This document shows positions 1-64,000 of a DNA stretch of 64,000 nucleotides, in pieces. The notes under the pieces are model-generated. The model was not told the DNA's origin, did not search any database, and worked only from the letters and a program-made list of their open reading frames with translations. The stretch is from Oculina patagonica (taxonomy: Eukaryota): the NCBI RefSeq assembly GCF_052425735.1, contig NC_135759.1, forward strand, positions 43,152,001 to 43,216,000, in the 5' to 3' direction. A program made the translations under genes and the position numbers. Within the stretch, counting starts at the first letter, position 1. Every line of letters begins with the position of its first letter.

Positions 1-605
1 ATGGATTTTAAAACAATAACTGATGACCAGAAGGACATTAAGGAGCGATTTAATCTTAAAAATTGCAGCCAAAACAGTGAAGAAATAGCGGGGTTTCTAT
101 GCCACGCAAACAAAGAATATCTAACGAACAGAAGAAATGAGTGGTAGTTTAAAAGTGCTAATTACAATATTTTGACCGGTTAGAAACGACACGTGACCGA
201 ACTGTGATCTGTTTGGCTGGACAACATGACCGGCAACTTTCTGAAAAATATATTTTGAGCCCTGACGGTACTGCTTGATTTCCTGAACATGCTATTAAAC
301 TGGTTTAGACAGATGCTTAAAATGAATGGCGTGTGCTAACCATGAATCTGCATACAAAAATTTTAAAACCACTGGTTAAAAATTGTGTTTTACATCAGGG
401 TCTCAGATAATTACATGTGTTTTATATAATAATGATTGTATAGTTGGGAAGTTTCTTCTGCTTATTGAGCATCTGAAACAAAGAATCAAGCAGTTTAGTG
501 AAACGATTACTCCCTCATGTTTTGAAAAAGGTAAAGAAGGGACTCTATTGTGTGTAGTGTTTTGCCTCATGCCTACACATACATAAAGCTACTGAATGCT
601 AAGGT

Positions 606-883
606 CCCAGGGGGGTACTCCGGGATCCAAGTGACGGGGAGTGCAAAGGATTTTGGGGCGAAATCGATCCGGGATGGGGGAGAATTTGGCAGGTATTTTT
701 GGGTGACTTGATAAATAGGGGATGGGTAAAAATCAAACTAAAGTGCCGGCGCGGCCTGGCAGGGGAAGACTAGGGATTTTTGGTCCAGGGAGGGTAATGT
801 CGGGAGACTTAGGGATTTTTGGGTCCTGAGTTTGCCTCCATTCGATCATCCCCGTCACTTTGATCCCGGAGTACCCCCCTGGG
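606..883. mobile_element. Non-autonomous DNA transposon (MITE), 35-bp TIR, 8-bp TSD
   Basis: Left end CCCAGGGGGGTACTCCGGGATCCAAGTGACGGGGA matches the reverse complement of the right end with 1 mismatch. Flanked by GCTAAGGT at 598-605 and 884-891. A related degraded copy lies at about 2301-2560. Confidence 0.9.
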
Positions 884-2825
884 GCTAAGGTGTCCATGTT
901 GAATACCTTTTTTATCAGATAGTTTTTGGTAGCTTCTTAGCATGATTAAGTTTTCTTAAAATGTATTATGTATTAAGGAGACTACAAAAATGACTAGCAT
1001 TTAATTACAGAGCTACCGGACTTAAAAGATAATGTTGTTTGCTACAGACTTGTCATTTGCAAAAACTGCCGTCATTTATTACCCATCATATGTTGTCATT
1101 TGTACAGTGTATAAGTTCACCAGTTTACATTGTTAAGCCTGAGTCAGGTCAGAGCCGTGGTTCCTCACCCTTGACTAACTCCAAGAATTAGATGATCAGC
1201 TAACACTCCTTGAAACAGACACTATTCTTCACTTCAGGCGCTATTTTATGTCTAACTGAGACACAATTCTACGTCTAGCCAAAATGTTCCTTTACAAGGT
1301 GCTTTCTGTGTCTACCTTTTCTTGGCAATGTAAACATCCCATAATAATAAAACCAATGTCTTGGACATTTGACTTTGATTGGATTGAAAATATTTTTACA
1401 GAACTTTGATAATCTACTGTTCAACTTGTCTGTTATTGTAATTATTCCTAGAAGCAGTTTAAAGTCTCCTTTTCACGATTTACTTGAAACTACATTTGCA
1501 GTCAGCAATATTTTGCTGTTGTCTTCCAAGCCACAATCGTGTACGTTGAAGCCACTTTCATTTCCTTTTTTAAATACTGACGACAGTCTAGCAAGCCAAT
1601 TTAATGCTTCCTGCCTCTACATGTACATTTTTCTGTTTGTTTGCCAGTAAAAAATTACAGCTAGAGTCTTCTTCGAAATTGATACCCATGCGTTTCTGCT
1701 GGCAAACAATAGAAGATTTAAAAATAAATAATCTACAGTTTGCTATTTTGATCGGTGATAAATTGCTTGTCTGAGCAAGTATTTAGATATCGAGGTTGTT
1801 TATTAGAATTGATATCAACAAGTGTCAGGGACACTGGTTATAGTAAGGTATTACACAACATTGAAATTGAGTCAGCAGTACAGTGATGTGCTAGTTCTTC
1901 CATTGTTTTGACCTTAAGGGAATCAGGAACTTACTCAGAGCTCCTATGGTCTGCCCAACACCCCTTGGGGAGGGAGTTAGGGACTGGCCCTAGAACTTAT
2001 ATCCTCTAATGAGGCTAATGTGTAAGACATTAAGGAAATTTTTGGCATTATTAATAAGTCTTGAAAGGCTAAAGGATTTTCGCGGAACATGAAGGAGATG
2101 TTCTTGATCCTTTCCCTTGTACCAATAAATCAAAGATTTTTTACAGCATTTGTCTCTGTTATTTGTCCAAACTCTTGAAGAGGGGTTTCAAATTTGCTGG
2201 CAATACGGTCCCTTGTAGCTGGTTTTTTCCCCTTTCCTGTCCCTCTACCCTCACAGGAAAAATAAATTTTACAATGACAAAGTTCTCTCTATAGTGCATA
2301 GGGGGGGGGGGGTACTCGGGATTTCAAGCGAGGGGGATCATCAATGAGAACAAATCAAGACCCCAAAAAATCCCTGGAACAAGAATTAACCCCCAAAAAA
2401 TCCCATGCCAAATTATTTTCTGACAAAGGAAAACAGAACACGTCTGTTCATACAGCCAAGGCACTACCACGAATCTCAAATCAAGCCACCCAAAAAATAC
2501 TTACCAAAATTCCAAAATTTTCCTTCTTCAACCCACCCCCCCCCCCCCTCCCCCTCGAAGCGGGATGCAAATAGTTTTTAATCTCGGGACGAGTTTTCCA
2601 GTCTGATCTGCTATGCTGCGAAGAGTTTTCCGTTATGAAAAGTGTTTCCAGCCGCGGACGCGTTCCTTTTCCTTTTTTGTGCAACAGACCCTTGAAATCA
2701 GCCCGTTGGAGGACCCCCTCTCCAATATAGTCCTCTTGAATATTCGACATACGACGAATCCGTCAATCATGTCCATCTCCCTTTGAAGGTTCCGCCCATC
2801 AGACCGGGCACATGTGGCTGAAGTG

Positions 2826-2930
2826 GTCACATGATCAGTGTTATGGTGAAAGAAGATCCAAGATGGCTGCTTTTTGGTTCCATGACACGGGGAGGAATAA
2901 CTCGCCTCGTACGCGATATTCCTTCCGAAG
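2826..2930 (+). promoter_or_regulatory. Putative CSDE1 promoter and first leader exon
   Basis: CpG-rich patch (about 2580-3480) amid CpG-poor flanks. E-box-like GTCACATGAT at 2826-2835, YY1-type CAAGATGGC at 2859-2867, and donor GAAG|GTTTGT after 2930. Inferred without transcript data. Confidence 0.45.
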
Positions 2931-4101
2931 GTTTGTAAAATCACTCTCCTTCAAGGCAGTACGATCTAATGTATTGTTTTAGTTGTTTAAAGAAGTCAAG
3001 AGGCTGGCACGCAAAGTGCTGGAGCAAGATTTGATAGCTAATTTCATTACTTCAAGAAAACGACCGTTCATGAGTAATTTTCTGTCGAAGAGATTTGTCT
3101 CAACTAGTCTAAGGTCGTTTTATCGTCTTTGTACGTCTATAACTAGAAATTTTATCAAGAAACAAATTTAACTTTTAAACTTGCGAAGAGAAGAGTTCCA
3201 TTGTCACAAACATTTTGCTGAAAATGCGTTTTCGTTTTTGCGGGGCGAACAGGTTAAAGTTATCTGGTATGCTGGTATGTTCTGGCCTTGACCAGTGTTT
3301 CTTGAACAGAAAATTTGTTGGCGAAGTTTAATTTCGTATTGAAAGAATAAGTCTGAAGCCATCGTGAACATTTCTAAAGCTTTTATAAACAGGGTGTGAA
3401 GAAACGCCAGTGATAGTGAAGAGACTTGTCCTTTGCTTGTGGCGTGTAAACGTAATTTGAGAACCTCGTCACATTAAATATTCTTAAACTAGTTAAGGGT
3501 ACAGTCTGAAAGGTTTGACAGTTGAAACTTGTAATTATTTGGTTATTAACTTCTTTTATTTGTATTTGATGACTACTTTTGTTCTGTTATTGGGATATAG
3601 TGGATGATAAAATCACCCAACAAACTTAGAGTTTTTGTAATTTGAACTCTGAGAATGTCAATATACATGTAATACTGGGCTTTTTTTTACCCAGGAAATT
3701 CAGGAAGCAAATAAAAACAAGATGATGGCTTTGTACACTTCGCCTTTGCAAACAGACCAAGCTGTAGTGGCCTTCCTTTCTTCAAATTCATTGGAACTCA
3801 ATATTCATACCCAAGATTGATAGCAAAGGCTGTGTTTTGTTTATTATCTACTGGTATGTACATTTCTAGCATCGTCCTCTCAACTAATAATTAGAAATAG
3901 AAAATAAATTGATTTAAAAGTAGTGATTTAAAAAAATTAATGAATTATACTTATTGGCAATGACCTTAAAGGGTAGAGTTAATAACTAAATAAAAATGCT
4001 TACCAGAATAATTTATATAACTAGAGATCACATGCATATGGGCCATAAATGCTAGTGGCTTTGGGTATTTACCTGAAAAGGTTACAGGAAGTTTATTCAC
4101 T

Positions 4102-4449
4102 CAGCGCGCGGGCTCGAGGCTAACAGTAGGTTAGTAGAATACAGTTTTGGCTAGTAGGTTGGGCTTTCACTAGCCAAAATGGCTAGTGAAAATTTGAGGC
4201 ATTTTAGTGGAAAGAAACTGCAAATTGAATTCAACACTAAGAGAGCAGAACTAAGAAGTCATGTTGTGGAAGTTGTGGAGTTATGATTATGAAGTCCATT
4301 TGATTCTGCATCTCCCACCTTGGTAAAAGAAAAAAAATACAAAACCATGCGTGAAAGTTCTGGCTAGAAGAAAACTGGTTTTGGCTAGTGAAATCAAAGC
4401 TGTCACTATAGCCATTAGGCTAGTTAGAAAAAAGTTAGTCTTGAGCCCT
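4102..4449. mobile_element. Degraded hAT-like MITE
   Basis: Imperfect inverted ends GGGCTCGAGGCTAAC and GTTAGTCTTGAGCCC, with repeated internal GGCTAG motifs. No clear TSD. Confidence 0.5.
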
Positions 4450-5089
4450 AATTCACTATGTTGTAAGATGGATATAAGCTAGAACTATTTGTTAGTATTG
4501 ATGTAGTTTGAGCGGGTTCATAAAACCATTATTAGCTGATAAATTTGTTCTTATATATTTTACCAGTGCAAGTACAATAATATTGAATTAAACCACAATG
4601 AGTTGTTATAATAATGTTGTTGTTGTGTAAGTATGGTTTTCTAAAGACTTTAAAGTTGACTCGTGATCATTGTTTTACTTTACACAATGTAAATTAGACC
4701 ATGAACACTTTCTAATAATAATAATAAATTTCTCACATATTACATAAAAATCTCAATGCTCTTATAATAATAAGTTACAGAAATAAAAAGAACCCTATGC
4801 TTATATTTACAATAGTCCTTTGCTATGCTATAAATCATATGTATTGAATGAAAACTGAAACACAAGTGATTAAAAAAAAATTCCATTTTCAATTACGTTT
4901 TGTTTCTTTTTATTTGTATTCAACAGGCAAACATTGGAGATTGGAGTTTTCAAGGCCAAATTAATGTTCCCAAAGCATTTTTGTATTATTAGTATTTGTT
5001 ATTTAGAGGAGCTGGTTTAAAAGAAGTTCAAAGGATTTATATAATATTTTTTTCATTGGCAAACTTTGCATTATTATCGAATTCTGAAG

Positions 5090-8000
5090 ATGGCAACTGC
5101 TACTTGGAAGGTAAGAATCTCGCTGTTGAGGCAGGCATGCCTATTTAAATTATTTACAAATTTGTGGCAAGGAATACATGTAATATAACAACTTAAAAAC
5201 TATACAGTGGTCTAACGGTAAGAATTATTCAGACCTTGACTTGAAACTTAATTTTATACTCGCTATCTGGGCAATTATCTCAAGAAATGCAGCAAAAACT
5301 GGGTAATTTGTCCTTACCCAAATTAATTGCTTAGAGACTTGCCAAGGAGATTGGAAGGGTGCTTTTTTTCCATTCCTACGTGAGTCTTCACCCAGCGGTG
5401 AACTGTGATGGCTTACAGCTATGTAGCATTCCATCCTGGAGGTATGATATTGCCCCAGGTTCAAAAGGTTCTCGATTTTTATTTTATACATGCCAAAGAT
5501 ACATGTATTTGTAGTGTTAACATAATTCAATCAAAAGTGGATTTTTGTTGCAGAGTTCTGAACGCAGAGATCGGACCAGAACAACGCCATACGACTTCAG
5601 TGATCGTGATTATTACATTGGCAACCACAATAAGGGGAGATCTTACTCATACAGCAGTTCCTTCTCTGGGCAATCTGAGTATGTTTTTAATTTGTGTCTG
5701 TCATGCAAACAGTACAAAAATGACAGAGTGCATGCTGATTTATTGACTCTTTCACCCACTCACTTATTTGATTTGAACCTAAAAAAAGTTGGGTTCATCT
5801 ATTAGCCATCTTTATTATCTAATGGGCTGGAGTTGTTGGTTTTGGTGTTTGTATGCAGTTGAAATTAGTGCAAAGTTTCTACATACATGTTACTTCATTG
5901 TTTCTCCAAACTTCTCATGTGCACAATAACTGATATAACTCGATATTTTTCTGTTATTAATCCTGTTGTGATTTTCCTTTCAGGGCTAGAGAAACTGGTG
6001 TAATTGAGAAACTCTTAGTAAGTGTTTGTTATCTTTTGCCACGATTTAATTCTTCTGCTCTCAGTCGCTCTATAACATTCATGAGCAACTAAAAAGTTTC
6101 AATTTTATTTATCATATCTAATTGGCAGATATTAACCTCAAGTCTTTAAAAATAATTTGATAAAATAATCAATGTTACTCCACCTGTTAAGCCTGTAGAT
6201 GAAAGAGGTTCTGTAAAGGAGCTTTGCATGTCTCCCATAGATTATTATTTTAGGGCTTGTCATGTTGCAATTTGGAATGTTGTGGATGTCGCTATTGGAA
6301 ATTTGTCTTTTCATCCAGTAACTGACAGAAGATAGATAGATACTTTGTTTATTCTCGAGCAGTGCGGGTTGATTCTCTGATAGTACCGTATTTACCCATG
6401 TATAAGCCGATCCGGTGTATTTAGGTACTCAGGCAGGAGTTTCTCAGGCATTGGAAGTAAAGCTTAAGTTACAAGATACATCTAACTTCAATTTTTTTGT
6501 TTGTCTCTTTGTTGTAGCATTCATATGGCTTTATCCAGTGCTGTGAGAGAGAACTGCGGATTTTTTTCCATTACAGTCAAATCAATGAAGACCCTGAGGA
6601 CCTCTGTGTTGGAGGTACCCATTATGGTTTAATAATTTTGTCTTTAATTTGAAATTGTTATAAGCAGTAATTACCAGATTACTTGTTATCTTCCAGTGTC
6701 TCAGATAAGATGACCAGACAAAGGGGAAAAAATGAAAGATAAATTTATTGCTGACAGCAAAGATTTCAAACTGTAAACAGCTCAGTTTCCAACCAAATCT
6801 TTTGCCTGTGAACAAATGAAAGATAGAAACATTCCAACCTTACATAGTGTAACAACTTCTGCTTCCGACAAGTGCACAGACAATGGACCTTTTTTCATGA
6901 TTTCTTGTTCTGTGCTATGTCCTCAGATGAAATGGAATTTGAGATTTCATCAGATCAGCGAACAGGAAAACCTATTGCTTGTCGTGTGGTGCGACTTGAA
7001 GCAGGATCTGTCTCCTTTGAGGTTTGTTCCCCCTCCTCTTTTATTTGAACCTAGTAAAAAACTTTCATATCAACCTAGTAAATGGCCCAGCTCACAACGA
7101 GTCTCTCGTAGCTCAGTTGGTTAGAGCGCCCAACCGGTATCTGGGAGGCCATGGGTTCGATTCCCGTCAGGGACTCAGATTTTTTTCTTTGTCTCATGCT
7201 CCTGTCATGTTGAACATCTTATATTTATTAAGTACATTATAGTTGTTTATTGAACTTTGAAACCCTTTCTGCTTAAAGATGTGCGCATCTGAAGCACATG
7301 CATTTACAGGATTTTGTGCACACACATTTTGACTGTACAACATTCAATTGGTCAATTTTTATTTCTGAAAAACTGTCGAGCAGTACTGTTGTTGTGTGTA
7401 CACGTACAAATAAAGGGGAGGTTTCGTTTTGAAAGCAGATTATTTTTTAATTTTTGATCAGCTGTTTTTGTCTTGTTTGTACAATCAACACATTTCACCC
7501 ATGAACACAAAACTTTTATCATTCATAAAATACTTAATTTACTGATTAGTTTTTCAATTAATGAAAGATTGTTGGAACCTTTAAGTGAAAAATATACATG
7601 TAAAAATACCTCAAACAGCACTATACTTGCATATTCAAAACTATTTAGTGTAAATTTAGCTTTGAAATCAGTTAAATAATGCATGTATTAATAACAAACC
7701 CAGGAATAGCAAAAGTGTAACAAAAAATAAATTTCCTTTCTAAACTTGTTTTCATCTAACTGGTTAAAACAAGTGGAGTCTAACATTCACGAGCTGAAAT
7801 CATAGCCACTTGGCTAATACACTCATCTGTTAATCCACTTGCCTTCATCTGTTTATTAACCACACCGATATGCTGATAAATTAAGTTAGACATACAACTA
7901 TTTTTTAACAGTCTCTACATAGTACTTAATAGCATTGTATTAGACTTCTGCATATTCTTAAAAAAAAAAAAACAGAAAAAGCTAAGTTCTGATAGTTTTA

Positions 8001-11000
8001 ATTGTCTTCTTCATTATTTGTTTTCAGATTCGAAGTGAAGACAAAGTGACTGGAATCATAGATGCTGAACCCAAATTGTATTTGAAGAACAATACAAAAT
8101 CTGTGAGTGCTTAATCTTAAGATATAAGTTATGGACCGTGGTTGTTATAAATTGATTCACTAACTTATTAATGATGTAACAATGTACCATGTTTACATCA
8201 TAAGGGGGTTTCAACCAAGTGTACTAAATACATGTAAATGACCCTAAAGTTATTTCAAAAGAGGTCAGTACTTGCATTTTTCTATAAACTGCATTAATTA
8301 CCAGGGTTCACATGGACTTGGGGATGTACATATAGCATGTAATTGAATTTGAATTTCACTTTAAGGCAATTCAAAGTTATTAAATAAAAGAGATTTAGAT
8401 CTCAAAACAGTAGTGTGACTTTTTGCATTATAGTGTATCTGTATATATGTACATTTACAAGAAATGTTTTTGAAATGGTAATAAGTTGACTTAAGAAAAT
8501 AAAATAGCTCAAGACAAAAGAAAGTAATTAACTGATTCTGAAACTTGTGAGTTGTATACAAAATTTGTTATGGCGTGTTATACAGAATTTCTTCTTTTTT
8601 AGCCATCAAATGGGCTTGTTGATCCTGAAATGGGACGGGTTAGCTATCAGAGGAATGGAGTAAGTTGTTGTTGTTGTTGCTGTTACAGTTCATTGAATTG
8701 ATCTGGATTGCCAGACAGCTTGATCTCTACTTGTAAACACATGTGATGGTGATCGTTTGCATTTTTTCCAGGAGTACTTTTATCTGTCATTCTCCGCAAG
8801 TGACGTCATTGATTCTGGTACACCACTTCACAAGGGAGACAAAGTTGAATTTTATGTAGCCACTGATAAAAGGTATGCTTTGAACAGTGAATTTAAAAAA
8901 CACCATAACATGAATATGGTTTGTACTTTTACTTTTTGGGGGATTAATAATTGCAGCTGTACATGGAATTGACATGTGTGAAACAGTTCATCTGTGTTAC
9001 TTGACTCTGTATCTTCAAAATATAGTGCAAGTAAAGGGAAAACATTAATGCCAGTAGCCTGACTAAAACAAAATTTGAATCGGGTCATGCAGACTTTCAT
9101 GTTGCGTACTTAAAGAGTGAAGCTATATGCAGGGTTCAAAATAAAATTTCGTTTTTAGCCTGAATTTGTCGGCTTTTTAACTGCGCTGCGCAGTTCTTGC
9201 TCTGCACGGGGTTTATTATTATTTTTCGTTTTGTCGGTGACCTGTCCCAAACCTCCACTCGGTCATGCTTAATGTCACGCGATGTTTAGAAGCTACAAAT
9301 CAGTAACAAATGGATAAATTTTCTTATTTTTTGTCTTTACAAAAAATGTTTAGTGTGAAATATACAATTTTGAAGCGTTTTATTCAAAGAAAATTCTAAA
9401 TTTCTATGCGTCGAGAGAAGAATATATTTCAGCGGGCCAGAATCTGTGAATAAATACCATTACGTTGGTGTAAAAGAATGTGCTGACATGACAAGTTTCA
9501 CTTTCGATCGGCTAGACCTCGAGTCACGTAATTTTTCAAAGCTATTATCAGCTACCTTTCAAATCTTTGCGAAGCCATTCTTCTTTACTTACAAAATTCA
9601 GTGTGAAGTATTTTGAAGCGTTTGAATCGAAGAAAATACTAAAATTTTACGCTTTAAAAAGATACGCTTTAGCGGGCAAGAATTTACATTTATTTACATT
9701 ACGTTTGTGTCCTGGAATGTGCTGGCGTTAGCAAATTTTTACTTTCACAAGGCACTGATCGGCAAGAATCACGCAATGCTCTGAAAGGTTTAAATCTGCC
9801 ACAAACAAATCCTCTGGTCTAAACTTAGCATGTTAAGTGTGAAACGTTCGATGTTTTAGCGTTATTTATTTTTGGAACTGTGTCATCTATAGGATTTCTG
9901 AAATCTGATGGAAAACCACTGAGACAAACATGCCCTGACTTGCAAGGGTTACGTCATTGCTAAATTAATTCTCCGGGGAATTCCCATTCAGCAAAACACA
10001 GGTCTAGTGTTTTTCTCAAATTTGATTTAATTATTTGCTCCAATATTCCATTTTCGGAGCTGGTTATTCAATCTTTAAACGGTAATTCAAGACAACACTG
10101 GATGCTGATTTAAAAGATTTTTTGTTTCACGGATCAGGATCGTGGGAATAGGCCTAATGCGTGATAACGTCATATGCTCAAAATTCACCACCAAGCCTCG
10201 TTTACACGAATTATTCTTAAAGTTCTGCCATCTTCATGCAGTTTTCACGTGGGTATTCCTTTTATCTTTGCTGCTTAGGGAATTCGTTCGTGATAAAATT
10301 TGCAAGTTTTCATTTCGAAAGCGAGGCTTGGTGGTGAAACAAGCACGTCTGACTTAAACATGCATTACGGCTATTAAATTTGGCCAGCATTAGCATATAA
10401 GAAAAATATTTAATTTCGGATGGAACTAGTCAACCATGAAATGTCACGCAAGGTGTTTTCCTACCATCTTGTTTGTCAGTCGCAACATTGTTCGACGCAG
10501 GTAAAGAGGGTAAGGGGGGGGGGGGGGTGCATTTTTTGTTCCCCCACATGGCTCCCCTAAAGTGCTCACGAGACCAGCGCAGTTGTAAGCTCTATGAGCT
10601 CTTGTTTGTCAAGGCTCATTTATCCCGGCTGTTAACCCATTGACGCCTGAAGGTTTTACGCACACACCCACCCCTAAATACCTGGCTATTTTACGACATT
10701 CAACGCAAACGCACGAGTGGAAAAAATAAACCATATGCGCAGTAAATTCAGACAAACCATTAGTTTCTGAAGTAAACTTTTATTCAAACTAGACATGTTG
10801 AAATACCAATTTATGACTAAAAGAGATTCCCAGCATTGATAAATTGATCCCAAACGAAATTACAAGACAGCGATAAAATTTTATTCACCTCCGCGCGTAA
10901 TTTTGGAGCTCGCAAAACACGTAGACTTTGTACAAATTCTTAAGAAAAATCGTAAAATAGTTGGGTAAAAGATAGGTTTTCAAACTGTTTAACTGACACT

Positions 11001-14000
11001 GTCATTAATTCAATAACACTGAGCTTTTTTCTCGGTGAAAAAGCATAAACAACGCTTACAAAATTACAGAATTCCGACCACTAACTTAACACTAGGACCG
11101 CTTTCTACGCGTTCCTTTAATTTTGATGTTAATAAACATACTCCTTTGTATATTCTGAAGCACTGTTGTAATTTTCTAAAGCGATAGACATAATTTAAAA
11201 CAAAGCGGAGCAAAACAATGAAGAAGCAAGTCTCCCAATAAATAGGTGTCAGATAACAACCTGTGCGCGACAAATCTTTTCGCCTTCAAAAGCCTAAAAT
11301 TCCGCACTCAGAATTGATAAATGACAAAAACTTGAAAGAAACTTTGTTTAGAATTTGTTTTCAGTTAGGATGATAGCCAATAAATGTGTTCACAAGCGTC
11401 AAATATCGAAATTTTTCGAGCCGTGCTGAACTGCACGGAAGAATTAATTATCCACATGTTCATGTCGAAGGCGAAGTTTCATTTTAGCAGACGGCTTTTG
11501 GAGTCAATTGTACACTTAATGGATCTACCGATCCTTGAAAAAATTACATCCAAATTCGAAGCAATAACAGTACATTACCATTTCGTTATCAGAAGTCTTG
11601 AGAAGCTGCATTTAGCCGTGTTCAAGCCCCTGATTTGAATTCAAAACGCACTTGTAAGGTCTTGTAAGCGCCATTACGGCATGTCTTCGCGGCCGTGAAA
11701 GGAAAGCTGAATCCTTCTTCAACAAGGTTTTAGCACTCTGTTCTCCATGGTTTTCCGTTTTAGGGCCACTTAAATATTCTATAGTGTTTCTTCTTTCCTT
11801 TTTAAGTCTCAAAGATGGTATTTTTTGTGTTCAGAATCAAAAACAAGGCCTTGGAAGTTTGTAAATACGTGCCGCTCGGCGCCATGATTTTCTTGTACAT
11901 TTTCAACGCACGGAATAAGACAAAAAAACCTTCTTTCTAGGACCCCAAGAGTTCCCTAAAAATATGCGCAGAAAACGGATTCTGATTGGTTTATTTGCCC
12001 TTATTATCTGTAGAACAATAGGAGAACCAAAAAGTCTCCAGGGAGGGAGGGAAAGGGCGTTTGTCACGATGCGGTTTTTACGGGCGGTTACGGGCGGCAC
12101 AGGCGCCAGGCGCCGGTTAAAGAGCCATGCATTTTCAAGGGACACAATACATATGCATACATGATGTACCAGGTTTGCAATGCATCCTGGGACGATTTCA
12201 AACAGAGTCGGCCATTTGCAAGTTTTTCGAAAGTGATAGAATGTTTTATGGCAAAACAACAAAATGGATTACAGCCATGTGACTTCTTTTCTTATTTTGA
12301 ATGTTTTAGAAGCAAATAAGATCTTCCAATGGCAATATAATTTTTGGAGGGACACAATACCTGAGAAGGCGGGGCAGCCAGGGTCGCCACATTGGCAACT
12401 AAACTGTAAAATCAGAAGTTTTAGTCGCCAAATATAACATTTTGGTCGCTTTAGCGATCAGTGAGTCGCACTTTCTAGCCCTGTAGCTGCTTTATTGTCT
12501 GATATGAAATGTTTACTTCAACATTACAGCAACTTTGATTTCAGTTGGCCAATCAAGGCATGATATTTTGTATTTCTTTGGTGAAAAGTAGCCGGCAAGT
12601 GTCCTGAAAGTGTCGGCTACCGCCGACAGCCGGCTGCTATTTTGAACCCTGACATGTAGGTCACACAGTTTAAGGGAATTTTCAGTGCTGTCTAACAAGT
12701 TGTCAATGTAACTGAAATATCACAATAACAGCTGAAGGCTGTAGAGAAACTCAAAAGAAGCAAGGAAAAGCCAAGTAGGGGCATAAATTAAAGCTGGACA
12801 AAAAACTGACTTTTGTCAAGTTTATTTTATTTTGTATGAAAATGTAATTACAGTGGGGCTACTGTAACCGGGGTCACCAAGACAAAGTTAACCAATCACA
12901 AAGCAGAACTGAAACAAAAGATTTCTACATTTTTAGCTTCAGCCAATGAAATGTCGAATGCAGAACAAAGAAATTTTAACTTCTTCGTTCGCCACGAAAA
13001 CAGATCGATACAAACTTTGGCCGTATGACGGCGCTGAATTTTCAATTAATTTCAATTGCATCCGTTTTGAACTTGAGTGGTTGTGACAGCAACATTTGGA
13101 AGGTAAATATTAGCGATGTTTATGTAAGAGAAGTCTGAAACTGTAAAAACGGGGAAAGAAACGACCGTATCGTCTGTGTCAGTGAAAGCGACGGTCATAG
13201 GTTAGGCAAAGTGGGTGGCGTATTTGCATACAACGAAGCACGTACATGTATTACCAGCGAGATAAATTTAGTTTTCTGCGATGTCCGATCGTTGAGTTCC
13301 ACCGAAAGCGTATCGGCCGTATACATCCGAAAGTTTCGGCAATTCAGCTAGCTTGAATAAACACGCAAAAACATAAGCTTCACGAGTGAACAAAGTGAAA
13401 TTTTATTTTTATTTACTCAAACGACAAAAAAATGTTTGCATCGCCACTTTCACTGGTACGTTATACAGCGCAGAATATCTTCCTTCGCTAGCATCACATG
13501 TATTTATTTTCTAAATGGTACAGCTACCAAAACTCCAGTTGATGCCGTAGAGAAAACTTGAAATTGTCACGAGCGAACTCCGCCACGCACCATTGACACA
13601 GACGATACGGTCGTTTCTTTCCCCGTTTTTACACAGTTTCGAACTTCTCTTACATAAACATCGCTAATATTTACATTCCAAATGTTGCTGTCACAACCAC
13701 TCAAGTTCAAAACGGATGCAATTGAAATTAATTGAAAACTCAGCGCCGCCATACAGCCAAAGTTTGTATCGATCTGTTTTCGTGGCGAACGAAGAAGTTG
13801 AAATTTCTTTGTTCTGTACTCGACATTTCATTGGCTGAAGCTAACTTTGTCTGGGTGACCCCGGTTACAGTAGCCGCACTGTAATGATGTTCAGAAATCA
13901 ATCTTGTTTGTTCTGTGGACAGTTTTGTCATAATTAGTGAAAATAAACACCTAAAATACTGTGATCTTGCTTCTGTCATTATTTTGGCCATTATTTGTTA

Positions 14001-17000
14001 AAAGTGCACATGTCAAGTACAATTTCCCCTCCTAAGCTCTATCTGGGACTCTGCACTATCTGACAACATGTACCTTAATATTCTTCACATTATGGGTTTG
14101 TGTTTTGTTTTAAAAGAACTGGGGTTATCAGAGCTCGTGAAGTTACTCTTTTAGAAGCAGTGGATACTGAGAAATGCCAGGTATGTTTAATAAGTGTGTA
14201 GATGCAGCGTATATACATTGTTGAAATATTTAAAAGGAGGGCTGTGATGCCAACATTGCTGCATGGTGTACACTTACTTTTAAGGCTTGTTTTCACTAAC
14301 AACAGATCAAGTCAGAGTCATAATGAGAGCTGCAAAGCATTACAATCTACCTTATTATAGGAAATTAACGCAAATTTCAAACATTCGCGTTAATTTAAGT
14401 CGCGTTAATTTTTGTTAACGTTAATTTCCGCACCGTTAATTAAGTGGAGCGTTACTTTCCATGACGTTAATTTCCATTATTTTGGCCCCAATTTCTCCGT
14501 TCAGTCCAGACGTTCTTAATTAACTCCAAGGAAAAAGCATTATTTCATCTGCCACTATCATTGATACTGCGAAGAACGCTCAAAGTGGAAAAAGCACCAT
14601 GAACATTGTTTTCGTTTAAAATTATACGCCTACAAGTGTTGAAATAAATTTGTTCCTGTTGTGTACGTCGCGTTAATTTCCTTCATTTTGAAATGTTACC
14701 CCATCTGTCGCGTTAATTTCCTTTATTGGGAAGTAATTTTTCCTTCAATTCGCGTTAATTTAAGTCGCGTTAATTTCAAATACCTTAATTAACACAAGCG
14801 TTAATTTCCTATAATAAGGTAAATCAGACTGACAGAGTGGTGAAAAGTTTATTTTTTATTTTTATTTTTTTAATTCCACTTATGACTTTGTTTGTTCTTC
14901 TGCTTCTGCTTGCAACTCCTACAATCTGGTTAATAAAGGATGAATCATAAGTGGAATCAATTGGAAATAGAAACATTCTTTTTTCTTCCAACTCTGGTTC
15001 CGCTGAGTCTTTGACTCTGTTTCGACATTGATTTACAATTTTCACCAGCAAGGTTGTTGGCGCTCTTATGTGTCTAATTATGACTCTGTTGCAAGTGAAA
15101 ACCAGCCTTTATAAGGAATTTATTCATACAGTATCACAAAAATGTGTTTCATCTTTCAATTGGCATTACAACTTCAACTTGGCAACAATTAAGGATTGTA
15201 ATGACTGTTGCGGAATTGGCTGTTGCATTTACATTCATGTACATTTGTGAACAGGGCCAAACATTTCAATATCGTCAATCAATTATTACATCTGGTCAAA
15301 TAGTTAACTTGAGTCAAGTGACTCAGTCTGCTTAATAAGAATTAATATACATTGTACTATAATGTATGTCTGCCAACCCCTAGCTGAAAACCACCACGCC
15401 ATAGCAGACAATAGCAAAATAATAAACTATCTGTGATCTTTATATTTTGTTCCAGGGGGTTGTTTCATCAATGAAAGAATCATTTGGATTTATTGAAAGG
15501 GCAGACAAAGTCAGTGAGGTGAGATTCTCTGTCATCTTTACCTTTCCTTTGTTATTATAATTACTGTTATTGAACATTGTTGTTGTTGTTGGTTTGTTAT
15601 TTTTAGTGTTATTCCTTCATGTTTAATTATATATTTTTTTGGTTTGGGCAGATTTTCTTCCACTATAGTGAATTCAGAGGGAATATTAATGAGCTCATGC
15701 TAGGAGATGATGTGGAATTTGGAATACAAGCGAGAAATGTAAGAACATTGTTAAATGTGCACTGTTGTGACACTGTGTAGTGAACATGTACATGCAATTT
15801 ATCCCATGCCATGAAGAATACAGCCTGTCAAAGGGCTGAAAAGCCATGGTTGCATATACTTACTTACTTATCCTCATCGGGCCCATAAGGATTCTTGAGG
15901 CCGTTTTTTTTTTCCTATCTGATAAAGTGGTTGCACGTTCCAACACCCAAATCTCAGGGTAGCTTTGGGTGTCACGAGGGAAGTCCCAGGCGACTGAATC
16001 AGGTTGCGGGGATCCTTGAGGCTTTGCCCCGCAGCTGTCATATGCGTGACACCAGAATTCCAGCTAAGAAAGCTATCATCGGGTAACTCGCATGTCGCCC
16101 GACAGCACCCCTGATGAGTTCGTCAATTTTCTTTTTGGTTTCTGTAATCATATATTTTTACAGGGTGCGGGGATTAGCCGCACGCCCAACCCCCAACCTG
16201 GAGGACCAGTGACTACCCTTTTGTCTGGCCTCTACCCTTTGACCTGCCCACCAAGGTTAGACCTGCTAAGGGAAGACCGGACGGTATAGTTCTCAAGGTC
16301 ATTGAGGCACGCAAGCTCCCCCACCAGGACAAGGCAGTAGTCTACGGGGAAGATCCCAGCATATAGATTAACTTTAAGAGAATAAGATCTCTGAGGCAGT
16401 CGCCATGGCTTTCATAAATTAATTGGTCCAGTAAATTGAGTTTGAAATATTTTAAATGAATATATCAAGGTATATCACAGAAAAGCATTGTATTTCTATT
16501 ATAATGATTTATTAACATTAAGAAAAATTAACCACTGCCTCGCGAATATGGAGGATGGGTGCCTGGGATACCCGGGAGGGCCTCCACTGAGGTCAGCCGG
16601 CCCTCCCCAGATAGGATAAAGCTGCCAAGGCTGGCAATCCCAACAAAACAGCCATGAGCCCCCACACACAGACACCCGTCACACTGATTAAATCAGCGGA
16701 AAAATAAATTTATAACTAATAAAAAGAAGCAGGAAAGGGAGGGAGGGAGGGGAAAAACTCGCAAAACATCCCTGAAAACCCTCCATTGAACGAAGACCTG
16801 ACACCACGCTGTAATGTCCGAGAACGCAACGCACTGAGCCTGACAAGAGCTAGTAACCGCTGACCACCAGGACAGCCGACTACCCACTCGTTGTGGTTAA
16901 CTTGGTTAAATTGCTTTATTTAACTTGGTTAAATCGCATTTAACCTCATTTAATGTTATGACTGATGTTTGCAAGTTAGGAAATACAACATTTACTTGTA

Positions 17001-20000
17001 ATGTAAACTAATTTTTACATTTCCCACAGCATGTGCATGACTTATTTCTATGGCTTTTGTATCTTTTGTATCTTGATTAGAGTTCTTACATTTGGGAGAT
17101 CATTTTCCTACTCTCATCTTTCAAATTCTGTTTTGCTGTCTTCATGCAAGTTGCCTGATTGTTTCATATAATATTATAGTCACGGCTTTTAATTAGACCC
17201 AGCACCTGCCAGAGCTGCGGCAGGTATTCTGCTGTGAATCACTGGCTAAAACGCATGCAGCCTCCTGGGGGAGGGGAGGAGATTTCAGTTTCTTACATTG
17301 TTCTCTAACAGTTGCACACATGGACAGCCACCTGCTTAAAATCTTTTTAAAAGCACTGTTAAGTAGTTTATCAGCACTTCTCAAATTTATTAATAATTCG
17401 TCAAATTGAAACAAAGAAAGTCCTAATTAACTGTGAAGGACTGGAGGTTTGGATATTCGGTCTTAATTAGCATAGATTTTTATGATTTAATTCTCCATTT
17501 CCTCTGTAGTTTTTGTTTTGATTGAGAAGATATATCAAACACTCAAGATGGTGTTTCATCGGCTACCCAAACACCTTTAATTTTTGTCAAAAATACTCAT
17601 GCTGCACGTTGTATTTTCAACTCTCGTCTCGGTGTTTGGATATCTTGATGAAACACTGTCTCTTGTGTTTGATATACAACTTGCAATTTTGTGTCTTTAT
17701 CCAAGTGAGATGCTAGCTATGAATCGCACTTAGATAATTATTAAGTTGTTGCTGTAGCCTATTTCTCACATAAATGTTATTCACATGCCATGTAGAGTAA
17801 AGAAGTTGCAGTGCGTGTGGAAAAGTTGCCTGAGGGAACCGTGAAGTTTGAAGATGTGAGCAGCGTGAGATATCAGGGAACTGTGGATCGGCCATTGAGT
17901 AAATCTGCTGCCAAGAGACAACATGATCCACTGCATGGAAAGATTGTCTACACTCTACCAGATAATGAAGATATCGAGGAAGAGATTGTCTTTTCTGAAC
18001 GGGACCTGCAGGGAGACTTTTCACTCAGAGCTGGAGATGTAGTGGAATTTAACATTGCAGTTGGTGGGTTGTAATAATGTTGCATTTAAATATGGACCAT
18101 ACTGTACTCCTGTGTTATTAGCCCCACTTTTAACCTGATTTTCAATACTTAGACATAATATTTCTGTTACTGTACACTGATTTGCTGAGCTCCTGTTGTG
18201 GAAATGGCTATATGTAATCACAGCACTCCAAAAATTATGTAGTTGCAGCCTTTTAATATCAATTTTGATCTAGTAAAATACAAGTGCAACTTTTCCTGTC
18301 CTTGTCACTGGTTGCACGTTCTGCTTGGAATTTTTCATTTATTTCTTCAATGTTGCAACAGTAGCCAAAACTGCTGTACATAGCAGATCTAGATAATATT
18401 TGCTGACTTGCAAACAGATTGGACACAGCCACCATGTTTGTTTTAATATGATATTTTTGGTGGTTGGTTAATGAACAAAATACATGCAGGGCTAAAAAAA
18501 GTGTCATCCAGGACAAGTAGACTTTCCTGCTGGGAAAGGAACTTTTCATGCTTACAGTACTGCGCAATGGGCAAGAACCAAACTGTAGACAAGTCATCTA
18601 CTGACTAAATCATAAAAAGTAAACTAAGACAAGCGTGTAGCTGCCCTGGCAAGCAAAATTTGAGAGCTGCTTACCTGAGGGGCAAGCTGGGATTAATTTT
18701 TTTTCCTTACATGTCCAGCTGTAATAACTTGTTTGCCAGTGAGTGTGATTGTGGTTCTTCTGAATCCATTCATTTGGTGCATTCATTGTACATTAGTGAC
18801 CTAATAATTTATTTGTTCTGTTGTTAAGATCGCCGTGACTCACTTAAAAGAGCTACAAATATCAGCTTGGTTGATGTAGCAGAACCAGATGACGGAGAGA
18901 CAAGAGAAATGGTAATGAGACACTCTCCAATAATTTTATTGTCGTCTCCAGAGCCACTTGTCCCTCTTAGCCGACTGAGCCTGGGGCACAAGGGACAAGT
19001 TACTCTGAGTGACCCAGGTTCAAATTCTTGAGCTGCCATCATTATGTGGGTTTAATTAATTGCTTGTCCCTGCTTGGAGGGTTTTTCTCCCTCCTCAAAA
19101 AACAACACTCTGAATTCAAGTTCAATCTGGTGTGTGTCCTGATTTGTAAGCCTTGTGGGCTCGCTAGAAGCTTAACAAATTAATAAGATATTTTTTTATG
19201 TATTGTTACAGTTGTACATGTAATTACTGTTGATTTGTAGCCAACTGATTGTGTTGAAACGTTTGTTCCATTAGGGTGTTGTTGCATCACTGAAGGAAGG
19301 CTTTGGATTCATAAAATGCTGCGACAGAGATGCCAGGATGTTCTTTCACTACAGTGAACTTCTAGACGCTGTATGTAACATTCAACAGTAATGATGCACC
19401 TTTAAAACAGTAGAATCCCGATTTTTTGAGACTCATTATTTCTCAAACAAATTTTTGTTGTGTTTGGATAGTATTTCTCTGTAATTTGTATCTGTGTTGC
19501 TTTAACATTAGGCACATCAGATTCAAGTTGGAGATGAAGTGGAATTTGCAGTGTCTGAGGTTAGTAGAGTTTAATCATTGCTTGTGGGGTTTGAGGGTTT
19601 TGAGTGTGCTTTTATCTATGAGTTGCAATGTCTAATGTATAGTATGAAAGCCTGGAACCTAGCTGTTGTCAAACTTGTATAGTATGACAGCTTTATCCCC
19701 TATAAAGAAGACCAGAAATCTAATATGAATTGACTAAAACAAGAACTGCATTACTGTTTGTCATTTTAGGACACATCATCCATTAAACGTCTACATGCAA
19801 TAAGGGTCAGAGCTGTACCAAAAGGAACAATTCAGATGGAGGTTAGTAGCTTGTGCTTCCTATCAGGTTTAAATCGTGGAACTATGTGGCTGTGACCTGT
19901 TTTGAAATTTTGAGAATCTCTAAAAATCTTAATCTTGTAAACAAAGAAACATTCATTCAGTAGCCTCTGCCTACAAGTTGTAACCTTACTGCCCCCGGTT

Positions 20001-22089
20001 GTTCAAAGGGTGGATAATGCTATCCACCGGATAAATCACTATCCAGTGGATATAGCGTGGTTTGTTTTGTCATCGCTTATCCGCTGGATAGCGTTATCCA
20101 CCCTTTGAACAACTGGGCCCTGGTGTATTGTAGTTAATAAGAGAGTAAAACATGTAGTCATCTAGGCCAGCATTTTAATGTTCAAAGCATGCACTAATCA
20201 CGGATTAGCGCATGGATATTTTTTTTCAGTTTTAAACTTTTCAGTTAAGTTACTATTTATATTTTTCTGTCCTCCAGTTTTGATGCCGCCTCATCTCAAA
20301 CGTTAAAACATAAGCTAAAAAAACACAATTATACAAGACATATTCAACCCTCATCAACTTTTAATCCCGCGTTAGTGTTGATCAGCTTTTGAACAACCTG
20401 GATTTAGAGAATATAGCCAATATATGGCCAGATTCTCAGAACTATACAAGAAATGTTTTTGGGGATAACAAGACTCAAAAAAGGTCTCACTGGTTTAGTC
20501 ATCTGGGACATGTGGGTTTTCCTGGCAGATGCTTGATTGATAAGCAAATGGCCAAGTAAGTCCTCTGCCAGCCATGGCCAAATTATTTAAAAGTTATCTG
20601 AGATAGGACTGCAACTGCCCAAGGTAAATAAAATTTGAGAGCTGCTTGTCCCACAAGCGAGCTGGAATTCAAAATTTTTCAGCGCTGTGATTAGTGTAAA
20701 AGATGTTGGTGAGCTTAAGTAGTCTGTGTAGTAGGTGTTCCCATTTACTATACCACTCTAACAGCTTATGTACTAGCTTCCAGGTCTATTTAGTACTGTT
20801 TTGTAAAATATGTATTTTATACTAAATTAAATTTTATATATTTCACAGAAAATTTCATCCCAAATATATGAAGGACGCATTGAGCGAGAGCCTTACTACA
20901 ACAGTCGCAGCCCAAGAAAGGATAGTTACAAGTAAGTGTCATCACAGACTCACTGTCCGTTATAATTATTGGGAAATTTAACCAGCCATATGTTATGATA
21001 TAAAATTATTGAGCACGCTACTGTGATGTCAATTTGAATTTGCAGAGCAAAATGTAAGTCACCTCTGAAAATTCGTAGTTTGCTTTGACATGATTCTTGA
21101 TAGGCTCAATAATATATTGTCAGGTTGTATCATCCTTTCTATCGGGGTTATCAAGGGTGTTTAATGGGTAGAAGCTTCCACCGCAAAATGCCCAGCCCCC
21201 CCCCCCCCCCAAAAAAAAAAATGTTGTTTTCATATATAAGTAACTATTTCTGAAAATTCATCCAGACTTGACAAGGCTAGTGAAGAAGTATTCCCTGTCT
21301 AAGGACAGTTATATTGTGTCTCAAAATGCACTGATTGCATCTCAGTGTATTTTCATTTCAAAAATTTCTGGGGGCATGCCCCCGGACCCCCTCGGAAGCT
21401 CAAGACCTTCGGCCACTTGGAACTTCTCCCCCAAATGATTAATCCCACATAGAACCCTGTCATGTATCAGTGCTTGTACAGTAATTTGTTTTCGTATTAT
21501 TTTGTAGGGAGAGCGAGTCTGGTCTGATCACCTGCTGTATCAATGGAGTTAGGGAATCATTGCCATTTGATTTAAACAGCTTTGAACTGAGAGGAGCTGC
21601 ACAGTATGGAGACCTGGTATTTAAATAGCAATACAGTGTTGTTAAATAATCAGAATTTTTACCATTACAGATATCAAAAATTGCTTCCATTTTGTTCCAT
21701 GGGGTAAAAACTACAGCAGTACCTCAAGATATTTTGGAGTATGGTTAACGATGTTGATGTATAATTTCGGCATTTGAATGGGTTTTTTTTGTCTTTCCTA
21801 CTGTTCAGGTGGAGTTTAATTTGTCAGAAAGTCAAAGAACTGGGTTTAGAAAGGCAGTTAATGTGACTGTGTTGAAAAGAAACAGTGAAATGCGACATAA
21901 GGTAAGAAAGTTATGTTATCAAAATTTACTTAAAGAGTAATGGCAAAACAGCAAAAAGCAATTTGCCTTTATTTCTCAAAGACAAACAGTACAGTGGGAA
22001 GGCAAAAATTAATGTACAATGTACACATACATCTAGATAAGTTGTGAAGCTTGGAGAAAACATGAATAATAATGATGATGACGACAACA

Positions 22090-22140
<51 letters not shown>

Positions 22141-22810
22141 TTGATGACAACTTTTATTAAAGTATCAATGGATTTAGCCTAAAACAAACTAACTGGGGAC
22201 ACTAATGGGATTTGAAGTTGTCAAAAAGTTGTTTGCAATAATTTAATCCAACAGCTTTACTGAAGCACAGTGTTGACAAATTAAACTGCAGTTGATGCAA
22301 ATCTTATTTTGTGTGTTGTTCACTTGTAAGGGATATGTTGCTACACTCAAGGAGAATTTTGGATTCCTGGAAACATCAGAACATGACAAGGAAGTGTTCT
22401 TTCATTACAGGTTTGTAAACGTGTATTACGTTATATATGCATTACAGCAAAGTGTGTGCTCTGATTGGCCACAAGTTTCTACCTGACCACTGAGCACAGA
22501 TCACGTTTGATAAACAGACTGAATATTATACAAAGTAGTATCAGTTAAAGGGATGATGGGACAAGATTAAAACAACAATGTGCATACTCTTCCACAGAAA
22601 GCTTTTTTTTTCAGTTAGAAATCCTCTAGGGTCCCCCTGTTGTTGTTGAAGACCATGAGGTAACATGATGTTGGCCATGTTGATGCTGTATGTTTTCTCC
22701 TCGGAAATTAAAGTATTGTATGGTCTTAAAGACTGAACCTTTTTGCTGACGTGCCGAACCTGGGACCAAGTGATTTAATAAACTAACTAATTGCTTGCCA
22801 GCTTGCTTGC

Positions 22811-22841
<31 letters not shown>

Positions 22842-25231
22842 ACAATTTACGCGTTAATTTCAGTGAATATGATGGCGATCCTAATGAGCTTATCCTTGGT
22901 GATGAAATGGAGTATGCTATCAAATGTAAGAATGGCAAAGTAAGTGCTGAGATGCTGGTAAAACTTCCTCAGGGGACCATTACTCAGGAGCAAATTCTAC
23001 CAGAAGTGTACTTGGGCAAAGTTTTGAGGTCTCTGCGGCGTGCTGATCCACAGGTACTGCAAACAAGATTAGTATTGGTAATCAAATGGTGACGAGTGAA
23101 ATTAGGAAATAATTTCACGCGCGTTTTGTCAAAATGCTAATAATTTCCCGAGCCTTTAGGCGAGGGAAATTATTAGCATTTTGACAAAATGCAAGTGAAA
23201 TTATTTCCTAATTTCACGAGTACACAATTTGATTACATTTTAATATCATAGGTGACAAATTACGCTTGCAATCGTAGGTTTTTGACTAGTAAATTGCATC
23301 GCGAACTCCGAGCTTTGAAAAGTTGAAAGCATACATTTTGCTCAAGTTCGCAAGTTTTTTTAGTCTTTGAAGAAAAGCTTTTAGAGATTTCTTTTTGCTG
23401 TTGACAAAAAAGTTTCAAAGATGAATCCATTGTCAATTATTTCTCACATTATGAAAGCAAAGGTGTTGATACCTTGCTTCAACTCATTTATTCATGACAA
23501 AACAATACCTTTAACTGTTGCTTGGAACTATAAATTTGCTATAAAAAGGTTAAGTCGCTGCTGTCACATTGAACTTTTCAGCAAGTAGAGTATGCTGGTT
23601 TGATTGAGCGTATTACCCGTGAAGACCAAGACAGTGAAGAAGAGAACGAGGTTGAGCAGGAGCCGGATAAAGAGTGTTCATTTACTGTTGAGTATGGCAT
23701 TACAAGTCTTGTGGATAAAAAGACTGTCCTTCAGTATGGAGATAAGGTAATTTATGTTCCCTACTGTCCCTCTCTGATTCCAAAATAAAGGCCCCCACTG
23801 CCTAGACACAAGAAACTTGCTGATAGTGGCTGTTAGCCAACTGTAAGCCCATCAGCTTTTGAGATTTCCCATATGATTTCCCTTGATTGTAAGATACAGT
23901 CATATTTCAAACCCAGCAGCTTCTGCAAAATGTCACTGAATATTTTGAGATGGATTTTATTTGTCAACTTAGCACAGGTTAGTCTTAACTGAGTTGTTGA
24001 AGCCATTTGCACCCAGATCTCTTGTCATTCATTTACAACCACGGGTTCTCACGCAGGCGCTCTTTGGCCCCGTCACACAGGAAAGAGTACGAAGGTCATT
24101 CTGCCCAAACAAGCACCCCAGAAATGTCTTTTGAACCAATATACTTAACGTTTTGTGTATTTGTTTTGGCACCTTAGGTTCGTTTTCAGGTGGGTGTCAA
24201 TAAACAAACAGGAAAGGAGATAGCCATGAAAGTAGTCAGTGTACGACAACGCGTGCGGTCGCGAGTTGAATCAGTCAAAGGCCAGGTGGGTGTTGTTTGT
24301 TTGTTTTCTCTTTCTCTGTTCTCTTAGCTGTGAGAATTTTGAATTTAGTTGAACTTTGATCAATAGCGGCACCCATAATGAAGTGAGTTCCAAATTGAGT
24401 TTTTGAAAGGCCAAACCTTTCGGGACTGTTGTCATTTCCACCTCGAACCGTGGGAACCCTGATCTAGTTCTACAAGAATTTATAAAAAGATTTTCACATC
24501 TGAAGCTTGTCTACACTGCTTTTCCTGATCAAGAATTCATCGATAATAAAAGGTCTTAATTTGGCTTTTCTGTTTGAGGCATTGTAACATACATACATTT
24601 ACAGGTGTCAAACGTAGCTCGCTGTGTGGTGGTTTCATTTTTGTTAATGAATTCATCGCTGACATGTTTTTCGTCCTCCTTTCTCAGTTTGGCTTCATTG
24701 CTTATGAAAACGAGGAAGGGAAAAACCTGTTTTTTCACATGAGTGAAGTGGAGGGTGAAGTGGAACTCCAGGCAAGTGTATAGTTCATTTGTTTTGGCTC
24801 TGTGTAGTCTTTGCTTAAGCGGGCATGTTTCCTTTTTACTTTCCCTTTTTTTTCGTCAACGTCTTGATGTCTTCAGGTCGTTTGTAACAACCTTTTTGTA
24901 ACAAACATTTTGAGTTTGAGTACTAGCTGCCTGAAATGAATGAAACAAGCTACAGACATGGCAGTAATCTTTATTCAAAAAGGTGACAGTATATAAATAG
25001 CGTCGGGTCCGCACTTTTCACAGGCCACGTAGTAACAGTTCTTCTTTTGCAGTATTCTGTAAACTAACGGCATCTGACCTTAATTATCCACTCTTAATTC
25101 ATTTAATACTTAACTTGCTTTTTCCCTCTGACCCTTAATAACTATTATTGTAAAAATCATTTTATTTGTTAGGTTAGGTTAGTTTAATTGGTAAATGTAG
25201 AGCTACTATGTAGAAATGTTACCAATAAAAC

Positions 25232-25317
<86 letters not shown>

Positions 25318-27101
25318 GATGAACTGTTGGTTGGGCTATTTAGTTTTCTTTGTGGAAAACCATTTTTCTTCAGGATAGTTGAAAACGTTCATTGGGAAGC
25401 CTTAACCAGTTAAACCGTTTTTACAAGTTGGTCAACCAAACCAATAAAGTGTCTTCTTTTGTTGACAACTTTTTTCCAATAACTTGTAAAAACAACCATT
25501 CAAGAATGGTTGATTCTAAAAGGGTTTCGCGCAATTTTTCGTTGTTCTAATAATCATCGTTTGTTTTCTTACACCACAGCCAGGAGACGAAGTGGAATTT
25601 GTTGTGGTTCAGAATCAGAAGACTCGTAAAATGAGCGCCTGCAGCTTACGAAGGATCTGGTAAGTGTATTCCTTTACCTTGACATCTTTAGATTGCCTTC
25701 GTCTTCTCTGTTCTTGTCTAGTTTTTTTTTCTGTCACCTACCCAATAATTGTAGTAGATTTTGGAACACATTTAAATAAGAAAATTAACGATAAAAAGTA
25801 ACCTGACGTTTCGATGACTTCACGTCATCATTATCAAAAGTGCAATAGAAAAAAATAGGGATACAGTAATTAACTGACTTAAAACATGGCAATCGACATC
25901 CATCATTGGATACTGTTTCTGGTGTTACAATAAAGCTGAGACTCCTCCAGGAGTTTAAGGGAATAAGAGCCGGAACATGGGAACAAAAGGGGGGAAAACT
26001 GGGAACACGGAAAGGGAACATGTCCCCACCCCCTCCCCCGGGAGGGCCTCAAAGGTCCTTCAAAAGTCATCTAACAATCAGTCCAGGCGAAAAAGCGTTA
26101 TTTTCAAACGAACCCCTTTCTTGTTACTTATTGATTGACTTTAATGCCTCTGCCGAGAGGAGACGCCTGTAGTTCAGTTGTAATGGTTTTGAGGCGATCC
26201 TTCACCCAAGAACAGCTTTATAACCCCAGCTCAATGAACAAACTAATTGTATTCATGATTTGCAATAGACCGGGACGAATTCGTACTAATTTCTGAATGC
26301 CATGTGCTCGGTGCATGTTTTGAGAACTTAAAGAGTAGCTTGTAACACTGTCTTACTATTATCTGTTTTGTTTTTTGTGCAGCGATTCTCAGCGACCTGA
26401 AAGGCTCATACGAAGAACGTTTTCTGAGAGTGTCGAGAGTCCTGGACCAAGGTGAGAATTCAATACCAAATTTCTCGTTAAAGTAAGCAACATCATGTGA
26501 TTCAGAATGGTAACGAGAAATAAGGAATTCACCACCTACGAGATTCTCTTATATTTTTTATAGAAATGTTTTGCAATTGTTTTTTTTTTAAGTAGAAGGG
26601 GCAGGGTGAGGGAGGGGGGGGGGGGGACTTCACAAGTTCTCAGTTTATTTGCTCTTCCCATTATCTGATACATTTTGGTTTATAGCGTGGTCTGTTGTGG
26701 TTGATGTAAATTTTTGTAACTCTTGTCTCATTATTTCTTGTTACTCTAGTCTAGTATTAAGGGTACATATATACTGGCGTGTTTCCAACGGGGTTTGTTT
26801 GCCTTTAATCTCCCTTCAGTACTACAAAAAAACGTGTCAGTAAAGCGAACTTCAGTGTTGACTTAACTTTTATTTTCCCGGCAGGATTGAAGTGATACGT
26901 AAACCCACCGGGCCGGATGGAACGAGAGGGTTTACATACACACGTACTCTGAGGGGCTTGTCAGATACACCCTCCAACCCCGCCCAGGGGTCTCCCGAGA
27001 ACGGAACAAGCGTCACCCCGGCCAAGTTAGAGAACGGGACAGCTGCTGAGGAAGGAAACGTGTTTGAAGATCTTGTCGCCAAGATATGTGATCAGAATTG
27101 A
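5090..27101 (+). CDS. CSDE1: Cold shock domain-containing protein E1 (UNR) ortholog, 27 coding exons, about 887 aa
   Basis: Phase-consistent exons: 5090-5110, 5554-5678, 5984-6017, 6518-6614, 6927-7021, 8028-8102, 8603-8659, 8772-8872, 14117-14180, 15456-15518, 15652-15738, 17796-18063, 18829-18911, 19275-19370, 19512-19559, 19770-19841, 20849-20931, 21508-21616, 21809-21901, 22331-22410, 22864-23053, 23582-23746, 24178-24285, 24688-24771, 25580-25659, 26383-26451, 26885-27101. Total 2664 nt, ending in TGA. The translation has CSDE1 hallmarks: [111 protein letters not shown], and the SUZ-C motif [14 protein letters not shown]. Confidence 0.95.
7099..7210 (+). mobile_element. tRNA-derived SINE-like repeat (tRNA-like head) in a CSDE1 intron
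   Basis: A-box TAGCTCAGTTGG and B-box GGTTCGATTCC are present. The acceptor stem is GAGTCTCT/AGGGACTC and the loop is CCGGTAT, followed by a T-rich tail. A related copy with the same CCGGTAT loop is at about 43652-43740. Confidence 0.65.
9130..12651. mobile_element. hAT-like element expanded by nested insertions
   Basis: Perfect 14-bp inverted termini CAGGGTTCAAAATA (9130) and TATTTTGAACCCTG (12638-12651), with subterminal TGTCGGCT motifs at both ends. The 8-bp flanks do not match as a TSD. Confidence 0.55.
10636..12116. mobile_element. piggyBac-like non-autonomous element nested in the hAT-like element
   Basis: TTAA|CCCATTGACGCCTG on the left and a degenerate CAGGCGCC..CCGG|TTAA on the right. 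TTAA TSD and CCC terminus are piggyBac traits. No transposase ORF. Confidence 0.5.
12851..13881. mobile_element. Tc1/mariner-type foldback element with about 290-bp inverted arms
   Basis: TA|CAGTG...CACTG|TA ends. The arm at 12851-13184 is nearly the reverse complement of 13591-13881, except that the left arm carries an extra segment of about 44 bp. Confidence 0.9.
14350..14819. mobile_element. TA-flanked MITE (Tc1/mariner-like)
   Basis: Perfect 22-bp TIR CCTTATTATAGGAAATTAACGC, TA on both sides, and many internal CGCGTTAATTT repeats. Confidence 0.88.
15859..16358 (-). mobile_element. Internally deleted RTE-clade non-LTR retroelement
   Basis: The minus strand reads an RTE/Rex3-like 5' region (CCTTGTCCTGGTGGGGGAGCTTGCGTGCCTCAATGACC...), then the endonuclease N-terminal motif [16 protein letters not shown], then directly a short 3' end with a (TAAG)n tail. 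Candidate TSD GCATATA at 15852-15858 and 16359-16365. Confidence 0.75.
17531..17676. repeat. Palindromic hairpin repeat
   Basis: TATATCAAACACTCAAGATGGTGTTTCATC pairs with GATGAAACACTGTCTCTTGTGTTTGATATA. Confidence 0.7.
19992..20119. mobile_element. PIF/Harbinger-like MITE
   Basis: TIR ..CCGGTTGTTCAAAGGGTGGATAA / TTATCCACCCTTTGAACAACTGGG.., CTG on both flanks, internal GGATA/TATCC repeats. Confidence 0.8.
22070..22147. repeat. (GAT)n microsatellite
   Basis: Visible GAT run; it is the source of the spurious poly-Ser ORF at 21926-22150. Confidence 0.95.
23078..23236. repeat. Near-perfect hairpin of about 160 bp (Crypton-type terminal palindrome-like)
   Basis: Arms GTGAAATTAGGAAATAATTTCAC...TTTTGTCAAAATGCTAATAATTTCCC and their reverse complement surround the loop GAGCCTTTAGGCGA. 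Confidence 0.8.
25233..25317. repeat. (TTA)n microsatellite, possibly a retroelement 3' tail
   Basis: Pure TTA run preceded by AATAAA; it is the source of the spurious poly-Leu ORF at 25216-25413. Confidence 0.95.
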
Positions 27102-27858
27102 GAATGGAAAGTTCATAACACAGGCTATTGCCAAAAAGTGATTACTGTAATATAGGAAATTGCATGCCAAATACAGTAGTATCGATTTCTTGCTTGCTAA
27201 TTAGTTGTTCAATCGGTGGTAGATAAACGCCGTTTTACTTTAGTTATATACTAGCTGTGCATTTATTTCTCATATCGCCTTGATTTGGCGTCTTTATTTT
27301 GTAATCTCAAACTTATTCCTCCTGTTATGGATTTTTTTTGTTTTATCATTTTGCATAATTACGTCAATTTTTCCAGTGCATCTTTTCTTTTCTTTATGAG
27401 TCATTTTTTCTTAATTCCCCGATTACCACAGAAATCAAGTTCACACAGTAAGACACGATCCTGCCAACATTTTCTTTACGATTTCTAACCGAAGCAGTGA
27501 TATCAATTTTCTCCTGAAAGAAGAACCCTACAACGCTTTTACAATGGAAACGGTGCATTTGACTTGTGTGAAAATGCATTAGCCCAAGACAGCAAATCTT
27601 TTGTCTCGTTCCTCAGGAGAGACCACGCAAGAAAGGTGTATAGTGTAAAACGTTTGTGAAAGCCAAATTACAACTCCCAGCGTTGGAGAGGAGAAATTGA
27701 CTAGGCCCTGCGGTAATCTTATCAAGATGCTTGATTCAGAATAATGCACCACTTTTATTAGTTTCCTTAGGTTTTGCGCACAAAGTGTGAATGAAAATAA
27801 TTAGGGTAATTTTAGTTTAGTATATAATTAAAATGTCGATGTACATCACTTATGGAGT

Positions 27859-27864
27859 AATAAA
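27859..27864 (+). terminator. Candidate polyadenylation signal of CSDE1
   Basis: AATAAA about 760 nt after the stop codon, followed by GT-rich sequence. Confidence 0.5.
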
Positions 27865-28334
27865 ATTGTAAGTCAAAAGTGTTCAGTGTCTCGAGGGTGT
27901 TACTTTCTTATCGGTGAACTGCAAGTGATGAGTTGTATACGATTTTAGTGGGCAATGATTTTGTTTTGGTAAGGGAGAAGCATTTATTTATTTCGGTTGC
28001 AAGTTAATGTGGTTGAACTGTGAAAGATTTTCTTACATTCGAACATCTCGGAGGAAAATTTACAAGATTTGCCAAAATGCGAGCAAGTCGGGGGCAAAAA
28101 TTCGATATGGCCGCGAGGGACTTGAAGCCTTTACTATTGACCAATAAAATTGCCGAAAATGTTGGAAACTAGGTTAACAACCTAATAAAGTTAAGTGATA
28201 ATAATATCTCATCGAAATTTGCCAATCAAGCTAAGTTTGCTGGGACATTGGAAGAGGCTATCCATTTAAACAAAGATTAAAAGGTTCCGTTTCCGTGACT
28301 TAAATTAGGGTAATTATAAGTTAGGGGAGACCTG

Positions 28335-28861
28335 GGGCGCTTTCCTTTTGTATGGAAAACGCAGTTGTTTCGGTGGTAAATCAAATGGAACATAAAACAG
28401 ACTTTCTTCACTGGATATTTTTCGGAAAAAGAGGAATACCTTCCGAGGTATTACCTTTTTTCCCGGAATGATCAGAAATTTCTGTTCCATTTGCTACAAC
28501 CAGACTGTTCGTTCACAGAGCAAGATTAACAATTGAACCAAAGAACACAAATTGACCTGTTGAATTCATTCAAATAAATCCAAAATTCCTTTCGAGTGTA
28601 GATAGAGGACGTTTCTTCTCAAAGAACGAGAAATTTTCCCTTGAACGTTCTTCAAGGCTTCACGAAGAAGGAAAATAATAGAGTACACAAGTTTCATTCT
28701 CGATCGCCATGTTTTTTTCACCCAGGCTCTTCGCGGTGTAATCAAAATGGAATTTTCAAAAGGAACAGCTTCTTTCCGTTCCATTTACGTGATGAAAAAA
28801 TTGCACTGTTCCATTTGTCGAAAAATTCTCACCGAAAATTCCATGTAAATGGAAAGCGCCC
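28335..28861. mobile_element. PIF/Harbinger-like MITE
   Basis: CTG|GGGCGCTTTCC ... GGAAAGCGCCC|CTG, with a 3-bp TSD. Confidence 0.85.
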
Positions 28862-29303
28862 CTGGGTTTTACAAAATGAGAAGACGGTAAGCTGGGATCA
28901 CGGTTAATGAGATATTGAATAATGTAACCAAATGAAACAAGTGATTCTATTTTGTAGCTTTATTTTTATGTAAGACTTGAACATTGCCTGTAACAGCTTC
29001 GTTGAACACCAAACACCTGTAAAAATAAAACAAAAGCATATTGTTAGGGCTCAGCGTCGGTTTCATTCTCATTAGGGAGTTTTAACGTATTTTTCTATCT
29101 TCGAAATTTTTCCTCTCAAGAATGAAACCATAAACGTTTGGCATGCCCTCGAAACACCAACGTTGATCGGTCAAACCACCAAAACTGATTTACATTATAA
29201 CTGTATTATACAAGATGCCTACCACATAAACAACAATAATTTAATAATTTCATGAAACATTTTTCTGACTATCAGTAAAATTGCCTGTGAAACATTTTTT
29301 ATC

Positions 29304-31178
29304 ATATATATAGCGAGAATTTTAAGCAATAAACCTTGCAAATAGAATTCTATATTTGCTATATTTCACATGTGAAAAAAGCGATACGTCCAATCAGCTT
29401 CACGTATAGCTTTCTTCACATGTGAAAAATATAACCAATCAGCGTCTAGAGTGGAACGCCTTAACCAATCACAGCGGAAGAATTCAAATGGTTTCCAACG
29501 AGGTTGAGAAAGCGAGCCGCAAGTTTGCTCCCGACGGCAGTTTATGTTTTGAAAACATGGCTACACGTTTTCTTCCTTTACAAAAGTTTAGCTTTTAAGA
29601 ACTTAATGGAAATGCAAGCCAACAGAAACACGCTAAGCAAAACCTAAAGAATACAGCAGTGATAAAAATCATTCTTCAAAGGCGAAGCGAAGACAGGCGA
29701 AGGCGAAGTGTCGATAAGTGAAAGCGAAGACAAGACTTTCATCGGAACTAACAACACATCTGCCATCGCTAGAAATCGCGGACATTGAAGTCGGCGAATT
29801 TTGATGTATCTTACATTAAGCGCTCACGAAACTTGGTAATAGCCGCTGACTCGAAAGCCTGACTTTGGGCTCATACACATCTACGATGATACACAAAAAT
29901 GCGGCCTACACAGAGAAATATTTTGTGAAGTAGGAAAACCACTGGTCAAGAATATTGCCTGATAATAAAACTGGAGGAAAAGATCTTTCAAACGATGGCT
30001 TTTGCGGCAAAATTGGAGCAAAGACAGCTGAAATATCGTAGCTCAAAGACAGCGGATTTTGGGAATTTAACGTGGACTGCCGCCGTGTGTTTACAGTATG
30101 CGATTTTTTGTGGTTTTCTAACGGCAAAGATACAAATGAAATCTAATCGGAAGGAGATGATAATCTTTTGGTGAGTTAGATTCGTGTTTAGTTTTATTAA
30201 ATCTGCTTGCACATTTTTTCGATCACATTCAGTTTGCCGATAATCCCTGTTTATAAACTTTAAGTTTTCGGTTTTCGCCATACATTCCTTCTCAACGCCT
30301 TATAATTGTGGTCTCAAAAACTGTTCGCAGAAAACTTTCATGAATACAAATGAAATTCGAAGTCTGCACTTCAATTCTTGTACAATGTTGTTCTTAATAC
30401 ACCAGTCTATTGTGTTCCGCTTGCACATTTTTACATTTGTTAATTTGTCAAGAAATATTTAATAAAACATTTCATTCTCCATACATTTTCTTTGTAATCC
30501 TTGCGTTCGCTTCTTCGGTCAATGCACCGCAGGACATACTATTCGCGGACTCGGAGGTCCGCGATTTCTGGAGATGGGACTTTCTAAGAATATTCAGACA
30601 CTTTTGGGATCGTCTTGGTTAAGTAAACTGTATTTTTAATCTGGATTTACGTGGTAATTATTGTTTAATTAACCGACTCGTTGTGTTGCCACAATTTGTT
30701 CACAATCCGCCAGTTGATTCGCCAGTAGTTTATTCGCTTGTGGCGAAGTTTCCTCGATGCGATACGAAGTTTTAAACGTAAATGTAACGCAGTGTGTTTA
30801 ATTAAATAAAGTTTTTGTCTAGGAGAGTTTGTCGCCAGTATTTTTTTCTTTTTACATGTATATTATTGAAATAGCGAATTCGCTTGTATAAAGCTATGTG
30901 CATTTTCAGCTTTGTTTTCTCGCGCCGTTAACTACAGATGTTGTATGTCAAAGGTTTTAAACTGGAAAAATTGGCGTAAAGTGTTGAATGGTTGAATTCT
31001 CGTTATATATATAATAAACAAATTACAGCATAGAAAGTGCTTTGTACGGATTTTTATTCACACGTTGCAAAACTTTGGAAAACTCACTCGTTCGCTACGC
31101 TCACTCGTTCGTTTTCCCAAAGTTTTGCAACTCGTGAATATAAATCCGTACGGCGCACTTTCTATGAAGTAATCTATA
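29304..31178 (+). mobile_element. Degenerate Crypton-like (tyrosine-recombinase DNA transposon) derivative
   Basis: 18-bp inverted repeats at 29304-29321 and 30995-31012, followed by a hairpin of about 150 bp (31022-31173, loop CTCGTTCGCTACGCTCACTCG). A broken reading frame from ATG 29557 (MATRF...ELNGNAS/NRNTLSKT) resembles Crypton N-termini from memory. Confidence 0.5.
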
Positions 31179-31271
31179 TATATGGGCACATTTGCCAGTA
31201 ACAGAACTAATAAAAAAGACTAGAAAAGCATTTCCCAAATTTACTACATTTCGCATCACATGCTGTGTTAA

Positions 31272-31576
31272 AGTCTCCGCACACGTGGAACACGTCGTAG
31301 GGACATGTTGCAGCAACATGTAGCAGCGACAAAATAATGTGTTGTTCACACTGAGGGGACATGCAGCGGGGACGATTTTGCGGCAGTTTTGTCCCTGCGG
31401 CTTGTTGCACAGAATTATACGAATACGACATGTCTCGCTACATTTTCTTGCGTATGTACACATTGTGATTTTGTCGCTGCTTCATATCCCCTCAGTGTGA
31501 GCAACACAAGATTTTGTCGCTGCTACATGTTGCTGCGATTTGCCCCTGCGTCTTGACGCCACGTGTGCGGAGACCT
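31272..31576. mobile_element. MITE with TTAA flanks
   Basis: TIR GTCTCCGCACACGTGG / CCACGTGTGCGGAGAC, TTAA on both sides, internal inverted CAACATGTAGCAGCGACAAAA. Confidence 0.8.
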
Positions 31577-31763
31577 TTAAGGAAGAGGGCTGGTTGGTAA
31601 TATTACTTCAACTGCAGGTTGAAGCTAATAGCGCCGACGAAGACAGGTCGGCGTGGTCTTGCACCGTCTTCAGATCCTTTCCCGAGACCAGACTTGCGCA
31701 GAAAACGTGCATGGTTAATTCTCAGTATATTTTAGATTAAAATCAAGGTTAAATTAAGTTACC

Positions 31764-34700
31764 TTACGATGCACACTTGTATTTGACGTGGATATATTTG
31801 GATGAGATAACTGCACACGGGTTTCCATACACATCATTAGATGCATGAAGCTCACAGGTGTCTTTCCCATCACAAGCTTTTTTTATCTGTAATTAAACAA
31901 AATAAATTAGTTGTTTAATTCATAAGAAATCTTCTTCCTTGTACGATGGCTTAATTTTTTATTACCATCAGCTTCGTAAAGTCAACTCTCCAAAAGGCGG
32001 ACACGCCCGGGGCGTCGTTAAGTGTTCGTTATAGCGAGAGTCCGGAATAGCGGGAGCCATTTCCAGTCAAATCTCTTTCGCCGGGGATCTCAGTTTTGTC
32101 CGTAATAGCGAGCTGAAGTGTCCGCAGTAGCGGGGTGTCCGCAAGGCGAGAGATGACTGTATAGCTTTCTCCGATCAGGAAAATATGTGCAGAATCCGAT
32201 ATGATACCGTAGGTTATGAAAGGTTTAACCGAGCGGGATTTGGGTTAGCAAACGATAAAAAGGCATGCATCTTGCCTGTTCTGGTATCTCGTACAACGAG
32301 CGAAAGGCGGTTGAAGTGAACAGATAAAATTGAAAGCGAACATGGCTGGAGCAGTTCTAATGTTTTCGTGTAGTATTCCGGTGCGCTCAGCCAATAGGCA
32401 CTTTTAAGAACCCTGTGGTGTGATAAAAATGGTCTTCAATAACGTTACCGTACCTTAGCTTCCGACCCTTTGGCTTCACAGTTAGTGTTCATCCCGACTC
32501 CACATTTAAACATCTGTTTTCTTCCATAGTAAGCACGTGTAATCTTGATCTTCCTTCCACCGTAACACGTGATTGTACCCCTGCTGTTCTGACAGATGAA
32601 CTTTTCGTACGTGTACGAATCTAGTGACAGATCGAAAATGTCTTTTAAGAAAGTTTTTAGTACTATTTAATCAGACAATAGTCTACACATTGTGGTTTCA
32701 TAACAGAGAGAGGAACCTCAAAGGAAATCAGCTGTGTAAGAGGTCACCGGGACTCTAAATCACTGATGCAAATCTTCTGTTTTACTTCTTTTAAAATTGT
32801 CTTAAGCTGCGACTGACTAACTTCTGACTTTTACTGACTACTAACTTCAACCTCGAAGGTTCATCAATTATATAGCTGTATTGAAGACATGTTTGGGTAC
32901 GATTCTCGGTGACCTCGGAAATATTGAGACAATTCTGAAACTTAGACACTTCTTGTGTGAGCAAAATCTTGAATAACCTTAGACTATAAACTCGTAACCA
33001 AGAAACCTTAAAAAAAACGACACAAGCTTCGAAGCACTAACCCAAACATGACGAAGCTAAGCTAAGGGCTCTTATAAGATAAACTACTTGAAACCTTGGT
33101 GTGGGCTATCGGGCCCTGAAATCACAAGACTCGTACGGAAGCAACAAAATGACAAAAAAAGGCAATGAACCAAAAAAATTAATTTTTAAATGATAATTGT
33201 ACGCTTCACAACTTGTTATCAATCCTTGTAAACACTGTTACTAACCATTAACTCTAGCTCACTTGCATATCCCATTTTCCGCTATTTTCTTTTCAGGCAC
33301 AAGCGCACATGCTTAGTACCAAACAATTTTTCATTGCAGTTAACTAAAGCTAGTTTGTTTTCACACTAACCAGACGGGCAGTTGTAATGTAAATTCACTT
33401 GTTGAATGTCGATGTCACTTAGTGTCTCCCAATGCCCAATCGTCACCTGTATAAAAGTTCAACAACTTAAGTTAGCTGTAAAAAAAATCACATCTTCATC
33501 CTTGCACTCGTAAAAAGAACTCAGCTTAAAACGAAGAGAAAATATCCATATCCCAAATTTCATTTTGTAAAATGATTGAAAAACGAACAGTACACATAAA
33601 TATAATGGTCAATAGGTTTCATTTGATTGGTCGCGAACAGGGGTTTTATCCACAGCGTTAAAATTACAGATTTAAAACAACTGTTTAGCGAAAGGGCTGA
33701 CTTAAAAATCTGGTTTTTTTCTATTCAACGAAGAAACAGGTAAATAAATTATGTGAATTCCTGGCTTACTCCTGGGTCGTTTGGAACCAATGTTTTCTCG
33801 TCGTTTTTGGAAGCGAACCCATCTCCGTAGTGCATAATACTGGAGTAGTCATATGGAGTCACAAACGAACTAGGATCACTGTCGTTTTGTTTTGTGAAGT
33901 CCCAGCCACGCCCTAAAAAGAAATCAATATAAACCATAAATACCACATCACACCATTCTGAGGGTCTGAATGGGGTACCTTGATAACACTAAACACTTAA
34001 TATTTTGGCTCTGTATTAAACATGAAACAGTTAAATTTTAGGCATTTTAACACTAACAGTAAAATATTCACTGTAACAGTAAATTCTATCCAACAAGAAA
34101 CAAAAAACGGCTCAAAAATACCAATTTAATTTTGTTTAGTATATCAAGAAGTTTTCGGCCATTTTCCGACGATTCCCGATCATATATTTCGGAAGATTTC
34201 TGAATACAGTCGAAGTTTCCAGGAAACTGACGAAGATTTCCGAATAATATCGAAGATGACCAAAGACTACCGAAGGTTTCCGAGGAGACGCATATCAAAG
34301 GCTCAAAGTTCATGAGTGATTTTATTACCGAGTTTTGAAGAGCAGATAAGATTTTACAATGCTTAAAGACTATGGATTTTTCACGAAAAACCCTCCAAAT
34401 ACTTAACAGTATTTTCTCCGGAAACAGTAAACATTAAAAAATTGGCCGGTTTAACACTAAACCCCATTCAGACCCTCCATTCTGTTCCCAAGTTTAAACA
34501 ATAAAACTTTTTGCTTGGTTTACACACTGCTGTTTAAATTTGGGATCAGATTTAAATCTTATATGGCGACCAACTACAGAGATCAAAGACGAAATAGTTT
34601 TATAGTCGTTTATATTTACAACAAAAAATTGAAGGTAAATGCAAATGAGGCATTTTCTAATCGAGATGCCTAAGAATGCCAAAGTGTGTCTCACCAGGTG

Positions 34701-37700
34701 CATAAATTAAACTTAAACTTGAACTTAAGCTTTATTATTTGTTTTTGATATATTGTACAGTAACCCGAGTTGAAGAGATATCTTCTTCACACGTTTAACT
34801 CTTCTCAACGGCACTCAAGAGACATTTAGCATTCGACAAAAATATTCCAAACTGATGAAAATTAGATTGCGAGTTGTTGAAAAAATAATCGCTAAATTCC
34901 TAGTTGTCGAAAACTAGAAAGTTTTAATTTTCTCTTTTAGAAAAGAGGAACTCGCTTGGTTATCGACAGCTAAAAGTTTAGCATTTTGTTGTCGACAGCT
35001 CGCCTCACACACTACGTTTTTTTTGTTGTCGCTCACATTTAGCTGTCGATAACTAATATTTCCCACGCCGACCACTAAATGTCTAGTCTGCGGAGGTCAA
35101 AATTGATTTTTGAGAACAACCGAACCCAGGCTTAATATGTTTTTTTTTTCAGTATTTTAGCTTTCTTTCACCTTGAAAATTACTTTAAACATCAGTACTA
35201 AAGACAAATGTTCCATATAACCTTCTTTGATGTTTTCCCACTTGACTGTCACGTAGTCATCACGGTCTGGACGCGTGTGCTCGTGTAAATAACCAATCAC
35301 GTGACCTAGTTTGAAAGAAACAGTGTATTATAGAAACAATCAGTATTTTCTGCTCCGCGCGCCGTGTAGCCTCCCACGCAGTCGTTCTTAGATCGCCCCT
35401 AAGAACGACTGGGTGGAAGGCTACGCGCCGTGCAGATGAATAAGCAATTTTCGAGTTACCCTTTGCCTTTGTTTCAAAACGAGTCTACCTGCGAAACCAT
35501 TCAAATGTAATAAGTTTAATATGCATGAACATGGACCTGTAGGTGAAACGTATTTTTACATGAAGGGTTTCGCACGTAGACTCGTTTTGAAACAGAGGCA
35601 AAGGGTAACTCGGAAATGGCCTATTAAATCTATCAATATGACTGTTTGCTCAAGTGTTCTAGATTTTTTTCTGTCTGGACCACTCTCACAGATCAACCTT
35701 TCAAGTGGCTTACCATAAAAGCTGTTAATCCCCCGCTTTTTTAGCCCCCTCTCAATAAACCCCATTTATTATGAACCAAAAACAAACGAGGGTGGTTAAG
35801 ATTTGGGAAGATTAAGCCGGATCCTGGAAAACGGATTGGAAAAATTCAAAAGGTCCCCACTAACTTGCACACTGAGCAAGCTTGCGTAAGAACACTGAAT
35901 AACGCAAAAGCTTTATAAACCCCCCTCTCCCCGGAAGGTATTTTTTCTCAAGATCTTTTAAAAGCCGCAAATAAATGATGATGATGATGATGGTGATCAA
36001 AAGGGTGGGTGAAACGAATCATATGTCAGTTAGTGTGCACGAAGATGAAATAAGTGCTCTTAAGTACCACATGAATAGCTTGAAAAGCGTAAAGTTTTCT
36101 TGTTTTCCTGTTCATAAAGTGCCATGATCTGCCATCCAGAGAAGGTACGGGGTGGTTATTACAATATTACGTATTTGGTTTTTCTATCTAAAAAATCTTA
36201 AGTATTATTTTTTTAATTTAACGGTTATTCTGCACATGGAAAAATGTATAAGTCTTAGTAGTATTAAAAGTAAAAAAGAGTTAAAATTGATTTGTACATA
36301 AACGGTAACGTTGCTTACTGAAGTTGATACAGGCTTTCAGTTTTCTGTCACTGATCAGTAAGTTTTTAGAGACCTTTTCAACTACTAGTTGTTATGAATA
36401 GGGTGCAACATGAGCAGGTAAGAAACACCAATGGACTAACCGAGCTCGTGAAGGATCATGCCATGCCACCAACATCGAGGAGCGAGCAGGAGTCGGTACA
36501 CACTGCCTGTGTAACCTATGTCGGTCGCGGCACAACTGAAAACAGTAACAACCATGCCAGACCTTAGCAATGACATCACTGTTGTACACTTATTTTAATG
36601 TAAGTTCTGATAATTTAGTGGCACATTACGATAAAATATCCTAGTTTGTGATTTCTTTATTCAAATGACCTGCCTTTGTTTCACTGTATCGATACTGTAA
36701 GGGGAATCTTTATGATTACCGTTTTTGCATTCTTTGGGAGTGAATAAGGTACATTGAAAGAGTCTCACGCCCTGTCCCTAAAAGGGAAGCTTCGAGCCAG
36801 GTGGCCTATACTGCCGAAGCTTATCCCGGTTTCGATAGCAGTGGCTAGGAATATTTCTACTCCTCCTGGATGGGATGCTAGTCCATCGCAGGGTACCCAC
36901 CATTATTATTTTGCCGGTACCCAATTTTTATTTTTTATTATACATATCATTTTTGCAAACAATTTATTTTGTCTTTCCAGGCCCTGCAAACAATTTTTTT
37001 CAATATTTTTCATCCCCTCCCCCCTCCAAAAAAATAATGGTCCGTCCCTAAGCGCCTGAGTACAAAGCAGATCATGCCCACATAAATTATCATAAATTAC
37101 TTACACTTCTCTGTCGTTGTTAACAATCAGAAGATAGGCTTTTTCGTTGGATCGTGGTACAAATTTCACACAAGATTTATCCATCCATTCTTTCATAGCT
37201 CCAGCGATAGCATCTCCTGCTTTAACACTCTTTTCTTTAACATTCAATAGATAAACACAATTTTAATATTAAAAATTAGCAGAAAATCCTGAACCGCTAA
37301 TGTTTAGCGATTGGTCGACTGATGGTAAACATTAGGATATTTAACTATAAAAGACTTGATCATTTAAGTATGCGCAGTTCCTTTCAAACCAACCTTCACG
37401 GAGCTTGAAACAAAAAATTACTCATGCGCAAGTAAACATTACGGCATAAAAACTGGAAGCGGGCGAAAGAGGGATTCTTATTCCTGAAAGGAAAGACGAA
37501 TACGAGCAACGGCTTTGAGGAAAGGAAGAAAATACAGCTCTTACTCAACATAGAAACGTTCAGCATTTCCATCGCTATTCTGTGGTAAATTCTGTCCGAA
37601 TGGAGTGAGACTACATCGTGTGTCAATTTTTCTGTCTTAAATGTTATTAAAATACACTCTTTTTATTTTATAAGAATATCGAGGTTGAATTTTGCGAATT

Positions 37701-39982
37701 ATTAAGAATATTTTAAGAATAAACCCGAGGCTGAGATTTTAAAAAGAATATAATTTTGAGTTGAAAATTTGTAAATACAATGCAACTAAATATGTGTTTA
37801 ATTTACTGAACCGTACAAAACTTTTAACTAGCCAATAAATCGATAATAACCTGCACTAGCCAAATCTTCGATGCTTATGACAGTTCGACGAACGGTACAA
37901 AAATTGATACCGCAAAACATGCTTAAACGGAAATGTCAAACGTATTATCTAAGAATGTTCATAAGCAAATTTTCAGCCTAAAACCGGCAGAAAAGTAAGA
38001 ATATTTATCCTGGGTCGAAAAAACAGTATTCTTATAAAATAAAAAGCGTGTATCTGTAGACGGTAAGCGTGGAACACGAAAGCATAGCTTATATTTTTTG
38101 TTCCAAAGCTATCAGTCCTACCTAGAGAGCTGTGCACCACAAAAGGGATCTTGCCATCAGGCCACTGTCGGCCTGGTGTAAAGCCTCGTTTCTGTCCATG
38201 GGCCCCAGTCTTTAACTCCTTGTATTCGTGTGGCGTTAGAAGCAAGTCTCCTTCATACAGTCGCCTTTTATCTGGAATATTCATTTACCAAACATGTTAA
38301 CGTCGTAACAAGTTTTCGCGTGGGGATAATATTTAGAGCTCTTGTAATAATTGAAATAACAACAAATCAAAAGCCCTTTGGGCTTAGTGTCTCGTGCTAA
38401 TTTGTTATTCTTGCAAGTCTTTGGTCAACTCTATTTTTTATCAAGTCATTTGACCATATAGGTATTTGAACATTAAGTCATGCATTTGAACATAAAGATA
38501 CATTTTGTTGCTTAACAAAAGTTGCGTTATATTGTAGCGTGACATTCACAACATGATATAGGATACTCGTGCCACTCGTGACCTGCAATTGATTGATATG
38601 GAGTGACAATACTCCAAGTCACTAAATGCCGCAAAACCCAGAGCAAGGTGCTGGATAAACAGACTTCGAGCTGACTATCACCTCCCAGGGTCGCCTTGGA
38701 GGAAGGGACAGTAAACTTGAAACGAGACCAAGTTAAATCTCAATCCATTGAATTTCTTACCTTATTTCTATAATTTACTTTTTCTTCGAAGATTTTAGCA
38801 GTATTGTTATCTTTCTCAAATAAAGGTTTGCTTGATTAATTGATTTGACATCAAGGAAAAAAACAGTGTTTGACAAACCTCCATTGAAGAGCTTCAGATG
38901 GATTCTTTTTTTCTAATTAAAATATCACACAGGCACTAACGAACATCCCTGAAAAGTTATGACGTAATGATCATAAGCCATGTTGCTTAGCAACTTCGAT
39001 GACGAAAACCACAGACTCATTTTCAATTCTTGTACGGGATTTGGGGCGGGACGCACCTTTCGGAGGGCTTTACTGAAAGGATTGGTCGAAAGGAACAATG
39101 ACCCTAGCCCAACCTCGTTCCCAGGGCTCTTCCCTTGGTGATTTGGAACGGGCCGTTTCAAATCACCAAGGGAAAAGCCCTGGGAACGAGGTTGACCCTA
39201 GCCCTTAAAATAGAAGAGGTGCGTGAAATATGGAGCGAATGAAGTTACAGATTCCGCAGAGGTGCCTGACTTCTGTGCGATTTAGGATTCACCCTCAAAT
39301 TGTACGGGTAGTTTCCTATCGGATTTTTTTTTATTTGACTCGGGTCAGTCACTAGTAGTTCCAGGCGAAGGACTTCACCATGAAACCCATTGAAGTACAA
39401 ACAAAGTACAAACAGATCAACCGGATACGAACGAGAGACAGAAATAAAGCCTATTGTTAAATATCCAACTTAAATACTTCAGAAAGCTTCCTTTCGAGTT
39501 ACTTCGAGGTTCATCTTGTCTATACAAGCAAAAATAAAAATATTTTTTGTCATATCAGTTTATAATTTTACAATTTTGTGTAGGGCCAAAATATGACCCC
39601 CTATTTGTCTTATTCATTAATATAGAACAATAAGGGAAACATCAATTTAAAAAAATACATTAAGTTCCGTGGAAAATCTTCTTCCGAAACTATTTTGTAG
39701 TATCCTTTCTGAAAATTTTGGCGAAGCTTTGAGGATGAGACATATTTCTTTGCCGTTTTGTAGAATTCATTTTTTCACAATTTAGGGTCTATGTAGAGCA
39801 GGGAGTGTCTTTGAATTAGCAATCTTCTTTGTATCGAACTTTTATCTTTCATTTATAGAGAAATTATCAGATCCTCTGTTATTTCTCCGAGCTATCTATT
39901 CATGAACATTGCACATACCTTTGGCGTTGCCCAGTAAAACCACAAAGGTGGCTAAAAATGCGAGCGCCCAAAGCAGTTTCAT
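31764..39982 (-). CDS. Secreted astacin (M12A) zinc metalloprotease with C-terminal SUEL/Gal_Lectin domain, about 343 aa
   Basis: Minus-strand exons: 39982-39919 (signal peptide [21 protein letters not shown]), 38271-38122 (pro-region YEGDLLL, then QKR|[10 protein letters not shown]), about 37234-37105, 36535-36441, 35305-35222, 33912-33770, 33446-33371, 32620-32454, 31886-31764. Zinc motif [19 protein letters not shown] and Met-turn YDYSSIMHY are intact. The SUEL domain reads [34 protein letters not shown]. Extra small pro-domain exons cannot be excluded. Confidence 0.9.
31978..32161. mobile_element. Tc1/pogo-like MITE
   Basis: Imperfect TIR AGTCAACTCTC..AAGGCGGACAC / GTGTCCGCAAGGCGAGAGATGACTG|TA. 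Confidence 0.65.
33960..34477. mobile_element. MITE, 17-bp TIR, 6-bp direct flanks
   Basis: GAGGGTCTGAATGGGGT / ACCCCATTCAGACCCTC, with CATTCT at 33954-33959 and 34478-34483. Confidence 0.85.
35367..35423. mobile_element. 57-bp hairpin mini-MITE with 9-bp TSD
   Basis: TAGCC...GGCTA palindrome flanked by CGCGCCGTG at 35358-35366 and 35424-35432. Confidence 0.85.
35441..35624. mobile_element. Palindromic MITE
   Basis: CGAGTTACCCTTTGCCTTTGTTTCAAAACGAGTCTAC pairs with GTAGACTCGTTTTGAAACAGAGGCAAAGGGTAACTCG. Confidence 0.8.
37655..38050. mobile_element. TA-flanked MITE
   Basis: TA|CACTCTTTTTATTTTATAAGAATA ... TATTCTTATAAAATAAAAAGCGTG|TA. Confidence 0.8.
39110..39194. mobile_element. 85-bp hairpin mini-MITE with 9-bp TSD
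   Basis: CAACCTCGTTCCCAGGGC...GCCCTGGGAACGAGGTTG flanked by ACCCTAGCC at 39101-39109 and 39195-39203. Confidence 0.9.
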
Positions 39983-41587
39983 TGCAAAAAATTTTTAGAG
40001 CTCTCGTAGTTTGATCCTTTCCAACAATAAATGGACAACAAAGTGATTTTCCGACTGTAATTACAAGAGTCTTTATCCCTCGCTTTATGAGCGTATAAAT
40101 GACAAGTTACGGGTGAATGTATAGAAATGGTACTTGGAACCTAGTTAGCCATGAGACGGCGTTTCACTCTAAATTACAATGTTCAAATTAAAATAACTTG
40201 AAGCTATGAAGTTTTTATAAAGTTCGCCAATAAATTAGTTTACTTCTGGTAAATATCGCCTAAGTAAATTTTGTTAAACACTATATATACTAATAAACAC
40301 CCCATTTTAAATCATTGTTCTGTCAAATAAGACTCGCATACATTAAAATAGCGAAGGATTTTAATGTTTGTGGTTTTGATTTGAGCGTAAATATAAATTG
40401 TCAAAGTATTTTCAAGCCGTAATTTTTGCGGAAATAATAAAAACGCTGCGCTACAGTAAGCTTGAGTTTTTTCTTTCATCTTTTCATTTAAATCTAATTG
40501 TTGTTGTTAAGCCTGCCCTTTGAAATCATGTATAATTCATTGTGGTTTTTCAACCAGTTGAAATAATTTCTTCTGGTCGACCACTCATTCAACCTTATAT
40601 TTTCTTCTTAATTATTTCTAAACGCCTACAAGATAGGACTAACTGCCCTTCTTTTTTATTCGGAGTTTGCAGGGACTTATGCTTAAGCACACCATATCTC
40701 TAATAACATAGTGAATATTAAAGGTAAGCCCTTTAGATTTTTGCCTAATGGTGGCACACTTAGGCCGCTTATAATTACACACTATCCGCTATTCGCATGT
40801 AAACCTGGAAGAGAACAGAGAAAAGAAACGAAAGTTACATTGTACGATGTTTTCATCGTCTAACTAACAAAACTATCGTTTCTAAAATCCAGTGCCCCCA
40901 ATGAAACACACCTGGGGACCCTGCTATCTCAAACTCTTAAAGGAAAAGAAAATTTGTACGAGATAGTGGGGTTTCAAAATAAGTGGCTTGGCATATTTTT
41001 ACAGTATAACAATGGCTAATTCTTGTGTGAAATCGAAAGAACGGGAAGGAGTGAACGTTTTTTTTTTGTGAAACGAACTTGCAAAGATTTGTTATGTTGA
41101 AATACGACTACCATGATGCATCGCAGGAAAGTTACATTGAGAGAAGTGTGCATTGGTGTTCTGTGCGCTGAGTCAATACGTTATTGTGGTGTTGATAGAA
41201 GATAGTAGGGTGGCCCAGAAGGGTCAAACACAAATAAAAAAGAAACACAAATTAAAAAAAGAAATCACAAATTGAAAAAAAAATCAAAACGCAAATAAAA
41301 AGCAAAACGCAATTCAAAAAGCGAAACGCAAACAAAAAGCAAAACGCAAATAAAAAGCGAAAGGTTGTCTTAAATCCAACAGGACGTGTTGACCGACCCG
41401 TCTTACACGGTCCAGACCGCATCGGCTTCTGCCAGTACTTACATGGAACCGTTTGGAACCGATCAGGACCGCGGTTCCAGAAGGGTTCCGTGCAAACAGA
41501 GAAGGCCTTTTTGCGGACCGGATCCGTTTGGAACCGGTCGTGTGTAAACACAGCCTACTGATCGTCGAGCCCTGTTGGCACAAACTA

Positions 41588-42874
41588 CAATCTCGAGCCC
41601 AGAGTGAGCCCCGGCTCCGTGATCCGTCAGCGGTTGGTCAGCGGTAGGGTCGCCGGGACTCACTCTGGGAAACTGAATAATAATTCAGTGTCTTACTGGT
41701 CCTCACAGAACAATAGAAATCAACACGGAAGTCTGAAAATCTTCCCCGGAAGTAAACCAAACCGGAAACCCTGCAAAACATTTTTTGTTTTCCATTGTCA
41801 AATGTTCAGGTGTATCACCTTAATTTTGTAAAACACCTAAGAACTCGTCATATGGCGCTACATGTATGAAGTATTTTCTAATTCTACCATTCTTTTTGAA
41901 CTCAAAAGATACCTTGAATAAAAAAGGACTTCCTTTAAGCGTCGATTCTGAGCGGAGTTTTAAAACAACAACCAAGGCGTCACCAAGGACAAGGTCGATT
42001 GAAAACTCAGTTTATAGTTGACTTACAAATCTCGCTAGAACTACTGTTTTCTTTCAAATCTCCGTTACGATTGAAAAACTGAATATCGCAGACAGTGCTC
42101 GATTCAAAATAATAACTAATAAAGCAGAATTTGAACATTACGCGTTGTTGTTTTGCTGAAAAAAGGAATTGTACAATTTTGTGCACGTGAATTGCGTGAA
42201 TGTGTGCACGAGCTGAGTCGCCGAAATGCTAATTACACCTTTTGAATAGCGTTGACCGATGTGGCCTTTAACGTCTTTATAAATATTACCGCTATTTGAC
42301 GAGGAAAAAATTATTTGCTCGAAAACATGCAATCTATCATGAAAAGATGCGCTGTCAGCGAGAAGCCTTTGAAATATACGAAAGTCGCCAAACAAAAATT
42401 TTTATCAACAGAACAATAGCTTGTCCGTGCGTTGTGCATTATGTAAATTTCTTCACTGTCGTCCGCAAAACAACAACGAACACATGCACAGTCAGGCGGA
42501 ATCTTGGAAGGCAAACAAGATCTTTGATTTAAAACCATTATAACAGTATGCACAAGAAAGAGACTAACGGAAATCAAAACACCAGACGCTCTTTTGTTGA
42601 CTCTCTCTTTTGTTAACTGCAGAACGTTTTTGTTACTTTTGTTGCTTCGATAAACACCAGTTCTGTCAATACTGTGTTAGAAATAGTTCAACTTTCTCGA
42701 TTTACTTCCGTTCTGGGAAATTTACTTCCGCTTAGACCTGAGAGCATGCGCAATAAAAACCGGAAGACCAAGGTTCTACCTGAAATCGACCTGAAATTGA
42801 TCTGATCGATTCCAGTTTCCCAGAGTCCGTCCCGTACCGCTGACCGACATAGACGGACTCTGGGCTCGAGATTG
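41588..42874. mobile_element. 1.29-kb non-autonomous DNA transposon with 9-bp TSD
   Basis: TIR CAATCTCGAGCCCAGAGT / ACTCTGGGCTCGAGATTG, with CACAAACTA at 41579-41587 and 42875-42883. Confidence 0.9.
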
Positions 42875-43016
42875 CACAAACTACTGATGAAATCATAGCG
42901 TTTACAAACTTTCACAGAAGGAATTATATTATTTTCGTATTCATTAATGCATCGGAATTCAAGGAAACTCGTCATCCAATTTCATTTCCTTTGACTGACA
43001 ATAAAGGGAGTAAGTG

Positions 43017-43222
43017 AGCAGGGATGGCGCACTAATGTGGCCTGGGTTCGATTCCCGGTCCCGGCGTCATATGTGGGTTGAGTTTGTTGTTGGTTCTCGT
43101 GTTTGCTTCTAGAGCTTTTCCCCGCGTTTTCCGGTTTTCATTCCTCCACAAAAACCAAGAAGTCTAAATTCCAATTTGATTGGGAACAGTGGATAAAGAG
43201 ACACTTTGTGTGGAAATGCTAC
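43017..43222 (+). mobile_element. tRNA-derived SINE (second family)
   Basis: Truncated A-box, B-box GGTTCGATTCCC, body ATGTGGGTTGAGTTTGTTGTTGGTTCTC, and a TTTA tail. A degenerate copy lies at about 19010-19130. Confidence 0.65.
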
Positions 43223-43358
43223 TGCAAATTCCCATTTATTTAGTTACATGTATAAATATCTGCACAAAAAGTAGACACAAAAATCCAAATTTTCACGAGC
43301 ATTTTTTTCGCTTTTAATTAAGGAATCATTTAGGGTCGTTATTACATCATTAGATCAG

Positions 43359-44625
43359 TTATAACTTTTTCCTGTATCTACTGACATTCCCAGTATAGCT
43401 CAAGGTACTTTGCTGACATTCCCAGTATAGCTCAAGGTACTTTGGGGTCAGGCGACACGGGTTTCCAAACACATCGTTTGAGGCGTGAAGCGAGCAGCTA
43501 TTTTTCCCGTCACACATGAGACGCACCTGAAAAGCAAAAAAAAAAAAAAAAAGAAATGGTAAAATGGAAGTGAAAAACAGAATAAGGAATCTAGTCTGGC
43601 GTTTTATATTTTGTAATCCATTTCCATCCTCGCCATCGTTGGTGTCCTTTCGGCTTCATAGCTCAGTTGCATGGAGCGCGCATCGTACCGGTATCGCGGA
43701 GGTCAGTGGTTAAAATCCTGTGGAAGCCCTGAATATTTTTTAGCTTCGTTAGTTTTCAATTACTTCATTTGGAAAACCCACTGCAAAGATCGTGTCTTTC
43801 TTACATCTATATCTACAGTTCACATAAGAAGCAGTTTATGCACTTTACATGATATCACTCGGTGTTGTGCAATTCCTTTCGGTAGGGCGAACTTTTTTTC
43901 TATACTCAATTTACCCTGTGGACTGCTTAAAGCGAGCGATTTACTTGCTTACCGTCGTGTGAGAGGCAATAGAGATACACTTAACGTTGAGACCAATTCC
44001 GCACTTTAAGAGATGTCTTCTGCCGTAATTAGCGAACAATAGATTGATCGTTTGAGTTCCTGGGCATTTCACTTCTCCTGTTTTGTTTTGGCAGATTGCC
44101 GTGTAGTATTTCTTGCTGCTATATCCTAAAAACACGAAAGTGGATCAATAAGGTTAGTAATATTAACTATAGAATCGATAAAGAAACTGACAGAGAAGAC
44201 TTACAGTTTAGTTCACATCGGTAACGCAGTGGTTATGGGCTCAAATCCTGTTGTAGCTAACGCATCTTTGAAAAATATACTCTTAAAATGTGATGGTGTA
44301 CATGCACTTCAAGCACCATTACACTTTCAGTAATACTCTTTGTTTGTTTCTTTTTGCAGTATTTCAAAGGCACTCCTAATATACTTTTCATTTTTTTTAT
44401 CAATTCATATTAAGCTGAATTGACTGTTCGGCGACCTCAGCATAAAGGTATAAACAACGAGAAATAAAGTTATTTTTTTGCCCATTTTGATATAATGCTG
44501 ATGTGATTGTCTGATCTTGATAAACTGAAATATACGAAAGTAGATCAAAAGAAAATGCGGCATTTACCTCGTGTCAAACAGCTAACAAGAAATACCAGAA
44601 TCAAACAATTCTTATAGTTGATCAT
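43359..44625 (-). CDS. Secreted single-domain SUEL/rhamnose-binding-type lectin (copy A), about 132 aa
   Basis: Exons 44625-44568 (MINYKNCLILVFLVSCLTR), 44125-43953 (ICQN..CPG..FANYGR..KCGIGLNVKC) and 43526-43359 (CDGKNSC..ASNDVFGNPCRLTPKYLELYWEC plus an extension). Canonical GT-AG splice sites in consistent phase. Confidence 0.85.
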
Positions 44626-44907
44626 ACTGACGCCTAAAGCACATGCATAGACCTTCCCGTCAGAATACCTCAACAAACCACTTCATTTAGTCTTTACTGT
44701 GATACATTATTTGCTCGTATAAAATTAAAATTCTTATATTCTTTTGTCCTACCTAAAAATGTTAACAGCTGCCATTTGGAAACAAAAACTCTTCCCAGCT
44801 ACTAAAGTATAGGAACCGATCGTTTACTCACCTTTTCGGTAGGTTTCTTTGATCAGTCTTTCAGTCGACTTAGCTTTATTTAGCTTTTAGACAGGCTAAA
44901 CAAAACA

Positions 44908-45760
44908 TACCACATCGAAGTACTGCTCAATAGTTTTCATTCAATTGGCCATGTTCTAGGGCTTTATCCACAGATTAAAAGTTGAACCACCTTGCAGAGC
45001 ATAATAAACAGTACCTCTGAAAGCACTGCTCAATAGCTTTCGTTTGATTGGTCACACACTTGGATTTTATCCAAAGACTTAAAAGTAAGAACCACCTTGC
45101 ACAGCATAATAAACAGTACCACATGAATGTACTGCTCAGTAGCTTTTATTTGAGTTGTCACACACTAGGGTTTTATCCACAGACAAAAAAGGTTACAACC
45201 AACTTGAGAGTACTGCCAGAAACCCATAAGGGTTGAAACGTGTAACGCGCGCGCACAGCGTTTGAATATTCATTTTGCTAAGTACCATATTTGGAAACAC
45301 GAGGAATTTGTACGCGAATGCTTTATACACGTAGTGACACACGCAACATAATTTTTGGTTTTACGGTAAGTTGCTTGAATTTCGACCTAAACGCCGTAAA
45401 TTTCTTACAGAAACTAAAGAAATTCGCAGCGAAGTTCTCCTGACTACTTCATGAAGATGAAAAAGGAGAATTTAACCAAAATTAACTTTATTTAAACAAG
45501 CTTGTTCAAAAACAAGATTACGCCATCGAGCGCGAGCTAGTGCGCGCTGTGAATTTAATCCAAATATAGTACTTAGTGATTTTCGTGATTTTCCAAATAT
45601 GGTACTTAGTGTAAACGAATGTGCAAACGCTTTGTACAATGCGAATCATAGGGAGTTACACGTTTCAACCCTTATGGGTTTCTGGTACTGCTCAATAAAT
45701 TGAATTTGAATGATAATTATGTAATACAGTAAGGATTTATCCTAGACTGAAAGGTTACAG
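44908..45760. repeat. Tandem satellite of about 104 bp (about 4 units) interrupted by a MITE
   Basis: Units start at 44908, 45012 and 45117 (TACC..AAGTACTGCTCAATAG..TTTATCCA..ACCACCTTGCA.AGCATAATAAACAG) and resume after 45691. A degenerate monomer is at about 33590-33680. Confidence 0.8.
45217..45684. mobile_element. MITE with perfect 30-bp TIR and 7-bp TSD (P-element-like termini)
   Basis: CAGAAACCCATAAGGGTTGAAACGTGTAAC at both ends, inverted; GTACTGC at 45210-45216 and 45685-45691. Confidence 0.92.
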
Positions 45761-47508
45761 GAACAACTTGTGACATTGTAATAGCTGCTATTAAAGTTCT
45801 CAGCGGTCTGACATACAAACGAAGCGAGAGGGTCATTCCGCATTGTTGACCCTTTTGATATGTTACCCTTTCGCAGTTTCGCCTCGTTCGCATATCTTCT
45901 TAACAAAAGAATACATATATTGCGGCTCAGCTGTAATAACAGCTATTAACTTGAGGTGGAATAGCTATTCTTTGATTAGAGAAGAAAAATACGGCCATGA
46001 TTCACGGAAACTTTAAAAAACCAAAAACTTGATTACAAGGGAATAGCCCTTATGTTTATACATAGTTGCCTCCCTACTCCCCGTTCAGAATTGAATAGTG
46101 CCCAAAAATGCGGCTGGAAAAAAAGCTTGAGAAGGTAGATGGCTTCCCGATTCTAACAAAGTTAGCCGCCAAACTATAAACTGGTTGAAAAAGAAAACGA
46201 TTCTATTTTTAGTCGAGCTATTGAAACCATATCCTTTACTTAGCTGATATCAAACTGACGACCTGACGCAATTTGTATGACGTTGAAAGGGATTCTTCAA
46301 AGGGCTACCTTAAAATTCGAAGATAAGCAATTCATGCTGGGCTTATATTTGCTCAACGTTGCCTTTCAAGCCTATTTCTGGGCAGGGCGTATACGTGTCA
46401 AAAATCTTTTGGTTCCATTTGGATTGGATGGATGCTGTGTCAAAAAATGTATTTGTGCATATACGAATACCATTTTTTTTTTTTGAAAAAAAAAACTTGC
46501 TGAGCATAACGATATGAAACCCAGAACAAGCCCTACAACTGCTCATTTTACAAACATAACACGTCGCTGAGCATTCTCTAACTAAACTTCAAAACAAGCT
46601 ATACAATAGGGTCTATTTTTCTAACACATGAGCTTATATTCGGGAGGGCTTATTTTTTATTTCTGAAATTTTGGGGTATAATTTTCAGAATTTTCGGAGA
46701 ATAAATGGATTCCAGCAGCAGGTTTGCAGCAACAAAATGAGGGGGGTTAAACTGCTGCAGACAAGCATCTCAGTGTTTCTTGATGCTATGGAAACCAAAG
46801 ATAAACGTTGGTTTCGTTGACTAGCTAGGCTTTGAAAAAGTTTTAATGTAAAAAAAATAAAGAATAGCCATTCAACGACAATAAGACAAGCATTTTTCAA
46901 TATTTGTTTATTGTCTTAAAACGTCTGCAAAGCCGTGATTCACGTTTAACAAACTGAGGCAATTGTATCGCTTCTAATGTCTCGCTCCTGCGTAAAAAAG
47001 AAAAAAAAGCAGTTACTTCAGTTAGGTCTACTTATTAGTATTTTAACTGCCAACCAACCAAAAAAAAGGTCAGCTTCGAGCCAAAGTGGCGCATACTGCC
47101 GGAGCTTATCCCGGTTTCCTTAGCATTAAGCAGCTAGGAGTATTTCTACCCCCCCTGGATGGGATGCTAGTCCATCGCAGGGTAACCAACCAAACAGACA
47201 AACAAATTAATCAGTTAAGAAAATAAAGAATTTAAAAATATAAATAAATTAATAATAAATAAAAAACTTGCAAAATAGATGTTGGTGATTCCTGCGTTAA
47301 TAACATAAAGTCACTTTTAAATATACCTTTCCCGTTCAAAATTGTCTTGAGCGCGGAGGCAGATTATTTAGAAAAGTAATTCTCATTAAAGAAAGAAGCT
47401 AAGTGCAGGTAAATAAACAACGAACGTTCATTTACTTGCTCAATATGAAAAGAGAAACGTAGCTCATTAAATGCAAGATACCTTATCATGTTTAATATAA
47501 TATTTACC

Positions 47509-48807
47509 TTAATGACACTGCCAGTATAAAGCGAGATATTTCTTGGTCCAAGAGCACGGGTCACCAAACACGTCATCTGAGGCGTTGACAATGCAGTTGT
47601 TTTTCCCGTTACACAGATCGCTCACCTGAAGAGCACATTTTTCTGAATGTCAGTGTGTTGTTTCTCTCTCATAGAATATAGTGAATCATCGTGGTATGAG
47701 ATATTGAAAGTTTGCACTTTGGCCCCGAGCTTTGGTGGCATGTATCAACTAGGCGTATTACTTCTCCCCCACCCCTAGACCCCCACCCCCCACTCACTTG
47801 CCAGCATTTTGTTCTCGGGTGACCTTGACAGTTCAACGTTCACCGGTGCCGATTTACACTCCTGAACTGAAGGCACTGTAAGAGTAAGATGCCTTGTCTA
47901 CAGAACAAGTTGTGTGGCAAGAGTTCAACGAAATATGGGGGATGAAAGTTCGCTTGAATCAATAGTTTACTCACTCACTCACTCTACTACTTGATAAGAA
48001 TGTGACATAACAAAACGAATATGCATAGAAAATTGAACCAAACATGGTCTATGATAAGCTGTGAACTGCGACGAATATAAATAAAAAAAAATACTCACAA
48101 TTTTCAGGGATGTTTCAGATCTACACTTGGTGTTGAATCCCATTCCACATTTGAACACGCGGCTTCTTCCATAATTAGCGAACTTCACTGTTATTGTCTT
48201 GGTCCCAGGGCAGCGCAGTATTCCTTTTTTGCCTTCACAGATTGTACCGAAGTACTCGTTCTGATAACCTGCCAAGTTACAAGGACATTCAGTATACGCT
48301 TTGCACGAGGCTAAAGCCTTTTGTATTAAACACTGAGAAATTTAAGTGTTTTTTAAGGTAGAGTAGAAACGATGCTTTCATTTTTTTCGAACGCTTAGAC
48401 TTCGTGTTGGAGCAGGCAGCGAAAACCGATTAAATTTATCCTTAAATTTTCAGTTTTTATGAGCTTTTTCATTTTCTCACGAGCTTAGAATTAACGTACA
48501 ACCGTCAAGGTTTTTTTTACAAGCACCTAGTGATCACTGAAAAAAAGATAAAAAGAGAGATCACTGAAAGAATCAATGACAAAAGCAACGAACACATGTA
48601 ACTAGTTTAATAGCTAGCAAATTATATACGCAATGCAAGTGTATGTTTGTTAGAAGGTACAAACCTGAATTAAGCTTAAAATGCCTACGTTTGACGTGGA
48701 AAAAATGTTCAAGCAAAAAGCAAGTAACAACAAAAAGAATTACCAGGGTACTGAGCCAGCGAGCAGGCAACGAAGGCCAAAAGTAAAACAGCGCAAAACC
48801 TTGCCAT
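47509..48807 (-). CDS. Secreted single-domain SUEL/rhamnose-binding-type lectin (copy B), about 116 aa
   Basis: Exons 48807-48744 (MARFCAVLLLAFVACSLAQYP), 48268-48099 (ICEG..CPG..FANYGR..KCGMGFNTKC) and 47625-47509 (CNGKNNC..ASDDVFGDPCSWTKKYLALYWQCH*). Eight Cys in SUEL spacing. Confidence 0.9.
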
Positions 48808-49930
48808 CTTCAAAATGGGATTACCGCTATTGATCCCAATCGTAAGTTAAGTATTTTATATTTCCTACAAACAAAAGGAATTGACACATTTTCTGTTTAA
48901 TTCTCGCTTCGCTGTAGCAGAAACGTTTTTGAATGGAGAAGGAAAGATCTTTGTTCAGCGTGTTAAACATCTGAACAGATTGCTCAAATTCCATTCAGGT
49001 ATTTCCTTGCGGCAGCTTTTGATTTCAATTGTTTGTGTCCTCATCTGGATTTCTCGTTTCATATTTATTGACTGTCGTGTAACTGTTCATTGTAACATTT
49101 CTCAACTCATCACCTTCTTGTAATAGATGCCAAATACCGTTTATTCAAATGATAACTTTCTTTTCGTTTTTTTGTTTATAGCTTTATTTTCCTCAATCTT
49201 ACCAAATTATATTTACTTTTTTTATATGTTTCTATTTTTCACCTATTCACGGTAATATCTAAAAACATTTCATGTGCATGAACTATTTTTTTACGTTATT
49301 TAGTTACATTAACGTATGCTATTCTGACTTGTCTATTCTTTCTCAGATTTACCAGGCCGAAAGATATTAAAAACGTTATGTATAAATTTCTCATATTCAG
49401 TTGATTTGCACAGTTAATAAATTTCCCCTCGTGGTCAGGATCCTAGGAAGAGGCAGCGACTGTTCGTAGTCTGTGTTTAATCACTAGTAATAATGTTTGT
49501 CGATGTTGTTATTAAACTATAATTTTCAACTCAAATAGAAATCGTTTTCTTTGGTTTGTTCTTTATAAAATACGTATTTTTATTGAGTCTGTCGCCGGTA
49601 GCTTGCTTTGTCCAGGCTTACAACGATAGAAGTTTGTACAGCTTGTAATAGCACAAACACAGCCAAGATCAATATTTAAGGAAGCAAGATCACTGCGGGC
49701 AAATTACTTTTTTGACCACCATAAAAATTCGATTTAAATTAGGTTTCTGTAGCTCAGGGGTGGGTAATTATCGGAGACGGGACGCTTATTAGGGAAAGAG
49801 CACTTATATTTATTTATTCCTCTTCCTCAAACTACAACCGTTTGAAATTTGTTTGTACGGCAGAGCAAACCGTGCTTGAAGCTTGCAACTCTAAACTAGC
49901 CAAACAAATCATTAAAATATGTAAAATGTT

Positions 49931-50014
49931 TAGCCTGCGAATACAGCCGCCTCTCATTCGCGTCCCGCTCTTCGTTGCGGGACGCGAATGAGAGGAGGCT
50001 GTATTCGCAGGCTA
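49931..50014. mobile_element. 84-bp hairpin mini-MITE with 9-bp TSD
   Basis: TAGCCTGCGAATACAGCC...GGCTGTATTCGCAGGCTA flanked by TAAAATGTT at 49922-49930 and 50015-50023. Confidence 0.9.
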
Positions 50015-51083
50015 TAAAATGTTTGACATTGGCTTAGAAAAACGTTTATAAAAAAATAAACGCTTTGTAAAAATACTAAAAGATGTCTCGATCTAAAAGC
50101 TTAGGTCTTCATCGGTGTTGATGGAGTGAAAAATTATAACAATGAATACTATAAAAGTCAAAATATGCTAGGCGTGCGAAAAGGTCGAGAAGACGGCAAA
50201 TTAATCAAGGAAGCGCAGATGTTAGGAATGTCTACGTAGTCATTCATATTGGGGTCTGATGAGAGCCACACTCCTAAGGATTTGGCAATTTTTGGGGCCG
50301 CTATTTAAAGTTCTTTTCAGGCATCGTCCACAAGGCTTCTGTTTTGCTTTTGTTAAGTTTTAAGCCAGATATATTACCGAAAAGTTCTATCATCTTCAAG
50401 GCTTCTAAGAATGAGTTTTTAGTTGTTGAAGATAGTCACTTTGACCTTAAAATTAAAGAATACCTAAGTACCGAAAATCAGTCCGGCTTTATTCGGTTGC
50501 AGTGGTATCTCAATTACAATTCATATCCTGACGTTTTTTGACATATGGTGAAATAACAAATGTTTGTTTAAGAAAGTAGGAAGTACATAACACAAAACAA
50601 TAAGAATTATTTCCAACAATTTCGCAAATAAACTCAAGCATTACAAGTTTATGTTACCAAGTTCTATTTCGTATTATTTTTTTCTGGCATGGCAAGTTTA
50701 TATTTTCTATACGCGGAGCGAGGTGTTTTGAAGAAAACCTTATTTCTTGAAAACCTGTGACTTAGCACTAAGATAAAGAGCCCGAGATCTCCGATTTCTT
50801 CCGAATAACATTCTATTTTTACGATCATTTATGTCCTTCTTCGGGATACATCGAAAACAGTTGTTCTTGTGTCCCTTAAGTGAAATTTCACGTTTTCTTC
50901 TAAAGTTGCTTCGGAATTGAAGATGGAGGTCCTGGCTCAGCAATCACTAGGTAATGGAAGGTTTTGCCTCTCTGCATCAGATCTCTTTTGAGTTCAGTGA
51001 TCGTACCACGTTTCGACGGAATAGCTGAGAATCTTGACTGTGCCATATCTGTAGCTGTCAGTTGGGATCTTGAAACCGTTTTC

Positions 51084-54000
51084 TTAAACTGTGGACTCCT
51101 AAAACCAAGGAATAGGTAGTTAGAACTTGTGAAACCGTATAGATAACGCTCGAAACATGAGCTGCTTTTAATCTAGAAAGGAGAGTATTGTATCACCTAA
51201 TGGTGGCCAACAGAATGCTTGTTTAATGCTTTGAATTATAGCTGACAACAAAATTTCGATTTTTTACATATTGTACCTTTACTTTCCGAAATAACATTAT
51301 CATTACAACGCACAATCTCCATTGAAGGTTCAATTCGCGTCATTCACAAACAACAAGGAACCATTCCCCCCCCCCCCCCCCCCGCAAACAGCACTTTTTC
51401 CCATTACAATTATTTTACACCGAATAAAAAGGCAAGCCGTATTACCATGGATGGCCTCCGTGTCATTCCTGTAGGCGCGCGTTCTTGTGTAATGCCACTT
51501 AACGGAACGATCTGAAAAAAATAATCAGCACCAGTAGTAAGAAACAAAGGAGCTCAGATGTCGTACGCGGACTCAAACAAAGCTCAAACACTTCCTAAAA
51601 CAATGAGCAACTAGAAAATATTTCCTAGCTAAAATCACGGTCAAATTCCGAGCCTATAAGTTTCGACAATGAATCCATCATGCCAACAATTCCGAAAATA
51701 GCGAAAAGGAAAAGAAAAACAGACCACAGGCTCTCTGGTTAGTGCCTGTTGCCCATCCACTGTGCTGGCCAGTGGCTTCCCGCTCGGAGCCATCTCTGTC
51801 AGCCTTTGATCAAGTCTTCCAAGGAGGCGGATAATGTTCTGTAACCTGGCAATGAAAACAAACAAGTAAGGACGTTATTTTGTTGCTCGCATGCATGTGT
51901 GATTTCATGTAAGTACGTTCATGAAAATAATGTCTACGAATCAATGCAGGTACACAGGGGAGCACAGTCAAAATGGAGTATTATGTGATTCAAGAGAAAA
52001 TATTTGATGATGATGATGATGATGATGATTATATGAGACCGGCCGGTGCGAGATAGGCCGGAACATCCGACCTGTACAAGTTTTAGGGCGAGTACTTGTT
52101 ACAAATGCACAAGACCAGTATGTTTCAATCGGTAAAGACCCGGATCCGGTTTTGGATCATGATTACATCGAAAAACAAACTCGGCCCGACTGTAACAGCC
52201 TGACTCAAACCCTGGGACTCTGTATTATTAAGGTTAGTATAACCTGCCAATAATTATCAGCCCATGGAACGACATGCTGAAGCACGTTGCAGAAGTTGAA
52301 TTAAGATTATTACATTTTAATTAGGACATAAATCCATGCTTAGGTAACACACTTTCATTCTTTTTATGTTAGGAAATCCTTGATACAGAGTTGCAATACG
52401 TTTTTCCTAACAACATGTTAGGCAATATAAAAAGGGAAGCCTCGAGCCAAGTGGCCCTCACTGCCGGAGCTTATCCCGGTTTCTGTAGCATTAAGCGGCT
52501 AGGAATATTTCTACTCCCCCCTGGATGGGATGCTAGTCCATCGCAGGGTACCCATTTATACACCTGGGTGGAGAGAGGCACTATGAGAGGAAAGTGTCTT
52601 GCTCAAGAACACAACGCAATGACCCCGGCCAGGTCTCGAACCCGGACCGCTCGATCTGGAGTACGGCGCACTAACCATTAGGCCACCGCGCCTCCCTAGG
52701 CAATATAAAGCTTTCAAAAAAGTTTTACAGCAAAGTTTAGTATTACTGACTTGTCCTCCTGTTGGTCCACCTTATCCGCCAGCTTTGTAACCTTCTCAGT
52801 AATATGTAACAGAGCTGGGTTTACATACGTCTGTTGACTTGCTGAGTGCCTCTTGGGCGAACCAAACTCCACTAGCTGCAGATCAAATCAAAGCACAATC
52901 TCTTCGTGAGTGTCTGATCTTCTAGCTGACCATATTAGCCGGGAAAACTGTCTACTGATATTGATTACAAGAGGAAGGTTGTCGATTGTACTTTTAAGTC
53001 CCTGTTAGACAGTTCCTATTGCTAGTTATTTCTATGTTTTTCTCCGAACTCACGTGACGGTCTATTTCATTTGTAGATGTGTTAGTAAGAGCAGATGTGT
53101 TAGAGCAGAGTATTAGAACTTGATTCGTAAGAAATATCAGTTTTGAAACAGAACTTGTTGTTAACATGAAATAAGTTTCAAGGGCAAAAGCACTTTCCTA
53201 CAAAACATGCCAAAATGTTAAATAACATCATTCACCCTTGTGCTGCATTCTCGTCCACAGAGCCACTTTTCCCACTTAAGATATTGGGAACCATAAAACT
53301 TCAACACAAGGCATTCTCGTCCACAGAGCCACTTTTCCCACTTAGCCGGCTGAGCCTGGGGCACGAGGAACGAGTGGCTCTGGGGACACATGATTTAATT
53401 GGCTAGATTTTTAACAAAGATAATTTAAATCTAGTCAATCAAATCAACCGTAGTAAAATCCCTTACCATAGAGGGATTTTAAAACGATTCATTTGATTTG
53501 CCAAATTTAAATTTCGTTTGTTAAAGATCTAGCCAATCAAATCATGTGTCCCCAGAGCCACTTGTTCCTCGTGCTCCAGGCTCAGCCGGCTAAGAAGGAC
53601 AAGTGGCTCTGGGGACAAGAATGCCTTGTGTTGAAGTTTTATGGTTTCCAATATCTTTGAGTCCTTAATTACTGATGTGTTGACTGTACCTTTTGCCTCC
53701 ATGTTCGTTTTCTGTTCGGATATTCCACGCAGTATGGCACCCAGATCTTTCTTAGAACTTTTCTGGGCGAAGCTCTTTCTAATTCTAGAAGCAACTCAAC
53801 CTTGAAAATAAACAAATAAATAGGTAAAGCCCGAGTGCTTGTGAAGAAAGATAAAAAGAACCATTATCACTCTCAACGATCGAACGTGCAATTTTTTTGA
53901 TAACTAAATAAATCAAAATTCGACGTTGTTTCTGTTGAGGCTATAGCTGAGTGAGGACCCTACACTAATAGGGGATAATAGGGGATTATTATTGTCCAAC

Positions 54001-57000
54001 AATTCCAAGAGAGATTTGTGCAGACTCAGGGGCATCTCTTAAAGTTTACCGACCTGCATTGCGTGTTGTTCCATTTTTGCTGACTGCAGAATTCTATTGA
54101 CGTCGCCAACAGATAAACCAATCTGGAGAGGAATTGATTATAATTAACTACATAGAAGGCTTGATTAATTCCCACACAGCTGTTCTATCGCAAAACTAAC
54201 GATTTGCACAAAATAAAGTTGCCTGGCCAGTGGATTTACGTAAATTCTTTGGGTGCCAAATGAAGCGATGAACTATATATATTCGAGGTTAACAATCTTA
54301 TTCCTCAAAATGCCAATCTCTACCCAGCAGTAAAACTATGTACATGCACATTTTTAGGGCAGCCTGCACAAATGCTGGGGAGTAAACAGCAATAGACCTG
54401 CATTCCATCCAGGGGGAGTAACAATGCACCGCGCGCATTGTTTGGCCAACCAAAACCACCGCTATGCTAAGCGAATGAATGTTTTGCTAAAGAAACGCAC
54501 CTCATCCGTTTTACACTTACCAAGAGATTCTTTATGATGATCGGCATGCACACACAGAAGATGATGTAGACTACGTAACTTATCCAGGGGTAGGGTAGGG
54601 GCTGATATTTGAACACCGTGTGCGGGTATTTCATCTCACCAAGTATTAACATGAAGGTTGTAAAAAGCGAGTATGGAAGGTAGTCAAACAGGTATTTTGT
54701 TGCTTCATTCGATTCATTCTGCAAATGAACATTGGAATGTGGTCAAAGATGAAGATGATGCGCTCTTATTGGTCAGTATAGTTGCAACTAAAACTGTATT
54801 ATATTATTGTGTTATATTATATAAAAGTATTATTAAAAACAAGCAAAGGTATATTGCAATTCCTGAATTTTGATTGGTTTACAGGCCATGTTATATGAGC
54901 TCATATACCATGGTAAGGTAGGTTTACTCGTTATTGAGAACAGCCGGGGAGCTAAAATATTACAATTCTTTAAGCGTTTTTAATGAAACAATTACTCCAC
55001 TCGCGCTTGTTAGATATGAGGTAGTTATAGCCAACTCATAGTCTATCCAACACGCGTGGAATAATTGTTGATTGATAAATGGAAGCCACCCAACTAGTTT
55101 AGCTTTAAAGTTATTTTGGGTGACCAGTTACTACGTTTATGTGCATTTCTAATTAATATAATACATCTTTAGTTTTTGTAAACCTTCGTTATACCTTCGC
55201 CAGGGTTAAAACCTAGTTCTCAAATGCCATGACAAAGAAAGCATTTATTTTGGGCCGCAAATTTACCCAACATTCGGAAAATACGGACCTAAAAAAACAC
55301 CCTATATCTTGGCACTTAAATCTCCTAATTCGAACTAATGCAAAATGTCTCAGTTTAAGCGGAAAAATGGAAAATAAAATCTTATCTTTACAGTACTTAC
55401 CCGAAATCGCTCGCGAAGTAGAAGAAAAAAGGGAATTCCAAAGGCAATTACAAAAGGAATAAACAGGATAATGATCTAAAGAGGCAAAAAGAAAAGAACT
55501 CATATTTACAGATAGCAATGTCGTTATTGTTGTGAGGTGCAGATGCCTTATGATATGTGCGTCGGATTTAGGATTCTAGTCCTCGCCTGATTCTTCGTGT
55601 TGTGTTCTTGGGTAAGATTCCCAACTGTCACATTGTTCCTTTCTACCCGAGAGTACAAATTGAGTGGGATCAGAAGTACACAAAAATGCTACGTCTCATT
55701 AAGGGGGAGTAGGAATTCCCATTACGCTCAATGCTACGGAAGCCACCAAGGGTTGAATGCAGGTTTCACATTAACCTAAACCTAATGTACAAGTAGTTTA
55801 CTTAGCCTGCGTGGCCGGCGGTTAAACGGGAGGGAGAAGGGGAGTTCGAGCACGAAGCGCGATCGGGAACCCGGGGGCGATTGGGGGTTAAGAGAACCCC
55901 TCCAACCGCCCTCTCTACGTGATCGCGCTTCGCGCTCGAGCTTCGTGCTCAAACTCCCTTTCTCCCTCCGCTTTGAACGTCGCCACGCAGGCTAGAAGTT
56001 ATTAAAAACAAACATACCTTAACTAATGTCTTGATTATATTTGTCATCATTATAATATAAATACCAAACGTAGAAAATCTGAAGGCAAAATAATAAATAA
56101 AAGAGGTAAACAAGTTGTGTAACAAAGGAATCAAAAAAATATTAATGCCAGATACAACAAAGCCTTGATGCAGGTAATTAATAAACTGCATCGCTGTCTT
56201 TAATTCTAGAGACCGCTTTCACTATCTGTAAAGACCCAAGAATTTCTGCTGTAATAAATAAATTATTACGCTGATTATTAAAGCTACCATGCGCTTTTTA
56301 ATTATTTGAGACACACTTCTTACAATGTCATCAGTCAGAAAAATCTTAAATCTAAACTCTCATTTTTCATGTTCTTACCAGAAAATTCCAGGTAGGGTCA
56401 ATAAAAAAAGCAACATTGATTGTATGCGTGGTGAAACTGTACGTCCTTTCTTTATTTTGAGTACTACTAAAAAAAACCTCTCGCAACAACTTTTTTGAAG
56501 CATAATATTTTTACGATGATCAGTTAACGTCGAGCTTTTTCTTTTACATATGTTGACCTTGAAAAGTTAAGTAGAATGATTGTTTTGTTTGTTTTTATTT
56601 TAGAAAAGGTGTTTACCTTCTTAGATAAAGCACAAAAATAACCCAAGCGATAAAAATTGCAGTGGCAGCCACTGCTTTGAGACTATAAGCAGATCCATCT
56701 TTGTTGCGATATAACGCGTTGTACTGGAACATGTACACAAGACTCGTCATGTACAGGAACCACTCCATCCAGTTATCTATCTTCAGCAGATATTTAAATT
56801 TCTGGAAGAAAAAGAACACGATACCAACTGTTATCTACAAGCTTTCTTTAGAGTGCTTTGTGTATTAATATTATAGCGATACTGCAATGTAAGGTCGTCG
56901 CTATATGAATTCGAAGTAAAGAGGTTTTCATTTGAGCGTTGAAAAAAAAAACACAGCGTGAATACAAGGTACTGGCGGCGAATCACAAGAATCGCAAGCA

Positions 57001-60000
57001 ACACAATGAATTAAAAAGAACGCGAATAAAGTACATGTCATTGGATCTAATCGCGGAAAAACGCGTATGATAAAGTCGTAATGGGTTCTGGTTTAGCATT
57101 TGTTTGGTTGAGAATGTGGCGCGATTTTTTTTTAAAACCAATCAACGACCATTGTATTAAACGAAAATCAAAGCAATTCTGGCTTTTCACACAGGACTAA
57201 AAATCGCACTATTACACATGTAACACGATTAAGCTATTTATGGCAACAAATTTCAGGCTTGGGGGAGAGAATAATAGACATATGTGGACCTTTCAGTTCA
57301 CTAGCAAGTTGCAAGAGACAAGACGATGAACTACACTCTCCCATTCTCGTCCAATTCCCTTGACAACTAACGTTATAGTTTTCTTGTTTTCCGACTCTTT
57401 TCTCGTGACGTCATTCGTTGTCTTACCTCGTCCCATATTTGGAATATTTCTTTAAGAAGATGAAACAGGCTCATAACCACAATCGTAAAGCGTGGGATAT
57501 CCAGAAAAACATTTTTTTGCTCTTTGCTTCCGTCCTCCAGTAACACAGTCATTGTGGTCAGCATCACCAAGAACAAAATGTAAAATCCTAGATTCATGAC
57601 GTAAGCCTTCCAGCCCACGCTCCGCCTGCAATATAACACAAAGTGGTCAGTTTTCTTAGATTGCTGGCGTAATATCTGTTATGTATAGCCCACTTGCAAA
57701 AAGAGTGGTGGCCTGGGGCAAGGGTAGACGCGCGCTGAGTTGTGGGATCGTTTGAGGGGGAGCACGAAATTGCAAACAAAAGAAATTATGCCAGATCACG
57801 AAAGGTTTGAAAGATGCCAAAAGGTGTGGGTTGTTGTGTGCTAAGTTCCTGGACACGCGCCTTTTGACCGGTTGGTTGAAATTTTGCTCAGATATTTTCA
57901 GACAACTTTTGTGTTAAACTTTCTCCGAGTTTTCCAATTTGATGGTAATAGAAAGTTATCAGTGCAACTGGATTTTCCAAATTTTAAAAATATAGAACTT
58001 CAAGTGACATATTTTAGAGTTTGAAGACAGAGGACAATGTGTGATGAAACCGTATCGATCTTAAACACTTTGCTTCAATTTTTGAGAGTCAAAAAAGGTA
58101 AGCATCGCTTATTTTCCAATATTACCGGTCAGACACTGTACATTTCAATTCTCTAAGCTTGGCGCGAAATCGTGCAGTCACGCGAGATGGCCAGAAGAGA
58201 CCTTATGTTGTAACCTAACACCTTCCTTCCCTAACAGAGAATTATATATATATTTTTATTACGCAAATGTGTTGATTAGCTTTTGATTGGAACCGGAATT
58301 GAATCCATAACTAATGCTTAACTTTATCTTTTTCAAGTCTCTAACCTAAGGCCCATTTGCTTTCGAGCGCTTTATCGTCTTACCATTTTATGTTCATGAT
58401 AGCTCCTGTAACAGGATGTGACAGACAGTTATCTCGTTTATACTTTACCATAGTCTGGAAAATAAAACATGAAACAAGTACGCGTGCTGTGATTGGCTTA
58501 AACCATACTTCTTACACTAGAAACTAAACTTATATGCGAGGAGATGCGTAAAATGATATAAATCCAGTCTCTTACATTGACATAAATCCTGTCTTTTATA
58601 TTGACATAAATCCTGTCTTTATTGATATAATCCGCCTTGTCTCTTCAAGATTGCGCCATGAATTTTAGAATGGCGTAGACTAAGAAGACATGCTAGACCT
58701 GAGTCCCAGGGAGTGGTATGGGTACTCGAGGTGGGGAGTTATAAATGACTTTATTTTTGATACCAAAAAGTAATCCATTTAATAAGTTTAAACCCTTCCA
58801 GAATACAAAACTCTTATAATCTCTAAAACAAGGACACTGTTACCAGTGTGGGCTGACAACAAACTTTAATCCCGTCAAAATACCTCTTGGAATACGATTA
58901 CTCAAAAAAAATACCGGAACAAATAATAACCCCAAAGTACCAAAATCATCTATTTCATACCCCATATTTGCACCTTCACTCAATTCCGCTTTGACAACGC
59001 TATTCCGGCGCGTAACGTCGTGTTTTGCTTTACGATAGGTAAAAATTAAATACTTATCCCTTGTTATCACGGAAAAAGAATCGAACTTACATGCAAACTG
59101 TCGAGATATTTCTTCGGATCATGTTTCCTGAGATCCGGCATGCCTTGCAACAACATGAAGTCGTAAGTGACCTGGTGACGAGAAATATATATACAATGAA
59201 CACAGACGTGCCAAAGGAGTTTACTTGATGTTCGTCACATTCTCCAAACTTATGATGATGCAGTTAGGAGAATTTGTGTGCTGACCTTAGGAAAGGCTTT
59301 TCAAAGCAGGATTTTATAGCCAATTTCCGTGTTGCAAGTCCGTTATAAATAACGATGTCCGGAACTACATTTTAACTATTTTCACAGTGTAACTTGAAAG
59401 GTCTAATGAAGAATGTCTTTAAGCTAAAGGAATTTTAAATAAAATGAATTTTGCCACAAAGGAGACTTACCGAATAGTCTTCACTTTTCTCTTTATCGCC
59501 AGATTCTTCAACACATTTATCAAGAAATTTCTGCAATGATTAAACATTCAGATTAAGACACCACTGTAGTATTTTCACTGACTTTCAACTAACTGACATG
59601 GTTTCATAGATTAACTCAGCGGTTAATGTTTACTTATAAGTTAGCACAAACAGCAACTTGCGTTGTTTACACGCTAATTCTCTCACGAATGCCATTGGTT
59701 ACATGTTTTAGTTATTTGTTTTGTCGCTTAAAGGCGTCATATGCAACGGAGCACGAAGACAAGAGTCGACAGCGGCTGCCTCAAGTGTATGGCTCGAGTC
59801 TCTTAATAATAATAACTTATTTAAGTGTCAGGGTAGGTATTTAGCTTACAGAAGCTAATTGGAGACACTACTACGTTACAGTATAAAGACTATTTTTTTA
59901 ATACCTGATGTATGATGAAAATGACAGGAATCAAGAATCTGTTTTCTCCATTCCGTACCTAATAACTGTAATTAAAGTTAGGTCTGGGAAGAAACCTTTT

Positions 60001-61992
60001 AAAGGCCAATAATACAACGAGGCAGAATTCCTTTTTTCTATAATAAAGATGAGAAATCTGATCGATCAACTAACAAACTGCCACTTAACAAAATAAAACA
60101 CAGGGAATTTTTCGCGACCAACGTTTGGTTGTAAAATAAGCTACTGCAAACCTCTGCAGCCAGCGGCATCTTCATGACCAGTCGTTGTAGTTGAGTAAAA
60201 CCTTCTTCGACTCGATGACACATTTCTCTCCACCTAAAAAAAAATTAATTTGATATTTAGTGGGGTCAAATTTCTCAATTCAATCGTCATTTATAGTTAG
60301 TGTTTCTGCTTCATCTAGTTTGGGAGAGTATGAAATTTTCTTGTCAAAAACAAATGGGAGACAACTGGAAACTGAAGGGAGTACTTCCCAATAAGGATGA
60401 CATTGTGTCTTCTTGCATTTCTAAAAGGTAAATTCGACAACAGCATTTGACAACTCTGTCTATCATATCTCGCATCTTGGACTAATGATTCTAATGGAAC
60501 AACAGAACAGTTTTAGCTCAGGCGAGGGGGTAGCTTTGCTTTCGCAAATTAACAGTACATGATACTCGTTACCAGTGTCTCACCGTGTATGCTCTGCGAT
60601 GCACAAGACCACCGGTTCCTTTCCAGCTTCAATTGCGACATCCAATGCATTCTGGTTGTAAGCATTGTACGTCACGTTTTGTGATTCATGGGATAGAAGA
60701 TGCGTCACTAACACTGCATGACCATTTTTGGCTGCTAGGTGCAAAGCGGTGTCCTGAGGGGGAGGAGAAAGTTATAAACTAAAAGGTTTGAAATTTGAAA
60801 TCACGATAAGTAGAGCTTTATCACTTTGTTTTGCACTTTCTTTTGTGCCCAAATTTTAAATGGAATAAAGAGAACGACAGAAAACCTTTTCGAGAAAGCA
60901 CAATTAAAACATTTCATTATATATTTCAAACATTTATTTTTGCAATCGAAAAGAATTTAGCCGATTTATAGAAAAGTACATTGGTGTGCTTAATCATTTT
61001 TTCTGTTAAAAAAAAATACTTTCAAATTGATGAAAACCTCAAAATAATAGTTTTCTACAGCAGGAAAACACCAAAGCAGTAATAATAAGCCGAAAACAGA
61101 CGATCGAGAAAGATTTACACGGATTACGAACGTCAACCTTGAAAACAAAATTGCCAAGATGAGCCGTCCGTGACAGGTACTTAAACAGTAGACAACGCAA
61201 GAAGCCAATGAGAACTCAAAGCAAATACAGGTGACCGGCTCCAAGCGCGGGAAAACGTGTGTGACCAAGTTAGTTTTTAAGCTGATTGGTTGAGCAGGTG
61301 TCGCGGTTTTTTTAAACGTAACTACTGAATCATAGAACGTAGCAAAGCAGAACCAAAGGAATTCCGAATTATTTTCAACACTCAATTGAAAACCCGTCTA
61401 TTTAGCCATATATCTTGTTGAATAAAACCTAACTCTTGTTATTTGTAGGTTACTGGCGCCAAATAGCACGCATTCAACGTTAACCAGCAAATAAAAAATA
61501 TGTTTTCTGTTTTCGACAGCATCTTTTAAAAGTCACACAGGTGAAAGTTGTTTGAGTTCAAATGATAAGTAATCGCTTCAAGATGATGAAAACACCAAAG
61601 AGGCAACAACATGCTAAAAAGGAACAAAAATCATGAAAAATGGGGGAAATTGAGACAAATAGAAAAGACGGACTTGACAAATTTAAGCTAAACGTAGGTT
61701 CAAGGTTCGTCTTTCTTTTCAATATCAATATATTGAAGTCATGGTGCGGGACGAGGTTACCCTCTCTATCCGAGCCGGAGGCTCATGTAAAAAACGCATG
61801 ACAATGATTAAAACATCAAGCGTCATATAAATGACCGTCAACTGTCCTCCGTAATTCAACTTTCTGTTCGTTACCTGGTCAGCGTTATCCTCCACGTTAA
61901 TGCAGTTAGGACTTGATGTGCAGATCAACTGAACACTCTTTAGTGATCCTTTAGCTGCGGCAAAATGCAGTGGAGTTCGACCATCTGTGTCC
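51084..61992 (-). CDS. TRPA1: TRPA1-like ankyrin-repeat cation channel, 5'-partial
   Basis: Minus-strand exons: 61992-61875, 60753-60584 (ankyrin repeats GRTPLHFAAAKG, DTALHLAAKNGH), 60233-60152, 59530-59471, 59171-59091, 58454-58384 (CLSHPVTGAIMNIKW), 57625-57427, 56801-56617 (DNWMEW), 56078-56018 (FGIYIIM), 55475-55401, 54718-54521 (pore TTFMLILGE), 54122-54054 (IGLSVGDV), 53800-53690, 52875-52751, 51845 to about 51725, 51511-51446, 51098-51084. The last three exons are less certain. Family-level call; orthology is not established. Confidence 0.88.
52432..52696 (-). mobile_element. Full-length tRNA-derived SINE with 13-bp TSD
   Basis: Minus strand shows A-box GGTGGCCTAATGG, B-box GGTTCGAGACC and a Nin/Deu-like core CTCTCCACCCAGGTGTATAAATGGGTACC. 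TSD TAGGCAATATAAA at 52419-52431 and 52697-52709. 5'-truncated copies at about 36785-36898 and 47073-47183; degraded copies at about 54310-54425 and 55530-55760. Confidence 0.9.
53246..53623. mobile_element. Palindromic MITE with a rearranged left end
   Basis: Termini CATTCTCGTCC / GGACAAGAATG; flanks CCTTGTGCTG (53236-53245) and CCTTGTGTTG (53624-53633). A related fragment is at about 18945-19000. Confidence 0.8.
55803..55994. mobile_element. TAGCC-terminated palindromic MITE
   Basis: TAGCCTGCGTGGC...GCCACGCAGGCTA with paired internal arms; TSD not evident. Confidence 0.75.
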
Positions 61993-62459
61993 CTGTGGGA
62001 TAGCAATTAACAATTATAAAACACGATTCCGGCTCTTTTTTGTGGGACTCTTTGTGAGCATTAGAAAGAGAATTCAGGCCTCATGTAATGTCCCACGTAT
62101 GGAATATTTCAAGCTTTATTTTTGAACTAAAAAAATTAGTTGAGATTGTTACGTTGGGATTTTGTCGCTTGGTGGTTTTATAGTGGAACAAAGTTATCTC
62201 CTGGGTATCGGATGTAAAGCACATCCGATAAGCTCTTGATTTGATTCCCCAAACAAAACTTTGTTTCACTGTAAAACCATCTTTACATCACTTCTAGGCA
62301 AAGCGTTTTTATTTGTCCAAACTTTACATTTGGTCATTACAAATGAGAAACAATTCTGTAGTGCTGGCCAGTACAGCGGTGAAATCGACAAAATATTACT
62401 TTTGTCAAGGACCCAAACAATTATTGAACACTAGAATTAATGAGTATTGAAACTACTGT

Positions 62460-62594
62460 ACACACATGAGAGTTACCGGTTGTGGCACAACTTGCAAAAA
62501 AAACCGCTCGGGCTCGCCTGGCTCGCTGGCTCGCCAGTCTCGCCTCGCTATTTTTTGCAAGTTGTGTCCACAACCGGTAACTCTCATGTGTGTG
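62460..62594. repeat. Hairpin with a GCTCGC-rich loop
   Basis: CACACATGAGAGTTACCGGTTGTGG..ACAACTTGCAAAAAA pairs with TTTTTTGCAAGTTGT..CCACAACCGGTAACTCTCATGTGTG. Confidence 0.8.
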
Positions 62595-63889
62595 GGGGTC
62601 GCAATGCCAAAACTCTCATGTGTGTGGGGCCCGCAAGGCCAGCCCTTTTGTGTGAAAGGAGGAAAATGTGAGTGGCTTTCACATTCCTAACTTCCTGAAG
62701 CAGATTCGCCGGACCCGACAGTGTACCAATCGTTGTATGGCGCCATTGTATTAAATTACAACCAACCTTTAATTGCTGTGCCAGAAATAATTCCTATTGA
62801 ACAAATGCTCTTATTGAGTAAACGAAGATGGGAAGAGGGAGAACTGGAGAAATTAACTTGAATGTAAAGAAAAACTTGAAAAGATCTCGTGGAAAAGCGT
62901 TTACAACATACAAAAAAACTAAAGAAAATGAAAAACAAATAACAATCTTTTTAACAGACGAGCTGATTGAAAAATTAAAAAAATTAGACAGCAGTGTTGT
63001 CGCAAACGTTTTAACAAGCTAAACAAAACTTGCACGCTCCGGTGAGTGCATAAATTATTGAGTAACACAGGAAGTCATTGTTTACCCTGTGTCAATTACG
63101 TGGGAAACCCCTTGACGTAATCTAATTGTTTTTTTTTTCATCTTGAATATGTTTAGCCGGAAAACAACTCAAACTCGTTGTATGTGTGTTTTGAGAGCTA
63201 TGATTTATTCAACAACAATATTTAATTTGACTAACATGTAAATATACCGTGAAATATTGAGCTAAGAACTTTCTAGAACATAAAAGAACAATATAAGATC
63301 ACGGTAAGTTTATTCACCAGGCGTCATTACTATTTTTAGTTAATAGGTTATTTCCCGATGTAATGACGTCTTTTGTGACCAATCACAGTTAAAATTATAA
63401 CTTTATATTATTCACATAAGCTTTTTTGTATTACACAAGCAAGTATGGCCGATGTATAAAGACGTTTATCAAACCTTCATTGAAAAAGAAGCAAAGACAC
63501 AGCTTACGGACATGAATCATTTGGAAACGACAAACGAGGATCCGATTATAATATTTAACATCAGCTATTCGTGCCTTCGCTTAACGAAACCGAATCAATT
63601 ACGGACAACAATCAGATGCTTGGTCGTGTGAAGTTTTATTGCAAGGTTAAGTATATCGGAAGCTTGAAGACGTTTATCAAACCTTTTTCGATCAAAATTA
63701 AGAAGATTTAACTCAGTTTATCGAAATGATTCATTTGTAGATGTCTAACGATAGCCTGATACAACTAAAGCGTTTTGCCAAACTTGACAAAAATCGGCCA
63801 AGTTACAAGCCTAATTGGAATGCAAATGGGTTACGCGTAACCCGAATTGACCAAAACTTGTCAAGTCATCAAAGGATAGACGCCGCGCT

Positions 63890-64000
63890 GCCATAAGATG
63901 TCCGCCGTTGTCAAGAAACAATTTACCTTGGATACCGTGGCCATAGATGTCCGCCGTTGTCAAGAAACAATTTACCTTGGATACCGTGGCCATGAATGTC
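63890..64000. repeat. Tandem repeat of about 49 bp running off the window end
   Basis: GCCATA(A)GATGTCCGCCGTTGTCAAGAAACAATTTACCTTGGATACCGTG occurs twice, followed by a partial third unit. Confidence 0.85.

Follow-up and report, generated by a model that had tools for sequence, protein, structure and literature searches.

Does a coral gene that joins an astacin protease to a SUEL lectin domain, and that lies beside two genes for free lectins of the same kind, owe its lectin tail to those neighbours, and what would such a tail bind? The question is posed by a window of 64,000 nucleotides, the whole stretch of DNA analysed here, from Oculina patagonica (NC_135759.1, positions 43,152,001 to 43,216,000), in which an earlier note had described three co-oriented secreted genes with the same two-exon SUEL module and had proposed that local duplication and exon shuffling produced a glycan-targeted protease. 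Gene models, intron phases and loop motif bear out the description: the three genes, here called A, B and C, all lie on the minus strand, a phase-1 intron precedes the SUEL domain in each and a phase-0 intron interrupts it at one shared alignment column, and the short loop reads KCG(V/I/M)G(M/L/F)N(T/V)(N/K)C in each. Genes A (116 aa) and B (132 aa) comprise three exons apiece; gene C (39982-31764, minus strand) was modelled with nine exons, encoding 343 aa with no internal stop. Signal peptides in all three were called by a hydrophobicity heuristic only. The features, in window coordinates, are:

Gene A exon 1, 48744..48807 (-): signal peptide (heuristic)
Gene A exon 2, 48099..48268 (-): first half of SUEL, Glu7 kept; Pfam match
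Gene A exon 3, 47509..47625 (-): second half of SUEL, Asp79 kept, Asn74>Asp, Gly83>Trp; Pfam match
Gene B putative exon 1, 44568..44625 (-): signal peptide (heuristic); ATG, GT donor and phase 1 fit
Gene B exon 2, 43953..44125 (-): first half of SUEL, Gln7 type; Pfam match
Gene B exon 3, 43359..43526 (-): second half of SUEL, Asn79 type, with a 17-aa tail
Gene C exon 1, 39919..39982 (-): signal peptide (heuristic), phase-1 donor; N-terminus aligns with orthologues
Gene C exon 2, 38122..38271 (-): prodomain with aspartate-switch-type motif YEGD, dibasic KR site, start of mature domain; ends matched by contig X1/1
Gene C exon 3, 37105..37234 (-): astacin catalytic domain; PF01400, E 2e-4
Gene C exon 4, 36441..36535 (-): two cysteines and first half of the zinc motif (HELG)
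Gene C exon 5, 35222..35305 (-): zinc histidines 2 and 3, family glutamate, RPDRD; PF01400, E 1e-8
Gene C exon 6, 33770..33912 (-): Met-turn SIMHY; from Pfam and contig X1/1
Gene C exon 7, 33371..33446 (-): end of catalytic domain, Trp at the GQR position, phase-1 donor to the SUEL exon
Gene C exon 8, 32454..32620 (-): first half of SUEL, Gln at the CSL3 Glu7 position, YGR, short loop
Gene C exon 9, 31764..31886 (-): second half of SUEL and stop, Asn at the Asp79 position, one-residue insertion replacing the Gly83 loop

The tail of gene B arises from a perfect 32-bp tandem duplication.

The astacin-SUEL pairing of gene C is genuine and the gene intact. All eight introns are GT-AG, with phases 1,1,2,1,1,0,1,0, and contig 1 of run X1 links exons 2 to 8 at exactly the predicted spacing: exons 2, 6 and 8 match at record positions 15, 474 and 693, giving offsets of 459 and 678 nt that equal the summed lengths of the predicted exons. 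The 33371/32620 junction of protease to lectin, on which the earlier note depended, is therefore bridged, by a run that is probably RNA but carries that label by guess, none of the listed runs being recorded as RNA. One contig of run X4, a run whose kind is not on record, reads through the same intron. Exon 5 is symmetric (phase 1-1) and its donor looks weak; the contig spacing implies that it is included. For the exons of A and B, the matches listed contain no contig pieces from runs X1-X3, and depth is near zero, in runs that are not on record as RNA.

By its motifs the protease of gene C is an astacin (M12A), and proteolytic activity is predicted. Compared with the motif definitions in PMC9848320, it has the zinc motif HEXXHXXGXXH (11 residues spanning exons 4-5), the family glutamate followed by XXRXDRD (EHTRPDRD), the Met-turn SIMHY with its tyrosine ligand and four cysteines aligned as for the two conserved disulfides, together with the heuristic signal peptide and a prodomain in which YEGD aligns with the zinc-blocking aspartate. 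Among 39 astacins, the GQR column holds Arg in 26 and Trp in four, all four being gene C orthologues. This Arg is presumably the S1' residue tied to a preference for acidic P1' residues; Trp in its place suggests that gene C has no such preference.

The tail matches the PF02140 profile and has the eight cysteines and alpha/beta fold of SUEL domains. PF02140 matched all six SUEL half-exons of A, B and C, and PF01400 three of the five astacin exons tested. Two further genes on the same contig carry the module: gene D, a second astacin-SUEL 560 kb away, and gene E, a frameshifted trypsin-SUEL 260 kb away. Since 107 of the 118 PF02140 matches genome-wide span most of the profile in one frame, and six of the 11 half-domain matches come from genes A-E, the half-exon pattern in A-C is not due to chance. 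Splitting the domain over two exons takes SUEL below the Pfam cut-off per exon and accounts for some shortened database models; in those of Stylophora and Porites lutea, exon 5 is missing together with the SUEL domain, in whole or in half. A structure was predicted not for the product of gene C itself but for P0005, an orthologue 77% identical to it (pLDDT 86.8, pTM 0.84). The model matches proastacin 3lq0 (rmsd 1.8) and SUL-I 5h4s (rmsd 1.0 over 94 columns), and so high a pTM suggests that the two domains of P0005 sit in a fixed arrangement; in gene C about three residues link them.

The astacin-SUEL pairing was in place no later than the common ancestor of sea anemones and stony corals and has persisted. 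Orthologous fusions occur in Porites, Stylophora (a partial model) and the anemone Actinia. Full-length identity to orthologues is 73-77%, and the catalytic-domain tree places that of Actinia with C at 100/99. The pairing is old and shared with other corals and an anemone, and its architecture already stands in public annotations under generic automatic names: XP_031567488.1 (Actinia), CAH3014041.1 and CAH3142076.1 (Porites) and XP_078360405.1 share the architecture of gene C. Medusozoan astacin-SUELs are found in the jellyfish Rhopilema (EP00795 P001098) and the hydroid Hydractinia (XP_057307810.1, with two SUELs and a broken zinc motif); their SUEL domains fall outside the short-loop clade in a 21-row tree. 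Tests of single against multiple fusion origins gave p-AU values of 0.23 and 0.12 for the catalytic domains and 0.28 for the SUELs. Our literature search found no characterisation of an astacin-SUEL protein (PMC3627010, a candidate, lay beyond that search), a search of papers for these accessions gave 0 matches, and the ESM Atlas returned only generic astacin clusters with scores ≤0.84.

The earlier note took genes A and B for the apparent donors of a fusion that arose locally; they are old paralogues of one module rather than its immediate source. Our careful SUEL tree covers 21 of 66 rows, the 66-row tree being a quick version, and the trees were built without the domains of loci L006, L013 and L021 and two truncated domains. 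In the 21-row tree the SUELs of A, B and C lie in one clade (98/97), apart from the other SUELs sampled, so the expected grouping holds to that extent, but an exclusive A+B+C clade was rejected (p-AU 0.013) and C groups with E and the orthologues at 99/99. The lectin of E is the closest paralogue of the SUEL of C (67% identity, against 49% for D, 43% for B and 39% for A). Across all SUEL pairs dN is well below dS, and between C and A or B dS is saturated or above 2. That the fusion arose by recent local duplication and exon shuffling from A or B is thus extremely improbable, and as a recent event it is contradicted: adjacency, common strand, equal intron phases and the single SUEL clade favour it, as do the Gln7 and Asn79 that B shares with C and a p-AU of 0.11, above rejection, for an A+B+C-clade without D and Actinia, but the rejected exclusive clade, the nearer kin of C, the dS values and the fusion in Actinia all stand against it. 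A deep free-lectin ancestor of the whole clade was neither established nor rejected (support 53/41). In the 66-row tree E nested with C (86) and A and B joined D (87); neither grouping held in the 21-row tree, so we claim no direction from the larger one.

Exon shuffling itself survives better than the local origin with which it had been coupled: phase-1 introns make it plausible, and genes D and E indicate that the module moved onto two protease classes. The same SUEL module stands behind a trypsin exon in G000 and in JGI contig L027, as expected of a portable targeting tail. Each of the two trypsin-SUEL copies seen has a disrupted frame, so this fusion may have failed. Among the best 120 of 720 matches in an orthologue search, mostly long multi-trypsin proteins, none had PF02140, and a metagenome scan yielded one trypsin-SUEL locus from 304 candidate stretches, itself disrupted. 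Genes C and D have nine exons each and a common structure; we rejected this as a sign of kinship, because other astacins nearby break at the same places. Nearby stretches also hold astacin-ShK, astacin-MAM-trypsin and trypsin-MAM genes.

What the tail binds was approached through the canonical rhamnose site (Glu7, Tyr27, Asn74, Asp79, Gly83 and Lys86 in CSL3 numbering), with residue roles in CSL3 and SUL-I taken from PMC3269628 and PMC10377782. The canonical E-Y-N-D-G-K is present in 38 of 66 SUEL domains and in none of the nine of this short-loop clade: Glu7>Gln and Asp79>Asn mark C, E and B, Asn74>Asp marks A and D, and Gly83 is missing from all of them, so that the site reads Q-Y-N-N-x-K in C and B and E-Y-D-D-W-K in A. 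Gln7 and Asn79 occur together in seven of the 66 domains, six of them being C, its orthologues, E and B. The Gal/Rha specificity assumed in the earlier note is doubtful, since rhamnose contacts of CSL3 and SUL-I are altered in the tail; with amides for Glu7 and Asp79 and a remodelled Gly83 loop, the ligand of gene C is probably neither L-rhamnose nor terminal galactose. A sugar that is anionic or substituted would suit such a site. The idea of an anionic ligand is weakened because the net charge of the SUEL is not conserved (+10 in C, +2 in P0005), and we did not count positive charge in its favour.

We give a probability of roughly one half to the reading that gene C encodes a gland-secreted zymogen whose SUEL tail docks on glycoconjugates with a non-rhamnose specificity. 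Gland cells would discharge the product into mucus or the gut cavity, activation would follow at the KR site, and the SUEL domain would serve as an exosite that keeps the enzyme on a glycosylated target, be it a mucus, prey or microbial glycoconjugate. In Hydra, astacins come from gland cells (PMC8191133), and Nematostella expresses astacins and trypsins in pharynx and mesenteries (PMC6767649).

The altered site might just as well reflect a loss of sugar binding. A tail that instead binds protein as an exosite, in the way the latrophilin lectin domain binds teneurin, or that caps the structure, is a possible if rather unlikely alternative: three of the six canonical contact positions are changed and fixed across coral orthologues, the linker is short and rigid, and fold matches include latrophilin and LAT-1 lectin domains, which record titles describe as solved in protein complexes; yet Tyr27, Asn74 and Lys86 are kept, the conservative amide changes are held across distant corals, and A and B survive as secreted free lectins whose dN stays below dS. 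Those receptors share with gene C the use of the SUEL fold as a module of a larger protein, but they are bilaterian membrane proteins with 28-30% identity that keep Glu42 and Gly117. The high conservation, the seemingly single orthologue, a 17-residue stretch with an apparent likeness to BMP1/tolloid and the processing of Wnt by Hydra HAS-7 (PMC8191133) could also point to a developmental or reproductive enzyme, turning over a morphogen, mesoglea or egg coat in the manner of HAS-7 or hatching enzymes, with the tail as a matrix anchor. We consider this quite unlikely, as gene C lacks the CUB or EGF tail of BMP1/tolloid, its ORF ending after SUEL, and its orthologues do not group with fish hatching enzymes. 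Less likely still is a venom component stored in nematocysts and aimed by its lectin at prey glycans. Automatic annotation calls the Actinia protein 'astacin-like metalloprotease toxin 2' and the Hydractinia protein 'nematocyst expressed protein 6-like', names that are similarity transfers; the lectin that matches best, SUL-I, comes from venom, and PMC3627010, on nematocyst proteins, contains both terms, but gene C is strongly conserved with no expansion seen, and the Actinia accession was not found in one supplementary file of the Actinia fragacea venom/mucus proteome, where identifiers may differ.

A wider proposal, itself doubtful, would make the short-loop SUEL an undescribed hexacorallian glycan-addressing module, borne by two astacins and a trypsin and, as free lectins, once for each of its two rewired signatures. 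EYDD (A, D, Actinia) and QYNN (C, E, B) would each recognise a non-rhamnose glycan of their own, carried perhaps by microbes, algae or mucus; whatever the module binds would be cut by the fused proteases and agglutinated or shielded by the free lectin with the same signature, giving glycan-steered digestion or symbiont sorting.

Set beside known systems, gene C resembles other astacins with ancillary tails (ShKT, MAM, CUB, C-type lectin, ricin-type lectin; LAST-MAM, meprins, Hydra HAS) in its signal peptide, Asp-switch prodomain, full set of family motifs and phase-1 tail, and differs in the SUEL fold of that tail and the Trp at the S1' Arg column; compared with the cnidarian ShKT-astacins NEP-6 and HAS, its model has no C-terminal ShKT domain. 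The Figure 1 legend of PMC9848320 lists astacin lectin tails of other folds, and neither 'SUEL' nor 'galactose' occurs in that review. With CSL3 and SUL-I the tail shares eight cysteines, YGR, Lys86 and the fold (rmsd 1.0-2.0), but it is a single domain with a shorter loop and a mid-domain phase-0 intron, fused to a protease and altered at positions 7, 79 and 83.

As tailed astacins are common, the architecture alone is a modest addition to the family. What is notable is that this tail is old, conserved in corals and an anemone, rebuilt in its sugar pocket and re-used on an unrelated protease class. The domains of A, B, C and D form a small, soluble and testable set for new SUEL specificity, and bear on how corals direct extracellular proteases to prey, mucus and microbes.

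The astacin-SUEL fusion encoded by gene C is real, spliced and ancient. It lies beside two genes for free SUEL lectins (A and B), and a search of the genome (G000) with a gene A exon recovered two more close members (D and E) on the same contig, G000:C2.

Genes and a related locus carrying the two-exon SUEL module or a C-type SUEL exon
Genes A, B and C: within 48807 to 31764 of the window, minus strand
Gene A: three exons, 116 aa; hydrophobic leader exon and two-exon SUEL domain
Gene B: three exons, 132 aa; hydrophobic leader exon and two-exon SUEL domain
Gene C: nine exons, eight GT-AG introns; stop-free 343-aa frame
Gene D: G000:C2:43.749-43.758 Mb (L003:291-8530), plus strand; second intact astacin-SUEL gene, nine exons
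Gene E: G000:C2:42.926-42.930 Mb (L001:4375-7850), minus strand; leader, trypsin domain, two SUEL exons
L027:1018-2352: JGI contig; trypsin exon, then C-type SUEL exon

Searched exon by exon against Pfam, all six SUEL half-exons of A, B and C matched PF02140, and three of the five astacin exons tested in gene C matched PF01400; the gene models agree with the intron phases and loop motif that the earlier note had read in all three genes. PF02140 has 118 matches in the 529-Mb genome; 107 of them (table count) span the bulk of the profile in a single frame, so an intron in mid-domain is the less common arrangement. Gene B ends in a perfect 32-bp tandem duplication (43381-43444) giving a 17-aa tail; intergenic tandem repeats of 106 bp and 18-19 bp lie at 44903-45191 and 41226-41362, and introns in the window hold many repeats with very high contig depth. 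A plus-strand exon at about 17796-18071 matches the CSDE1 cold-shock domain, and minus-strand ankyrin and ion-transport exons upstream of gene A (about 54470-62006) are consistent with a TRPA-like channel.

The nine exons of gene D translate exactly to database protein P0185, labelled Oculina patagonica at NCBI. In gene E, which sits at one end of an array of trypsins, the same two-exon SUEL module as in C follows a phase-1 intron, and in this assembly the reading frame is broken close to where the trypsin exon ends. L027 shares the trypsin-SUEL order at 72–76% DNA identity and is disrupted as well, having a stop codon and a frameshift and lacking one cysteine. Stretches around these genes carry astacin-ShK, astacin-MAM-trypsin and trypsin-MAM genes; beside the dense secreted-protease region (L002, L028, L032-L035; G000:C2:42.93-42.95 and 44.33-44.38 Mb), canonical tandem SUEL lectins are clustered at 43.95-44.26 Mb.

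The joining of astacin and SUEL exons in gene C is borne out by a contig from sequencing run X1 and by independent database proteins that reproduce the junction. The X1 contig (contig 1, 843 nt) matches exons 2, 6 and 8 with spacings of 459 and 678 nt, which agree to the nucleotide with the added lengths of the predicted exons, in a listing where no run is recorded as RNA. Exon 8 is also matched, with exact boundaries, by contigs from X2 and X3 (a different study and organism label), and the 1119-nt X2 contig would have room for the entire coding sequence; an X4 contig reads through the intron instead of splicing. The symmetric exon at 35222-35305, which encodes two zinc histidines and has a weak-looking donor, is absent from the database models of both Stylophora and Porites lutea, which reflects either an error in the models or a splice form without catalytic activity.

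A Stylophora pistillata model retrieved with exon 8 gave 27 matches among 518 candidates. For two of these, P0005 from JGI and P0006 from Porites lobata, both Pfam domains were precomputed; a P. evermanni orthologue is an additional cluster member. The coral orthologues are 73–77% identical to gene C. Scored against 1.84 billion representatives, P0005 had 21,475 matches, of which the best 150 were checked for domains (71 in one scan, all 150 with a local profile). Both domains occurred in four of these 150, all cnidarian: Actinia tenebrosa, P0039, Rhopilema esculentum and Hydractinia symbiolongicarpus. In a 39-row catalytic-domain tree, gene C shares a clade with its coral orthologues and Actinia (100/99), and gene D groups weakly with the two medusozoan proteins (80/77). 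Porites and Stylophora are separated by the deepest divergence among corals, and anemones and corals diverged several hundred million years ago. In the Hydractinia protein P0055, a probable pseudo-protease lectin, the zinc motif of the astacin-like domain is broken and two SUEL domains follow.

The earlier note had proposed A and B as local donors of the gene C lectin domain; as a recent event this is wrong, given the age of the fusion, the rejection of an exclusive A+B+C clade (p-AU 0.013) and a dS above 2 or saturated for every pair except C-E (1.5); dN ranges from 0.24 to 0.59 over the pairs. The SUEL tree (21 rows, 96 columns) places A to E, two coral orthologues and Actinia in one clade (98/97), within which C, E and the orthologues (99/99) and A with B (94/93) are grouped. 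Topologies joining A+B to the C clade (p-AU 0.11) or to D (0.41) are compatible with the data; grouping the astacin-fused SUELs without E is rejected (0.003). SUEL identity to C is 67% for E, its closest paralogue, 49% for D, 43% for B and 39% for A. The tree tests, the low identities and the high or saturated dS together make A and B old paralogues of the C module, derived either from a free ancestor or by fission; their placement outside all fused members has support of 53/41. The simplest account of E would be that its trypsin acquired the tail from a C-type gene, because astacin fusions of that type are widespread and the derived features of C and E are missing from the Actinia orthologue.

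Gene C carries every astacin motif in the definitions of PMC9848320, and all sequence tests place its product among the astacins. The predicted structure of P0005 (pLDDT 86.8, pTM 0.84) matches proastacin and BMP1-type domains in one part and SUL-I and CSL3 in another. Arg occupies the GQR column in BMP1, TLL1 and HCE-1 and in 26 of 39 astacins; in the four C orthologues the residue is Trp. An Arg at this place helps to form S1′ and gives a preference for acidic P1′ residues. Gene D keeps the Arg, with Phe replacing the SIMHY tyrosine.

Rhamnose contacts are Glu7, Tyr27, Asn74, Asp79, Gly83 and Lys86 in CSL3 (PMC3269628) and Glu7, Asn71 and Asp76 in SUL-I (PMC10377782). Of the 66 SUEL domains sampled, 38 keep the full CSL3 pattern; none of the nine clade members does. 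Their residues form two signatures: Q-Y-N-N-x-K in C, its three coral orthologues, E and B, and E-Y-D-D-x-K in A, D and Actinia. Rhopilema also has the second signature but retains the Gly. The gene C tail has a SUEL fold but, judged on these residues, lacks the canonical rhamnose site. Gene B has its C-type signature despite grouping with A, through either convergence or local conversion; 80% identity of B and C exon DNA over 60 nt is only a hint of conversion. Another split SUEL (L005:4871-5621, G000:C8), with its intron at a different position, has Asn at the Asp79 site.

A 2023 review lists C-type and ricin-type lectins among astacin tails, contains neither ‘SUEL’ nor ‘galactose’, and mentions more than 100 tail domains in helminths (PMC9848320). 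‘Lectin’ does not occur in the main text of the Hydra (PMC8191133) and Nematostella (PMC6767649) tryptome papers. The literature searched yielded no paper on the astacin-SUEL architecture; earlier mention is possible in cell-atlas supplements and in PMC3627010, on Nematostella nematocyst proteins, with 23 occurrences of ‘astacin’ and two of ‘galactose binding lectin’. Public annotations already contain the architecture, under generic names; it is apparently uncharacterised.

Most likely, the enzyme would be secreted as a zymogen activated at KR, and its SUEL tail would dock it on a glycoconjugate, with cleavage near the docking site. The anatomy behind the first three steps (secretion, activation, docking) is shown; we infer the ligand, the cell type and the role of the gene C product. 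A gland-cell origin may be suggested by analogy with Hydra (PMC8191133) and Nematostella (PMC6767649) proteases. On a bolder reading, which we consider unlikely, the short-loop SUEL would be a glycan-addressing module for non-rhamnose ligands, carried by proteases and free lectins.
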